64,000 nt of DNA, taken from positions 16,310 through 80,309 of the forward strand of contig JAEZSC010000004.1 in the NCBI GenBank assembly GCA_023422005.1, given 5' to 3'. Each line of letters begins with the position of its first letter. Position 1 is the first letter of the stretch. The position numbers were made by a program, and so were the translations under genes. The stretch is from Bacillota bacterium (lineage in GTDB: Bacteria; Bacillota; Clostridia; Christensenellales; UMGS416). Of this stretch, positions 1-64,000 are shown piece after piece. The notes beneath the pieces were generated by a model. It saw only the letters and a program-made list of their open reading frames with translations. It had not been told where the DNA came from and searched no databases.

Positions 1-1
1 A

Positions 2-505
2 CACGGCTGCGTGCCCTACCACATGGAGGCTGTCAGCGCCAAGCTTGTGGAAATGGGCATGGAGGTGCTGGAAGGCGAGGATTACCTGCGGGTCATCGGC
101 CACGGCAGACCCCGGCCGGTCAACATCAAAACTCTCCCGTATCCCGGTTTTCCCACCGATTTGATGCAGATTTTTTGTGTGCTGCTGAGCGTTGCCTCCG
201 GTGCGTCGATGATCACCGAAACGCTTTTTGAATCCCGATTCCGCTTTATAGACGAAGTGCGGCGCATGGGCGCCCTGGTGCGCATGGTGGATGACCGTGT
301 GGCCATCATCGAGGGTTGCGACAGCCTGTGGGGCGCGCCCGTCACCGCTACGGACCTGCGCGCCGGCGCGGCGCTCATCGTGGCCGGCCTGATGTCCGAT
401 GGCACCACGACGATTTCCAACATCAAGTTCATCGACCGCGGTTACGAGCGCATCGACGAAAAGCTCAAGGAGCTGGGCGCCGACATCGCCCGCGTTTACG
501 AATAA
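2..505 (+). CDS. murA: UDP-N-acetylglucosamine 1-carboxyvinyltransferase, C-terminal part (5' end outside window)
   Basis: Open from the window edge in this frame. Translation (LPYPGFPTDLMQ, RAGAALIVAGL, IDRGYERIDEKLKELGADI) matches the MurA C-terminal domain. Stop at 503-505. Confidence 0.85.
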   Translation, partial: HGCVPYHMEAVSAKLVEMGMEVLEGEDYLRVIGHGRPRPVNIKTLPYPGFPTDLMQIFCVLLSVASGASMITETLFESRFRFIDEVRRMGALVRMVDDRVAIIEGCDSLWGAPVTATDLRAGAALIVAGLMSDGTTTISNIKFIDRGYERIDEKLKELGADIARVYE

Positions 506-551
506 GCATAAAATACCAATCCCAAACGCACTCCATGATGAAAGGAATCGC

Positions 552-1529
552 ATGGACAGATCTTTTCTGCTGTCGGTCATCGTGCCGATGTACTTTGAGC
601 AGGCCGTGGCGCGGGAGTGCTACCGGCGCCTGACCGCCGTACTGGCGGGCCAGGGGTATGACTACGAGCTGCTCTTCGTCAACGATGGCTCCACCGACGA
701 AACGCTGGACATCCTCAAGGACCTGGCCGCCAAGGACGAGCGCGTGCGGGTGTTGAGCTTCAGCCGCAACTTCGGCCATCAGGTGGCCGTCACCGCCGGC
801 GTGGAACATGCCCGCGGCGACGCGCTGGTCATCATCGACGCCGACCTGCAGGACCCGCCGGAGCTGATCCCCGATATGGTGGCGCTTTGGCTGCAGGGCT
901 GGGAGGTCGTGTATGCCAAGAGAAAGAAGCGCAAGGGAGAAAGCGCCTTTAAGCTGCTGACCGCCAAGATGTTCTACAGGGTGCTGGGCTCGCTCACCGA
1001 TATCGATATTCCCGCCGACACCGGCGACTTCCGCCTGATCGACCGCAAGGTCGCCGACGCCTTCCTGCGGATGCCCGAGCGCAGCCGCTTCATCCGCGGC
1101 ATGATGGCGTGGCTGGGCTTCAAGCAGACCCCCATCGAATACGAGCGCGACGAGCGCTTCGCCGGGGAGACCAAGTACCCGCTGAAGAAGATGCTCAAGC
1201 TGGCATCCAACGGCATCCTTTCTTTCTCCACGCAGCCTTTGCGGCTGGTGTTGCAAATGGGCTTGGTAGCCGTCGTCATCAGCTTTTGTCTGCTGATCTA
1301 TGCCATCGTTTCCAAAGCCATGGGGACCGCCGAGGGCGGTTGGACCAGCCTTATGGTCGCTGTTACGTTCCTGGGCGGCGTGCAGTTGGTCAGCATCGGC
1401 GTGCTGGGCCAATACCTGGCCCGCATGTTTGAGGAGAGCAAGGCCCGGCCGCTGTATGTGCTCAGCGAAACGGTGAATCTGGACACGAAAGCTATGCGGG
1501 ATAGCGGCGCGGCAAGCGACGCTCTATGA
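552..1529 (+). CDS. GT2-family glycosyltransferase (polyprenyl-phosphate sugar transferase, GtrB/ArnC-like)
   Basis: ATG at 552 (MDRSFLLSVIVPMYFEQ). GT-A motifs VNDGSTDET and IIDADLQDPPE, plus two C-terminal TM helices. The 399 start in the ORF track overlaps murA and is unlikely. Confidence 0.8.
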   Translation: MDRSFLLSVIVPMYFEQAVARECYRRLTAVLAGQGYDYELLFVNDGSTDETLDILKDLAAKDERVRVLSFSRNFGHQVAVTAGVEHARGDALVIIDADLQDPPELIPDMVALWLQGWEVVYAKRKKRKGESAFKLLTAKMFYRVLGSLTDIDIPADTGDFRLIDRKVADAFLRMPERSRFIRGMMAWLGFKQTPIEYERDERFAGETKYPLKKMLKLASNGILSFSTQPLRLVLQMGLVAVVISFCLLIYAIVSKAMGTAEGGWTSLMVAVTFLGGVQLVSIGVLGQYLARMFEESKARPLYVLSETVNLDTKAMRDSGAASDAL

Positions 1530-1765
1530 GCAAAGCCGTCCGGCGTCAATAGACGGCGATGGATGTATCTCGGAGGTTTCGTCGAAACGGCGCTTCCTTT
1601 GCGGAACGCCTTGACGTGCATGAGAGCGCAGCGATACCATGGCGTCAGCCGGACGCATATTGCCCTGCCCATTGGTGTTGCTATCTTTTTTGCTATATAT
1701 CCATCCGTTAAATCCACCTAAACCCATCCAATGAAACCTGCCATCGCAGGAAGGAAAGGACCTTC

Positions 1766-3850
<2,085 letters not shown>

Positions 3851-3885
3851 TTGGAATGAACCAACTCAAAAGGAAACAGATAAAG

Positions 3886-3917
3886 AGAACTGTTGCATCG
3901 CAATAGTTCTTTTTATT
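3886..3917 (+). terminator. Rho-independent terminator downstream of rho
   Basis: 11-bp stem AGAACTGTTGC / GCAATAGTTCT (one G-T pair), 3-nt loop, then TTTTTATT. Confidence 0.6.
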
Positions 3918-3989
3918 ATACTTGAAAAGGATAGGCAGGAATTTACTGGCCTGCTCTGAAGTGCGTCTCATTTATATTAGCGGGGTATC

Positions 3990-4463
3990 ATGATGGAATA
4001 TAGGTTAGCCGATAGCCACGATACAAAGAGGCTGGCAGAAATGCGATGGGCGCATAAAAACGAGGATGAGCTTCTTGATAAAGGTGTACCTTTTGATGCC
4101 GCTGGACGTGAAGGTTATATCCGCGCCTGCTCGAATTTTTTGATACAAGCGTTACGGGAAGAATTTTCTTGTTGGGTGGCCGTGGATAATGAGGTTATTG
4201 TATCGCACATCTATGTTGTTAAAGTCAGAAAAGTTCCGAAACCTGGTAAATTGGATGGTGTATGGGGCTATGTAACAGCGGTCTATACAGTTCCGGAATA
4301 CCGAAATAATGGCATCGGAAGTGCTTTAGTGGATAGAGTTAAAGCATGGAGTCGCGAGAATGGCCTTGAAAATTTAATCGTTTGGCCCAGTGAGCGGGCT
4401 GTACCATTCTATGAGCGTTCGGGATTTAGCGGAGAGACGGATGTGCTGGAATTGCCGTTATAG
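3990..4463 (+). CDS. GNAT-family N-acetyltransferase
   Basis: 157 aa. Acetyl-CoA binding motif region YRNNGIGSALVDRVKAW and C-terminal FYERSGF, typical of GNAT. GC is lower than in the flanking core genes. Confidence 0.8.
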   Translation: MMEYRLADSHDTKRLAEMRWAHKNEDELLDKGVPFDAAGREGYIRACSNFLIQALREEFSCWVAVDNEVIVSHIYVVKVRKVPKPGKLDGVWGYVTAVYTVPEYRNNGIGSALVDRVKAWSRENGLENLIVWPSERAVPFYERSGFSGETDVLELPL

Positions 4464-4495
4464 TTGGTATATTCATCTGGTATGTCTTATAGCTC

Positions 4496-4630
4496 CAGTA
4501 TAAGCATAACAGTACGCTCGAGAGCGAGCTAACTTCGTATTGAGGTCTCTAGCTTTAAAGCAGGGGCCTCAATTGCGTGTTATGAACGGAGGTGGCCGGC
4601 TGAAGAGGGAGCGGGAGGTTCGTGTTATGA
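4496..4630 (+). repeat. Structured junction repeat, copy a
   Basis: CAGTATAAGCATAACAG...GAGAGCGAGCTAACTTCGTATTG. Hairpin TGAGGTCTC/GGGGCCTCA. Then AATTGCGTGTTATGAA, and a 44-nt second unit ending GGTTCGTGTTATGAA. Confidence 0.7.
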
Positions 4631-4663
4631 ATAGCGAGTTATCCGAGGTTAGGCAACAGAAAG

Positions 4664-4700
4664 AGCACAGCAGCGCGAAAGAACTGCTGTGCTTGTTTTA
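4664..4700 (+). terminator. Terminator-like hairpin nested in a 9-bp outer inverted repeat
   Basis: AGCACAGCAG / CTGCTGTGCT stem followed by TGTTTTA. Flanked by GTTAGGCAA (4648) and TTGCCTAAC (4710). It could instead be an end structure of the adjacent IS91-type element. Confidence 0.4.
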
Positions 4701-4913
4701 CATCTGCAATTGCCTAACGTTGGATAACTGCCATTGAACGAAACTGCGGTGAATGATATGCGGGCTATGGGGATTGAATCGTCGCCCTTTCCCAACATAC
4801 AAAGGCTTACAGCGTAATCGGATTGATTTGGAGAGTGAAAGATTGCTCATGGAGAAGGAAACAAGCTAAAATGAGCAAAGCTTCCCCCTCCCCAAGGCAG
4901 GGCTTGTGAGGAA

Positions 4914-6080
4914 TTATGCGGTTTTGGTACGCGCAGGTGGCGAATGCCCAATGGTATTGCGGGTAAACGGCTCCCAGTGCTGAGCAAAAGAGCGGCTTCC
5001 ACAAGCAGGGCATTTGCAGATGTCTCTGCCGAGCAGCTTGGAAATGAGTTCGAGGGTCGAAGCTTTTTTCTTTTTGCGGATGGCCGTGTGTGTCAACTGT
5101 TTGCATAGAATGAGCTTCTTTGATTTGTTCCGGTTACCCAGAAAGCCGTAATGCCGAATTTTCAAAAAGCCTTTGGGAAGAACATGAATAAGAAACCTTC
5201 GGATAAATTCATGGGCCTGCACGGTCATGACCTTCCACTGGCTGCCATCCTTGTAATCGCGCCACTTGAAGGAAACCATGCCATTCTCCATGGAGAGGAT
5301 ACGGTTGTTGGATATGGCGACACGGTGGGTGTAGCGGCCAAGATACTCGACAACACAGGCTGCGTCTTTGAATGGTGGCTTGCAGTAGACAATCCACTCC
5401 TTGCCGTAAAGAGAATCAATCAGGTTCCGAAAGGCAGGCTCATTTGACAGGTATTCCTGGGAACCGTGAAACTCTAGTTTGGCTTGTACGAGATCGTGAA
5501 GGAATTTGCCCCGAAACATCCTGGAGAGTACCTTGAATGGGATGAAGAACTTTTCCCGGCTGTTAACCCATTGGCCCAGGGCATTCTGGCCGCCACCGGG
5601 CACAATGCAATGGACGTGCGGGTGGTGCATTAGGTTCTGCCCCCAGGTGTGCAGCACACTGGTGAAGCCGATTCTGGCGCCGAGGTACTTCTTATCCAAG
5701 GCTAATTCTGAAAGGGTTTCGGCGGACGCTTTGAACAACAGATTGTACAGCGCGGTCTGGTTTTGGTAGACAATACCATTGAGCTCACTGGGCAAGGTAA
5801 ACACCACATGAAAGTAGCCGACATCCAACAGATTGTTTTTCTGGTTGTCAATCCACCGCTCTTTGGCCAGGGTCTGGCATTTGGGACAGTGGCGGTTGCG
5901 GCAGGAGTTGTAGGAGATTTTCGTGTATCCACATTCATTGCAGGTGTCGGTATGACCGCCCAGGGCTGCGGTTCTGCACGATTCAATGGCGGATATGACC
6001 TTGCGCTGTTCCGGTGATAACTTGTGTTCCTGCCGGTAAGAATCTCCATGGGCTAGAAATATGTCCTGAAGCTCAAGCAT
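4914..6080 (-). CDS. IS91-family (HUH/Y2 rolling-circle) transposase
   Basis: N-terminal zinc ribbon CNECG...CRNRHCPKC. HUH region LHTWGQNLMHHPHVHCIVPGGG. Tyrosine motif YLGRYTHRVAISNNRI. Confidence 0.85.
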   Translation of the reverse strand: MLELQDIFLAHGDSYRQEHKLSPEQRKVISAIESCRTAALGGHTDTCNECGYTKISYNSCRNRHCPKCQTLAKERWIDNQKNNLLDVGYFHVVFTLPSELNGIVYQNQTALYNLLFKASAETLSELALDKKYLGARIGFTSVLHTWGQNLMHHPHVHCIVPGGGQNALGQWVNSREKFFIPFKVLSRMFRGKFLHDLVQAKLEFHGSQEYLSNEPAFRNLIDSLYGKEWIVYCKPPFKDAACVVEYLGRYTHRVAISNNRILSMENGMVSFKWRDYKDGSQWKVMTVQAHEFIRRFLIHVLPKGFLKIRHYGFLGNRNKSKKLILCKQLTHTAIRKKKKASTLELISKLLGRDICKCPACGSRSFAQHWEPFTRNTIGHSPPARTKTA

Positions 6081-6963
6081 TGGCGAACACCTGCTGACGA
6101 GACTTCTCGGGATTGGTATTCATGGTATCCAATGGGCTGGGTGTCTGCAGTACATCGGTCTGGGCGACATGAAGATACCGCATTGTGCTCCACAGCGCGG
6201 AATGCCCAAGCAATTGCTGAATGTAGAGGAGGCTGGTTCCCGCTTCCAGAAGATGCGTGGCGTATGAATGTCGCAAGGTGTGCACGGTCGCATGAGGTGA
6301 GATGCCGGACTTTTCCCGATACTTTGCGAAGGCGTCTTCGATGCCCCTTCCGGTGATATGGGTAGTTCCCTGGCGGTTCAGAAACAAATATCCTTCCGGG
6401 TGCCGGGGCTTGTATTGTTTCCAATACTCACGCAATACGTCCAGGCAGGCTTGGGAAAGGACGGCATACCTGTCCTTCTTGCCCTTTGACTGTAGAATGA
6501 GCAGGCGCATGCGCTTGCTGTCCACATCTGCGATCTTCAGCCGGCCGGCTTCGCACAGCCGGAGACCTGAACCGTAGATGGTCATGAAGATGGCTCTGTG
6601 TTTCAAGTTGTCGATGGAATTGAAGAAACGCTTGATATCCTCGATTGTCATGCAACGGGTAAGGTGAACAGGGTCTCTCAACCGGGGTATGCGTTTGTAG
6701 TTGATATTCTGTTCCAATGTGATTTCGTAAAGAAACCGCAAGGCGCTATTGACGGTGTTGACCGATCCGGGCGACAGCTTTTTTTCATTGGAAAGGAAGA
6801 ACAAGAATTCTCGGATGTCCTGCACGCCAAGTTCTACCGCGGATTTGCCGTAGTGCTGCATGAACTGCTTTGCTCTTGAGCAATAACCCTGTTTGGTGTC
6901 GTCGCTCATTCCCCGTAGTTGCATATCTTTGATGAGCTTTTCCAGTACTTGCTCCTGGGTCAT
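6073..6963 (-). CDS. Tyrosine-type site-specific recombinase (Xer/phage-integrase family)
   Basis: SAM-like N domain. Catalytic-domain motifs GLRLCEAGRL, HTLRHSYATHLLEAG and LLGHSALWSTMRYLH. Overlaps the transposase start by 8 nt. Confidence 0.85.
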   Translation of the reverse strand: MTQEQVLEKLIKDMQLRGMSDDTKQGYCSRAKQFMQHYGKSAVELGVQDIREFLFFLSNEKKLSPGSVNTVNSALRFLYEITLEQNINYKRIPRLRDPVHLTRCMTIEDIKRFFNSIDNLKHRAIFMTIYGSGLRLCEAGRLKIADVDSKRMRLLILQSKGKKDRYAVLSQACLDVLREYWKQYKPRHPEGYLFLNRQGTTHITGRGIEDAFAKYREKSGISPHATVHTLRHSYATHLLEAGTSLLYIQQLLGHSALWSTMRYLHVAQTDVLQTPSPLDTMNTNPEKSRQQVFANA

Positions 6964-7053
6964 GGGGTATCCTCCTTTAAAAATGGGTGGGTTCCATTTT
7001 AAAGGGGGGCCAACTTTTCAATCTACGGGTGTGCTATTATAATTGCTGATTAC

Positions 7054-7106
7054 CTGATAACGTCGGCCTGTCTAGGCCACTGCGGCAGCAGTTTAGTTCT
7101 ATTAAC
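7054..7106 (+). repeat. Degenerate junction repeat, copy j (truncated by IS1182 insertion)
   Basis: CTGATAAC is the complement of GTTATCAG. Then a short hairpin GGCCT/AGGCC, GGCCACTG..GCAGCAG, and TCTATTAAC abutting the IS end. Confidence 0.35.
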
Positions 7107-8745
7107 CAAGCCGTGTGAAAACGTGGGTGGATATGAGCCTCAAACTGGGTTCGAGCTGACAATTCACGCTGCTTCAACGGACTTGACGCCCAAAAACAAA
7201 GAAGAAGAGGGTATCATTCCTGCATCCTCAGCACGAATTCCCGTACACCAACAATATGAATAGCCCGCTTCATATTGTAAGTCAGGAAGTGTAGCAGCGA
7301 TTCCACCCGGACACTGGCAGTTCTTCGGGTGAGGAAGTAGGAGTATCCCCAGGAGCGCTTCACAGTACCGAATGGATGCTCCGCCATCTGCTTTCGTTGC
7401 TGATACATTTCGGGATGTGCTTCTCTTCGCCGGTCCACTTCGTCAGCAATCCGCTGGAACTCTCGGTCTTGTATCGTTCGGCCTTCGGCTCCCAAGCTAC
7501 ACTTGTCTCTGGACTTGCAGTGCGCACAGGCTTCATAGTTGCGGTACCGACGAATTCCCTTGTACTTGGGATTCTCTTTCTTAGGCTGATAAGGTCTCAA
7601 CAGATGCCCTTCGGGACAAATGTAGCCATCGGCGGCCTCGTCGTATGTGAAGTGCTGCTTGCCGTATCCCCTGGTAGCCGCCATGTGGGAGTGATCGGCT
7701 TTGGAGACGATGGGAATGATGTTGTCATCTTTGCACTTGGCAAACTGTAAAGCTGAATAGTAACCCTTATCCGCAATGACGGTGATGGTATCTACGGCCA
7801 GTTCCTCTTTGGCCTGCAGGGACATGCTGTGAAGCTGCTCTTTATCTACTGGTTCGCTTGTAACGTCCACCGCCACAACAATATGAGCCTTTTCATCCAC
7901 GGCGATCTGGACATTGTGGCAGATGTCGCAGCCTTTATTGTTCATCTGCATCATTCGGGCGTCAGGATCGGTGGAATAGACGGTGCCATGCTCCTGTACA
8001 TGTTCCTTAAACCCGTCGAGTTCCGTCAGGCGTCGGTTGATGCTGTTGATTTTGGATTGTATTTCGGTCTTGTCTAGGGGTGCGGCCTGTTCATCCTTCT
8101 CCTGATGGTCGCAACTGTCCAGGAGTGTCAGGTATTGTTCGGCCAACTTATTGTAGTGCTCTATTTTCTTCTGTATCTTCTTCTCGCTGTGATATGCCAA
8201 TCGGCTGTTGCTGGCTCTGAACTTGCTGCCGTCGATGGCGACCATTTCTTTGCCCACCAGACCCAGCTCATCGCAGATCATGCTGAACTTTCGGAATGCC
8301 TGCTTAATAGCCTTTTTGTTATCCTTCCTGAAGTCAGCGATCGTTTTGAAATCGGGTCTCAACCCATTGACCAGCCACATAACCTCCATGTTTCTGTGGC
8401 ATTCCCGCTCGATCTTTCGGGAAGAGCGAATCCCATTAAAGTAGCTGTAGACATACAATTTGAATAGATCCACTGGGTCGTAAGGCTTTCTACCCGTTTC
8501 CTTGGTTTCGGCATGGATAAACCCCATGGTCGGGATACCCATGTTCTCCACGATTGCATCTAGTGCCCTGACTTCGCAGTTCTCTGGGATCAGCTCATCC
8601 AGACACATTGGCTGTAGTTCCAGCTGGTTTCTATCTTCGCCGGTTATGTATCTTCTCATCTTTTGTTACCTCGGAAGAAGATACTATAATTATATCAGGT
8701 CGATCATATGCATTGTGTCGAATACGGATGTTTTCACACAATCTC
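7107..8745 (-). mobile_element. IS1182-family insertion sequence, copy 1 (intact)
   Basis: Ends CAAGCCGTGTGAAAAC ... GTTTTCACACAATCTC (inverted GTGTGAAAAC cores). TAAC on both flanks (7103-7106, 8746-8749). Confidence 0.75.
7214..8659 (-). CDS. IS1182-family DDE transposase
   Basis: 481 aa. N-terminal MRRYITGEDRNQLELQPMCLDELIPENCEVRALD, typical of IS1182/IS5-like N domains, plus a DDE core and a C-terminal Cys-rich region. Confidence 0.85.
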   Translation of the reverse strand: MRRYITGEDRNQLELQPMCLDELIPENCEVRALDAIVENMGIPTMGFIHAETKETGRKPYDPVDLFKLYVYSYFNGIRSSRKIERECHRNMEVMWLVNGLRPDFKTIADFRKDNKKAIKQAFRKFSMICDELGLVGKEMVAIDGSKFRASNSRLAYHSEKKIQKKIEHYNKLAEQYLTLLDSCDHQEKDEQAAPLDKTEIQSKINSINRRLTELDGFKEHVQEHGTVYSTDPDARMMQMNNKGCDICHNVQIAVDEKAHIVVAVDVTSEPVDKEQLHSMSLQAKEELAVDTITVIADKGYYSALQFAKCKDDNIIPIVSKADHSHMAATRGYGKQHFTYDEAADGYICPEGHLLRPYQPKKENPKYKGIRRYRNYEACAHCKSRDKCSLGAEGRTIQDREFQRIADEVDRRREAHPEMYQQRKQMAEHPFGTVKRSWGYSYFLTRRTASVRVESLLHFLTYNMKRAIHIVGVREFVLRMQE

Positions 8746-8861
8746 TAACAACCTCTGAATATTGAGCGGTCACTTGATGAACCGTTGGCAATATTATAGA
8801 ATGCCTATAACATGAAGTTTTGAACTGCCGAATATTTTAGTTTTGTAAGGCGGCGAAAAAC

Positions 8862-9176
8862 ATGATGGCAAGAAGGATTGGATTAGGAACTATATCATTA
8901 CTTTTGATCATCTTGGGTATCTTGTGGTCTATTTCATTGGGAGGCTTTAGAGGCGTTTGTCTTGGTGATAATGTGCTGGGCTATTTGGGTCTTAAGGCAT
9001 GGTCAAATGGAACTGACGGTATACATCTTACGGTTTATTATTCTCTGATATTTTACATATCTGCCTTTATTGTAGCAGTAAAAAATAAAAATGATCTTGG
9101 AGCCAGAGTTGGGAAAACAGTATCTTTGATAATTGGAGCAGTACTTGTTTTCACTGTATTCGGGCTTGCAGTATAA
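8862..9176 (+). CDS. Small hypothetical membrane protein (3 predicted TM helices)
   Basis: 104 aa, hydrophobic segments, low GC. The stop codon lies inside the 5' arm of repeat copy b. Confidence 0.5.
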   Translation: MMARRIGLGTISLLLIILGILWSISLGGFRGVCLGDNVLGYLGLKAWSNGTDGIHLTVYYSLIFYISAFIVAVKNKNDLGARVGKTVSLIIGAVLVFTVFGLAV

Positions 9177-9289
9177 GCATAACACATACCCGAAGATTGA
9201 GGCCCCCGACGTAGAGACGGGGGCCTCAATTGCGTGTTATCAGCGCAGTGGCCATCTGGAATGGTAATCTGAATTGCATGTTATTAACA
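9171..9289 (+). repeat. Structured junction repeat, copy b
   Basis: GTATAAGCATAACACATACCCG. 12-bp stem ATTGAGGCCCCC/GGGGGCCTCAAT. Then TGCGTGTTATCAG, spacer GGCCATCTGGAATGGTAATCTGAA, and TTGCATGTTATTAACA. Confidence 0.8.
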
Positions 9290-9308
9290 CACTTGGGTCA
9301 CTTCACAA

Positions 9309-10475
9309 TTATGTTTCACGATACTGTTTGGGTGTCATACCGGTCTGTTTCTTGAACACGTTTTGGAAATAACTCTGCGAGGAAAAGGCCAGATCGTCGC
9401 TGATTCGTGCGACGGGCTTGTCGGTGATATGGAGCAGCCGCTTCGCTTCCTCCAGTTTCAAGTCGGTGATGAAGTCAACCAGCGTCCTGCCACTTTTCTG
9501 CTGAAATACCTTGCACAGATACGTACGGTTCATTCCCAATGCGGAAGCAATCTCGCCGGTTGTAAGCTTTTTATCCAGGTTGGCGTTGATGTAACGCATG
9601 ACCGATGTAACAAGTTTTGACTTCCCTGCGCACTTCATCCCTTCCACGCGGGTGGCAAAGTCCAGCAGCATCCGCATACCCAGCACGGAAAGCGTGTTGG
9701 TATCGTTGAGCAGCTCCGCTTTCTGGATGTAAAGATCGCTCAGCGAGAAGGCAGTATGTTGTGAAAGGCCACCTTCGATGGCGGCGCGGCTGGCCAGCGT
9801 GGCCGTGCAGATCAGCGTGTTCTTGGCCTGGCGCACGTCGTCGTGGGCGATTCGCCCGGCTCGGCCGGTGGGCGGTTGGGCGAACATCTGCTGCAGGGCC
9901 TGCACCTGACCAGCTGCGATGTGAGATAACAACTTCTTCTCCATCAAAAAGGTGTTGTGTATGTCTGCGCCGGAGAACTCCTCTTCGATAGGCACCGGCT
10001 GAGGGAGCGGCAAAGGTATTGGAGAAGCCATATCCTGTTGCAGTAAATCCAACACCGTGATCTTTTCACCGTTGAGCGCGTAGTTTAAGAAACACAGGAT
10101 CTCTAAAAAGCTCTCCAGCGGATAACCCGGCGTACTTTCCAGGTAGCCGGTCAGCTCGGGCAGGCGTCTCTGGGGCTCCCCCAGCTCATGCAGTATGGCA
10201 AGTTTTTGTTCACGGCTGGGCTGTATGCGAAACGATGGCCCGATGATAAGCATGCGATTGTCCGCGGGGATCTTCAGTGCACCAAAATAGAGATGCGCTG
10301 TATCGGTATAATAGAGAGTGCGGGTACATGCATAGATTCTCTCCAGCACCGATTGCACCGGATCCGGGGAGAACTCGACGTTTCGATAGCAATACAGAAG
10401 TGTATTCCCTTCATATACGCGGGTCTGCAGTCCTGACAGATGCCCCAGGTTTTCACAGAGATATTCGTAGTCCAC
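9309..10475 (-). CDS. AraC-family transcriptional regulator
   Basis: C-terminal double HTH (LTTGEIASALGMNRTYLCKVF ... FSSQSYFQNVFKKQTGMTPKQYR). Divergent from the rhamnosidase gene. Confidence 0.8.
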   Translation of the reverse strand: MDYEYLCENLGHLSGLQTRVYEGNTLLYCYRNVEFSPDPVQSVLERIYACTRTLYYTDTAHLYFGALKIPADNRMLIIGPSFRIQPSREQKLAILHELGEPQRRLPELTGYLESTPGYPLESFLEILCFLNYALNGEKITVLDLLQQDMASPIPLPLPQPVPIEEEFSGADIHNTFLMEKKLLSHIAAGQVQALQQMFAQPPTGRAGRIAHDDVRQAKNTLICTATLASRAAIEGGLSQHTAFSLSDLYIQKAELLNDTNTLSVLGMRMLLDFATRVEGMKCAGKSKLVTSVMRYINANLDKKLTTGEIASALGMNRTYLCKVFQQKSGRTLVDFITDLKLEEAKRLLHITDKPVARISDDLAFSSQSYFQNVFKKQTGMTPKQYRET

Positions 10476-10615
10476 TTTGCTATGCCCGTGCCTTTTATTT
10501 CTGATATTACAATTTTACAGACTATATTACAAGATAAAAGTATTGAAAAATCCCTATACTAATAGGCGTCAGAAAGAAAGCAACATGCGACATCAATATG
10601 AAGCAGAGGTGCGCA

Positions 10616-13165
10616 ATGAATGCAATCCGGCCGAAAACAGAGTATTTGCTTGACCCCCTTGGCATCGACATCCCGATACCCAGGCTATACTGGAACTGCG
10701 ACGGCGGGCTGCGGCAAACAGCTTACCGCATTGTGGCGCAGGATGCGCTGGGCCGGGAAGTCTGGGACAGTGGCCGCGTGGAGAGCGATCGTATGACGCA
10801 CATTCCCTATGAGGGCAAAACGCTGGGCAGCCGCGATCGCATACTGTGGAAGGTGTGTTTATGGGATGAGAATGGCGAATCGGGCGACTGGAGCCAGCCT
10901 GCCAGTTTTGAAATGGGCTTGTTGCATGGCACTGACTGGACAGCCAGATGGATTAGCGGCAACTATAGACCTTCCAGGCGCCGGCGGTATCCGGTGGATT
11001 GTTTCAGCAAGACCTTTTCTGCGGGCATGGATATCGCGGCAGCCAGGTTGTATATCACCGCCTGTGGTCTGTATGAAGCGTGGCTCAACGGGCAGCCTGT
11101 GGGCGATCAGCGGTTTACGCCCGGCTATACCGATTACCGACAGCGCGTACAGTACCAAACGTATGATGTAACGGGGATGCTAGCCTGTGGCGAAAACACG
11201 CTGCAAGTTGAGCTGGCCGACGGATGGTATCGCGGCAGCCTGGGCGCATTTGGGTTCACCCACGTTTTCGGCAAAGAGACAAAGCTTCTGTGCCAGTTGG
11301 AAATTCGATATGCCGACGGCAGCGCTCAGACGGTCGCCTCCGACGGCAGCTTTGCGTGGAGCAATGACGGACCGGTACGCTTTGCCGACCTGAAGGACGG
11401 CGAGACCGTTGACGCTCTGCGGCGGCCTTCTTATGCCGATAAGGCCAAAGTGACAGCGCACCCTGTTGTGCCGACGGCGTCCAACAACGTACCGGTCTGC
11501 GAGCAAGAGCGTATCAAGCCCACGCTCATCGTCACTCCCAACGGTCAAAAGCTGTTGGACTTCGGGCAGAACATTGCAGGCATTGTAGAATTCTCGCTGC
11601 ATGCCACCCAGGGACAACGGATTTTCCTGCGGTTTGGCGAGATCCTCGACGAGAACGGCGAGTTTACGCAGACCAACATACAGTGCAAAAACCGCCGGCA
11701 ACTGACGCCCCTGCAGCAGGTAGAGTATTTCTGCCAGGACGGCGAAAACAGATACAAAACCCGGTTTGCTGTATTCGGTTTCCAGTATGTGCTTGTGCAG
11801 ACCGACGTTCCCTTTGTTCCAGAGGATTTCACGGCGATTGCCATCTATTCGGCAATGGAGCAGACCGGCAGCTTCACCTGTTCCAATGCGCGCATCAACC
11901 GCTTTGTGGAGAACACCCTTTGGAGCATGAAGGGCAACTTTCTGGATGTGCCCACCGACTGCCCCACCCGCGAACGGGCCGCATGGACCGGCGACGCACA
12001 GATTTTCTTTGGTACGGGAAGCTATCTGATGAATACCGCTCCCTTCTTCCGCAAGTGGATGAAGGATGTCTTCGACCGGCAAACCCGCGACGGCAAGGTG
12101 CACTGCATCACGCCGACGGTGGGCAACGAAATGTACATCTCACGCATGGACGGCTCCGTGGGTTGGGCCGACGCTGCGGTCTACATCCCTTATCGTTACT
12201 GGAAGCGCTACGGTGATAGGCAGCTCCTGCAGGATTGCTATCCGGGGATGCGGCGGTACGCCAAGTTTATGATAGGCCGCACGAATCGCACGGGGTTGCT
12301 GGGAAAGCCTGTGAAAGGGCCGGACAAAAGGTACACTTACAATTCCGGTCAAGCCTTTGGCGAGTGGCTGGAGCCCCGGGACATGTACGTCGAGACGATC
12401 TGGGGAGACCTGGCCCGCCCCCGGCCGGAGGAGGGCACGGCGTATCTCTCTTATACGATGGCCCTGCTTTGTGAAATAGCAGGTGAGCTTGATAAACCGG
12501 AAGACGCACTGCTCTTTGCCGAGTACCGTGATGGTGCAAAGAGGGCATACAACCATCTTTTTGCGCCGGAGGGCACCATCGACACCGACCGACAGGCCAA
12601 GCTGGTGCGGCCGCTGGCGCTGGGACTGTTGGATGATGAGACCCGCAGCAACGTGGGCCAGAGGCTGGTGTGCGCCGCGGAAAAGCGCGGCTACCGCATC
12701 GGCACTGGTTTTCTTTCCACGCCGTTGATACTGCCGGTGCTGACGGAACTGGGGCATGCGGATGTGGCTTACAAGATGCTGGAGCAAGAGGAGATGCCCG
12801 GTTGGCTCTATGAGGTAAAGCAAGGCGCCACGACAGTATGGGAGAACTGGGACGGCTCCGCCAGCCGCAACCACTATTCGCCGGGGGCGGTATGCGAGTG
12901 GCTGTTTGACACGGCCTGCGGTATCCGTATTAACGGGGAGAACGAGTTCATACTCGAGCCGCAGCCGGGCGGCACGCTGACTTGGGCGCAGGCCTGCTAT
13001 GACAGCGTCTATGGGCAGGTGTGCTGCCGGTGGGAGAAGGACGGCGGTATCACCCGCTACACGGTGACGATACCGGCGAACACCGTTGCGACAATGGTAC
13101 TGCCCGATGGAAGGCGTAGCCAACTGACCGCGGGAACCCACGAATTGCTGCAAGATAAGGGCTAA
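10616..13165 (+). CDS. Alpha-L-rhamnosidase (GH78-like)
   Basis: N-terminus EYLLDPLGIDIPIPRLYWNC and length are typical of GH78. The six-hairpin domain motif DCPTRERAAWTGD is present. ATG 10616 is preferred (GAGGTG RBS); 10598 is also possible. Confidence 0.85.
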   Translation: MNAIRPKTEYLLDPLGIDIPIPRLYWNCDGGLRQTAYRIVAQDALGREVWDSGRVESDRMTHIPYEGKTLGSRDRILWKVCLWDENGESGDWSQPASFEMGLLHGTDWTARWISGNYRPSRRRRYPVDCFSKTFSAGMDIAAARLYITACGLYEAWLNGQPVGDQRFTPGYTDYRQRVQYQTYDVTGMLACGENTLQVELADGWYRGSLGAFGFTHVFGKETKLLCQLEIRYADGSAQTVASDGSFAWSNDGPVRFADLKDGETVDALRRPSYADKAKVTAHPVVPTASNNVPVCEQERIKPTLIVTPNGQKLLDFGQNIAGIVEFSLHATQGQRIFLRFGEILDENGEFTQTNIQCKNRRQLTPLQQVEYFCQDGENRYKTRFAVFGFQYVLVQTDVPFVPEDFTAIAIYSAMEQTGSFTCSNARINRFVENTLWSMKGNFLDVPTDCPTRERAAWTGDAQIFFGTGSYLMNTAPFFRKWMKDVFDRQTRDGKVHCITPTVGNEMYISRMDGSVGWADAAVYIPYRYWKRYGDRQLLQDCYPGMRRYAKFMIGRTNRTGLLGKPVKGPDKRYTYNSGQAFGEWLEPRDMYVETIWGDLARPRPEEGTAYLSYTMALLCEIAGELDKPEDALLFAEYRDGAKRAYNHLFAPEGTIDTDRQAKLVRPLALGLLDDETRSNVGQRLVCAAEKRGYRIGTGFLSTPLILPVLTELGHADVAYKMLEQEEMPGWLYEVKQGATTVWENWDGSASRNHYSPGAVCEWLFDTACGIRINGENEFILEPQPGGTLTWAQACYDSVYGQVCCRWEKDGGITRYTVTIPANTVATMVLPDGRRSQLTAGTHELLQDKG

Positions 13166-13217
13166 GGGAACGTATTAGCCGTCGCGAACACAGGCAATCA
13201 CAGGGAGGAGAAAGGGC

Positions 13218-14636
13218 ATGAGGAGAACCAAGGCGCAGTACCCCTTGAATTTCAAGACACTGTTCGGCGTCACGACGATGGGCTTTTTGCAGACCGTCGC
13301 CAACTCACTGATGACTGCGATGCTGATGCTGTATGTGACCGACTATTCCGGTCTGTATACGGGCATCGCCGGCAAGGCAGCGCAGATTGCCACGGTATTG
13401 CTGCTGGTCGGCCGCCTGTGGGATACGTTCAACGACCCTCTGTTCGGCTATTTGATGGACCGCAGCCCCCGCACCCGCTGGGGCAAGTTCAAGCCCTTTA
13501 TGTTCGGCGGCACGCTGGCCGCCACGGTGCTGATCATACTGCTGTTCAACATTCCCAGCGGGTTGGGCGACATGCAGAAGGTCGTCTGGCTCTACGTGGT
13601 CTACATCGTGTTCGAGATCGCATTCTCGCTGATGCCTATGCAACCGCTGACGATCTCGCTTTCAGACGATGAGCAGGTGCGCACGAAGTTGTTGATCTAC
13701 CCGAGGATTGGCAACATGCTGATCGCCATACCGGTGTCATTTTTCCTAGCCATTGCCACGATGCTAGGCCATGGCGGCACGCCCAACATCGGCCTTGCTG
13801 TGCTGCTGTTCTGCCTGCCGGTGGGCATCGTGTCGCTGCTGGGCATCGTGGCGATCAAGGAAGGCCGCGCTGACGCCCAGGAGGAGAAGGTCGTGCTGCG
13901 GGACATCCTGCGGATGTATGGCGCGAACAAACCTCTGCTCATTTCCTTGCTTTCCGGTCTCTTCGGAGGCTTCATCTTCAACTTTCTGATGGCCGCGATC
14001 ACCTACTACATAAAATACGCGTTCGGCGCGGAGAACCTTGGCACCCAGAGCGCGGTGTGGGGCGGTGTGATGCTGTTGGGCATTCTGGCCGGTACATTCC
14101 TGGCCCAGGCCGTTCAAAAGAGGGCCACACCAGGTCAGTGTTCCATCATCGCTACATCCATCGGCATTGTGCCGCTGGCGGTGCTGTGGCTCATCAGCCT
14201 GGCAGGGCCCATTCACAATGCGGTCGTATTGTATTCTTTGCTGTTCCTGTCGGTCATCGGAACCGGCATGGGCTACATCCCCGGTTCCCTCATCGGCATG
14301 GAGTGTATGGACTATAACAAATACAAGATGGGCAAGAGCATGGAGGGGTTGGTCAGTACCACGGGCACATTTGTGATGAAGTTGCAGTCGGCGATTTCCA
14401 GCACAGTGACCGGCGCTGTGTTGATTGCCGTGGGGTATGACGCGCAGCGGTATCAAAATGCGTCGTCCATCCCGGATTCGCTATTCAACGGCCTGGGCAT
14501 TGTGCTATTCGCACTACCGGTGCTGTTTGGACTGTTGTCCATCGCCGCGATGTGGTTTTATCCGCTGCGCACGAAAGCCCGACGCGATGAGATGTACGCG
14601 CAGCTCTATGGTGCAAGGAACAACGAACAGAATTGA
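13218..14636 (+). CDS. Glycoside-pentoside-hexuronide (GPH)/MFS sugar:cation symporter
   Basis: 12 TM-like segments. GPH signature WDTFNDPLFGYLMDRSPRTRWGKFKPF. RBS GGGAGGAG. Confidence 0.8.
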   Translation: MRRTKAQYPLNFKTLFGVTTMGFLQTVANSLMTAMLMLYVTDYSGLYTGIAGKAAQIATVLLLVGRLWDTFNDPLFGYLMDRSPRTRWGKFKPFMFGGTLAATVLIILLFNIPSGLGDMQKVVWLYVVYIVFEIAFSLMPMQPLTISLSDDEQVRTKLLIYPRIGNMLIAIPVSFFLAIATMLGHGGTPNIGLAVLLFCLPVGIVSLLGIVAIKEGRADAQEEKVVLRDILRMYGANKPLLISLLSGLFGGFIFNFLMAAITYYIKYAFGAENLGTQSAVWGGVMLLGILAGTFLAQAVQKRATPGQCSIIATSIGIVPLAVLWLISLAGPIHNAVVLYSLLFLSVIGTGMGYIPGSLIGMECMDYNKYKMGKSMEGLVSTTGTFVMKLQSAISSTVTGAVLIAVGYDAQRYQNASSIPDSLFNGLGIVLFALPVLFGLLSIAAMWFYPLRTKARRDEMYAQLYGARNNEQN

Positions 14637-14660
14637 AACAAGACATGCGGAGGGATATCA

Positions 14661-15683
14661 ATGGATCAGCAATTTTGCAAGGGCTTAAACATCGGCGGAT
14701 GGCTGTCGCAGTGTCCACACACGGAGGAGCACTACGGTACCTTTATCAACGAGGGTGATATCCAGCGCATCGCGGCTTGGGGGTTCGACCATATCCGCCT
14801 GCCCTTTGATTGCCAGCTGGTTGAGGACGATGCCGCGCCGGGGCAGTATAAGGAAGATGGCTTTGTCCACATCGACAACTGCCTGCAGTGGTGCGCCGAT
14901 GCAGGGCTTAACGTGATACTGGATATGCACGCCGCACCGGGATACTATTTTTTCGCCAACCAGAATACGCTTTTTGACGACCCGGCAATGCAGCAGCGCT
15001 TTGTGGCGCTGTGGCAGGTCATTGCTCTGAGATACCGCTCGCTGGGTGGCAGTGTGCGGTTCGAACTGCTCAATGAAGTCGTGGAACCGGACAGCAGCAG
15101 GTGGAACGCACTGTATCCGAGGGTCATCGAGGCGATCCGCCGCATCGACCCACACCGCGTGATCGTCGTCGGCTGCAACCGATACAGTGCCGCCGCGGAG
15201 TTGAAGAACTTGACACTGGTGGACGATGTGCGTGTCGCTTACACAGTCCACTTCTATGAACCCTATGTATTCACGCACCAGCGCATTAAATGGGTAGACA
15301 TCCTGCGAGACTACGACACAGCGCTGAGCTATCCCGGCGTTGTTGCCGGCATCGCGGAGTTCATCGAGAAGTTCCCGCAATACGAATACGCCCGGGCTCT
15401 GCAGGACCTGCCGATGAACCGCGCAACGATGTTCGCGCAATTGGAAGACGCTGCACAGTTCCAGCAACAGCACAAGAGGACGGTGTATCTAGGGGAGTTC
15501 GGCGTGATTGAGGGTGTGGATGAGGCCAGCCGGGACGCGTGGATATCCGACGTGCTGGACTTCTGCCGGGAGCACGGCATAGGCTACGCGCTGTGGAGCT
15601 ACAAGGCCATGGACTTCGGCCTTGTGACACAGCAGGGTGATGTGATCTCGGAGAAATTGGTCAGGCTTCTGGTTGAGGGCTAA
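14661..15683 (+). CDS. Glycoside hydrolase family 5 (cellulase/mannanase-like)
   Basis: GLNIGGWLSQ, HIRLPF, acid/base LLNEVVEP, nucleophile region VYLGEFG, and WSYK near the C-terminus. Confidence 0.8.
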   Translation: MDQQFCKGLNIGGWLSQCPHTEEHYGTFINEGDIQRIAAWGFDHIRLPFDCQLVEDDAAPGQYKEDGFVHIDNCLQWCADAGLNVILDMHAAPGYYFFANQNTLFDDPAMQQRFVALWQVIALRYRSLGGSVRFELLNEVVEPDSSRWNALYPRVIEAIRRIDPHRVIVVGCNRYSAAAELKNLTLVDDVRVAYTVHFYEPYVFTHQRIKWVDILRDYDTALSYPGVVAGIAEFIEKFPQYEYARALQDLPMNRATMFAQLEDAAQFQQQHKRTVYLGEFGVIEGVDEASRDAWISDVLDFCREHGIGYALWSYKAMDFGLVTQQGDVISEKLVRLLVEG

Positions 15684-15750
15684 AAGCGATCAAAGTATGT
15701 TGAACACTATGTTCATTCAGTTCATCAATTATTGTATTGCGTAATAAACT

Positions 15751-15839
15751 GCCCCTGCTTTATAGCAGGGGCTTCAATCGCTTGTTATTAATTCCTGCAA
15801 CCTGCTAGATGGGCTGTTATGAGTTGCGTGTTATTAACA
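15751..15839 (+). repeat. Structured junction repeat, copy c
   Basis: Hairpin GCCCCTGC/GCAGGGGC, then TTCAATCGCTTGTTATTAA, CTGCTAGATGGGCTGTTATGA, and GTTGCGTGTTATTAACA. Confidence 0.7.
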
Positions 15840-16224
15840 AACTCTCATGTATCCCAGCATACTAGAGAATAATGTAATTTCTTTAGATTAAGTCAGGTTG
15901 TACACGGAAATAATTTATATGGAACTCGCAATCCCATGACAATTACGCTCTACCCTGCGATAGACCACGTACCCCACGTGGCCTAATTTTTTTATGTATA
16001 AGATTATTTGTGGATGATGACAGGGAAGGGAACCAACTTCGCATTATTGAGAAATCTCTAATACGCGCGGCTGCGGGCTGCAGACCTTCCGGGAGTGCAG
16101 AAAGCCTGTTGTGAAGAGGGTGATTTGCTGATAGTCGATGGAATCGTCGGCCCGGAGACTTGGAAACGGCTCATCTGAATATGCTATACCAGATCCAAGT
16201 CTCTCAGCGAAAGGAGACCTTCGC

Positions 16225-16554
16225 ATGGATAGACCAAGAGGATACCAGGCGATTGCGAGATGGTTGTTTTTTGCGCTGGCTCTCCTCAACGCCCTGGACC
16301 TCCTCTGCACCGCGATCTTCATGACCCGGTACGGCACGAGCATCGAGACGAATCCCGCGATTGTTGCTCTGTATGAGCGCAGCCCGTGGGGTTTTGTAGT
16401 TGTAAAGCTTGCAATCAGTGCGGTGATGATCTGCATAGGCATCAACCGGACACGACTAAAGAAGTGGATGACATTTGCCATCGCCCCGCCGGCTCTGATT
16501 TACGGCTATGTGGTGGGGACGTCCCTCTACTGCCTTGCCACACTGCCTTTCTAA
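16225..16554 (+). CDS. Small membrane protein, DUF5658-like
   Basis: ATG 16225 with AAGGAG RBS. LNALDLLCT...ETNP motif and 3-4 TM segments, recalled as DUF5658-like. Confidence 0.55.
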   Translation: MDRPRGYQAIARWLFFALALLNALDLLCTAIFMTRYGTSIETNPAIVALYERSPWGFVVVKLAISAVMICIGINRTRLKKWMTFAIAPPALIYGYVVGTSLYCLATLPF

Positions 16555-16577
16555 AAGATGTTTTGTCTTGTTGGTAA

Positions 16578-16712
16578 CCCATAACAGCACCCTGGAGAGC
16601 GAACCTGGCATCGTATAAGTCGAGGCCATTACAGTAGAGGCGGGGGCCTCAATTGCGTGTTATCAGTGATCCTTGACCTTAAGGTAGGCACTTGAGTTGC
16701 ATGTTATTAACA
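16578..16712 (+). repeat. Structured junction repeat, copy d
   Basis: CCCATAACAGCACCCTGGAGAGCGAACC...CGTATAAG. Hairpin ending GGGGGCCTC. Then AATTGCGTGTTATCAG, and spacer plus GAGTTGCATGTTATTAACA. Confidence 0.8.
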
Positions 16713-16877
16713 GAGTAGACCAGAAATTTCACCATTCATATTCTTCCGAATTGCGACAAGATCGTCGGTTTTCTCATGAACACTTGTCCTCTTGATAAAC
16801 TGAGATTGTGGGACACGAACACATTAGAGGGACCCGTAAGATCGTCGAGAGCAAACCTTGCGGGTCCTCCGTGCTGT

Positions 16878-17693
16878 TTATTCATCGCACTCGTCGTGAT
16901 GCTGATGCTGATGGCACACCGACCCAGTGGATTTTAGTGTTCCGCGCAGGTAGGATTCCACCGCCTCATCGGCACTGCCGATCGCGCTCACGATGACCTC
17001 AATGTTCTTTTCGCTGAAGATGTCGATGGCACCGCCGCCCATCCCGCCCGAGATGATGACGTTAACGCCCTTGTCATGCAGGAAGTTTGGCAGGAAGCCA
17101 GGCCGGTGGCCAGGGTTGGCGATGGATTCGCTCCGCACAATCCGGTTGTTTTCCACGTGGTACAGGCGGAACCCCTCGCAATGCCCGAAATGCTCTGTCA
17201 CCTGGGTTCCTTCACTTGCTACCGCTACGATCATGGACCTTTCCTCCTTGTGTTCGATGTATTCGTCCAGTATCTGGGCCGCGCACGCGACGTACTCGGC
17301 ACACGGTCGTTTTTGATAATAGCCTTCCGTCCTTTTCTCAGGGGTGGGGTCATCGTGCTCCACGGTCAAGCCCAATAAGTCCCGGCAGATCAGCGAGTCG
17401 TTCTCGGCCTTGAAGCGCAGAGCCAATGTCTGAACAAGCCGGTAGTGCTCCGCCTTGGCCTCGTCGTCTTCCGGGTCCGCATACCCATAGAGTAGGCCAG
17501 CCGCCATCAGCATGCCGCTGACCGCCCCGCAAACCTCGCGAAGCCTGCCCATGCCGCCGCCGAAGGAAGAGGAAAGCTTGAGAGCGGTCTCGAAGTCCAT
17601 CTCCGTTTCGTCGCAGAACGCGGCGAAGACTGACTGCGCACAGTTGTAGCCCTGCTCAAACAGCTCCCTGGCCCTATCGCAATGGCGGCTCAT
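16878..17693 (-). CDS. Fusion protein: C_GCAxxG_C_C family domain plus NifX/NifB-like (COG1433) domain
   Basis: GYNCAQSV, VCGAVSG, CRDLLG and PCAEYVACAA in the N half. The C half (MIVAVASEG...EHFGHCEGF...GGMGGGA) resembles the dinitrogenase FeMo-cofactor-biosynthesis-like fold. His/Cys-rich tail. Confidence 0.7.
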   Translation of the reverse strand: MSRHCDRARELFEQGYNCAQSVFAAFCDETEMDFETALKLSSSFGGGMGRLREVCGAVSGMLMAAGLLYGYADPEDDEAKAEHYRLVQTLALRFKAENDSLICRDLLGLTVEHDDPTPEKRTEGYYQKRPCAEYVACAAQILDEYIEHKEERSMIVAVASEGTQVTEHFGHCEGFRLYHVENNRIVRSESIANPGHRPGFLPNFLHDKGVNVIISGGMGGGAIDIFSEKNIEVIVSAIGSADEAVESYLRGTLKSTGSVCHQHQHHDECDE

Positions 17694-18538
17694 TGCGGCT
17701 TGCCTCCGGCATCGGCTTCCAGTAGGTCTGCCACGTTGTCAAACCAATCACCCTCATACAACTCAATCATGCCTTTGTCACAGGCTGTGGCGAGTTTGGG
17801 ATCAATCGGCAGCTTGGCCAGTACATTGAGATGATGCTTTTCGGCAATCTCCTCAATGTGGCTGTCGCCAAAGATTGGGTAGTCCTTCCCGTTGTCCGGG
17901 CAGTGGAAGTAGGACATGTTCTCCACCAGGCCAAGGATCGGAATGTTCATCATCTCTGCCATCTTCACAGCCTTGGCGACGATCATCGAAACGAGCTCCT
18001 GCGGGGAAGTCACCACGACGATGCCATCCACGGGGATGGATTGAAACACCGTCAGCGGCACATCACCGGTGCCCGGAGGCATGTCGATGAACAGGAAGTC
18101 CACCTCGTTCCAGATCACGTCCGTCCAGAATTGCTTAACCGTGCCCGCGAGGATCGGCCCGCGCCAGATCACGGGGTCGGTGTCGTTCTCCAGCAGCAGG
18201 TTGATCGACATGATCTCGATGCCGGTTTTGCTCTGGGCGGGGAAGAGGCCGAACTCACTGCCTTGGGCCTTCGCCCAAATGCCAAATGCCTTAGGGATGG
18301 AGGGGCCAGTCACGTCCGCGTCAAGTATGGCGGTACGGTGCCCTCTGCGGTTCATCGCCACAGCAAGCATGGATGTGACCAGGGACTTGCCGACGCCGCC
18401 CTTGCCGCTCATGACGCCGATGACCTTTTTCACACTACTGAGCTCATTGAGCTTCTCAGAAAAGTCGTTCTCTTCCCGGCTCCGTTCAGCACAACTCTCC
18501 CCGCAGCTGCCACAATCGTGGTTGCAAGTTTCACTCAT
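17690..18538 (-). CDS. Mrp/NBP35/ApbC-family Fe-S cluster carrier ATPase
   Basis: Cys-rich N-terminus CNHDCGSCGESC, deviant Walker A GKGGVGKS, CPxC-like FHCPDNG region. 4-nt overlap with the next gene. Confidence 0.85.
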   Translation of the reverse strand: MSETCNHDCGSCGESCAERSREENDFSEKLNELSSVKKVIGVMSGKGGVGKSLVTSMLAVAMNRRGHRTAILDADVTGPSIPKAFGIWAKAQGSEFGLFPAQSKTGIEIMSINLLLENDTDPVIWRGPILAGTVKQFWTDVIWNEVDFLFIDMPPGTGDVPLTVFQSIPVDGIVVVTSPQELVSMIVAKAVKMAEMMNIPILGLVENMSYFHCPDNGKDYPIFGDSHIEEIAEKHHLNVLAKLPIDPKLATACDKGMIELYEGDWFDNVADLLEADAGGKPQ

Positions 18539-18555
18539 TGGTTTTTCTCCTTTTG

Positions 18556-19383
18556 CTATATCGTAATTTGATCTCCCGTGGATAGGGATTGGATCGATTC
18601 GCCCATCTCCTCCTTCAACAGAAGGTAAGGTTGGACGCCGGTGCAGTGGCAGGTATAGAACATTGCCCGCGTGCCGGCAAGGCGGTGGCCGAGCGCATGG
18701 ATCAGGGCGGGGGGCTCGTTAAGGCCGGCCGAACCGCGAACCAAGTGAAAGCCGCCGATCACACAGTCTGGCAGGCGGCCTGCAAGCTCCTGGAAGCGTT
18801 GAAGGATGTTGACGATGCCGGCATGTGCGCAGCCCGACAGCAGCACTGCGTTTCCGTATTCGCGGAGGATGAGGTTCTGCTCGTGCGCAAAAGGGTCGGG
18901 GAGCAGGGTGCCTCCGTGCCGCATCAACAACCCTTGGTTTGCGGCAGGTGCGAAATAACCACCGCACTCCACCCCGGCAAACAGCTCCAGCTCCTCGTCA
19001 ATGACCAAGTGTTTGCCAGCAAATACTAAGCGTTCGCTGGCAAGTAGGGACGGCTCCAATCCGATGTAGCGTGTTTCACCATTAGCCCGTTGGGAGTAGT
19101 GCTCCCCAAACGCCGCACGGTTCAGGTATATCCGGGCCTTCTCGTTGACACCCAGGAACGCCTTTAGCCCACCGCCGTGGTCATAATGGCCATGAGAGAT
19201 GACAACCGCATCGACGGCCGACAAACCCACATCCAGCTTGGTCGCGTTTTGCACAAAGAGTTCACTCGCGCCGGTATCGAAGAGCAACTTGTGCCGCTGT
19301 GTTTCGATGTAGAGGCACAAGCCGTGCTCGCTGCCCAGTTCGGGTATGTTCGACGTATTCTCCACCAGTACCCTGATGATCAT
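18556..19383 (-). CDS. MBL-fold metallo-hydrolase
   Basis: HxHxDH motif ISHGHYDHGGG. ATG 19383 forms an ATGA overlap with the upstream stop. Confidence 0.75.
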   Translation of the reverse strand: MIIRVLVENTSNIPELGSEHGLCLYIETQRHKLLFDTGASELFVQNATKLDVGLSAVDAVVISHGHYDHGGGLKAFLGVNEKARIYLNRAAFGEHYSQRANGETRYIGLEPSLLASERLVFAGKHLVIDEELELFAGVECGGYFAPAANQGLLMRHGGTLLPDPFAHEQNLILREYGNAVLLSGCAHAGIVNILQRFQELAGRLPDCVIGGFHLVRGSAGLNEPPALIHALGHRLAGTRAMFYTCHCTGVQPYLLLKEEMGESIQSLSTGDQITI

Positions 19384-20264
19384 CTGCCGCACCCATTGCC
19401 TTCTGGGAACAGGAGTTCCATCGTTGCGCCGAAGACGCCCCTCACCGCCCGACCCGAAGCGCAGTCCCTGTCTACGATGGACTGTCCGGCGTTGGTAGCT
19501 TTGACCGCATCGGGGTCAAACGGGATTCTCCCGACGAATGGAATTGCCTGTTCCCGGCACAGTGCCTCGATCTGGTCGGTGATCGCGGGGCTCGCATCGG
19601 CCTTGTTGACGCAGACCGCCGCCTTGGTTCGGAAAATTCCGGCGGTTCTCAGAATGCGTGCCATGTCGCTGATGCCCGAAATGGACGGCTCGGTGACGAC
19701 CAAAACCATATCCGCGCCGCTCATGGAAGCGATGACCGGGCAGCCAATGCCGGGTGAACCATCAATGACGGCGAGATCTACGTTCCGCGCGGCGGCATTC
19801 ATTCGATTCTTCACCTCAGACACCAGCTTCCCCGATGTTCCCGCACCGGTTTTCTGCCTCGCCGTGGAGAAGATCGCGTCGCCGCTCTTATATAGAGCAA
19901 GCTCCCCGGCGACGGAGGGTTGCATCGAAACGGCTCCCGCGGGGCATACGGCCTCGCAGACCCCACAGCCCTCGCAGGCAGACGCGTCCACGCGGTACCC
20001 CACCTCCTGCAAGATTGCACCAAAACGACAGTGTTGCGCGCAAAGCCCGCAGAGCGTGCAGGATGCGGAGTCAATGACCGCCTTGGACAGCCCGTCATAC
20101 GCTGTGCGTTCAGGCGCATCGGGATGCTTCATGACCAGATGGAGGTTGGGGGCGTCCACGTCGCAGTCCGCATAGGCCTTGGCATTGGCTAGGCGGATGA
20201 AGGCGCTGGCAACTGTCGTTTTCCCGGTGCCGCCTTTGCCGCTAAGGATGACAAGCTGCTTCAT
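19380..20264 (-). CDS. MinD/ParA-superfamily P-loop ATPase with inserted 2x[4Fe-4S] ferredoxin domain (COG1149-like)
   Basis: Walker A SGKGGTGKTT. CTLCGLCAQHC and CEGCGVCEAVCP cluster motifs. Confidence 0.8.
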   Translation of the reverse strand: MKQLVILSGKGGTGKTTVASAFIRLANAKAYADCDVDAPNLHLVMKHPDAPERTAYDGLSKAVIDSASCTLCGLCAQHCRFGAILQEVGYRVDASACEGCGVCEAVCPAGAVSMQPSVAGELALYKSGDAIFSTARQKTGAGTSGKLVSEVKNRMNAAARNVDLAVIDGSPGIGCPVIASMSGADMVLVVTEPSISGISDMARILRTAGIFRTKAAVCVNKADASPAITDQIEALCREQAIPFVGRIPFDPDAVKATNAGQSIVDRDCASGRAVRGVFGATMELLFPEGNGCGR

Positions 20265-21099
20265 GTTGCGCCTCCTTTGCGACGGTTTGCAGCAGGGTGG
20301 AGAAGAGCGCCCGATACCGGTCGCTTTCCCGAGCCGCGATCTGTGCGCTTGCGTTCAGGTTGCCGAGTTCGCTGTCATAGGGAATGCTGCCAAGGATTGG
20401 GATGCCACGCACGATGCAGAACGCCTCTGCCGGATTCGGCTGATCCAGGCACTTGTTCAGGATTACGCCGTATGGTATATGGAAGAGAGCCACCAAGTCA
20501 CAAACCATCGCCAGGTTATGGACGCCAAACACCGTCGGCTCGGCTACCAGAACGCAATAGTCCGTGTCCCGAATGCTCTCCATAACGGTGCAGGCACTGC
20601 CGGGCGGACAATCGATGAAGGTGAGGGGAGCGTCGGACACACTGCCTTCTAGCAAGCGGCGGATGACCCCAACGCCCGATGCTTCGCCGACGTTCATCAT
20701 GCCCGTGCACACGGTCACCGAGCCGGAGAGGCCCGTTTGAATGCTCCCGATCGACTTCTCCCTCTCAGTGATGGCACCCTCCGGGCAAAGCAGCACACAC
20801 CCACCGCAGGAATGGCACACTTCCTCAAATACCAGCACCTTGTTTCGGGCATAGGCCAGCGCATTGAATTTGCAGAAGTTGGTGCATTTGCGGCAGCCGC
20901 TGCACCGCCCGGCATCCACCATGGGGATGGGGATGAAGACCTCTTGCGTGTGAACCATCTCCGGCCGAAAAAACAAATGCCCGTTCGGTTCCTCCACATC
21001 GCAGTCGATGTAGGTAGCCTCTCCTGCTGCCGCAGCCAGATTGACCGAGACCAGCGTTTTCCCCGTCCCGCCTTTGCCGCTGAGTACCGCGATTCTCAC
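20242..21099 (-). CDS. MinD/ParA-superfamily P-loop ATPase with inserted ferredoxin domain (paralog)
   Basis: GTG 21099 ([15 protein letters not shown]) in a GTGA overlap with the upstream stop. CSGCRKCTNFC and CHSCGGCVLLCP motifs. The longer 21210 start overlaps the upstream gene. Confidence 0.75.
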   Translation of the reverse strand: MRIAVLSGKGGTGKTLVSVNLAAAAGEATYIDCDVEEPNGHLFFRPEMVHTQEVFIPIPMVDAGRCSGCRKCTNFCKFNALAYARNKVLVFEEVCHSCGGCVLLCPEGAITEREKSIGSIQTGLSGSVTVCTGMMNVGEASGVGVIRRLLEGSVSDAPLTFIDCPPGSACTVMESIRDTDYCVLVAEPTVFGVHNLAMVCDLVALFHIPYGVILNKCLDQPNPAEAFCIVRGIPILGSIPYDSELGNLNASAQIAARESDRYRALFSTLLQTVAKEAQHEAACHP

Positions 21100-21467
21100 G
21101 CTTGCCCCCCATGGTGGTGGAACCCGGCGTGGATTTCGCCTAACGGGGAGAGTTGACCGGCGAGGTACGCGCGAATGTTGTCCATGGCCGTTCCAGGCTC
21201 CGTTTTGCATATCCGTATGCCTGCGGCAGCAAGCACGGCCTCAGCGTTCTCACCGCAGCGGGGCGTCAGCAACACCTCGGCATCTTGGTCAACGATGTTC
21301 TGGGCCGCCTTGACCCCGGCACCGCCTTGGCTTGCCGCGGCACTGTTATCGATAAACACGCTCTGTTCGGAATCGGTCTGGTATATAAGAAAATAAGGCG
21401 CCCGCCCAAACGACGGACAGACCGCCGTCTTGTCGTTGTTCTCATCGACCGGCAATGCGATTTTCAT
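21096..21467 (-). CDS. NifX/NifB-like (COG1433) small protein
   Basis: [11 protein letters not shown]...[10 protein letters not shown]...GGAGVKAAQ is typical of the dinitrogenase iron-molybdenum cofactor biosynthesis domain family. Confidence 0.75.
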
Positions 21468-21862
21468 GAACCCTCTCCATTTCTGGGGCTATATTCCTCC
21501 ATATTGTCCATGTGCCCTCTGCCGCGCCGGTGCCTGTGGCAGCCTCTGCCGCTGCAGCCGGGCCCCATGCCGTCGCAGAGCCTATATTCCCCGCCTTCAA
21601 TCCATAGCATTTTCCCATTCACCAGGGAATTGGCCAGCTTCTTTCTCGCCGCGTCGTAGATGCCCTGTACGGTTGTGCGCGCGATGTTCATGTGCGCGGC
21701 ACATTCCTCCTGGGTAAATCCCTCCAGGTCAATGAGCCGGATGGTCTCGTATTCGTCAACCATCATGTTGACGCTTTCCCCGTCGTCCATCCCGCCGAGG
21801 GGGCCAAAGCGGTTTTGCTCGGGCAGGGAGCAGACTTTTCTCCATTTTCTGGGTCTTGGCAT
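21464..21862 (-). CDS. DUF134-family putative DNA-binding protein
   Basis: Start chosen at [10 protein letters not shown] (canonical DUF134 N-terminus, GGGGGA RBS). HTH-like region [20 protein letters not shown]-terminal Cys/His-rich tail. Confidence 0.65.
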
Positions 21863-21920
21863 TCTTTCCCCCATTGTCGCAGGGAACCACCGGAGCGTCC
21901 TCCGGTCATTCCCCGGCACG

Positions 21921-22190
21921 TTATTCGTCAGTCAGTTGTTTGTCAATGAGTGCAATGCGCCGCTGCAGGAGTTCTTTCTGCTCCAGCAGCGTCTCTCTTT
22001 GGTTCAAGCTCTGCCAGCCGGCAGATGCCCTGCCAAAGCCACCCCGGAAGCCATTCCTGCGGCCTAGGCCAAGACCCAACCCGCAACCCCGTCCCACCGA
22101 TTGGGAGCCGGCACATGGCCCCAGGCCTCTGCCTGTCATTGTTCCGAGCCCCTGTGGGCCGGTACCATCTCTACCGGGCAATCCGTTCAC
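21921..22190 (-). CDS. DUF5320-like small protein (Gly/Arg-rich N half, coiled-coil C half)
   Basis: [23 protein letters not shown]...[13 protein letters not shown], then [18 protein letters not shown]. Confidence 0.6.
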
Positions 22191-22204
22191 CTCCCTTGAG
22201 TTTG

Positions 22205-22253
22205 TGACATATGCTATCTACCCGCATGGTACACCCGTAACGGGCATATGTCA
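22205..22253. promoter_or_regulatory. Candidate operator: 10-bp perfect inverted repeat upstream of the Fe-S operon
   Basis: TGACATATGC (22205-22214) and GCATATGTCA (22244-22253), just upstream of the first gene of the minus-strand operon. Confidence 0.35.
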
Positions 22254-22360
22254 ACAACTTTTGAGAGAGCTTTTTCAGTTTTTTGCTATGAGAATACTCT
22301 GCGCTCATAGCGCAAAGGCCGGATCTGGGTTACCCGATCAGGCCTTTGTCAGGATTGACA

Positions 22361-22609
22361 CTAACAGTAGCTCAATGGCGGCGAAATTGATGTCGCCGTT
22401 CTCCAATAAATATCGCTCATCCCATGGATGTGCTCGATCTTGCCGGCGAACATCTCGTGGGAACCTGTACGGATGGAACCGACCACGGTGCACTCGATGT
22501 TCACTGGGCAATCCTCCAGGACAGGGGCGTTCACCTTCAGTCCATCGCTGACCTTATGTATGGATTTGATAATACAACCAAGGCAGAAGTAGCCACAAAA
22601 AGGTATCAT
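22361..22609 (-). pseudogene. Flavin reductase-like domain, C-terminal fragment only
   Basis: APVLEDCPVNIECTVVGSIRTGSHEMFAGKIEHIHG...PPLSY matches the C-terminal half of flavin reductase-like proteins. The N-terminal ~100 aa are missing. Confidence 0.45.
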
Positions 22610-22764
22610 GATAGCGCGTATGATAAAACAATTGTTATTGACGATAATGATTACATGTGGGTTTGGGCTAGATGAGTTCTATGTGCTCCATCTTAATTTG
22701 ATCAGTGCCAAAAGATGTTTTTCATTGAAATCAATCTATACGCTGTGCGTTTTATTTTAGGAAG

Positions 22765-22898
22765 AGTATAAGCAAAACACATACCCGCTGGAGAGCAGAT
22801 AACGATTGAGGCCCCCGACGTAGAGACAGGGGCCTCAATTGCGTGTTATCAGCGTAGAGGCCAACTGGAATGGTAATCTGAGTTGCGTGTTATTAACA
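22765..22898 (+). repeat. Structured junction repeat, copy e
   Basis: AGTATAAGCAAAACACATACCCGCTGGAGAGCAGATAACG. ATTGAGGCCCCC/GGGGCCTCAAT hairpin. Then TGCGTGTTATCAG, GGCCAACTGGAATGGTAATCTGAGTTGCGTGTTATTAACA. Confidence 0.8.
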
Positions 22899-22951
22899 AC
22901 CTTTGGACTTCACCATTGGTTTCAGAGCTGCTCGTACTGCAATTTCCTTGC

Positions 22952-23785
22952 TCATTTATCCAATAGTGATCTTATTCTAGCTTCAGTATCCGATCCTGGT
23001 ACAGGTACATGGGTAAACAATCTTAGGCCGGAATTGTCGGGGACATCAAAACAACTGCTTTCAAAGTCCAATTCCCCGGCGACAGGGTGGTTAAAATGTT
23101 TATATATACTGCTGTCGTCGATGATCTCGTGCAAAGGCCACCATTCGGCGAATTCAGTACTGTGTGACTTGAGGTCTTCAATAAACTCTACAAGCCAAGG
23201 GTCTTCGATATATTTTCCGCATGTTAAGCGGAAACGGCCAAGCAGACTTTTCGCATAGAACTCCCAATTGTGATACAACCGTTTGAAATAACCATCGGTG
23301 AACATCGCCCAAACAACATTGCGTTGCAGCGAGTTCATTTTTTCGAAATCACCCAGCAATATGCACGCCGCCTTGTTCCATGCTACCACATTCCACCGTT
23401 GATCGGCGATAAAGGATGGGCAGAGGGCCAAACTGTCCAGAACGTGCTGCAATATCGGGTTTACTCTTTCCAGCTGCTCCGGGATATCTGCTGGAAGCGG
23501 TTGGTTTGCCAACCGGTATAGGTGTATGCGCTCCTGCTTATCGAGCAACAAGGCGCGCGAAAGGCTTTCTATCACCTGCGCAGAAACATGAATGGTCCTA
23601 CCCTGTTCCAGCCATGTATACCATGTCAGCCCGACGCCGGCCAACTGCGCGACTTCCTCTCTTCTGAGGCCGGGGGTACGGCGGCGCGTTTCTGAGGAAA
23701 GCCCCGCCTGCGACGCAGATATTTTTGCTCTGCGCGTTTTCAAAAAATCCGCCAGTTCCCTGTATCGATGTTCTTCCTGATTCAA
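22952..23785 (-). CDS. XRE-family HTH regulator with MmyB-like ligand-binding domain
   Basis: LADFLKTRRAKI...RRTPGLRREEVAQLAGVGLTWYTWLEQGR is the characteristic MmyB-like N-terminus. Confidence 0.75.
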   Translation of the reverse strand: MNQEEHRYRELADFLKTRRAKISASQAGLSSETRRRTPGLRREEVAQLAGVGLTWYTWLEQGRTIHVSAQVIESLSRALLLDKQERIHLYRLANQPLPADIPEQLERVNPILQHVLDSLALCPSFIADQRWNVVAWNKAACILLGDFEKMNSLQRNVVWAMFTDGYFKRLYHNWEFYAKSLLGRFRLTCGKYIEDPWLVEFIEDLKSHSTEFAEWWPLHEIIDDSSIYKHFNHPVAGELDFESSCFDVPDNSGLRLFTHVPVPGSDTEARIRSLLDK

Positions 23786-23907
23786 CGGACATCATCCTGC
23801 CTGATACTATTTATACCAGTATAAACTGGCTCCTATTTGTATTATAAATCTTGTTTTACGATATTACCAACGAACAATTCACCAATATTTTTAGGAGGAA
23901 GTCAGCT

Positions 23908-24276
23908 ATGAAGTATCTTTGGACAACGATCAACGTGGAAAACCTGGACGAATCGGTAACCTTTTATACCGAACTGGTGGGGCTCAGATTGCTCAAGCGT
24001 TTCCCTGCGGGACCGGGAGTGGAAATTGCTTTTTTGGGCAACGGCACAGACAACGAGACGCTGGTTGAACTGCTGGCAGACAGCAGCATCGGCACAATCG
24101 GTTTCAGCGAATTTATCTCCATGGGTTTCGCCGTCGACTCTGTGGATGTGATGCTGGAAACGGTGAAGGGCAAGAACATCCCTGTACATAGCGGCCCATT
24201 CGAAACGCCTGGCTTCAAGTTTTTCTGCATAAAAGATCCGGACGGTCTGGGTGTTCAGTTCTTCCAGCAAAAATAG
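23908..24276 (+). CDS. VOC/glyoxalase-family protein
   Basis: ATG 23908 with AGGAGG RBS. 122 aa. Paired beta-alpha-beta-beta-beta pattern (MKYLWTTINVENLDESVTFY ... FFCIKDPDGLGVQFFQ). Confidence 0.75.
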   Translation: MKYLWTTINVENLDESVTFYTELVGLRLLKRFPAGPGVEIAFLGNGTDNETLVELLADSSIGTIGFSEFISMGFAVDSVDVMLETVKGKNIPVHSGPFETPGFKFFCIKDPDGLGVQFFQQK

Positions 24277-24511
24277 CAGATATGGGCTGGTGGTTTCTGC
24301 CAAGGAAGGGAACGCATGGAACGAAAGATAGAGTTTGCTATTTTCTTGGACGGGGAATGTCCGTTTTACCGCCGAACGCTCGGTCGCTTTGCTGCAAGCG
24401 AAAGGAGCAAGCGTCACGGTAAGGCGGATGGAGCTAGGTTAGGTGGCCGCGGATCAGCCCATGAGCTTATCAGGATATGGGTTTGAGTCTTCAGTAAAAT
24501 GGAGGACAATT

Positions 24512-25822
24512 ATGAAAGCTATTCTGAAAAATGTTGGGAAAGTCCTGTTGATGGTTCTTTTTGTCCCCGTTGAAATTCTCCTGCTGCTCTTTGGCACGGC
24601 GATATGGATACGTCTCCCGCCGCCGGCCAGCGCCCTGATGACAATACCAAAGCTTGTGTACCCCAACCTTGCAAATAAGGCCGCCATTCTTTATGCTGTC
24701 TTATTTGCTGTGATCGCGGCCGTTTTTCTTCTGAATCACTACAGGCATTTTCTGCATAGTGTCTTTGTCAAAACAGTCATGTGTATCTTTCTTGTCACTT
24801 TGTTGTTTTCCCTGTCCAGCAGTCTGGTGTATCTCGGGATACTCGGAACCACGAAGGTTGAATACACCCTCAACCACCCTGTACCCCAGTCGGATGGAGT
24901 CGGTACTTTGTTTCGCCCGGAGGACAGAATTTGCATCGATCTCGCTCAAGTTGTGAAGAACCAGCGTCCTAAAGTCTTCAAGCTTTATTTGCCCGACGGC
25001 AGCAAGACGCCTAGAGATGTCGTTATGTACCTGGCCTATGGAAATTGGCTCGCAACCGATGAAAAAAGTGTGGATTATCTCGTCGACGACCTGACGCGGC
25101 ATGGATACGGAGTCGTGGTTTTTACTGGAAAAACAAGGCTCGACACGGATATTGTAGGAATGATCCAAGACATACGGGCGAAAGTCGCTTTCCTAAAGGA
25201 AAATTCAAGGGAGTACTGCATCGGGCACCTTTACCTTTCAGGAGGTTCGGCAGGAGCCAATTTGGCACTGCTGACTGCATATGCTTCGAGCTGCCCCGAT
25301 TATGCTTCTGACGGATTGCCAGCCGATTTGGCAGTAGTAGATGGCGTTATAGCGTTCTATCCCGTGGTAGATATGATATACAACTACGATTATTTCACCG
25401 AAAAAACAGAAAAGGATAGAAGTATTCTAGACAGGTTAGGGGATTCTATTTTTAGTATGCAGGACGTCAACGGGGCTAAGTCCATTCGCCAATCCCACTT
25501 GATGGTTATGAAAATGCTTTTGGGCGGTGGTCCGGATGAGGGTACTTTCAAACACCTTTATGAGATCAGCTCACCCAACAGGTTTTTAAGTCCTGAAGCT
25601 CCACCGACGCTCTTTATTCAGGGCGCTCACGACAGTATGACACCGATTGAGCCCACAAGGGGTATGTTTGAAGATTTGAAAGAAATGGGTGCAGATACCG
25701 CTATTCTGGAGCTTCCATTTACTGATCACGCCTTTGACATGATCCTGCCCAGTGGGTCTGCTGTAACAATAAAGGTTCTTTCAAGCATTCATGTTTGGCT
25801 GGATATGCACCGGCCTCAATAA
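24512..25822 (+). CDS. Membrane-anchored alpha/beta hydrolase (esterase/lipase-like)
   Basis: ATG 24512 with GGAGG RBS. N-terminal TM helices. Nucleophile elbow LSGGSAGAN. C-terminal His region FTDHAFD. Confidence 0.7.
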   Translation: MKAILKNVGKVLLMVLFVPVEILLLLFGTAIWIRLPPPASALMTIPKLVYPNLANKAAILYAVLFAVIAAVFLLNHYRHFLHSVFVKTVMCIFLVTLLFSLSSSLVYLGILGTTKVEYTLNHPVPQSDGVGTLFRPEDRICIDLAQVVKNQRPKVFKLYLPDGSKTPRDVVMYLAYGNWLATDEKSVDYLVDDLTRHGYGVVVFTGKTRLDTDIVGMIQDIRAKVAFLKENSREYCIGHLYLSGGSAGANLALLTAYASSCPDYASDGLPADLAVVDGVIAFYPVVDMIYNYDYFTEKTEKDRSILDRLGDSIFSMQDVNGAKSIRQSHLMVMKMLLGGGPDEGTFKHLYEISSPNRFLSPEAPPTLFIQGAHDSMTPIEPTRGMFEDLKEMGADTAILELPFTDHAFDMILPSGSAVTIKVLSSIHVWLDMHRPQ

Positions 25823-25926
25823 GCAAAGTGTCAGGAGGAATATACCTGGGAATTAATACAATCCTCATTGATGGAGCTGGTGTTGCCAGGCTGTCGGTGG
25901 GCCGTTATACCCAGTTGAGCGGCTTT

Positions 25927-25996
25927 CAGAGCACGAGCAGCGTATTGTTAGCAGAGCAGGCCATAAGCCTGCTCTGCTAGATTTCATGTTATTAAC
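25927..25996 (+). repeat. Structured junction repeat, copy f (3' palindrome interrupted by MITE)
   Basis: GAGCACGAGCAGCGTATTG. 10-bp perfect hairpin GCAGAGCAGG/CCTGCTCTGC. Then TAGATTTCATGTTATTAAC abutting the MITE end. Confidence 0.55.
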
Positions 25997-26156
25997 CAAG
26001 CCGTGTGAAAACGAAAACCTGAAATTAGCATCCTCCACATCGGGCTATAGAAACGCCTCAATGCTGATGGATTAGTGTGAAATGAGGCCAAATATGGCTG
26101 GCTTCCTCCACTTTAAGTAGGCTGTAAAGTGTGGCCCAGTGTTTTCACACAGCCTC
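25997..26156. mobile_element. 160-bp MITE with IS1182-type termini
   Basis: Starts CAAGCCGTGTGAAAAC and ends GTTTTCACACAGCCTC. Flanked by TAAC (25993-25996 and 26157-26160). No coding capacity. The interior is unrelated to the IS copies. Confidence 0.6.
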
Positions 26157-26381
26157 TAACACACCAAATAGAGAGGGCATTGAACTTTCTCTTCTGCCAA
26201 CTGTACTAGCAATCCCACGGAACGCTGTAGGCGGCCGCACAGTGATGTCGCCGTTGTGCGTCGTTGTGGTGTGCGGGGGCACTTAGCTGAGGCCTAGCAG
26301 CCTTGGATTGTTCGTTGAGGAGATTATGATTATGATGTGCTTAATAAAACATATCTGTTTGAGAGCAGTGGCGATGTCAAA

Positions 26382-27027
26382 ATGATAGAACCAAGACTAG
26401 TTATCATATGCGGCATGAGTGGCTGCGGTAGGTCGACAACATCACAGAACGTGTCGTACCAATATACATGCAACGGTATTCCTCACGAGTGGTTGCACGA
26501 GGAGATGAATCACCAGCTCGGCCGAGAATTATGACTTTGCCGACGAGACGAACTACCAGACGCTGGCCCGCAGCAAATTCGCCGGCTACTGGGGTAAGAA
26601 GCTGGCTGTTGACACAACTGGTGAAGCCTGGGATGCCTATCACAAGCAGATTTGTGACTTTTTGGGTATACGGCACTTTCGTCGTGAGCTTCATCCAGTT
26701 GACCAACCGGAGCGCTATGTCGGAGTGTTCGAATACAATTAGCCTGGCGTGCATGGAGACGCTACAATCATCTGCGAAAATGGCGAGCTTTTCCTGAGTC
26801 CCGATTGGTTTACGCATATCAGGATGAGTTGCATCGGGCCTGATGTTTTTGATTTGCAGGCTTTCCCGATGGTCTTTACGTATGACTTTTTAGGCGACGA
26901 TGCAACAATCACAGTCACGGGTAAATATGGCTGGGACATGGTAGGGCGGACATTGAAGAGAAACAGAGGAGCGGAAGATAAAGATATAGCAATCTTAATT
27001 GGTGGACTATCCGGTTGTCCTAGCTAA
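26382..27027 (+). pseudogene. Decayed gene: P-loop N-terminus plus C-terminal beta-rich domain split over three frames
   Basis: MIEPRLVIICGMSGCGRST (Walker A) stops at 26534. It continues in other frames (YDFADETNYQTLARS...ERYVGVFEYN, then GDATIICENGELFLSPDWF...TITVTGKYGW). Confidence 0.4.
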
Positions 27028-27100
27028 CCAATTGTTTGACATTGATCATCTTTAGTAGTAACATATAAATGCTTAATGATAAAAATATGGAGATGATACT

Positions 27101-27937
27101 ATGCACCTCAGTGTATGGTCAGCTTATTATCTTTTTTCTACACCCGAAGAAATGGTGCTGGAATTTGTAAAAAATGGTTATAATTATTGCGAACTTTCTG
27201 ACGAACATGCTAATGTTTTATTGCAAAGAGGAAACCCAGTAGAAGTCGGTAAACAGTTCAAAGAATTTGCTGACAAACACAACTTTAAATTCACGCAAGG
27301 TCATCTTATGCTTAACTGCATGTTATGCGGGAGTTTCGACGGAAAGAAATCTACTGATATACTTAAAAATTGGTTAGATTTGTTTGTGGCAATTGGCGTA
27401 AAAAATGCAGTGCTGCACTGTGACAGCGTATCGTTCCCAGAGGGGACAAGCAGTAAAGATAAAACGCTTGCTAACATCAATGCATTAAAAATACTGACCG
27501 ATTACATTAAAGATACGGATTTGGTGATTTGCCTTGAGAATTTATTTGGCGGTTCAATTGTGGATAATGTCGATCAGCTTTTAGCCATTGTAAGGCAAGT
27601 AGATAGTAAAAACATCGGTATTTGTTTAGATACAGGACATCTTAACTTATCTGACAAAAACCAAACTACTTTTATCGAAAAAGCTGGAGAACATCTGCGA
27701 GCACTTCACATTGCTGATAATGACGGTAGTGGAGATCAACACTTGATGCCTTTTGGGCTTGGAAGGATAGATTTTTACAAAGTTATAACCAGTCTACTGG
27801 CAATTGGTTACGATGGCTTGTTCAATTTCGAAATTCCTGGTGAGCGTGCTTGCAGTATGGAAATTCGCGCATTAAAACTTCAATACATAAGCAATATTTA
27901 CAATCAATTACTAAATCCAAATGGTACAATAGGTTAA
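27101..27937 (+). CDS. Sugar phosphate isomerase/epimerase (xylose isomerase-like TIM barrel)
   Basis: 278 aa. AVLHCDS, ICLENL, CLDTGHLN and HIADNDGSGDQHLMPFGLG are typical AP_endonuc_2/TIM-barrel metal-site motifs. Visibly AT-rich. Confidence 0.7.
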   Translation: MHLSVWSAYYLFSTPEEMVLEFVKNGYNYCELSDEHANVLLQRGNPVEVGKQFKEFADKHNFKFTQGHLMLNCMLCGSFDGKKSTDILKNWLDLFVAIGVKNAVLHCDSVSFPEGTSSKDKTLANINALKILTDYIKDTDLVICLENLFGGSIVDNVDQLLAIVRQVDSKNIGICLDTGHLNLSDKNQTTFIEKAGEHLRALHIADNDGSGDQHLMPFGLGRIDFYKVITSLLAIGYDGLFNFEIPGERACSMEIRALKLQYISNIYNQLLNPNGTIG

Positions 27938-27941
27938 GACA

Positions 27942-28613
27942 ATGGTATTATCTGAAATGCACTTGCACACAAAAGAAGTCAGTCCATGTGGAAATGTATC
28001 GGCTCGGGAAATTCCAGCTTTATACAAAAGGTGCGGTTATGGAAATATTGTCGTTACTGACCACTTTACAGATAAATATTTGAAAAAGTTGTCCCGCAAC
28101 AGAACTGTAGCTTTGAATTTATGGCTTGAGGGCTATCAAGTTGTCGCCGAAATGGGGCAAAAAATCGGATTAAATGTATTTTTGGGAATTGAAATCACAC
28201 TTAATGAAAGCGAAAACGAATATTTGATATACGGAATAACGGAAAATTTCGTTAAGAATTGCGGAGATATATTTGATAGTAATATAGCTCAATTCTACAA
28301 GCTGATAAAATATGGCGGTTATCAAATGTATCAGGCACATCCTTTTAGAGGAAAATGTCAACTTCAAAATCCTGAGTATATAGATGGTATTGAAGTTTTC
28401 AATGGAAATAAGCGGCACGAATCGCACAATGACTATGCATTTAAAGCCGCCAAAGCTCATCAGTTGAAAATGTTGGCTGGCAGTGATTTCCATGAATATG
28501 AGGATTTGGGTTGCGGTGGTATATATCTGCCGCAAGTAGTAAAGACAAATGACGATCTTGTTAAATATTTATCTGAAAACGATCCTGAACTTTGGCGATC
28601 TACCAATACATGA
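27942..28613 (+). CDS. PHP-domain metal-dependent phosphoesterase
   Basis: N-terminal SEMHLHTKEVSPCG and internal HPF, SDFH motifs fit the PHP/histidinol-phosphatase-like fold. AT-rich. 4-nt gap from the upstream gene. Confidence 0.65.
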   Translation: MVLSEMHLHTKEVSPCGNVSAREIPALYKRCGYGNIVVTDHFTDKYLKKLSRNRTVALNLWLEGYQVVAEMGQKIGLNVFLGIEITLNESENEYLIYGITENFVKNCGDIFDSNIAQFYKLIKYGGYQMYQAHPFRGKCQLQNPEYIDGIEVFNGNKRHESHNDYAFKAAKAHQLKMLAGSDFHEYEDLGCGGIYLPQVVKTNDDLVKYLSENDPELWRSTNT

Positions 28614-28772
28614 ATTATTGGTGATTCCAATGTTTTAATGCGAGACATCCAAGACTTGTTTGACAACGGTAATTGTCGCCTACGAAATAGGGACAGAACA
28701 GTCTATTTACCTGGTTCTGCTTAGGGCGGACATTGAAGAGAAGCAGGGGAGCGGAAGGATAAAGATATTGCA

Positions 28773-28857
28773 GGGCCAACTGGAATGGTAATCTGAGTTG
28801 CATGTTATTAACACCTGGTGTCCGCCGGAGAGGGGCCAGGAGGTTCGTGTTATTAAC
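28773..28857 (+). repeat. Structured junction repeat, copy g (two units; second cut by IS1182 copy 2)
   Basis: GGGCCAACTGGAATGGTAATCTGAGTTGCATGTTATTAACA, then CCTGGTGTCCGCCGGAGAGGGGCCAGGAGGTTCGTGTTATTAAC abutting the IS end. Confidence 0.7.
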
Positions 28858-30494
28858 CAAGCCGTGTGAAAACGTGATGGATATGAGCATCAGACAGGGT
28901 TCGGGTCGGCAACTTAACTATTCTAACCGGACTAGACACCCGAAAATAAGGAAAACAAGAGCATCATCCCTGCATTCTCAGCACCAGTTCCTTTACACCA
29001 ACGATATGAATCGCGCGCTTCATATTGTAAGTCAGGAAGTGGAGTAGCGATTCCACCCGCACACTGGCGGTTCTTCGGGTGAGGAAGTAGGAGTAACCCC
29101 AGGAGCGCTTCACAGTACCGAAGGGATGCTCCGCCATCTGCTTCCGTTGCTGGTACATTTCTGGGTGTGCTTCTCTGCGTCGGTCTACTTCGTCGGCAAT
29201 CCGTTGGAATTCTCGGTCTTGTTCGTTCGGCCTTCGACGCCTGAGCTGCACTTGTCTCTCGACTTGCATTGCGCACAAGCTTCAACATTTCGGTAACGAC
29301 GAATGCCCTTGTATTTGGGATTCTCTTTCGTTGGTCGGCACGGGCTCAATAGATGCCCTTCGGGACAGATGTAGCCATCGGCGGCCTCGTCGTATGTGAA
29401 ATGCTGTTTGCCGTATCCCCTGGTGGCCGCCTTGTGGGAGTGATCGGCTTTGGATACGATGGGAACAATGTTGTCTTTTTTGCATTTGGCAAACTGTAAA
29501 GCCGAATAGTAACCCTTATCCGCAATGACAGTGATGGTATCTACGGCCAGTTCCTCTTTGGCCTGTAGGGACATGTTGTGAAGCTGTTCTTTATCTACTG
29601 GTTCGCTGGTAACGTCCACTGCCACTACAATATGAGCCTTTTCATCCACGGCGATCTGGACATTGTGGCAAATGTCGCAGCCCTTATTGTTCATCTGCAT
29701 CATTCGGGCGTCAGGATCGGTGGAATAGACAGTGCCATGTTCATGTACATGCTCCCTTAGCTCGTCGAGTTCCGCCAGGCGCCGGTTGATGCTGCTGATT
29801 TTGGTTTGTATTTCCGCCTTGTCTGGAGGTGCAGCCTGGTCATCCTTCTCCTGCTGGTCGCAAATATCCAGGAGTGTCAGGTATTGATCGGCCAACTTAT
29901 TGTAGTGCTCTATTTTCTTCTGAATCTTCTTCTCGTTGTGATATGCCAATCGGCTGTTGCTGGCCCTGAACTTGCTGCCGTCGATGGCAACCATTTCTTT
30001 GCCCACCAGACCCAACTCATCGCAGATCATGCTGAACTTACGGAAGGCCTGCTTAATGGCCTTTTTGTTATCCTTCCTGAAGTCCGCGATGGTTTTGAAG
30101 TCGGGTCTCAGTCCATTGACCAGCCACATGACCTCCATGTTTCTGTGGCACTCACGCTCGATCTTTCGGGAAGAGCGAATACCGTTGAAGTAACTGTAGA
30201 CGTACAATTTGAACAGATCCACTGGGTCGTAAGGTTTTCTACCCGTTTCCTTGGTTTCGGCATGGATAAACCCCAGGGTAGGGATGCCCATGTTCTCTAC
30301 GATTGCATCCAGTGCCCTTACTTCGCAGTTCTCTGGGATAAGCTCATCCAGACACATCGGCTGCAGTCCCAGTTGGTTTCTGTCATTACCGGCCATGTAT
30401 CTTCTCATCTTTCGCTACCTCGGTAGAAGATACTGTAATTATATCAGGTCGCTCATATGCTTTGTGTCAAATGCGGGCGTTTTCACACAATCTC
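28858..30494 (-). mobile_element. IS1182-family insertion sequence, copy 2 (transposase frameshifted)
   Basis: Same termini as copy 1. TAAC flanks at 28854-28857 and 30495-30498. Roughly 90% similar to copy 1 by eye. Confidence 0.75.
28964..30408 (-). pseudogene. IS1182-family transposase disrupted by a 1-nt deletion
   Basis: ORFs 29185-30408 and 28964-29278 together align with the intact 481-aa copy. Copy 1 reads GGTCTTGTATCGTTCGG and copy 2 reads GGTCTTGTTCGTTCGG near 29220. Confidence 0.8.
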
Positions 30495-30626
30495 TAACAA
30501 ACCTTTTGAAAATCAATAAAAATTAGAGACATCTAATCAATTAACCACATGGATTAACTGGGATATTCCTTTGATAATCCAGATCAGGCAGACCCCCGTA
30601 CGTGCGTCTTTACCGCGTACTATGGC

Positions 30627-31652
30627 TTACTGATTGGACTCAGGAGTTTCGATGAAACGTATCGAGTCTCGTATGATTAGAGATGTCTCCAACACAAACC
30701 TGCTGCCCGGAGCATCGGGATGATTAAATCGTTTAAGCAACCGATCAAAAGCGGCCTTCGCTAGCAGCTCTTTATTGATGTCCACGGTAGTAAGCGCCGG
30801 CACGCATCTCTTGCACAGATCCGTGTTGTCAAAGCTTAGTAATGACACCTGCTCTGGTAACGGTATACCTTCGGCCTTTAAGCGCATGGCCAGATGATAC
30901 GCCGCCATGTCGCAATGGCACAGGAAGGCAGTGGGCAAAGGAGACGGCAGCGGATGTTGTGGATCATAACGCCCGGCTCTGTCGTTGTTGACTACATGAT
31001 AGGCTTCCACGACCGGCAGTCCCTTTAAGTGCAGAGCTTTTGTATAGCCTAAATATCGGTCCAGAATGCTGTGGGTATGAGAGATGTCGCCGACAAAGCC
31101 GATCTGCTGATGTCCCTGCGTAAGCAGATAGTTTGTTGCACAAAAAGCGGCGTAGTAGTTGTCGATAACGATGGAGTCCACCGGCAAACCTGGGTGGCAG
31201 AAGTCGATGCAGATAGTGGGGATATTCAGACCCAGAACAGTGGCCGTATACTCCGCGGTCAACTCACCGCATAGAAAGATGCCATCCGGCGGATCGTCAA
31301 AGCATACGGCGGGCAGCGTTAGCATCATCTCTTCGGAATTACCAATGACGTTGAGTGATAAGCGGATGCCCTGTTCCTTGCAAAGCTTGGAGATGGCGTA
31401 GTAAATGACCGTATAGAAACGGTCACTCTCCAGAAAAAAGCGTTTGGGGATGAATAGCTCAAACCGCTTGGCGGCGAGACGTGCTGTCTTTGCGTCGGCG
31501 TCATATCCCATTTCGCGGGCGGTGGCCAGTACCTTCTTCTTTAGATTGCTGCCAACACCGGGCTGGTTGTTTATCGCCTTGGATACGGATACCTTAGTGA
31601 TGCCCAGTTTGTCGGCGATCATCTGCATGGTGACCCGGTTCTTCTTTTGCAT
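30627..31652 (-). CDS. LacI-family transcriptional regulator
   Basis: N-terminal HTH VTMQMIADKLGITKVSVSKAINN plus a periplasmic-binding-protein-like sugar-binding core. Confidence 0.85.
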   Translation of the reverse strand: MQKKNRVTMQMIADKLGITKVSVSKAINNQPGVGSNLKKKVLATAREMGYDADAKTARLAAKRFELFIPKRFFLESDRFYTVIYYAISKLCKEQGIRLSLNVIGNSEEMMLTLPAVCFDDPPDGIFLCGELTAEYTATVLGLNIPTICIDFCHPGLPVDSIVIDNYYAAFCATNYLLTQGHQQIGFVGDISHTHSILDRYLGYTKALHLKGLPVVEAYHVVNNDRAGRYDPQHPLPSPLPTAFLCHCDMAAYHLAMRLKAEGIPLPEQVSLLSFDNTDLCKRCVPALTTVDINKELLAKAAFDRLLKRFNHPDAPGSRFVLETSLIIRDSIRFIETPESNQ

Positions 31653-31786
31653 GGGTGAGCTCCCGGCTTACGGTGGTTTGCTTCCTACTATAACAAAACA
31701 ATATGAAAAGAACAATTGTTGTTACTTAATTTAGAAGCTATAATGGGTAACGAAACTTACATCATCCAAAAAGGAGGGCGCGTTTT

Positions 31787-34147
31787 GTGGCAGAACGCCG
31801 ACACGGTGGTCTCGAGAACCTGAGACTGGCGTTGCTTCCGGGCAGAAAATCTGTACTGCTCAAAACGCTGCTGGCCTATATCGCCATCGGCTCGCTACTG
31901 ATTGCATCGATGTCGGTTGTGCTGTATGGCAAGTTCTCCTCTACAAGCATCCAGCAGATCAACCAGACTTCCATGGATGGCCTGTATCAGTCTATGAATA
32001 CCTTCGACCGGTTATGGACATCGCTGTATCTGACAATGAATCGGGAATTCCAGACCGACTCGGTGATGATTGAAGGCTTGAATCTGGATGCCTACAGCCC
32101 AATTCCCTCCAGTCGTATCGAGACCGTGCTGGAAGGCATTGTCAACACGACCAGTGCTATCGAATCGGTGTATCTGTACAACTCCATTGCTGATACCGTG
32201 TTCAGCAACTTCGGGACCGCCACATCCTGTGATTCCTTCTATGACCCTGATATCGTGGGTTTGCTGCGCGACGGCAACATACAGATCTCCAAAACATCGG
32301 ATTGCGCCATCGTCTACCGCAAGATGCGGTATGTCTACGGGTCTCTGGATGTAGCCAAGAATGCTATCACCGTGATCTTCAGCTCCGACGATCTGCGAAC
32401 GGCGCTGATCTTCAACCTTGATCAGGAGCTGCTGCAGAACCTGGTCGTGCCCCGCAACGCACCCAAGGGCCAGAGTATGCTGATTTTGAACCGGGAGGGC
32501 GTCGTGATTTCCGACGCTCAGCCGGACCTCATTTTCCAGAACCTGTCCCAAGAGCCCTATGTACGCCGCGTGCTGGATTCCGGCTCTGATTCGGGGTGCT
32601 TCACCGACGATGTCGATGGCCGCAGGAGCTTGATCACCTTTGGGGCGTGGAACAACTGGGAGACACTGGATTGGATTTTTGTCAGGACCGCCGATTATGA
32701 TGTGCTGCTGGGCAGCCTTCGGCAGCTGCAGCTAAGCGTGCTGCTTATCACCTCGTTGTTTGTGCTGGCGGCCATCACCATTGCCGTGGTGTTCTGGGGC
32801 AACCTGTTCCGGCCGTTCTATCGTCTGATCGGTATTATGCGTTCCCGCAGCCCCTTTGAACCGGCCAAGATGAGCGAGATTGAATATTTGGGTGACGTCT
32901 ACGGCAATCTGGTGCAGGACATCGAGAGTCTGAATCGCTATAAGAACAACAGTCACCAACTGCTGCGGCAGGATTGTCTGTACCGCCTTGTGCATGGCGA
33001 CGCGGCAGCGGCCCGAGGCGTTGGCCAACAGGAAGTGGCGCTGGGCATCGCGCTGGACAGCCCACAATACCGCGTCGTCGTGTTCCGTCTTGACCGGGCG
33101 GGGGAGGTGGCTGGGCCGGATCTGCCGCTGCTTATGTACACGGCCCGCGGCCTCATCGCACAGAACTTCGCGTCCCTGAGCGCCGAGGCAGTCGAGAGCG
33201 CCGACGGCTGTATCAGCCTGGTCTTCGGTGTGCCGGAAAAGCCCTATGATCTGTTCCGCATGATCAAAAATGCTCAGGAAGCCTGCTCCAAGGCGCTGAA
33301 CCTGTCCTTCACAGTGGGCATCGGTACGGTGGAGGAGGCCGCAGCTGGCATCGCGCTGTCGCAACGCACGGCCATGGAGGCCACCGCCTATCGCCTGCTC
33401 TATGGCCGCGGCGCCGTGGTGGATTTCACCGCCGAGGCGGTCAGCCGGCAGATGAAGTACCGGTACCCTCTGGAGATGGAGAAGGAACTGCTGGACGCGG
33501 CCAAGTCGGCCGATCCCGAGCGCTTCGCCGCGACGCTGAACGCCTTCGCCGGCTGCATCGAGAGTTATAACTACAACGAAATCCTGCTGGCCTTCAGCCA
33601 GATGGCCTTCATTTTGATCCGCACGCTTAAAGCTCAGTTGGAGGTCACCCACATGCAGGAGGCAGGCATTGCCGAGGACATCCGGGAGGTGGATCGCACC
33701 ATCCGCTGCGCCGAAACGCTGCAGGATGTGCGCCGGTGGTTGGTTAATTATTATGAGCAATGCGTTGCCGTGATCCGCGCCCGGCGCAACTCCCGTTATC
33801 AGGAGACTGTCACCAGCATACAACACTACATTGAGGAGCACTTCGGCGACCCGGCGCTGTCGGTTGAACGCATAGCCGACCATGTGGGCCTGTCGCCCAA
33901 CTATATGCGTACGCTGTACAAGGACCACACCGGCATGACGGTGTCCCATTTCCTCAACGAGCTGCGTTTCAGGCGGGCGGCACAGCTGCTGGCTGACACC
34001 GACACGACCATTGGCCAGATCGCAGCCATGGTGGGCTTCCCGGAAGGCAGCTACTTTTACTCGGCATTTAAGAACTCCATGGGCATGACGCCGGCGGAAT
34101 ATCGCAAGAGCCGGCGCCAACGGGGAGAGCCTCAAACCGGAGAGTAA
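31787..34147 (+). CDS. Membrane-bound AraC-family regulator with extracytoplasmic sensor domain
   Basis: GTG start with AAGGAGGG RBS. Two TM segments flank a ~280-aa domain. C-terminal AraC HTH (SVERIADHVGLSPNYMRTLYK ... GFPEGSYFYSAFKNSMGMTPAEYRK). Confidence 0.7.
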   Translation: MAERRHGGLENLRLALLPGRKSVLLKTLLAYIAIGSLLIASMSVVLYGKFSSTSIQQINQTSMDGLYQSMNTFDRLWTSLYLTMNREFQTDSVMIEGLNLDAYSPIPSSRIETVLEGIVNTTSAIESVYLYNSIADTVFSNFGTATSCDSFYDPDIVGLLRDGNIQISKTSDCAIVYRKMRYVYGSLDVAKNAITVIFSSDDLRTALIFNLDQELLQNLVVPRNAPKGQSMLILNREGVVISDAQPDLIFQNLSQEPYVRRVLDSGSDSGCFTDDVDGRRSLITFGAWNNWETLDWIFVRTADYDVLLGSLRQLQLSVLLITSLFVLAAITIAVVFWGNLFRPFYRLIGIMRSRSPFEPAKMSEIEYLGDVYGNLVQDIESLNRYKNNSHQLLRQDCLYRLVHGDAAAARGVGQQEVALGIALDSPQYRVVVFRLDRAGEVAGPDLPLLMYTARGLIAQNFASLSAEAVESADGCISLVFGVPEKPYDLFRMIKNAQEACSKALNLSFTVGIGTVEEAAAGIALSQRTAMEATAYRLLYGRGAVVDFTAEAVSRQMKYRYPLEMEKELLDAAKSADPERFAATLNAFAGCIESYNYNEILLAFSQMAFILIRTLKAQLEVTHMQEAGIAEDIREVDRTIRCAETLQDVRRWLVNYYEQCVAVIRARRNSRYQETVTSIQHYIEEHFGDPALSVERIADHVGLSPNYMRTLYKDHTGMTVSHFLNELRFRRAAQLLADTDTTIGQIAAMVGFPEGSYFYSAFKNSMGMTPAEYRKSRRQRGEPQTGE

Positions 34148-34175
34148 CAAAGTCTCGCTTGTTAAGCGCTGCATC

Positions 34176-34214
34176 CCGCCACAAGCTGTCATCGGGCGCA
34201 TGTGGCGGTTTTTT
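34176..34214 (+). terminator. Rho-independent terminator
   Basis: CCGCCACA / TGTGGCGG stem followed by TTTTTT. Confidence 0.6.
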
Positions 34215-34368
34215 CTCACGCAGGCTATACAATTGCCTATATGAGCTACTTCAATTTATAAAGAATGCCCAAATAGTTAGAAATCTGAATGGACAACATC
34301 ACTTAACAAAGATATATTCTGCTCATCCGAAGCGATGCAGGTAACGCAAATGCCATCAGGAGGAAGGT

Positions 34369-35340
34369 ATGAGCATACAGACAATCCAGCAGACCAATAA
34401 GCAACCGCAGAGAAAGAAACGCCATGGTTTCTTAATCGAACTGGTGAAGAACCGCTATCTGTATTTGCTGGCATTGCCGGGTTTGCTTTTCTTTTTGATC
34501 TTTAATTATCTGCCAATGGTCGGCCTCTATATTGCCTTCATCGATTACAATCCCATAGCCGGCCTTTTTGGGTTTGCCAGCAAGTTTGTTGGGCTGTTCA
34601 ACTTCAAGTTCTTCTTCACTTCCAATGACTGGCTGTTCGTAACATTCAATACGCTGTTCCTCAACGCGCTGTTCATATCCACCGGACTGGTTGTGCAGAT
34701 ATTCATGGCCGTGGGGCTCAACGAGCTTGCCAGCCGGCCCTTCAAGCGCACGGCTCAGACGCTGATGTACCTGCCGAATTTTCTCTCGTGGACTGTTGTA
34801 TCCGTGTTTTCCATTGCGCTATTTTCTTCGGACAGTGGGCTTTTCAACAACATTCTGAGAACCTTTGGCCTTCCTACGATCGATTTTTATCAGAACGCCG
34901 CGGTATGGCCGCCGCTGTTGATTGCACTGCGGCTGTGGAAGGGTGCGGGCTTTGGTACCGTCATCTATCTTTCCACGATCTCCAGCATCAATCAGGAACT
35001 CTACGAGGCCGCAATCATCGACGGCGCATCCCGACTGCAGTGCATCACGCGCATCACGTTGCCGCTGTTGCGCTCGACGACGGTTATGCTGCTGATACTG
35101 TCTATCGGTGGCATATTTTACGGGGATTTCGGCATGATCTACGCCCTGGTGGGAGACAACCCACTGCTGCGCGGCACCACCGACGTTATCGATACCTTTG
35201 TCTACCGGGCATTGCGGCTGAACAACGATTACGGCATGTCCTCCGCGGTGGGCCTGTTCCAATCCGCTATCGGTTTTGTCATGGTCATTACCGCAAACGC
35301 GATTACGCGTAAACTCGATCAGGACTCGGCTCTCTTCTAG
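34369..35340 (+). CDS. CUT1-family sugar ABC transporter permease (LplB/YesP-like)
   Basis: 6 TM segments. EAA-loop region ELYEAAIIDGASRLQCITRITLPLL. Confidence 0.85.
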   Translation: MSIQTIQQTNKQPQRKKRHGFLIELVKNRYLYLLALPGLLFFLIFNYLPMVGLYIAFIDYNPIAGLFGFASKFVGLFNFKFFFTSNDWLFVTFNTLFLNALFISTGLVVQIFMAVGLNELASRPFKRTAQTLMYLPNFLSWTVVSVFSIALFSSDSGLFNNILRTFGLPTIDFYQNAAVWPPLLIALRLWKGAGFGTVIYLSTISSINQELYEAAIIDGASRLQCITRITLPLLRSTTVMLLILSIGGIFYGDFGMIYALVGDNPLLRGTTDVIDTFVYRALRLNNDYGMSSAVGLFQSAIGFVMVITANAITRKLDQDSALF

Positions 35341-35357
35341 AAGACGGAGGATGCAAT

Positions 35358-36251
35358 ATGAGATACAAAACCTTTGGTGATCGTATTCTAGTGGCAGTGT
35401 TCTACATTGTTACGGGCGGGTTTGCGCTGATCTGTCTGTTACCCTTGTGGGTGGCGCTCGTAGCGTCGTTTTCCAACGAGACCAAACTTGTGCATGACGG
35501 TTACAGCCTGTGGATCAACCAATTCGACCTGACTGCCTACCGGCTGATCTTCACAGGTACATCTTCCGTGTTGAACGCGTACGGCGTTACGATCCTCACG
35601 ACCGCTTGCGGTGCTGGGCTCACGGTGCTGTTGACGAGTTCGCTGGCTTATCCGCTGACGGTACCGGCTCTGCGTTACCGCAATGCGATGTCGCTGTTCG
35701 CCTACGCGACAATGCTGTTCAATGGCGGCTTGGTACCCACCTACATACTGACGACGCGTCTGTTGCATATGGGCAACACGCTGTGGGTGCTGATCGTGCC
35801 CGGTGCGCTCAACGCCTACAACATGTTCCTGATGAAGAATTATTTCTCGACAATACCCGACAGTATGTCGGAATCGGCCAAGATCGATGGCGCCAGCGAC
35901 ATCTATATCTTCTTTCGGATCATCCTTCCTCTGGCCAAGCCCATCATCGCAACGATCGCTCTGTTTTCCGCCATGGGCTACTGGAATGAGTGGTTCCGGG
36001 TGTTGCTCTATATTGATAATTCCAAGCTCTTTACGCTGCAGTACCTGATAATGCGCCTGCAGCAGCAGGTGGACTTCCTGACGTCGTCTTTGAATACGGC
36101 GGCCCGCAACTCCATGGGCAACCTGGCGGTGCCAACGATCAGCATCCGCCTGTCCACCGCGATGGTATCCATAGGGCCGATTATATTGCTCTACCCGTTC
36201 CTGCAGCGCTATTTTATCAAGGGAATCATGGTGGGCGCCGTAAAAGGATGA
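35358..36251 (+). CDS. CUT1-family sugar ABC transporter permease (LplC/YesQ-like)
   Basis: 6 TM segments. EAA-loop SESAKIDGASDIYIFFRIILPLAKP. Confidence 0.85.
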   Translation: MRYKTFGDRILVAVFYIVTGGFALICLLPLWVALVASFSNETKLVHDGYSLWINQFDLTAYRLIFTGTSSVLNAYGVTILTTACGAGLTVLLTSSLAYPLTVPALRYRNAMSLFAYATMLFNGGLVPTYILTTRLLHMGNTLWVLIVPGALNAYNMFLMKNYFSTIPDSMSESAKIDGASDIYIFFRIILPLAKPIIATIALFSAMGYWNEWFRVLLYIDNSKLFTLQYLIMRLQQQVDFLTSSLNTAARNSMGNLAVPTISIRLSTAMVSIGPIILLYPFLQRYFIKGIMVGAVKG

Positions 36252-36301
36252 GCCCGACGGCAAACACCACAGATAACGCACATAAAAAAGGAGGAAGAAG
36301 A

Positions 36302-38026
36302 ATGTCCCGAAAAGCGCTAAAACCATTGGCGATTCTGGTTGCACTTTCCATGTTGCTGGCCTCGCTGGCCGCGTGCACCCCGTCTCCTGCTGCGACAACC
36401 GCTCCGGCAAGCGCCGCGCCCGCACAATCCGAAGCGCCAGCCGCCAGCACTACTGTTGAAGAGACCGCAAGCGCGGCGCCGTCAGCCCCGCAGCCGCCTG
36501 AGCATGTCACACTGGAGTTCATTGCGCCCTCACCGGTGACTGCCGTCAACGGCTTTGACGCTGTCCTGGCTGAGTTCGCAAAGCAGACGGCTTCCACGAT
36601 CAACGCAGACATCCATTACACTTTCACCGGTTTTGACGACATCGGCCAGAAGGTCTCGCTGAAGCTGTCCGCCGGCGAGGCATTGGATTGCGCGTTCACC
36701 GCCCAGTGGACCAACCCATCGGTAATGCAGATGGTTTCCAAGGGCATGCTGGTAAATCTGGACAAGTACTTCACCGATCCGACGAATTATCCTGGGCTCA
36801 ATAAGGCTTTCACGCAGGACTTCCTACGAAACAACAGCTTCGCCGACGCCAACAACGAATACCACGTTTATGCCGTCCCCTTCGGCCACAGCTTCATCGG
36901 CGGCAGCGCCATCTATTACCGCAAGGACCTGGCTGATAAATACGGCATCTCCACAATCGCTTCCAATGATGACCTCTACAAGTACTTCGATGCAATACTG
37001 GCCAACGAAAAGGGCATGACGCCCTTCACGTTCCTGGGTTCCAACGACTTGTTGTCCGACTGGCTGAAGCCGCTGGTAATCCCGCCGGTTACGGGCAAAC
37101 ACAATACCGTTGGCATCAACGGCATCAACGTCGCCATTAGGGATGACGGCACCGTCTATGCCGCCAAGACATTTATCCCTGCGCTGGACCCTGAATACAA
37201 GGCGCTGATGAACCCCATCGAGGCGGCGATCGACCCGCTGGCATCCGTCAAGATGGCCCGCGAGTGGTATGTAAAGGGCTACATTGAGAAGGACAACCTG
37301 AACCAAAAGGATCATGAGGGCCAATTTATGGCCGGCAAGGCAGCCTCTTACATGCGAGGTGTGGATACCTTCTCTGCCATCAAGACCCGCCTGGGAACCT
37401 CGATACCCGGCGCCAAGCTCGGATACTGGGTTATCCAACCTGGCATCCGCTATGGTATGGACAAGATTGAGGGCAGCGACTTCAAGGTATGGAACTTCGC
37501 CAGCCTGCCCGTCAACTCCAAGTACAACGACCGGGTGATGGCAATCTTCGACTGGATCTTTGCTGACCAGGCCCACCATGACCTGTTCGAACTGGGCATC
37601 GAGGGCACGCATTGGGTGGCCGACGGTCCCGACAAGTACAAACTGCCCGACGGCACCGACCCGGCTCAGGCGTACAACTTCCCCGGTTACATCCTGACCT
37701 GGGCGCCCACGATGCAGCGGTTTGACTCACAGATGCCCGATGAGATCGTGGCAATCATGAAGAAGCTGGGCGACACCAACTACTACTACAAGCTGCCGAC
37801 CGCAGGGTTCTCCTTCATAACCGACCCGGTTAAGACCGAGGTGGCCAAGCTCAACGACCTAACTGCCCTGTCACGCGCGCTAGCTAACGGCGTCATTGCC
37901 GACATCGACGGCGAGGTCACCAAGATCCAGAAGCAATATGACCAAGCCGGTTATCAGACGCTGCGCGACGAGGTCATCAAACAATTCGGCGAATTCCTGA
38001 AGACCAATCCCTATCAGGGTCAGTAA
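36302..38026 (+). CDS. Extracellular solute-binding lipoprotein (large LplA-type sugar-binding protein)
   Basis: ATG 36302 with GGAGGAAG RBS. Lipobox LLASLAAC followed by an Ala/Pro/Ser-rich linker. ~570 aa, typical of LplA-like SBPs. Confidence 0.8.
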   Translation: MSRKALKPLAILVALSMLLASLAACTPSPAATTAPASAAPAQSEAPAASTTVEETASAAPSAPQPPEHVTLEFIAPSPVTAVNGFDAVLAEFAKQTASTINADIHYTFTGFDDIGQKVSLKLSAGEALDCAFTAQWTNPSVMQMVSKGMLVNLDKYFTDPTNYPGLNKAFTQDFLRNNSFADANNEYHVYAVPFGHSFIGGSAIYYRKDLADKYGISTIASNDDLYKYFDAILANEKGMTPFTFLGSNDLLSDWLKPLVIPPVTGKHNTVGINGINVAIRDDGTVYAAKTFIPALDPEYKALMNPIEAAIDPLASVKMAREWYVKGYIEKDNLNQKDHEGQFMAGKAASYMRGVDTFSAIKTRLGTSIPGAKLGYWVIQPGIRYGMDKIEGSDFKVWNFASLPVNSKYNDRVMAIFDWIFADQAHHDLFELGIEGTHWVADGPDKYKLPDGTDPAQAYNFPGYILTWAPTMQRFDSQMPDEIVAIMKKLGDTNYYYKLPTAGFSFITDPVKTEVAKLNDLTALSRALANGVIADIDGEVTKIQKQYDQAGYQTLRDEVIKQFGEFLKTNPYQGQ

Positions 38027-38060
38027 CCGCTTAACCGTTCATGACAATAGAAACGCACCA

Positions 38061-38094
38061 GGGAATGGAAACAGCCTGCGCTGTTTCCATTCCC
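38061..38094 (+). promoter_or_regulatory. Intercistronic perfect stem-loop after the SBP gene
   Basis: GGGAATGGAAACAGC / GCTGTTTCCATTCCC (15 bp), 4-nt loop, no T-tract. The next RBS starts 4 nt later. Confidence 0.5.
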
Positions 38095-38111
38095 ATAAAA
38101 GGAGGCTTCCG

Positions 38112-39080
38112 GTGCTCTTTGAACAGGTCACACCTACGCTCGCCCGTGCCCAACTGGAAGAATTGCGCGCTCGCGGTATGCCAACTGGCGGTGTCATTGT
38201 GCCCATTGCGGGCATCGATTGCCCGATGGTCACCAATCCATCAATTCCCTTCCTAAGTGATGGCATCGAGGTTCTGGCCGTCCGGGCGGATGCCGGCGGC
38301 CCGCAGCCATCCTCGCACACCGTGTTTTGCCAATGGCAGGTCGACGCCTGGCGGCCCATCCCCGGCGCGCAGACGCTTGCGTTGGAAGACCCCTTTGTCA
38401 CCTGCGTTGCTGGCCAGCTAGTGCTGGGCGGCGTGCGCGTTATCGTGGAAAACGGCTCCGTAACCTCATGGGTTACCGATTTCTATATGGGTCAAAGCAT
38501 CCATTCGCTGCGGCATCTGTTCACAGGGCCATGGCATATGAAGGACATCCGTCTTGTAGAATTGAGCGACGGCCGCATCGGCGTGTTCTCCCGCCCTCAG
38601 GGCCAGAAAATGCTGGACCGGTACGGCTGCATCGCCCAGATCGGCTTTACCGTGTTCGGCAGTCTGCAGGACATCACCGCCGAGGGCATCGAGGCGGCGC
38701 CTTACTTACAGGGCCTTTTCCTGCCTGGCGAGTGGGGCGGGGCCAATCAGGTTTATCTGCTGGACAACGGCCTGCTGGGCGTCGTCGGCCATAAGGCCTG
38801 GGGAGAGCACATCGGGGGAGAACATATGCTGCACTACTACAGCATGGCCTTCGCGTTGGACCCGGTCAGCCACCGGTTCACCGAACCTCGAGTCATCTGC
38901 GCCCGGGAGTGTTTTGCCGACGGGCCGGCGTCGCAACCCCGGGTGCGGGACGTTACCTTCACCGCCGGCATTGTCCGCCGGGGGGGACGGGCAGAGCTCT
39001 ACACCGGCTTGAGTGACTGCCAGATCGGGCGCATCGAGATCGATGACCCGCTGTGCATGTATGAGGAGCTTCGACTGTGA
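38112..39080 (+). CDS. DUF1861-like beta-propeller protein (GH-like fold)
   Basis: GTG start with AAAGGAGG RBS. Motifs DPFVT, GPWHMKDIRLVEL, GVFSRPQG, EWGGANQVYLL, GVVGHKAW, HYYSMAF and LYTGLSD are recalled as DUF1861 hallmarks. Confidence 0.6.
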   Translation: MLFEQVTPTLARAQLEELRARGMPTGGVIVPIAGIDCPMVTNPSIPFLSDGIEVLAVRADAGGPQPSSHTVFCQWQVDAWRPIPGAQTLALEDPFVTCVAGQLVLGGVRVIVENGSVTSWVTDFYMGQSIHSLRHLFTGPWHMKDIRLVELSDGRIGVFSRPQGQKMLDRYGCIAQIGFTVFGSLQDITAEGIEAAPYLQGLFLPGEWGGANQVYLLDNGLLGVVGHKAWGEHIGGEHMLHYYSMAFALDPVSHRFTEPRVICARECFADGPASQPRVRDVTFTAGIVRRGGRAELYTGLSDCQIGRIEIDDPLCMYEELRL

Positions 39081-40105
39081 ATCGCAGGGAACGAATTTTG
39101 GCTGCCATTGCCCATGAACCAGTGGATAAGGTTCCTGTGGGCTTTGATATCTGCAGCGAGGAACTGATGCAGAAGACTCTCACCCATTATGGCATCGGGA
39201 ACATTGGGGAGCTCTATGCCAAGACGGGTATCGAGGCCTTCTCTGTGTGGCAATGGCCGGCTGTCACTCCGACCTATGTCGGTCCGGAACGGCCCGGGTC
39301 GCAGGCCCGTGACGCTACCTATGGCGCCTGGGGCAAAGTTGGTGAAGTTGTCTATCCGCTGGCCGGGCGGAACCTGAATGATTACCACTGGCCCCGGGTG
39401 GAGGATTTCGACTTTTCCTCACTGAAAGAGGAGCTCTCTCTTGTTCGCCAGATGGATATGACCGCCGCCAGCGGCCACGCTGGGGCGGGTTGGCTGCACC
39501 ATGTTCAGATGCGCGGTTATGACCATGCGTTGTTCGATGTGTTGGACGACGCCTGGATGGAGGAGTACATGGGCCGCAACCGTGAATTCCTTCTGCGTTA
39601 CTTCCGGGCGTTGTTCCGGGAGGCCGGCGGCCTGATCGACATCATCCGCGCCGATGAGGATGTGGGTGGGCAACTTAACATGCTTATCAGCCCCGCCCTG
39701 TGGCGTCGCTGGTACAAGCCCCTGTGGGCGGAGCTCTTCTCCCTCTGCCATGAGAACGGTGCGCGGGTGTGGCTGCATTCCTGCGGGTTCTGCTGGGATA
39801 TCGTGCCGGATTTCATCGACATGGGTGCCGACGTGCTCAACCCGCTGCCGCCCTATGTGCGCTGTGGCGATCCGGCGGCCATGAAAGCGAATTTTGGTGA
39901 CCGGCTGGCCTTCGACGGCGGTGTGGATCAGATCAACGCCATCGCCCTGGGCACACCCGTGGACATCCGCCGGGAGGTGCGGCTGCGGCTGGAGCAGCTT
40001 TCGCCGGGCAGCGGATACATTCTGGGGCCGTCACAGGTGTTTTCCCGGGACGTCTCCTTTGAAAACCTGCTGGCTTTCTTCGACGCGGCCCAGGAGTATT
40101 GCTGA
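39077..40105 (+). CDS. Uroporphyrinogen decarboxylase (URO-D)/MtaA-like family protein
   Basis: GTGA overlap with the upstream stop. N-terminus RERILAAIAHEPVDKVPV. Internal WLHSCGFC (H-x-C). TIM-barrel-length protein. Confidence 0.7.
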   Translation: MNRRERILAAIAHEPVDKVPVGFDICSEELMQKTLTHYGIGNIGELYAKTGIEAFSVWQWPAVTPTYVGPERPGSQARDATYGAWGKVGEVVYPLAGRNLNDYHWPRVEDFDFSSLKEELSLVRQMDMTAASGHAGAGWLHHVQMRGYDHALFDVLDDAWMEEYMGRNREFLLRYFRALFREAGGLIDIIRADEDVGGQLNMLISPALWRRWYKPLWAELFSLCHENGARVWLHSCGFCWDIVPDFIDMGADVLNPLPPYVRCGDPAAMKANFGDRLAFDGGVDQINAIALGTPVDIRREVRLRLEQLSPGSGYILGPSQVFSRDVSFENLLAFFDAAQEYC

Positions 40106-40962
40106 TGGGAGAAGGGGAATTGCGCGGCATGATCGCCGATATCCAGCGGTTCAGCCTGCACGACGGGCCGGGCATCCGCACGACGGTATTTCTGAAGGGC
40201 TGCAACCTGCGCTGCGCCTGGTGCCACAACCCGGAGACCATTTCCTTCCAACCCCAGGTGCTGCTGCGCCCGGAAAAGTGCATCGGCTGCGGCGGGTGTG
40301 AGGATGGCTGCTTCTCCGGTGCCCGGGTGCTTTGCGGCGTGGAACGCACGGTGGACGATGTGCTGCGGGATGTGCTTCTGGATGCACCTTTCTACGGCAC
40401 CGACGGCGGTGTCACCGTGTCCGGTGGAGAGCCGCTTTGCCAGATGCAGTTCACCGCCGCGCTGCTGGCCGCCTGCCGGGCGGCGGGGGTGCGCACGGCG
40501 GTGGAGAGCAACATGACCCTGCCGTGGGAAGTGGCCTGGAGCGTGTTGCAATATTGCGATCTGCTGATGGCGGACCTGAAACTTTGGGACCTAGAGGAGC
40601 ACCGGCGCTGGACAGGCCAGAGCAACAGGGAGATCAAGGCAAACCTGCTGCGGGCAGCGGACGCCGGGCTGCCGGTGCTGCTACGCACGCCGGTGATCCC
40701 CGGCGTGAATGACCGGGAAGAGGAAATACGCGCCATCGCGCGCTTTGCCAAGGGATTGAATACCTTGGTTTGTTATGAGCTGCTGCCATACCATCCCCTG
40801 GGGTTATCCAAGGGACAGTTGGAAGGATGGCAGGCCACAGAGTTTGCAAAACCGTCCGCGGACCGGATGATGGACTTGGCCCAGGCGGCCATGGAGGAAG
40901 GCGTGGAGGTCCGATTGGCCAACACGTCGGTGACACAGAAACGGGAGGGAGAACATGAGTGA
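40105..40962 (+). CDS. Glycyl-radical enzyme activating enzyme (radical SAM)
   Basis: IQRFSLHDGPGIRTTVFLKGCNLRCAWCHNPE (CX3CX2C), an extra CIGCGGCEDGC ferredoxin-like motif, and GGVTVSGGEP. TGATG overlap with the upstream stop. Confidence 0.85.
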   Translation: MGEGELRGMIADIQRFSLHDGPGIRTTVFLKGCNLRCAWCHNPETISFQPQVLLRPEKCIGCGGCEDGCFSGARVLCGVERTVDDVLRDVLLDAPFYGTDGGVTVSGGEPLCQMQFTAALLAACRAAGVRTAVESNMTLPWEVAWSVLQYCDLLMADLKLWDLEEHRRWTGQSNREIKANLLRAADAGLPVLLRTPVIPGVNDREEEIRAIARFAKGLNTLVCYELLPYHPLGLSKGQLEGWQATEFAKPSADRMMDLAQAAMEEGVEVRLANTSVTQKREGEHE

Positions 40963-43096
40963 GCTGACCTATCGGCAGCGAGTGCGCCTGCTACGGGAGA
41001 AGAAGATACAACACACGCTGGAAAAGACCCGGCGTAACGGCTATATGGATGGAGACGACTATGGCACTGTGCCGCTGCCGGAGGAGTTTCACTACGAGGC
41101 CGCGCCCAATCACCCCAACGGCGGGTTTTATGGCCTGGATGGATGGTCCCGCAACTACGCGGCGTTGATGGCGGTGCATCCGGTGTATGTGGACCCGCTG
41201 GAGATACTCTGCGGCCGCTGGGCGGCCATGCTGCCGTTGTGGCGTAAGGGCTGGCCGGAGGACCTGTTCCCCTACGACGAGTTAAAGGCCGAGCAGCAGC
41301 TCTACGGCATCAACAGCGGCATCGGCGCCGACGCTCACTTTGCCTGTGATTACAGCATCGGCCTGGATCTGGGCTTTGGTGGCATTCTGGAGAAGGTTCG
41401 CCGCTTCAGGGCGACGCATGAGGAGGATAAGCAGGCGTTTTACGACGCTGAGGAGACAGTGATACTTGCCATACAAGGCTGGATCCAACGCCATATTGCC
41501 CGCATCGAGGAACTGCTGGACGGGGAGACCCGTCCCGAGATTGCCGCGACGCTGCGGCGTATGCTGGAATGCAACCGCAATATCGTCAGCCAGCCACCGC
41601 AGACCTTCCTGGAGGCCTGCCAGTGGATCGCTTTCTTTGCCTGTGCCTCTCGCATCTACGACCGCGACGGTGCCGGATGCATGTTGGATACGGTGCTGCT
41701 GCCCTTTTATTTGCGGGACAAGGCAGCGGGGCGTCTGGATGACGAGGAAGCCACGTTCATACTGGCCAACCTGCTGCTCATTGAGACTCATTATTATCAG
41801 CTCTCTGGCGTGACAACCGAAGGCAGCGACCGCACCAATCCGGTATCCTGGCTGATACTGGAGGGCGCCCATTGGCTCAATACCTCCAACAACCTGACTG
41901 TCCGCGTGCACGACGGCATCGACCCGGCCTTCTACCGCAAGGCTGTGGAGTACCTGTTTACCGACCGCAATGGTTGGCCTCGTTTTTCCGGCAACAAGGG
42001 CCTGGTGGGCTATGCCCGCAACGCCGGGGCTGATATGGATACGGCGTTGGAACGTATCGCCGTGGGTTGCAACTGGATGGCGGTACCCGGCCGGGAATAC
42101 CCGATGAATGACTGTGTGAAGATCAATGTGGCCAAAGTATTTGAGGTAGCACTGCACCAGATGATGGACGAGGGGCAGCCCTCCACCGAACGGCTCTTCG
42201 AACTGTTGGAGCACCACCTGCGCCGGGCTGTGGAGGTCACCGCCGCCGGCATCAACCTGCACATAGACCACCAACATAATGTCATGCCGGAATTGGTGAT
42301 GAACCTGTTCATGCGCCACACCATCGAGGACGGGCTGGACATCACCCAATGCGCAGAACTGTTCACCGTGGGCATCGATGGCGTTGGGTTGGGTACCGTG
42401 GCCGATTCCTTCGCCGCGCTGGAGCAACGGGTGATGCAGGAGGGGCGCGTCACCTGGCAGCAGGTGTATCAGGCGTTGCAGGAGGATTTCCGCGACAACG
42501 AGCGGCTGCGGCTGATGCTCAAGGCCTCGGAACGCTATTGTCAAGGAGCATCGTTAGGGGATAAGTGGGCCAAGCGCGTCAGCGACCTGTTGACACGGCT
42601 GGTCAAATCGCAGCCCATGCCCCAGGGCCGCACGCTTGTGCCCGGCTGGTTCTCCTGGTCCAGCACCATAGCCTTCGGCCGCCAGGTGGGCGCCACGCCC
42701 GATGGCCGCCATGCCTTTACGCCGGTAACCCACGGCGCTAACCCTAACCCCGGCTTCCGCAAGGATGGCGCCGCCACGGCCATGGCCTTGGGCATCGCCC
42801 AGATCCAGCCGGGTTACGGCAACCCGGCGCCGCTGCAACTGGAGTTCGACCCCCATCTATCCAAGGAAGAGGGGGGCATCGATCGCGTGGCTCAGCTCAT
42901 CCGCACCCATGTGGACCTGGGCGGTACGCTGGTCAACATCAACGTGCTGGACCGGGACAAGCTGATGGCTGCCCACAGGGACCCTATGGCCCATCCGGAC
43001 CTGGTGGTTCGGGTGACAGGCTTTACCGCCTACTTTGCCACGCTATCGCCGGAGTTCCGCCAGCTGGTCGTAGATCGGTTTGTAGAGGGGCTGTAG
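40955..43096 (+). CDS. Pyruvate formate-lyase-like glycyl radical enzyme of unknown specificity (713 aa)
   Basis: FGRQVGATPDGR motif. C-terminal glycine loop VVRVTGFTAYF (Gly689 by position). Candidate thiyl Cys372 in AVGCNWMAVPG. Overlaps the activase gene end. Confidence 0.85.
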   Translation: MSELTYRQRVRLLREKKIQHTLEKTRRNGYMDGDDYGTVPLPEEFHYEAAPNHPNGGFYGLDGWSRNYAALMAVHPVYVDPLEILCGRWAAMLPLWRKGWPEDLFPYDELKAEQQLYGINSGIGADAHFACDYSIGLDLGFGGILEKVRRFRATHEEDKQAFYDAEETVILAIQGWIQRHIARIEELLDGETRPEIAATLRRMLECNRNIVSQPPQTFLEACQWIAFFACASRIYDRDGAGCMLDTVLLPFYLRDKAAGRLDDEEATFILANLLLIETHYYQLSGVTTEGSDRTNPVSWLILEGAHWLNTSNNLTVRVHDGIDPAFYRKAVEYLFTDRNGWPRFSGNKGLVGYARNAGADMDTALERIAVGCNWMAVPGREYPMNDCVKINVAKVFEVALHQMMDEGQPSTERLFELLEHHLRRAVEVTAAGINLHIDHQHNVMPELVMNLFMRHTIEDGLDITQCAELFTVGIDGVGLGTVADSFAALEQRVMQEGRVTWQQVYQALQEDFRDNERLRLMLKASERYCQGASLGDKWAKRVSDLLTRLVKSQPMPQGRTLVPGWFSWSSTIAFGRQVGATPDGRHAFTPVTHGANPNPGFRKDGAATAMALGIAQIQPGYGNPAPLQLEFDPHLSKEEGGIDRVAQLIRTHVDLGGTLVNINVLDRDKLMAAHRDPMAHPDLVVRVTGFTAYFATLSPEFRQLVVDRFVEGL

Positions 43097-43111
43097 CCTA
43101 ACAGGTCAACA

Positions 43112-43149
43112 AGCCAGGCTCAACGCTAAGCAAAGAGCCTGGCTTTTTG
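43112..43149. terminator. Bidirectional terminator between convergent operons
   Basis: AGCCAGGCTC / GAGCCTGGCT stem followed by TTTTT. Confidence 0.6.
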
Positions 43150-43281
43150 ATTGAATGCCCTCGTTAACAACATCCCTTGCGTTTGATGAGTAAGGCTGAG
43201 ACTGTTTACACGCAAAGGAAGGTAGAATATACCTCCAGGCCCGGGCAAGTTGCCCAGGCCGGGAGGTTTCGGCATGTTGTG

Positions 43282-44373
43282 TCAGTACCGTCCCTGTGTC
43301 AGGCAGGTTTCGATGATGCGCAGATAGTTGCGCGCGGCGTTGGGCGGGAGCTCTTCGACGATGGGCGAGGCGGATATTGCCAGAATGATGGGCCCTTTCC
43401 TGCTCTCCTCGATGATGTCCAGCGTCTTCTGGGCGATCTCATCCTCGGTGTAGCCATGGAACAGATCGCTGTACTCGATGTTGCCAACGAATATCGTGTC
43501 CGGTCCGAGGCCTTCCCGCGCCTGGGCCAAGGTTACGTCTCCCATCGGCGGTGGCTCCAGCGGATGGATGGAGTCCATGCCAATCTCCTTGAATTCCTTG
43601 AGTACGGACCCCACGCATCCGTGGCTGTGGATCATGCTCTTCTTGCCGTAGCTTCTGACCAAATCCACAAGCTGCTTGTAGTATTCCGTGGCGTAGTAGG
43701 AGAAGAACTGCGGACCCAGCGTGGGCGGCAGGATGTATTCGCAGCCGTCAATCCAATAAATATCGCCCAGGCCGCGCTCCAGGAACAGCTTGTAATACGC
43801 CAGGCACCGCCGCTGCAGCTCGTCCATGCATGCCTTCATGCGCTCCCGCTCGGTGTAGTTGACGATGGCATACTCCGTTTCGTCAAATACGCTGTGGGTA
43901 AAGGTCAGCGGTCCGGGCTCCATGATGCAGGGGATGCCCCGGTCGCCCAGCGCTGCCACATCGGCGTCGTAGGAGGAGGTGTCGGGCACGTCCAGCTGGA
44001 ACGGAAACTCCAATATCGTTTCCAGGTCCTCGATGCTCTTGCACAGAGGCACGACGACCTTGCGCCCGTTCTCCATGACCGTGTCGGATTGGAAGGTCTT
44101 GTCCTTGTAGGTGACGCTGCGGCGCGCGCCTTCCCGGCGTTCCACAACGGAGGGATGGGCGTTCAGGAAGAGGCGGCTCGGGTAATTCAGCCTGTCGATG
44201 ATATCCGTCTGCGAATAAATCACTTGATTGACCTGGGCGTAGGACGGGCTTTCAAACACGTTGGCCGCCAGATTCCACGGCTTGCCCGGGAACAGCATCC
44301 AGACGGGAATCCTGTCGATCTCCTGGCGGTTGAAGATGCGCGTCAACCGCTCCTTCCCAGTTAGGCTTTTCAT
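43282..44373 (-). CDS. URO-D/MtaA-like family protein (second paralog)
   Basis: ATG 44373 in an ATGA overlap with the SBP stop. KERLTRIFNRQEIDRIPVW N-terminus. HSHGC (H-x-C) motif. Confidence 0.7.
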   Translation of the reverse strand: MKSLTGKERLTRIFNRQEIDRIPVWMLFPGKPWNLAANVFESPSYAQVNQVIYSQTDIIDRLNYPSRLFLNAHPSVVERREGARRSVTYKDKTFQSDTVMENGRKVVVPLCKSIEDLETILEFPFQLDVPDTSSYDADVAALGDRGIPCIMEPGPLTFTHSVFDETEYAIVNYTERERMKACMDELQRRCLAYYKLFLERGLGDIYWIDGCEYILPPTLGPQFFSYYATEYYKQLVDLVRSYGKKSMIHSHGCVGSVLKEFKEIGMDSIHPLEPPPMGDVTLAQAREGLGPDTIFVGNIEYSDLFHGYTEDEIAQKTLDIIEESRKGPIILAISASPIVEELPPNAARNYLRIIETCLTQGRY

Positions 44374-45959
44374 TTTGTTCCCTTGTACCATTCGTTGTAG
44401 GCTTCCACGATCTTGTCCGCGCCCTTGGACTTCATCTCCGTGACGAACTGATCGAATTCGTCCAGGCTGCGGGCGCCGGCGATGAACTTTGTGGCTTCCT
44501 GCGCGGCGTACTCGGTGACAACCTTGATGTCCTGAGACACGCTGTCAAACGCGGGGGCGGCGGCCAGCGGATTGACCACCAGGAAGTCGCCGGCTTTTTC
44601 GAAGGTTTTGGCAAACAGATATCCGCCCTCGGCAGTCTTGCGGGTGCGCATCTTCCACAGCGGGAAGTAGAACGGGCCATCCTGCAGGGGGGAGAGGTGA
44701 TACAGATTGCCGCGGTTCTGGTCGAATGCCGGAATCAACGGCGTGGGCTCACCATCCACCATCTTGAAGTCCACGCCCTCGTCGCCGTGGATGATGTATT
44801 CATAGTTTTTGTCGTCGCGGAAGGCGTCCAGGAATTTCAGCGTGGTCTCCAGCTTCGTGGAGCTCTTGGGAACCATGCCGATGCGGAACAGACCGCTCAA
44901 CGACCGGGAGCGCTGCACGCCCTTGTCGTCCTTGAAGGGAGCGATGATGTCCATGGGCGCGGCGATGTCCTTGTTCTTCTCCTTGGCCGCGACCCACAGG
45001 AAGCGGGGTTGGTCCGTGCCGCCGCTGAAAGCGCCAACGCGGCCGGCTGCGACCTTTTCGCTGATCGTGGTGCCCGTGTTCACTGGCATGTCCTGATCCA
45101 TAAGCTTCTCACTGTACAGCTTGTTCATGAACGTCAGGTAAGCCTTGTATTCCTGCGTGAGGCGCATGTCGGCGAGCTTTCCTTCGACGTCCTGATAGTC
45201 GTAAAGGATACCGAAGGTCGTGGCCACTGTGGAAACCATGGTGCCGGGGCCGGCGATGAAGGGAATGAAGTCCGCGCCGATGCCGCCGGGATCCTTCTGC
45301 TGGAATTGGACCAGCATGTTGTAGAACTCATCCCGCGTTGTCGGAACGGACAGGCCCAGCTTTTCCAGCCAATCCATACGGACGGAGATGGTATCGGACG
45401 AATAGGGCATGCCGGTGCTGCCGATGGCGAAGATGCGTCCGTTCACGCGAACGGCATCCGCTCCCAGGGGGTCCAGCTTGCTCAGGTTGGGGTATTTGGG
45501 CAGTTCATCGGTCAAATCCAGGAGCAGGTTCTTCTTCGCGTATGTCGCGTATACGCTCTTGTCGTTGTCGCTGGCGCCGATGTTGATCAGGTCATAGGGG
45601 ATGTCGCCGCTGGAGAAGATCAGGTTCAGCTTGTCCAGCGCGTTCTGTTCGGGCAGCATGTCATAATCGATGTCATAATGGGTGACCTCTTCCAGCACCA
45701 CGACGGAATGATCGGTCTTTGCGTCGAAGGGCGCGTATCCGACCAGGATGTGGATCGGGTCGCCTTCGTTGATCAGCTTCCCGTCGTCTTGTGCGGGAGC
45801 CGAGGCAGACGGCGCTGCCGAAGCTTCAGCGGGCGTCGCGCTGGCGGCGGTTGAGGATTGCTCCGCTGAAGTGGCGGGAGCATTGTTGGGGGCGCAAGCT
45901 GCCAACAGCAGGCAGCATGCCAGCACGATGGGGATGATGCGAGGGAACGGTTTCGACAT
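44370..45959 (-). CDS. Extracellular solute-binding lipoprotein (second sugar ABC system)
   Basis: Lipobox LLLAAC, Ala/Ser/Pro linker, ~500-aa LplA-type SBP. Confidence 0.8.
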   Translation of the reverse strand: MSKPFPRIIPIVLACCLLLAACAPNNAPATSAEQSSTAASATPAEASAAPSASAPAQDDGKLINEGDPIHILVGYAPFDAKTDHSVVVLEEVTHYDIDYDMLPEQNALDKLNLIFSSGDIPYDLINIGASDNDKSVYATYAKKNLLLDLTDELPKYPNLSKLDPLGADAVRVNGRIFAIGSTGMPYSSDTISVRMDWLEKLGLSVPTTRDEFYNMLVQFQQKDPGGIGADFIPFIAGPGTMVSTVATTFGILYDYQDVEGKLADMRLTQEYKAYLTFMNKLYSEKLMDQDMPVNTGTTISEKVAAGRVGAFSGGTDQPRFLWVAAKEKNKDIAAPMDIIAPFKDDKGVQRSRSLSGLFRIGMVPKSSTKLETTLKFLDAFRDDKNYEYIIHGDEGVDFKMVDGEPTPLIPAFDQNRGNLYHLSPLQDGPFYFPLWKMRTRKTAEGGYLFAKTFEKAGDFLVVNPLAAAPAFDSVSQDIKVVTEYAAQEATKFIAGARSLDEFDQFVTEMKSKGADKIVEAYNEWYKGTK

Positions 45960-45971
45960 GGTTTCTCCTCC

Positions 45972-46853
45972 TTATTCTTTTACGGAGCCTATCATGACTC
46001 CTTTGACAAAGTATTTTTGCACGAAGGGGTAGACCAGAAGCACTGGGATGGTCGCGGCGATGATCGTGGCCGCCCTGGTGGCCTGCGGCGCGTCGGTGAG
46101 CGCCATAAGGCCCTCGGCGGAGTTGATGTTGGACGTGTCCATGGCGAAGTTCACGATATCCAACAGATAGAGCTGAATGGGCTTCAAGTCGTTTTTCGTG
46201 ATATACAGCATGGCGCTCCAGTATTCATTCCAGAAGCCCACCGCAAAGAACAGCGACACCGCCGCAATGGTCGGCATAACGACAGGCAGCATGATCCGCC
46301 AGAACACGGTGAAATTGGATGCGCCGTCGATCTTCGCGCTCTCCTCCAGCGAGGGTGATACGCTCTCAAAGGCGCTCTTCATGATCAGCATGTTGTACAC
46401 GCTGATGGCGTTGGGCAAAATGACCGCCCATAGCTTGTTGAGCAGGCCCAATTCCCTGACGACGATGTAGGTTGGCACCATGCCGCCGGAGAACATCATC
46501 GTGAATACAAAGGCGACGGTGAAAAAGGACCTGCCATGCAGCCGCGCGCGGGATAGCGCATAGGCGGCCATGCCCGACAGCAGCAGGGAGAGCGCCGTGC
46601 CGCCCACTGCGATGCGAAGGGATACCCATAGCGCTTTCCAGAACTGCTGTTTGAGCACAACGTTCTTCATCGTCTGCACCTGGAAGCCTTCGGGAATCAT
46701 GAATATCCTACCGGTGATGTTCGCCTCATAGCTGCTGAACGCTTTTGCCAGGATGTTGATAAAGGGATACAACGTGCTCAGTGCAAACAGCCCCAGCGCG
46801 ATGTACACGATGACTGCAATCACTTTTTCTTCCCGTGTCTTGGAAATCCTCAT
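45972..46853 (-). CDS. CUT1-family sugar ABC transporter permease
   Basis: ATG 46853 with AGGAGGGG RBS. EAA loop EESAKIDGASNFTVFWRIMLP. Confidence 0.85.
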   Translation of the reverse strand: MRISKTREEKVIAVIVYIALGLFALSTLYPFINILAKAFSSYEANITGRIFMIPEGFQVQTMKNVVLKQQFWKALWVSLRIAVGGTALSLLLSGMAAYALSRARLHGRSFFTVAFVFTMMFSGGMVPTYIVVRELGLLNKLWAVILPNAISVYNMLIMKSAFESVSPSLEESAKIDGASNFTVFWRIMLPVVMPTIAAVSLFFAVGFWNEYWSAMLYITKNDLKPIQLYLLDIVNFAMDTSNINSAEGLMALTDAPQATRAATIIAATIPVLLVYPFVQKYFVKGVMIGSVKE

Positions 46854-46864
46854 AGCCACCCCTC

Positions 46865-47839
46865 CTACCACAGGCTGCGCGATACGAGCTTTCGGCTCGC
46901 GGCATTCGCGGCGACAACCAGTGTGAATGATATGACCGAATTGAAAAGGCCGGCGGCCGAGGCATAGCTGTATTCCATGTTGCTCAAACCTGTCCTGTAG
47001 ATATAGGTGCCGATGACGTCGCCGGTGGCATAGACCGTGGGGTTGTACATCGCCATGATCTGCTCCACGTTGGCATCCATGACGGTTCCCACGCGCAGCA
47101 GCAGCGTGATCACGATGATCGGCAGAATGCCCGGAATCGTCACATGGATGATCTGTTTGATGCGGCTGGCCCCGTCCACAACGGCAGCCTCATAGAGCGT
47201 GGGGTCTATGGCTGTGATGCCGGCCAGAAAGACGATGGCGCTGTACCCCGCTTCCTTCCACACAGCGCTGCCCACGACCAGGGAGCGGAAGAGGGACGGC
47301 TCCATCATGAAGCGCCGCTTTTCCCCGCCCAGCATCGATAGGACCTGGTTGATGCCCCCGGTGTTGGAGAACATATCGAACACGAGGCCCGCGACGATGA
47401 CCCAGGACAGGAAGTGCGGCAGATAGATGATCGTCTGTAACGTCCGCTTATACCCCGAGTGGGTGATCTCATTGAGCATGATGGCCACCACAATGGGAAT
47501 CGGGAAGAAGAACAGGATCTTGTACCAGCTGATCAGCAGCGTATTGCGCAGCACCACGGGGAATTCCATCGAGGAAAACAGCTTGGCGAAGTTCTCCAGG
47601 CCTACCCATGGGCTGCCGCCGTATCCCTCAAAAATGTCATACTGCTGAAACGCCATCGTAAGCCCGACCATGGGCAGGTATTTGAAGACCAATAAAAACC
47701 CAAGCGGAAATAGGAGCATCAAATAAAGATCCCAGTCGTTCACCATATCCTGCAGCAGCTTGCGTTTTGGATTTACCACCATCGCGCTATGGCCCTGCAG
47801 CAGCCCGCGCTTCTGTTTTGTCACAATTGGGCTAGGCAC
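46865..47839 (-). CDS. CUT1-family sugar ABC transporter permease
   Basis: GTG start with GGAGGGA RBS. EAA loop LYEAAVVDGASRIKQIIHVTIP. Confidence 0.85.
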   Translation of the reverse strand: MPSPIVTKQKRGLLQGHSAMVVNPKRKLLQDMVNDWDLYLMLLFPLGFLLVFKYLPMVGLTMAFQQYDIFEGYGGSPWVGLENFAKLFSSMEFPVVLRNTLLISWYKILFFFPIPIVVAIMLNEITHSGYKRTLQTIIYLPHFLSWVIVAGLVFDMFSNTGGINQVLSMLGGEKRRFMMEPSLFRSLVVGSAVWKEAGYSAIVFLAGITAIDPTLYEAAVVDGASRIKQIIHVTIPGILPIIVITLLLRVGTVMDANVEQIMAMYNPTVYATGDVIGTYIYRTGLSNMEYSYASAAGLFNSVISFTLVVAANAASRKLVSRSLW

Positions 47840-48053
47840 CCGTGTTCCCTCCGCGTCATTTTGTTAAATTGATTATATTGTCGGTCGCGAATTATTGAAA
47901 GTAGACAAAAATAAAGTCTTGGTATGATGATATTCCAGTGTTGCCATTTGCCTATGGTATTTCAAAATAGCGAATATATAATGATGTTGGCAGCGGGCGC
48001 AAGCCTGCCCGGGGGCCGCTTATGGCTCAGAATAAAACCGAGGAGACGATGTC

Positions 48054-49391
48054 ATGAAGAAGGTATTGGAGCCCGGCAGAGAGTTGACGGTCGCGCTGGA
48101 GACGGACATCTGTGTTGTGGGCGGCAGCTGCACGGGGCTGTTCGCTGCGGTGCGGGCGGCCCGCTTGGGCGCGCGCGTCGCCATTGTGGAAAAGCAGAAT
48201 TGCTTTGGCGGCACGGCGACGGCGGGGCTAGTCAACGTGTGGCACAGCTTGCATGATGTGGACGGCAAACAGCAGATCATCGCGGGATTGACCGATGAAA
48301 TAATCCAAAGGCTGCAGCGCAGACGCGCGGTCATGTATAACAACAACGTCAACATTGCCTACCGGCTGGACACCGAGGAGCTCAAAATCGAGCTGGACGC
48401 GCTGGCCGTGGAGAGCAAGCTGGACGTTTTTTTCCACACGATGTATTGCGCGCCCTACCGCGAGGACGGGCAGCTCAAAGGAATCATCATCGAGAACAAG
48501 GATGGCCGGCAGGTCATACTGGCGAAATTCGTCATCGACGCGTCGGGCGACGGGGACGTGGCCCGCGATATGGGCCTCAAGAGCTACCGCCACGAGCATC
48601 TGCAGCCACCCTCGCCGGGGTTCAAGCTGTTGGGAGACATCAGCAAGTTCAGAATCGACGCCATACTGCAGGAATATGGCGCAAGGTTCGGGCTTCCTGA
48701 GGATTGGGGATGGGGCGGCCCGATCCCCGGCGCGCCGCTGCTCTCCTTCCGGGCGGACACCCATGTCTTCAACGTGGACTGCTCCGTTGCCTCTGACCTG
48801 ACCGCCGCGGAGATCGAGGGCCGCCTGCAGATCCGCGCCGTCATCGATGCGATCAATACCTGCGCGCCTGTAGCGGCGGATGTGCGAATCGCAGCGATCG
48901 GCTCCACGATAGGCATCCGGGATTCCCGGCATTTTGAGAGTGATTATCAGATGAACGCGGAGGATCTTCTGCACGGTACGTCCTTCCCGGACGCCATCGC
49001 CTATGGTACTTACCGCGTGGACATTCACCACGGCAACGGCGCGGGCATCACCTTTAGGACTCTGGACGGGCATGAAGATATCTTCAACGACAGGACAAGC
49101 CCGGCGATCCACCGCCTCTGGCGGACCGGCGACGACTACGCCCGCTATTATCAGGTCCCCTTTCGCTCGCTGGTGCAGCGCCAGGTGCCCAATCTGATCA
49201 TGGCCGGGCGCATGATCCATTCCGATCGCGACGCCTTCGGCGCGATCCGCGTTATGGTCAATCTCAACCAGCTGGGCGAGGCTGCCGGCGTGGCGGCGTA
49301 CCAGGCCGTCGATACCGGGCTGCCCGTCTGGGAGACGGACACCGCCAGGCTTCGCGCCGCGATGAAGGCCGGAGGGTCTGTTATTTTGTAG
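48054..49391 (+). CDS. FAD-dependent oxidoreductase
   Basis: Dinucleotide-binding N-terminus DICVVGGSCTGLFAAVRAARLGARVAIVEK...GGTATAG. 445 aa. Confidence 0.7.
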   Translation: MKKVLEPGRELTVALETDICVVGGSCTGLFAAVRAARLGARVAIVEKQNCFGGTATAGLVNVWHSLHDVDGKQQIIAGLTDEIIQRLQRRRAVMYNNNVNIAYRLDTEELKIELDALAVESKLDVFFHTMYCAPYREDGQLKGIIIENKDGRQVILAKFVIDASGDGDVARDMGLKSYRHEHLQPPSPGFKLLGDISKFRIDAILQEYGARFGLPEDWGWGGPIPGAPLLSFRADTHVFNVDCSVASDLTAAEIEGRLQIRAVIDAINTCAPVAADVRIAAIGSTIGIRDSRHFESDYQMNAEDLLHGTSFPDAIAYGTYRVDIHHGNGAGITFRTLDGHEDIFNDRTSPAIHRLWRTGDDYARYYQVPFRSLVQRQVPNLIMAGRMIHSDRDAFGAIRVMVNLNQLGEAAGVAAYQAVDTGLPVWETDTARLRAAMKAGGSVIL

Positions 49392-49431
49392 CCCGTTGCG
49401 ATATCATAACAGGATATAAGGGGACGATGGC

Positions 49432-51021
49432 GTGAAAGTACTGATTGTCGACGATGAAAAGATCATACGGCATGGGTTGGTGCACGACGTCCCCTGGAGC
49501 GACTACGGCATTGATCCCCCGTTTGAGGCGCGCAACGGAATAGACGCGCTGGAATTGTATCACAAAGAGCATCCTGATATCCTGCTGACGGATATCAGGA
49601 TGCCTCTTATGGATGGAATCTCGCTGACCAACGAAATCCGCAAGCTGGACAGCGACATCAAAATCATATACCTGACAGGATATCAGGACATCGAGTATAT
49701 CAAGAACGCGTTTCACAACAACGCCGTGGATTATATCCTCAAGCCCGTGATACTGGATGAATTGAAAGCCGCCATTGAAAAAGCGGTGCGCCTGTGTACG
49801 GAGAATGCCGGCCTGCGCAGGCTTTGGCTGCACATGGAGCAGAAGATACAGCAAAGCCAACCCTTTTTCATCCGCGGGTTTCTATCCAGGCTGGTGGAGG
49901 GGAGTTACAACAGCGTTTCAGAGATGGAAGAAAAACTGCGTTTCTGGAGCATTCCTCTGAACATACACGAAGGTTATCTGGCACTGGTCGTATTGCTGGA
50001 CGAATACGAGACCATCAACACGCGGGACAGAGAGCTGGTCTCCTTCGGGGTGGAGAACATCCTGCAGGAATTGCTGGAGAGCGGAAACGGCGGCTATTCC
50101 TTTCATCTTCGGGACGGCAACAAGTTCGTATGCATCGTCCCCTATCACTCCGAGAGCCGCGCCGAGCTGGACAAGCTGCTGGATTCCATCCGCAAAGCGC
50201 TCAGCGTGTATCTGACCCAGAGCGTGTCCGTTCTCGTGGGGTCACCGGTGGACGGCCTTTTCAACATCAACGAATCCTACCAGAATGCGATATATCTGCT
50301 TCTGCGGCGTTTTTATGACGAGAAAGCCGGCATCTATTATTACGATGAGGAAGCCTGCGTTGAGGCGGATGAGGTTACCATCGATAAGAAGCTGCTCGCA
50401 GACCTTTGCGAGCAGCTGCGCGCCCACGACGAGTCTCATTTTGCACAAACAGCCGAGAAGCTGCTGGTGGATATCCGCCAGAAGCGCTATCTGTGTAAGG
50501 AGCATCTGCGGGGCATCTTTCTTTTCATCGCCGGCCATCTGATCTACAGCATGCCCGGTGACGAAGTGTCCAGGGAATGCATCGATCTGCTGACCCATTG
50601 TGCGGACAAGCTGTATCTGTGCGATACCATCACCTCGGTGCATGAGATCATGGCAGAGCTGATGAGCGAGTTGAGGCGCGTTCTGTCACAAAGCCAGCAG
50701 GACCCCGGCGCCCGCATCATCACGGAGATCAAGAAGATCCTCAATAGCCGCCTCACGGAGAATGTGACAATCAACGATCTGTCCAAACAGATCTTTCTGA
50801 CGCCTCAATACATCTGCACGATCTTCAAGCAAAGGACCGGCATGACGATCAATGAGTATATCACCAAGCAACGCGTTGACAAGGCGAAAAACATGCTGCT
50901 GTCCGGCAACTACAAGCTTTACGAAATCGCTCCGATGGTCGGATACAAGGACGTTAAATACTTCAGCAGGGTTTTCAAACGGGCAACGGGCGTGATACCG
51001 TCGGAATATACCAGCGAATGA
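49432..51021 (+). CDS. Response regulator with AraC-type output domain (YesN-like)
   Basis: GTG start. REC domain KVLIVDDE...DILLTDIRMPLMDG. C-terminal AraC HTH. Confidence 0.85.
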   Translation: MKVLIVDDEKIIRHGLVHDVPWSDYGIDPPFEARNGIDALELYHKEHPDILLTDIRMPLMDGISLTNEIRKLDSDIKIIYLTGYQDIEYIKNAFHNNAVDYILKPVILDELKAAIEKAVRLCTENAGLRRLWLHMEQKIQQSQPFFIRGFLSRLVEGSYNSVSEMEEKLRFWSIPLNIHEGYLALVVLLDEYETINTRDRELVSFGVENILQELLESGNGGYSFHLRDGNKFVCIVPYHSESRAELDKLLDSIRKALSVYLTQSVSVLVGSPVDGLFNINESYQNAIYLLLRRFYDEKAGIYYYDEEACVEADEVTIDKKLLADLCEQLRAHDESHFAQTAEKLLVDIRQKRYLCKEHLRGIFLFIAGHLIYSMPGDEVSRECIDLLTHCADKLYLCDTITSVHEIMAELMSELRRVLSQSQQDPGARIITEIKKILNSRLTENVTINDLSKQIFLTPQYICTIFKQRTGMTINEYITKQRVDKAKNMLLSGNYKLYEIAPMVGYKDVKYFSRVFKRATGVIPSEYTSE

Positions 51022-51036
51022 CGGGGGTAAAAGTTG

Positions 51037-52809
51037 ATGCGCCGCATGATACAATTTGCTCGCCGGCATTATGCCAAGCTGAGCATACGCCTGAAAATCC
51101 TCATCAGCATCATGGCCATCATCATACTGGCGCCGCTGTCCATCAGCATCTACTACTATATGCGGACCACCGCCTATGTGCAGGAGGACCGCACCAAGAA
51201 CTTTCTGGAGCTGATGAAGCAAACCCAGATCAGTTTGGACAACATCATATCCCGCGTGGAGGATACCGGCAAATCCGTCGTGCTCAACGAAACGCTGGAG
51301 AGCATATTGCTGCGTTCGGAATCCGAGAGCTACACGCTGAGCGAGCAACTGGACGACTATGCGTACCTTTCCAGATACATCACGATGTCCAGCTTCAACG
51401 ACAGCATCGGGCGCATACAGCTGTACTTCGTTAACAAATCCATCTATGCCCGGGAAAAGAACCGATTTTACCATGTTTCCGATGCCGAGAAGGAAAAGTG
51501 GTATGAGCGTGCGCTGTTTGTGGGCGGGGCGTCCGTGTGGAGCCATGACGGTGGCGAAATCAGCTGCGTTCGCGCCATCATGCGCTATGACCTTGCCCAA
51601 AGCGACTGTGGGTTTGTGGAAGCCGTTCTGAACCTGAACGTTCTCACCGGCGTGCTCAACAACGTGATCGGCACGACGGAAGGGAACATTTGCCTGATCG
51701 ATGATTTCAACCAGGTCGTATTGACCCAAGGCGCCGATGGCGCCGCCTTTTCCCGGCTGATACTGGATCGCCATCTGGATGATTCCATGAATACGCGCGA
51801 CAAATCCACAACGGGCACCGATGAAGCCGGACAACTGATCATCAGCCGCAAACTCTCCAACGATTGGACGATCTATGCCAGCCTGCCCCATCAGGGTCTG
51901 CGTGCAGAGATCCGTCGCATCTCCTATGAGATCGTGTTCATTTATCTGGGCGCCATCATACTGGCGTTTGTCTTTGTTATGCTCTATACTTCCTCGCTCG
52001 TAAGGCGTATCCGCCGCACCGCCAATTTCATGTCTTCGGTGGACATCAATTCCGACGAATACGTCCACGAAGAGCTGCAGGACGAGCTGACGATCATCGA
52101 GACCAGCTTCAACCAAATGCTGCGCACCGCGCGAGAATCTGTCCGCAAGGAAAAGGAGGCGCTCAAGCGCAGCAAGGAAGCCGACTTTGACATCCTTCAG
52201 GAACAGATCAACCCGCACTTTCTATACAACTGCCTGGATTCCATCAACTGGCTGGCCATCAAGTATCAGGCCACAGAAATATCCGCGATGGTGACGATAC
52301 TCGGCCGCTTTTTCCGTCTGGGGTTGAGCCGTGGCAATCAGATCATACCACTGTATGATGAGCTCGAGCATGTGCGGTTGTATCTGGAGATTATGAAAAA
52401 GCGCTTCGATGGCCAGATCGACACGGTTTTTGACGTTGATGTGGACGCCAAAGCCTTACTGACGCTTAAGTTCATTCTCCAGCCCCTTGTGGAGAACGCC
52501 ATCGCCCACGGAATATCCAATCGTCCCGACCAGACGGGATGCATCCGCATTTCGTGTCATGAAGCACAGGGAGACCTGTTCATCTCCGTAACGGATAATG
52601 GTATCGGCATGACTGGTGATAAAGTGGAGGAATTGACACGATCTTTAGAGAAGGATTCTAAATCAAGAGGTTTTGGTTTGTACAACGTCAATCAGCGCAT
52701 CCGGCTGCATTTTGGCGAAGCTTATGGAGTTGACATCTCCAGCGTATATCTGGAAAGCACAACTGTCACCTTGCGGCTGCCTGTACGTGTTGGGAACGAC
52801 ACGCTATAG
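51037..52809 (+). CDS. Sensor histidine kinase (YesM-like)
   Basis: Two TM segments around a sensor domain. His-kinase box LQEQINPHFLYN. HATPase N/G boxes ENAIAHG and DNGIGM. Confidence 0.85.
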   Translation: MRRMIQFARRHYAKLSIRLKILISIMAIIILAPLSISIYYYMRTTAYVQEDRTKNFLELMKQTQISLDNIISRVEDTGKSVVLNETLESILLRSESESYTLSEQLDDYAYLSRYITMSSFNDSIGRIQLYFVNKSIYAREKNRFYHVSDAEKEKWYERALFVGGASVWSHDGGEISCVRAIMRYDLAQSDCGFVEAVLNLNVLTGVLNNVIGTTEGNICLIDDFNQVVLTQGADGAAFSRLILDRHLDDSMNTRDKSTTGTDEAGQLIISRKLSNDWTIYASLPHQGLRAEIRRISYEIVFIYLGAIILAFVFVMLYTSSLVRRIRRTANFMSSVDINSDEYVHEELQDELTIIETSFNQMLRTARESVRKEKEALKRSKEADFDILQEQINPHFLYNCLDSINWLAIKYQATEISAMVTILGRFFRLGLSRGNQIIPLYDELEHVRLYLEIMKKRFDGQIDTVFDVDVDAKALLTLKFILQPLVENAIAHGISNRPDQTGCIRISCHEAQGDLFISVTDNGIGMTGDKVEELTRSLEKDSKSRGFGLYNVNQRIRLHFGEAYGVDISSVYLESTTVTLRLPVRVGNDTL

Positions 52810-52913
52810 CTGAGCATGCAAAACGATGCCACCATGCTCGTGTTGTTGATCCTTTTTTTGGTCGCAACCTGAGTACACCCAGGCCTTTCGGGTGGCTCTC
52901 TTGTTTATACTAT

Positions 52914-53084
52914 TATATGACGTTATGCATGCTACACCAGTCAGTGGTGATTCGGCAGCGCCAGCTGGCTACCACGCGGTTGTGCCCAGATATGATTTCA
53001 TATCCGTTTCCGTAAGGATTAGGCCAGATGATGATAGGTACGATAACGCCGCTTTTCTCGACAGAGCGAACCATCTCAGCCATC
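52914..53084 (-). pseudogene. ParB/Srx-like nuclease domain, N-terminal fragment (56 codons)
   Basis: MAEMVRSVEKSGVIVPIIIWPNPYGNGYEIISGHNRVVA resembles the ParB N-terminal box and then runs into unrelated sequence and a stop. Not in the ORF track (<60 aa). Confidence 0.35.
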
Positions 53085-53140
53085 TTATCTTCGTTGTATG
53101 CCTTTCTTCTATAATAATTGGGTTCTCTCCCTTTTTAAGA

Positions 53141-53247
53141 TGGGCCTCAAATGCGTGTTATTAGCAGAAATGGCTGGCTGAAGAGGGGGCGGGAGCTTCA
53201 TGTTAGTATACTGGCTTCCGATATTTTTTGGCTGGATGTTATTAACG
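53141..53247 (+). repeat. Structured junction repeat, copy h (three units)
   Basis: GATGGGCCTCAAATGCGTGTTATTAG, GGCTGGCTGAAGAGGGGGCGGGAGCTTCATGTTAGTA (compare copy a), and ...GGCTGGATGTTATTAAC. Confidence 0.65.
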
Positions 53248-53292
53248 TTGTCGGATATGGACAATGATAATATCTTTAGCCAACGGATCACA

Positions 53293-55053
53293 TCATCTGT
53301 ACTGCATATGATATAACTGAGCATACCGCCCAGACTTCGCCAGCAAAGCATCGTGCTGACCTTCTTCCACCAGCCGGCCATGTTCCATGACGATGATGCG
53401 GCTGGCGGTTTTGATCGTAGACAGGCGGTGGGCAACCACGATGGCGGTGCGCCCCCGCATCAGGCGTTCCAATGCCTGCTGTATCGCCTGTTCCGATTCG
53501 CCGTCCAGCGCGGAGGTTGCCTCATCCAGCAGCAGCAGCGGTGCGTTTTTGATCATGGCGCGGGCGATGGCGATACGCTGGCGCTGCCCGCCGGAAAGTT
53601 GCACGCCTCTTTCGCCCACGGGTGTATCGATGCCGTCGGGCAGGCTGTCGATCAATTCCTTTAAGCCCGCGTCGCATATGGCGCTCCATATGCTCTCCTT
53701 GGTGGCGGACGGATTGCCCCAGGAGATGTTTTCCCGTATCGTACCGTCCAACAGGTAGCAATTCTGGGGCACATACGCGATAAGCCCCCGTACGGTCTGC
53801 TGAGAATACCGTTCTCGCGGGTGGCCGTACAGTCGCATGAAGCCGCAATCGGCTGCTGCGAACTCCATGATATACTTGATCAGCGTGGTCTTACCGCCGC
53901 CGCTGCCGCCGACAATCGCCAGCTTCTCGCCGTTCTTCACGGTGAGGGATACCGCGTTGAGCACCGGCGCATCGTTGTCATAGGATACTGTGACATCTCG
54001 TAGATCAACTGCTACATCGCAGCCTAAGTCCGGTTTCTCCGCGTCGTCGCGTAGGTGTTCATCTGGTTGGTCCAAAATTTCCTTCACCCGCGCGGCGGCC
54101 ACGGTGGCGTATTGCAGCCGATGATACGAATTTGTCATCAGCAGCACATCGTTGTTGATCTGCGATTGCATCAGCACGATGAATACTACCGTACCCAGAT
54201 CGGTGACGCCCATATGCACGAAAACGCCCCCCGCGACCAGCGAGCATATGATCGATCCCCACTGTATGGCGGAACTCAGCGTCGAGCGCAGTGCGTTGTA
54301 CTTCGCGCCGTGGATTGCGTGAGCGTAGGCCTTGTCAGAATCGGCGCCATACAGGGCTTGCCTTTGGCCCACAAGATTGAACATGCGCGCCACAACGCTG
54401 CCTGACAGGATATCGACCATATGCTGTGTCAAGGCGGACATCACGCCCATGCGCTTTGCGTGGGCCGTGTATTCCCGGCGAATGCAGGCGAGGTTGGCAT
54501 AGATGCTAATGAGAAGGAACATGAGGTTGGGTATGCCTATGGCGGGCAACGCGGCAATGCTGATGGAGATGGAGATAAGTATGCTGATGGGGATTGCGAA
54601 CAGGCTCCGGTTACCGGTCATCATGGAGCTGAAGAACGCGGCGGTACGCTCCGCGTCCATGCTCATCCGCGTGGATAAATCACCGGACAATTGCCCCTCC
54701 GCGTCCGCAGTGGGCAGGGCACAAAGCTTGGCAAACAGCGCTTTGCGAAGCTGCGCCAATCCAAGGGTATTGATGTTTCCCGTTTGATAATCGGTGATTG
54801 TGATGGTTATGATGCCCGCGGCGGCGATCGCAGCGACAAGGCCGGCAGTGCCGAACATGGCAGTGAAATTGCCTGTGGCGGCGTGGGCCGTCGTCTGACC
54901 GATCAGATAAGCGGAGGTGATGGACATCCACGCGTTTTGCATCACACTGAACACAGAGCAAAGCAAAAAGCGCATCCGCCAAGGGCGTATGAACCGCCAG
55001 GACCAAGCCATCATGTGGAAGGTGTGCCGGATGCTGTCAAACACCGCTTTCAT
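53293..55053 (-). CDS. ABC exporter, fused permease/ATPase (heterodimer partner 2)
   Basis: ATG 55053 with AGGAGG RBS. 6-TM domain. Walker A GGSGGGKTT, signature LSGGQRQR, Walker B LLLDEATSALD. Confidence 0.85.
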   Translation of the reverse strand: MKAVFDSIRHTFHMMAWSWRFIRPWRMRFLLCSVFSVMQNAWMSITSAYLIGQTTAHAATGNFTAMFGTAGLVAAIAAAGIITITITDYQTGNINTLGLAQLRKALFAKLCALPTADAEGQLSGDLSTRMSMDAERTAAFFSSMMTGNRSLFAIPISILISISISIAALPAIGIPNLMFLLISIYANLACIRREYTAHAKRMGVMSALTQHMVDILSGSVVARMFNLVGQRQALYGADSDKAYAHAIHGAKYNALRSTLSSAIQWGSIICSLVAGGVFVHMGVTDLGTVVFIVLMQSQINNDVLLMTNSYHRLQYATVAAARVKEILDQPDEHLRDDAEKPDLGCDVAVDLRDVTVSYDNDAPVLNAVSLTVKNGEKLAIVGGSGGGKTTLIKYIMEFAAADCGFMRLYGHPRERYSQQTVRGLIAYVPQNCYLLDGTIRENISWGNPSATKESIWSAICDAGLKELIDSLPDGIDTPVGERGVQLSGGQRQRIAIARAMIKNAPLLLLDEATSALDGESEQAIQQALERLMRGRTAIVVAHRLSTIKTASRIIVMEHGRLVEEGQHDALLAKSGRYAQLYHMQYR

Positions 55054-56794
55054 TGCCAATGTCCTCCTGAGATTGATACAGGCGATAATATACGCCGCGC
55101 AGCGCAAATAACTGTTCATGGGTGCCGCTTTGGGCGATTCGGCCGTCCTCCACGCAAAGAATATGGTCGATGTTGCGCAGGGCCGACAGCCTGTGGGCGA
55201 TGATCACCGTGGTGCGCCCGGCCATCAGCCGCTGCAACGCTTCGGATACCAGCGCTTCACTTTGGGTATCCAGCGCGGAGGTTGGCTCATCGAGCAGCAA
55301 AAGCGGCGCGTCCTTGAGCATAGCGCGGGCGATGGCCACCCGCTGCCGCTGCCCGCCGGACAAGCGAATCCCGCGCTCGCCGATCTCCCTGCGCACGTCG
55401 ATGTCTGTCAGCAGTGCGGCGTCGATCGCCTGTTGTATTTGAGCGTCGGTCGGACCCGGCCTGCCCATAGCCACATTGTCCCAAATGCTGCCGGGGAACA
55501 GGTATGGCTCCTGCCCGACATAGGAGATCTGAGCGCGCAACGCGTCCACCGACCAATCCTCTATGGCGTGGCCGAACATCGTGATGCAGCCTGTATTTTT
55601 GTGGTACAGCGCCATCATCAGCTTGAGCACCGTGGACTTGCCGCAGCCGCTGGCGCCCACCAGTGCCACGCGCTCGCCCTGTTTGATTTCGAAGGATAGT
55701 CCATTGAGAACAGGCGGCTTATCGGGATAGGAAAACACAACGTCGGAGAACCGTATTGAGCCCGATTGGGGCAGTGTTTCCGCGCCGCCCTTGTGTTCCG
55801 GCGCCATGTCCCACAGCTCAAACACCCGGGAGGCGCAGCCCCGTGCGGTCTTGATGCTAGACAACACCGTGGAGAAATCCGACAGTGGATTGCGTATGAA
55901 GGCGCTCAGCATCAACACCGCAATGATACTGCCAGGCGTGATCTGCTTCACGCTGGCCAGGTACACACCGAATCCGCAGATGATGATTTGGGGCAGGAAG
56001 AACAATACTTGGCCCAGCGGCGATGTTAGTAGTGTCGCGTGGTTGGCGTTAATGGCGTTTTCCGCGGCGCTGTCCACCGCCGTGTCATAGCGCCGGCGCA
56101 GCGTATCACCCATATTGAACGCCTTGGCCACCTCGTAGCCGCCCATCAAATTGTTCGCGATGGACAGCGACTCGCCCACCGCCTGCTGCCGCCGGCGGAC
56201 AAAGCTGGTCAAGGGGGCCGTGATCCTGATCTGCAAAAACGCCAATACCGGCACGATGGCCAGCGAAAATAATGTTAACTGCCAATTTATGGCCATCGAC
56301 ACAGCCAGCGCCACGACACCGATGATTTGTTGCGGCAGAAGCACGGAGAAATAATTCTGCAACGACCAATTGATTTGATTCAAATCGCTATTGGCACGTG
56401 ATATGATATCGCCCGTGCGCTGGGCGTCCAGCACTTGCATATCGACGGTGGATACGATGGCAAACGTTTGATTGCGCAGATTGCGATCGCACTGTTCGCT
56501 GTACTGAATGCCCAGGAATTGTTGCAAATACTGTGACGGAATTAGCGCGGCCAGCGAGATCAGCAGCAACGCCGTTTGCATGTTGACAATGCTGCCCGTG
56601 GTGCCGAAGGTGTCAATCAGCGATTGCAAGCATTGTGACATGACGCCCAGCACTGCCGACGACAGCAGCGAGAACAGTATGGTCAGCAAAAGCGTGGGCG
56701 TATACCGCCGGTTGGTGGCTAAATAACGGCGGACGACCTGCGCCGCCTTTGGGCTGGCAGTGTCTTGCGTATCTGGCCGGATGCATATGCCCAT
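55037..56794 (-). CDS. ABC exporter, fused permease/ATPase (heterodimer partner 1)
   Basis: ATG 56794 with GGAGG RBS. Walker A GASGCGKST, LSGGQRQR, LLLDEPTSALD. Confidence 0.85.
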   Translation of the reverse strand: MGICIRPDTQDTASPKAAQVVRRYLATNRRYTPTLLLTILFSLLSSAVLGVMSQCLQSLIDTFGTTGSIVNMQTALLLISLAALIPSQYLQQFLGIQYSEQCDRNLRNQTFAIVSTVDMQVLDAQRTGDIISRANSDLNQINWSLQNYFSVLLPQQIIGVVALAVSMAINWQLTLFSLAIVPVLAFLQIRITAPLTSFVRRRQQAVGESLSIANNLMGGYEVAKAFNMGDTLRRRYDTAVDSAAENAINANHATLLTSPLGQVLFFLPQIIICGFGVYLASVKQITPGSIIAVLMLSAFIRNPLSDFSTVLSSIKTARGCASRVFELWDMAPEHKGGAETLPQSGSIRFSDVVFSYPDKPPVLNGLSFEIKQGERVALVGASGCGKSTVLKLMMALYHKNTGCITMFGHAIEDWSVDALRAQISYVGQEPYLFPGSIWDNVAMGRPGPTDAQIQQAIDAALLTDIDVRREIGERGIRLSGGQRQRVAIARAMLKDAPLLLLDEPTSALDTQSEALVSEALQRLMAGRTTVIIAHRLSALRNIDHILCVEDGRIAQSGTHEQLFALRGVYYRLYQSQEDIGNESGV

Positions 56795-56875
56795 TAAGCA
56801 GAACCTCCTATGAATGAACCGTTCACTCGTTTTCATTCATTTTTTATGGCACGCTTCCGCGTGCCGGTCATTGCT

Positions 56876-57556
56876 TTATCCTATTCTATGATGATCCGAC
56901 AAATAAGCCCTTTCCAATATTTCGACGGCGATTTTTTGTGCCGTCTCTCTGGGCACCGAAACCTCCGGCATGGCGATGTAGGCGTTCATCGCCCACCAGG
57001 TCAGGATATCCATGATGCTTTGTACATGGACCCGCAGGTGCTCCAACTGACGGATCTCGCCGGATTCCATATAAAGATTCAGGACCTTCGCCAAATCATC
57101 AAAAAAAGCTGCCCTCGCGGGGAAATAGACATTGGCCAATTCGCGCAGGATATCGGCGTTGTGCTCGATATTGTTGGTGCCCAAAAGTACATCGGCATGA
57201 AAGTCAAAGAATTCAGAAATCATTTGCGAGAAAGGTTTTATGATGACCCCATTGGCGTCGGTAACTCGAATGATGCGGCTCACCCTGTCGCTAACGCCAG
57301 ACCAGAGAGCCAACAGCAGTTTCATATCGGTTTCTTCGATGGGCAATGCGATATCACTGTCGAGATACTCTTTATCCAGCGACGCGCGTATGACAAAGGT
57401 TAAGATAGCCTTCTTGCTGGTGAACAGATTATAGATTGTGCCCGTGGCGATGCCGGCGGCAGCGGCGATTTCGTTTACCTTGGTATTGGCATACCGTTTA
57501 GTATTGAACAGTCTGCCTGCATGAAAGTAAATGCTATGTAACCTTGAACCAGCCAT
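56876..57556 (-). CDS. TetR-family transcriptional regulator
   Basis: ATG 57556 with GAGGTG RBS. HTH YANTKVNEIAAAAGIATGTIYNLFTSK. Confidence 0.8.
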   Translation of the reverse strand: MAGSRLHSIYFHAGRLFNTKRYANTKVNEIAAAAGIATGTIYNLFTSKKAILTFVIRASLDKEYLDSDIALPIEETDMKLLLALWSGVSDRVSRIIRVTDANGVIIKPFSQMISEFFDFHADVLLGTNNIEHNADILRELANVYFPARAAFFDDLAKVLNLYMESGEIRQLEHLRVHVQSIMDILTWWAMNAYIAMPEVSVPRETAQKIAVEILERAYLSDHHRIG

Positions 57557-57618
57557 ACACACCTCAATGAACCGTTCATTCATAATATACGTGAAATTAT
57601 CTTGTGTCAAGAATGTAA

Positions 57619-57744
57619 GAAGGGGCCGATGCACCTGGAGAGGGCCATATGTACTCCCCCGTAATCATCCAGGACAACGTGCGGGTGGGCAGCGGTATTA
57701 TCATCGTTCCAGATGTGACCACCGGTTTTGGCAGCATTTCGTAG
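57619..57744 (+). pseudogene. Hexapeptide-repeat (left-handed beta-helix) acetyltransferase, C-terminal fragment
   Basis: PVIIQDNVRVGSGIIIVPDVTTGFGSIS* has the [LIV]-G-x4 periodicity of the C-terminal coils of O-acetyltransferases. There is no upstream coding continuation. Confidence 0.35.
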
Positions 57745-57790
57745 TGAGATTATGAGCATTGTGGTGGACTCTTTCTACAAGTAGTAGGGG

Positions 57791-57934
57791 GAGCCCAACT
57801 TCGTATTACTCTACCCCTCGCGCTTACGAGTAATGGATTGAGGTGTGCACTTGACGTAGAGACGGGGGACCTCAATTGCGTGTTATCAGCGCAGTGGCCA
57901 ACTGGTTTTAGCAGCAGAGGATACGTGTTGTTAG
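57791..57934 (+). repeat. Structured junction repeat, copy i (partly degenerate)
   Basis: GAGCCCAACTTCGTATT (compare copy a). GATTGAGGTGTGC...GGGGGACCTCAAT hairpin. Then TGCGTGTTATCAGCGCAGTGGCCAACTGG and a degenerate ACGTGTTGTTAG. Confidence 0.65.
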
Positions 57935-58031
57935 TTGCATTCTGCATCATTATAGAATAAAATCATGCAATCATTGCAATGACTTCAACGTTTAGTAGGA
58001 GTTCGGCATCCGTAAGAAAGGGCAGCAATCA

Positions 58032-59318
58032 ATGCAGCAGTTCAAAGTATCACGGTATAAGCATAACTATCTGCTACTCGTTCTGGAAGGTTCCCTTTTT
58101 ATGGGTGGGATTGGTTTTATTAATTCGTCCACGGTTGTACCTGTTTTTATTAACATGATTACCCATTCTAAAGAACTTGTAGGCCTTACTCTCGCGCTAG
58201 GATCTTTTTTTACATACTTTGGGCGACTGCTTATCGGCCCATTCGTACCCCACGTTAAAGACCATGCCCGTTTTGCAACGGCAATTATGTTTATCTGTCG
58301 TCCGCTGATAATGCTAGTCCCTCTTTTTATCTTTTTCCGGTATTATTCCGTTTCGGTTTTCGTGCTTGTGGTAACCTATTCCATCTTTTGGCTTGCGGAC
58401 GGCTTTGTCGTACCATCTTGGTCGGAAGTGCTCGCCAATACGGTAGATGGTGAGCGACACGGCAGGCTGCTAGGTCTGCAGATGCTCATCGGCGGGGCGG
58501 CATCCATTGGTGCCGGTCTGCTTGTAAACGTATTTTTTAATGATCCGACACTTGATACCCACATGGCTTTCGGGTTTGTTTTTCTTATAGGTGCGTTGCT
58601 GCTCATAGCTTCGTGCTTCGCTATGGCATTTACCCAGAACGCTGCGCATGATAGCACAAAGGGAAAGGTTCGTTTTAGGGAATATTACCGTGAACTCCCG
58701 GGTTATTTATTCAAGGAAAAAGACAATACGCGCATGCTCATTGTCCAGTTTCTGCTGATGGTGGCGGGGATGAGTATTCCATTTGTGATTCTATTTTCAA
58801 CAGAGATGCTTAAACTTCCAGCGGGAGTGGGCGCACAGCTTATTATTGCACAATCAATCGGTACACCAATGGGCGGATGGCTCTGGGGGCAGGTTTGTGA
58901 TCGTATGGGCTGCAAGACCGGTATCAAGTTCGCTGGAGTAAACATATTGCTGATTTCAACCTTACCATTGTTAGCGATCGTTTTTACTGGTGTAAGCCCA
59001 CTGCTCTTCATACTTCCGGCAATGTTCCTCGCGGGAGTGAATGGTGGAGTATGGACCTGTTCTTACCTCTATACCGTGCAGGTGGTGCGCCCGACGTCCC
59101 GTCCGGCCTGCCTTGTGCTGGTGAGCTTGGTAACATTGCCTGCTACGTTTTCGAGCTATGCTGCGGGATTGATCATCCAAAAGTTTGGCTATGTACCTCT
59201 TTTTGTCGTTTGCGTGCTCATCTCAGCCATCAGCATTGCCTTTTCCTGTACCATCCGGCCAATCGAGACAGTGGTCCGTGAACGGGACGAACGAGATAAA
59301 CAAGCCCAAAGGGCTTAA
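58032..59318 (+). CDS. MFS transporter
   Basis: 428 aa with 12 predicted TM segments. Moderate GC. Confidence 0.8.
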   Translation: MQQFKVSRYKHNYLLLVLEGSLFMGGIGFINSSTVVPVFINMITHSKELVGLTLALGSFFTYFGRLLIGPFVPHVKDHARFATAIMFICRPLIMLVPLFIFFRYYSVSVFVLVVTYSIFWLADGFVVPSWSEVLANTVDGERHGRLLGLQMLIGGAASIGAGLLVNVFFNDPTLDTHMAFGFVFLIGALLLIASCFAMAFTQNAAHDSTKGKVRFREYYRELPGYLFKEKDNTRMLIVQFLLMVAGMSIPFVILFSTEMLKLPAGVGAQLIIAQSIGTPMGGWLWGQVCDRMGCKTGIKFAGVNILLISTLPLLAIVFTGVSPLLFILPAMFLAGVNGGVWTCSYLYTVQVVRPTSRPACLVLVSLVTLPATFSSYAAGLIIQKFGYVPLFVVCVLISAISIAFSCTIRPIETVVRERDERDKQAQRA

Positions 59319-59442
59319 ATTGATTTAGATATGCTGGAAGCAACTATCATAATACTAACCAAGAAAATGATATAATACTGGTGTTAACAAACCCACGAGC
59401 TACCTATATAAAATCAGCAAGTGTAAAGATGCACGTTGAACA

Positions 59443-60072
59443 TCATTCTATGGAAAAATCAAACATTTCGTCGTATAGCACGGAAGTATAATCATTTACG
59501 TTGTTGTCACGTTCGTAGATAACGCACGATTTGCCATCATAATAAAAGCGAATTTCAGCCAGGCTCAAGCGAGGCATGAGCGCTTTGACTTCGTCGCGAT
59601 CAAATGTAGGTTGAATCAGTTCAACCTCATGTGTTTTACCAGTTTCGGGGAGCATCGGGAGGTTGTCTAGATCCCCTGGGAAAAGTGCGGTAGGGAAGTC
59701 GTCTTGATTCTCTACGCAAAGTGCATTAAGGGCATCATTCGGTCGTTTCTTCTCTAGCAGAAAGCTTCTCGCAGCATTCTCTCTACATAATGCTTCGTGT
59801 TCCATTAGCCAATGGTAGGTGCGGATGGCTAGATCAATCACATGATTAACAAACTTCAAGGATTCTGGTGCGTATTCATCATCGGTGCTTGCTATTTGAA
59901 TAAGCTTGTGGTTAAACACCTCATCGATTTGAATCCAGAAGTCTGCTTCCCGTTCAGGTACAGGGACTTTGCCGAACAAATAGGCATAATCCATGGAAAA
60001 TTCCATCTTGCCCAATATAGGACTGAAAAGGTACATGGGATAATGCTCCAAAAAACACACCCTCCACATCAT
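59443..60072 (-). CDS. Hypothetical protein (no recognisable family; start uncertain)
   Basis: 209-aa ORF, soluble and acidic, in a low-GC patch. Alternative starts at MYLFSP or MEFSMDY. Confidence 0.4.
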   Translation of the reverse strand: MMWRVCFLEHYPMYLFSPILGKMEFSMDYAYLFGKVPVPEREADFWIQIDEVFNHKLIQIASTDDEYAPESLKFVNHVIDLAIRTYHWLMEHEALCRENAARSFLLEKKRPNDALNALCVENQDDFPTALFPGDLDNLPMLPETGKTHEVELIQPTFDRDEVKALMPRLSLAEIRFYYDGKSCVIYERDNNVNDYTSVLYDEMFDFSIE

Positions 60073-60286
60073 TGCTTATGTGTATATTATAACGAGTAGT
60101 ATACACATAGTGGTACAACACGTAAGAACAACATTAACCCCGGCGAAGGCCTATAGCCTCTCCATCACGAAATTCTCTTTCATCCAGGAGGATATGCCCC
60201 GCTTGGCATACGGCACGTCTTCGTCAACGGCCAGATGGTGCTTCGAGACGGGAAATTGTTGTAAGGCCACGCCACCGCTGGCAGAG

Positions 60287-64000: not shown

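Follow-up and report, generated by a model that had tools for sequence, protein, structure and literature searches.

What does a glycyl radical enzyme (GRE) do among genes for the import and breakdown of a carbohydrate, and on which compound does it act? This question is raised by a locus in the window, the whole 64,000-nucleotide stretch of Bacillota DNA that was analysed here. The first-pass annotation, made by reading the letters without database searches, described a tightly packed operon with a GRE, a convergent operon for a second importer, and a flanking FAD oxidoreductase and regulators. ORF calling, Pfam searches and direct reading of the sequence confirmed its gene content, domains, coordinates, start/stop overlaps and flanking regulators; of its "membrane AraC", the AraC-type part held. 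The features are as follows.

30627–31652, minus strand: LacI-family repressor, divergent from the operon (Pfam LacI, Peripla_BP_1, Peripla_BP_3)
31787–34147, plus strand: 786-aa AraC-type regulator (Pfam GGDEF_2 and HTH_18)
34290–34318, plus strand: promoter-like site, TGGACA-17-TATATT (10 of 12 consensus matches), immediately 5' of the first permease gene
34369–35340, plus strand: CUT1-type ABC permease 1 (BPD_transp_1, E 9e-16)
35358–36251, plus strand: CUT1-type ABC permease 2 (BPD_transp_1, E 3e-9)
36302–38026, plus strand: lipoprotein solute-binding protein with a DUF3502 C-terminal domain
38112–39080, plus strand: DUF1861 beta-propeller (Pfam DUF1861, E 2e-81)
39077–40105, plus strand: URO-D/MtaA-fold TIM-barrel protein, copy 1 (Pfam URO-D, 57.8 bits, E 1e-15)
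40105–40962, plus strand: radical-SAM GRE activase (TIGR02494, 278 bits; cut-off 174)
40955–43096, plus strand: 713-aa GRE of the G-C-x-W subfamily (PFL-like and Gly_radical domains; C372, W374, G689)
43107–43146, plus strand: hairpin with a T-run that likely terminates the GRE operon (AAGCCAGGCTC...GAGCCTGGCTTTTTG)
43282–44373, minus strand: URO-D-like protein, copy 2, final gene of the convergent operon (Pfam URO-D, E 2e-15)
44370–45959, minus strand: binding protein of the second CUT1 importer (Pfam SBP_bac_1; lipobox)
45972–46871 and 46865–47839, minus strand: permeases of the second CUT1 importer (Pfam)
48054–49391, plus strand: FAD-dependent oxidoreductase (PF12831, E 8e-81)
49432–51021, plus strand: YesN-like response regulator (Pfam)
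51034–52809, plus strand: YesM-like histidine kinase (Pfam)

Reading of the sequence placed the overlaps of the GRE operon at GTGA (39077–39080, DUF1861 and URO-D genes), at TGATG (40103–40107, URO-D and activase genes) and at the 8 nt ATGAGTGA (40955–40962, activase and GRE genes); URO-D copy 1 is translationally coupled on both sides. On the minus strand, the copy-2 URO-D gene and its binding-protein gene share ATGA (44370–44373). The activase starts at ATG 40105 rather than at TTG 40099. The ORF of the first binding protein could begin at 36248, but M19 (36302) is the likely start, and public assemblies annotate a protein of 574 aa; both binding proteins of the window carry an L-A-A-C lipoprotein box. 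The promoter-like site is the top-scoring one of the region, although it rests on a consensus match only and such sites are not enriched in the region compared to shuffled sequence. The terminator hairpin was missed by the automatic scan because its loop exceeds 8 nt, and was found by reading the sequence; another hairpin lies at 43233–43268. IS elements are present near the locus.

Two independent assemblies share the locus, with an identical GRE and unchanged gene order, and a locus of another organism (L088) shows full synteny at 72–77% amino-acid identity. The first binding protein is 72% identical to its L088 counterpart and 43–47% identical to binding proteins from GRE loci of Limiplasma and Anaerocolumna xylanovorans. 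The regulators have counterparts as well: the LacI gene is matched in position in L088 and in A. xylanovorans, the AraC-type regulator has a syntenic 776-aa homologue in L088 and a dCache-AraC protein at the equivalent place in the related locus L089, and a similar YesN/YesM-like pair stands at the head of the Hungatella hathewayi GRE operon.

The GRE, an oxygen-sensitive radical enzyme, and its own activase are intact in their domains, Gly motif, Cys loop and gene adjacency, and the activase contains the radical-SAM motif CNLRCAWC with one complete CX2CX2CX3C auxiliary motif. The AF2 model of the GRE (pLDDT 92.4) is a confident GRE barrel, matching PflD, propanediol dehydratase (PD), glycerol dehydratase (GD) and CutC with TM 0.82–0.84 at 18–23% identity. 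Identity to all solved GREs is 18–25%; the top solved relative is E. coli PflD (E 1e-51, 23%), and other eliminases score nearly as high. No curated family cut-off is met by the GRE, which falls far under all equivalog models and reaches 261 of the 678 bits required by the PFL2/glycerol-dehydratase subfamily model. Its catalytic loop is G-C-x-W (C-N-W in the window), whereas all eliminases and isomerases characterised so far have C-X-E. The 50 homologues all keep C372-x-W374, the motifs RVTGFTAYF and AVGCNW do not vary across the family, W374, W565 and W568 are likewise invariant, and H128 and D132 are kept in the "GH..D" strand. Position 630, judged from sequence alignments, holds an acidic residue in most clade members and Lys in eliminases.

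The G-C-x-W motif marks a clade that reaches down to ~26% identity and is found in at least 480 species-level genomes; most of the remaining GRE representatives have G-C-(V/I)-E, and a few show other variants. The window GRE belongs to this distinct, deep subfamily. It lies closest to the eliminase/isomerase type, because its closest relatives in sequence and structure (PflD, PD and GD) cleave C–O bonds and because the best matches of its activase are eliminase activases. Its chemistry could nevertheless differ in type, because the Glu used by every known C–O, C–N or C–S cleaving GRE is missing. The clade is not described in a June 2026 review of GREs, and nothing on it was found in the literature searched. 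The subfamily is large and unstudied, and the recurrence of such GRE and sugar-gene pairings in many anaerobe genomes points to an undescribed radical step in sugar breakdown.

A GRE in a sugar setting is no longer unprecedented, because PflD and YbiW have been known since 2024 as isomerases of 1,5-anhydromannitol-6-phosphate and 1,5-anhydroglucitol-6-phosphate in "anhydroglycolysis" (PDB 8yjo, 8id0, 8id7). The window GRE shares with them the fold, a single catalytic Cys, an eliminase-type activase and, as proposed here, action on a sugar ring; PflD is its best match both in sequence and in structure (TM 0.82). Compared to these enzymes, however, it has C-N-W in place of C-V-E, is ~50–100 residues shorter, lacks an insertion of ~25 residues ahead of the "xxGG" strand, and has Glu at position 630, which is Lys in PflD. 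Its neighbours are ABC import and phosphorylase genes rather than PTS and aldolase genes. With the GRE 1,2-eliminases (GD, PD, CutC, HypD, IslA and HpsG) it shares the fold (TM 0.82–0.84), H128/D132 and a TIGR02494-type activase, but it lacks their defining C-X-E, and its locus has a sugar rather than a small-molecule context, without microcompartment genes.

The neighbourhoods of related GREs were surveyed for the 80 top-ranking of 480 genome matches and likewise for the top 80 of 560 from metagenomes, covering the clade and its sister clades; the counts rest on a crude ORF caller and BLAST labels. Among the 73 related loci that span 8 kb or more, 60 carried sugar-type neighbours and the other 13 had no recognised sugar neighbour. 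The commonest partner is a DgpA-like Gfo/Idh/MocA glycoside 3-oxidoreductase (E 2.5e-89 and 4e-53, compared to ~1e-23 to 1e-31 for the next families), which 43 of 80 genome loci carry at a distance of at most 5 kb, in most cases immediately upstream of the activase and GRE genes; one such gene with the activase and the GRE forms the minimal conserved module. Most related loci resemble the DgpA-DgpBC system in that 1–4 DgpA-like genes directly precede the GRE, and they often also encode an AraC regulator and TIM barrels resembling xylose isomerase. Unlike them, the window has no DgpA-like gene by Pfam, the TIM barrels of these GRE operons match no DgpB or DgpC chain, and DgpA-DgpBC and the 3-keto-glycoside pathways of gut bacteria need no radical enzyme. 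Partners of the window GRE that recur elsewhere are the DUF1861 protein, the URO-D-like TIM barrel and the CUT1 importer, down to 42–45% GRE identity and in varied gene orders. Esterases recur as well, and an AKR with an Fe-S domain, PfkB and FGGY kinases and a DHDPS-type aldolase adjoin GREs. Partner sets vary by branch (DgpA-like/TIM barrel, DUF1861/URO-D, FAD oxidoreductase/DHDPS, or AKR alone).

A mannoside theme runs through these loci. The DUF1861 protein matches the Leishmania mannosyltransferase/phosphorylases 6q4w, 6q50 and 2b4w (E 3e-46 to 1e-42) and is, from sequence alone, probably a beta-mannoside phosphorylase like Leishmania MPT and GH130. Its homologues occur in 6–7 of 80 related GRE loci and in L088 and L092. 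In sister clades, GH130 genes occur beside the GRE and a GH38 alpha-mannosidase gene directly adjoins the GRE or the URO-D-like gene, and the Gallacutalibacter GRE locus contains a mannose-6-phosphate isomerase gene. Mannoside-related genes recur around GREs of the clade and its sister clades, and these sugar and mannoside neighbourhoods are conserved. The loci resemble GH130 mannoside loci and the mannogen system of Leishmania MPT (DUF1861) in their CUT1 importers, LacI regulators, DUF1861/GH130 genes, esterases and GH38, but the window has neither phosphomannomutase nor mannose-6-phosphate isomerase. No report of a mannoside locus with a GRE or a URO-D-like protein was found in the literature searched.

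The URO-D-like protein encoded by copy 1 gave no solved relative in a sequence search; its AF2 model (pLDDT 95.9) has MtaA 4ay7 as top structural match (TM 0.68). The TIM-barrel fold is common to it, to MtaA/CmuA methylcobamide methyltransferases and to uroporphyrinogen decarboxylase (TM 0.67 to UroD). An H-x-C motif occupies the place of the MtaA/MetE zinc site, with H234 invariant and C236 nearly invariant within "HSCG", but a third zinc ligand could not be identified, and the URO-D-like proteins score 28–64 bits against MtaA/HemE cut-offs of 235–400. Unlike MtaA/CmuA systems, the locus shows no sign of a corrinoid methyl-transfer partner, with no corrinoid or B12-binding gene by Pfam. Homologues at 61–77% identity adjoin GRE-activase pairs in two different gene orders, and the pairing spans 45–75% GRE identity, with a family-level link in sister clades. 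Copy 2 is 22% identical to copy 1, matches PRK06252 under the cut-off (1.4e-17) and has only distant relatives (23–27%) in other GRE loci; its membership in the GRE system is uncertain.

Set against these results, the proposal of an uncharacterised GRE held, as did that of a conserved sugar association, seen over 80 genome and 80 metagenome loci. The first-pass annotation had named clustering of the GRE with a characterised clade and non-conservation of the sugar genes as refuting results, and neither occurred. Its statement that characterised GRE families are not normally found in an oligosaccharide-ABC, GH-like or URO-D context is partly outdated by PflD and YbiW. The DUF1861 and URO-D association is real yet limited to sub-branches, the family-wide partner being the DgpA-like oxidoreductase. 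Its "two-importer" framing is particular to the window: no other GRE locus has a close match to the second importer operon, whose binding protein shares just 22% identity with the one encoded convergently in the closest GRE relatives, so its GRE association is not conserved. The FAD oxidoreductase gene is present, but its orthologous link with the GRE failed; PF12831 proteins adjoin the GRE in ~10 other loci at 22–26% identity to the window copy, a family-level link and not a conserved partner. Radical chemistry on an imported glycoside or modified sugar is supported, with substrate and reaction inferred from context only.

Our best explanation, which could as readily prove wrong as right, is that the locus is an operon serving the anaerobic catabolism of an oligosaccharide taken up by the cell, probably a beta-mannoside, and that the GRE cleaves a C–O bond of a hexose-level intermediate. 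It is inferred from context alone, without experimental, expression or ligand evidence. The sugar would be imported by the lipoprotein binding protein and the two permeases and split by the DUF1861 enzyme, the relative of Leishmania beta-1,2-mannoside phosphorylases. The dedicated activase would place a radical on G689, giving a thiyl radical on C372, and the GRE would act directly on the hexose-level intermediate along with the URO-D-fold protein. From a neutral pyranose or anhydro-pyranose the thiyl radical would remove the hydrogen of a carbinol carbon, and a neighbouring C–O bond would then break, by dehydration or ring-ether opening, to give a deoxy-keto sugar usable by ordinary reductases, kinases and aldolases. 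The AKR, PfkB/FGGY kinases and DHDPS-type aldolase beside related GREs fit such a product. Trp374, in place of the usual Cys-loop glutamate, may stack on the sugar ring, and the base role may have shifted to E630; the Trp-rich, acidic-630 pocket possibly suits a sugar, judging from sequence alone. The roles of W374 and E630 are inferred from alignment, and those of the URO-D-like protein, the substrate class and the bond type are likewise inferred. Two points count against a simple scheme: no single pathway accounts for all branch-specific partner sets, and the DgpA-like partner implies 3-keto-sugar chemistry that cannot be connected here to mannoside phosphorolysis.

Among the alternatives, a possible one is that the GRE opens an anhydro-sugar ring as PflD and YbiW do, converting a 1,5-anhydro-hexitol or its 3-keto form into a 1-deoxy-ketose. 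This is a narrower version of our best explanation, and a DgpA-like or FAD oxidoreductase would make the 3-keto form. PflD is the top match in sequence and structure and its manno-configured substrate fits the mannose theme; the minimal module and the PfkB or FGGY kinases beside some GREs also favor it, and earlier 3-oxidation would, by inference, acidify the adjacent OH and might thereby account for the missing Glu base. However, the C-X-E of PflD, YbiW and HplG is missing, identity is no better than to diol dehydratases (18–23%), no PTS or fructose-6-phosphate-aldolase genes lie nearby by Pfam in the window, and no natural beta-mannoside is known to yield an anhydro-hexitol. It is unlikely that the GRE acts instead on a small molecule other than a sugar, an aglycone or co-product merely supplied by the sugar genes, for example a polyol, an acid or, together with the MtaA-like protein, a methylated compound. 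Most characterised GRE eliminases have C2–C5 substrates, the URO-D-like proteins have the MtaA-like fold and H-x-C motif, and esterases recur; but corrinoid and B12-binding genes are absent from the locus, small-molecule eliminases retain C-X-E, minimal modules hold only the sugar oxidoreductase, activase and GRE, and the invariant Trp-rich strands suit a pyranose.

We consider it very improbable that the GRE replaces DgpBC in breaking the anomeric-carbon bond of a 3-keto-glycoside resistant to acid/base lyases, such as an unactivated C-glycoside. The strongly DgpA-like commonest partner and the operon TIM barrels without DgpB or DgpC matches speak for it, and GREs without the Cys-loop Glu include the succinate synthases, which form C–C bonds. 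Against it, the window lacks a DgpA-like gene, contexts with mannosidase and phosphorylase genes suggest ordinary O-glycans, and to our knowledge no GRE cleaves such bonds. Finally, the adjacency might be incidental, the GRE and activase being a mobile two-gene cassette of unrelated function that landed in sugar loci. Partner genes vary widely, IS elements lie close to the window locus, and 13 of 73 loci have no recognised sugar neighbour. This reading is all but ruled out, as overlapping starts and stops couple the genes translationally to URO-D and DUF1861, the partner families recur to 42–45% GRE identity in different gene orders, and the DgpA-like gene is directly upstream in 43 of 80 loci.

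The locus around the window GRE, a glycyl radical enzyme of the G-C-x-W subfamily, comprises the plus-strand operon in which the enzyme is encoded, a convergent operon and a set of flanking genes. The first-pass annotation had listed these genes and their positions, and its list held: ORF calls and Pfam searches recovered each gene where it had been placed. The features are as follows.

34369-35340 (+): BPD_transp_1 permease 1 (Pfam)
35358-36251 (+): BPD_transp_1 permease 2 (Pfam)
36248 or 36302 to 38026 (+): lipoprotein binding protein with a DUF3502 tail (lipobox)
38112-39080 (+): DUF1861 protein (Pfam, E 2e-81)
39077-40105 (+): URO-D-like protein, copy 1 (Pfam)
40105-40962 (+): radical-SAM GRE activase (TIGR02494)
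40955-43096 (+): GRE of 713 aa with PFL-like and Gly_radical domains (Pfam)
Convergent operon (-): two permeases, a second lipoprotein binding protein and a second URO-D-like gene
Flanks: LacI, a 786-aa AraC-type regulator, a PF12831 flavoprotein and a YesN/YesM-like pair (Pfam)

Overlaps read directly from the sequence were found on the plus strand at 39077 (GTGA), at 40103-40107 (TGATG) and at 40955-40962 (ATGAGTGA), the last being the 8 nt by which the activase gene overlaps the GRE gene. A hairpin with a T-run lies 3′ of the GRE gene. In the convergent operon, an ATGA overlap couples the second binding-protein gene to URO-D-like copy 2. The identical GRE was present in identical gene order in two independent public assemblies, and the locus showed full synteny, with 72–77% amino-acid identity, in another organism (locus L088). 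These observations indicate that the locus is real. Both importers are composed of two BPD_transp_1 permeases and an extracellular lipoprotein binding protein, which is the composition of CUT1 carbohydrate ABC importers. No importer-type ABC ATPase gene was found among the Pfam-scanned ORFs at 30–53 kb of the window. CUT1-type importers of Firmicutes often use a shared ATPase encoded elsewhere, and both importers presumably do so here.

The window GRE carries PF02901 (E 7e-83) and PF01228 (E 5e-14) domains. In an alignment of 50 homologues, V684, R686, V687, T688, G689 and F690–F694 of the glycine motif near the C-terminus (VVRVTG689FTAYF) are invariant and V685 is nearly so. The single Cys-loop cysteine, C372 of AVGCNW, aligns with the catalytic cysteine of PflD. 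An AlphaFold (AF2) model with a pLDDT of 92.4 superimposed with a TM of 0.82–0.84 on at least 10 solved GREs, including PflD, propanediol dehydratase, glycerol dehydratase and CutC, at only 18–23% sequence identity. With its PFL-like barrel, glycyl radical domain, RVxG glycine, Cys-loop cysteine and adjacent activase, the protein meets the criteria of the superfamily and is an intact member of its PFL-like branch; that it forms the radical and has oxygen-sensitive activity is inferred.

The window GRE lies outside all characterized families, as judged from three lines of evidence. Its closest solved relative by sequence, E. coli PflD (E 1e-51), is barely ahead of a dozen other eliminases. Every NCBIfam family model scored it far below the cut-off, among them TIGR01774 (261 bits against 678), HpsG (210 against 1000), PRK09983 (197 against 1109), HypD (169 against 1100), CutC (130 against 1050) and TIGR01255 (53 against 994). 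Furthermore, a tryptophan replaces the glutamate of the C-X-E motif. According to a June 2026 review (PMC13450708), this motif, with its substrate-contacting glutamate, is kept in all six C-O eliminases, CutC, the three C-S lyases and the three isomerases. Compared to these eliminases and isomerases, the window GRE is alike in superfamily and in the outline of its working but fails their defining motif test, as its Cys loop reads A-V-G-C-N-W and places Trp374 where C-X-E has Glu. It also differs from the PFL/TdcE formate-lyases, since the single cysteine of G-C-N-W does not satisfy their requirement for two adjacent cysteines.

This protein belongs to a populous group. A word-indexed search returned more than 120 homologue clusters of 705–741 aa with 58–77% identity, plus one 592-aa fragment, from named sources including Anaerocolumna xylanovorans, Hungatella hathewayi, Faecalibacterium sp. 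and Candidatus Gallacutalibacter. In a scan limited to a single genome for each species, at least 480 species-level carriers turned up; these are mainly Clostridia, with some Kiritimatiellia, Victivallales and Lentisphaeria, and include Hungatella, Faecalibacterium-related bacteria, Oscillospiraceae and Christensenellales. When representatives at 50% identity were searched exhaustively, the signature "G-C-x-W ... P-G-x-E-Y" set apart a clade with 27 or more representative clusters, extending down to about 26% identity; the other GRE representatives were mostly G-C-(V/I)-E, with a few other variants. C372 and W374 are invariant across the 50 homologues, and the tryptophan is kept throughout the clade. 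The clade lacks an insertion of about 25 residues that precedes the "xxGG" strand, and position 630, which is Lys in PflD and the eliminases, is acidic in most members. W565 and W568 are invariant in the 50 homologues and lie on the strand that, in other GREs, forms part of the pocket lining. No solved structure exists for this clade, and no description of it was found in the literature searched, including GRE papers from 2025–2026; a GH130 paper in that literature that mentions GREs cites the network method only.

Two further members of the clade are of note for their sequences. P0230, a protein of the representative library, naturally combines an activase and a G-C-x-W GRE in a single polypeptide of 1052 aa; domain fusion was considered as a clue to function, and this case turned out to be merely the activase–GRE pair. 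The L088 GRE (L088:11920-14085) is 75% identical to the window GRE up to residue 662 and diverges beyond it, which looks like a frameshift that deletes the glycyl radical motif and could reflect an assembly error or gene decay.

The window activase scored 278 bits with TIGR02494 (cut-off 174) and carries the CX3CX2C radical-SAM motif as CNLRCAWC. It has a single complete CX2CX2CX3C ferredoxin-like motif (CIGCGGCEDGC). Eliminase-type activases usually have two such motifs, and the window activase may bind only one auxiliary cluster.

Among the partner proteins, the window DUF1861 protein matches PF08950 with 273.7 bits over positions 15–294 of 296. It also matches solved structures of the GH130-like Leishmania MPT mannosyltransferase/phosphorylases (6q4w, E 3e-46; 6q50, E 1.5e-45; 2b4w, E 1.4e-42). 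The protein is probably a beta-mannoside phosphorylase, with its catalytic residues and phosphorolytic activity inferred by analogy.

URO-D-like copy 1 matches PF01208 (57.8 bits versus 23.9). Its model (pLDDT 95.9) is a URO-D-type TIM barrel, nearest to MtaA (4ay7, TM 0.68) and UroD (2inf, TM 0.67) without being close to either. Scores of 29, 28 and 21 bits for PRK06252, TIGR01463 and MtaA, with cut-offs of 244, 235 and 400, place it outside the methylcobamide:CoM methyltransferase and HemE families. H234 of its H-S-C-G motif is invariant, and C236 is conserved at 90% or more. A distal cysteine to complete an H-x-C...C zinc site could not be identified; C239 is conserved in close relatives only, and copy 2 reads H-S-H at this motif. 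No corrinoid partner or B12-binding domain was found among the annotated genes of the window locus, L088 or L089 (a GRE locus in a 4.9-Mb genome). On this absence, together with scores far under the MtaA cut-offs, a reading of the URO-D-like proteins as corrinoid O-demethylases was rejected.

The neighbourhoods of related GREs were studied in subsets only, comprising the 80 top-ranking genome matches out of 480 and the 80 top-ranking metagenome matches out of 560. For the 80 genome loci, ORFs were called, clustered and labelled by Pfam and BLAST; the ORF calling was crude, and the single-linkage clusters merge distant paralogues. An activase adjoins the GRE in 68 of these loci. A Gfo/Idh/MocA oxidoreductase lies within 5 kb of the GRE in 43 of the 80, usually as one to four copies immediately ahead of the activase and GRE genes. 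Two representatives of these oxidoreductases are strongly DgpA-like (E 2.5e-89 and 4e-53, with the next family at about 1e-23 to 1e-31); DgpA acts as the glycoside 3-oxidoreductase when C-glycosides are metabolized in the gut. Many loci also contain xylose-isomerase-like TIM barrels, AraC regulators and CUT1 or CUT2 importers, and a sugar-type neighbour was present in 60 of the 73 genome loci of at least 8 kb.

Several types of context were observed. In the nearest relatives of the window GRE (73–75% identity), the genes run in the order DgpA-like, TIM barrel, activase, GRE, and a CUT1 importer is convergent to them; the TIM barrels beside these closest relatives were considered as DgpBC equivalents and matched neither DgpB nor DgpC chains. 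A second type, which matches the window, is found in A. xylanovorans in the order LacI, DUF1861, two permeases, DUF3502 binding protein, PF12831 flavoprotein, DUF1861, activase, GRE and GDSL esterase. L088 repeats the window gene order with an extra GH130 gene, and further loci contribute GH130 genes as well as proteins that carry an F5/8 type C domain. In L089, the GRE is 45% identical and retains C-H-W, and the order is permeases, binding protein, GRE, activase, URO-D and two esterases; locus L009 pairs DUF1861 with URO-D. Elsewhere the arrangement differs: in H. hathewayi and locus L058, a flavoprotein and a DHDPS-type aldolase accompany the GRE, with a BNR_2 protein added in L058, and in another arrangement an Fe-S aldo-keto reductase lies downstream of the GRE.

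The 80 metagenome loci, which represent the sister clades, include DgpA-like genes in 17 and URO-D-like genes in 5–8, as well as DUF1861, GH130, PF12831, and PfkB and FGGY kinase genes. GH38 alpha-mannosidase genes abut the GRE–activase pair or the URO-D-like gene in L158, L165, L141, L153 and L125, the order in L158 being URO-D, GH38, activase and GRE. The URO-D-like protein is a genuine recurring partner of the GRE, as shown by L088, L089 and L009 and, at the level of the family, by sister-clade loci.

Other candidate partners fared less well. The window PF12831 flavoprotein is only 22–26% identical to GRE-adjacent copies and was downgraded from a conserved partner to a family-level link. 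The second importer and URO-D-like copy 2 have no close counterpart in the other GRE loci examined and may be no more than neighbours of uncertain relevance.

The locus, then, encodes an intact GRE–activase pair of a distinct subfamily, translationally coupled to a mannoside-phosphorylase-like enzyme and a URO-D-fold protein behind a CUT1 importer, and the partner families recur over deep divergence. The reaction itself can only be inferred, with no biochemical or expression data. We propose that the substrate would be a hexose-level intermediate, from which the GRE would abstract a hydrogen before breaking a C-O bond by beta-elimination, through either dehydration or ring-ether opening, to give a putative deoxy-keto sugar. 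C-O cleavage is inferred because the nearest relatives by sequence, structure and activase type are C-O cleaving eliminases and isomerases. The deoxy-keto-sugar route is suggested by the reductases, ketose/keto-deoxy-type kinases and class I aldolase that adjoin the GRE in various loci, and a sugar substrate by a pocket that is Trp-rich like sugar sites. Only alignment supports the roles given to W374 and E630; on that basis, the acidic residue at 630 could possibly stand in for the missing Cys-loop glutamate.

In one possible specific version of this proposal, the GRE is a ring-opening isomerase of an anhydro-hexitol, perhaps acting after 3-oxidation. It is also possible that the enzyme cleaves at the anomeric carbon of a 3-keto-glycoside, or that it acts on a small aglycone rather than on the sugar, and neither alternative is excluded. 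A coincidental adjacency of the GRE and sugar genes is not excluded either, but the gene overlaps and the repeated occurrence of the same partners make it unlikely. Beyond C-O cleavage of a hexose-level intermediate, a bolder reading, toward which we remain rather more sceptical than inclined, is that the G-C-x-W proteins represent a mechanistically new class of GREs, performing radical chemistry directly on the hexopyranose ring without a Cys-loop glutamate (e.g., ring-ether opening, deoxygenation, or anomeric-carbon cleavage of a keto-sugar). Acting with DgpA-like, FAD-dependent or URO-D-fold partners, these proteins would constitute a hitherto unseen radical branch in the catabolism of mannosides and glycans, one widespread among anaerobes of gut and sediment.

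PflD and YbiW (2024) reportedly show already that GREs can act on sugars, and the idea of a sugar-acting GRE is therefore not categorically new. What is new is a populous GRE subfamily with a different catalytic loop, the embedding of G-C-x-W GREs in mannoside and 3-keto-sugar gene sets, and their partnership with orphan URO-D-like and DUF1861 proteins. GREs carry out reactions otherwise closed to anaerobes, and each newly assigned clade has revealed a hidden gut or environmental pathway, such as those for choline, hydroxyproline, isethionate and anhydro-sugars. The G-C-x-W clade lacks the residue held to be essential for C-O, C-N and C-S cleavage by GREs, and its steady siting among sugar oxidoreductases and mannoside-cleaving enzymes suggests an unrecognized radical step in anaerobic glycan breakdown. 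Once solved, its function would also explain the orphan URO-D-like proteins of sugar loci and the bacterial DUF1861 proteins. The question is directly testable in the cultured carriers A. xylanovorans DSM 12503 and H. hathewayi.

Several other features of the window were observed. Upstream of the GRE locus, at 24443-28613, lie a BD-FAE esterase (24443-25822), an AP_endonuc_2 TIM barrel (27101-27937) and a PHP_C protein (27942-28613). Their Pfam families recur in GRE loci elsewhere, though no close homologues of the window copies were found there, and the AP_endonuc_2 and BD-FAE genes were rejected as members of the system for lack of similarity to the GRE-linked copies. Two DUF772/DDE transposase genes (407 and 481 aa) and an IS91-type Y2 transposase gene are located at 29185-30408, 7214-8659 and 4914-6080, all on the minus strand. 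The copy at 29185-30408 sits in a low-GC stretch (0.43–0.46) immediately upstream of the GRE locus's LacI gene and may mark the edge of the locus or a recent insertion. A separate glycan locus (9309-15683) encodes an AraC regulator, a GH78 alpha-L-rhamnosidase (10598-13165), an MFS_2 transporter (13218-14636) and a GH5 enzyme (14661-15683). An Fe-S/P-loop cluster on the minus strand (16878-21210) encodes a C_GCAxxG_C_C–Nitro_FeMo-Co fusion, a NUBPL/ParA-type ATPase, a metallo-beta-lactamase-fold protein and two CbiA/Fer4 proteins. A Rho termination factor of 694 aa in total, with a long N-terminal extension, is encoded at 1766-3850 (+).
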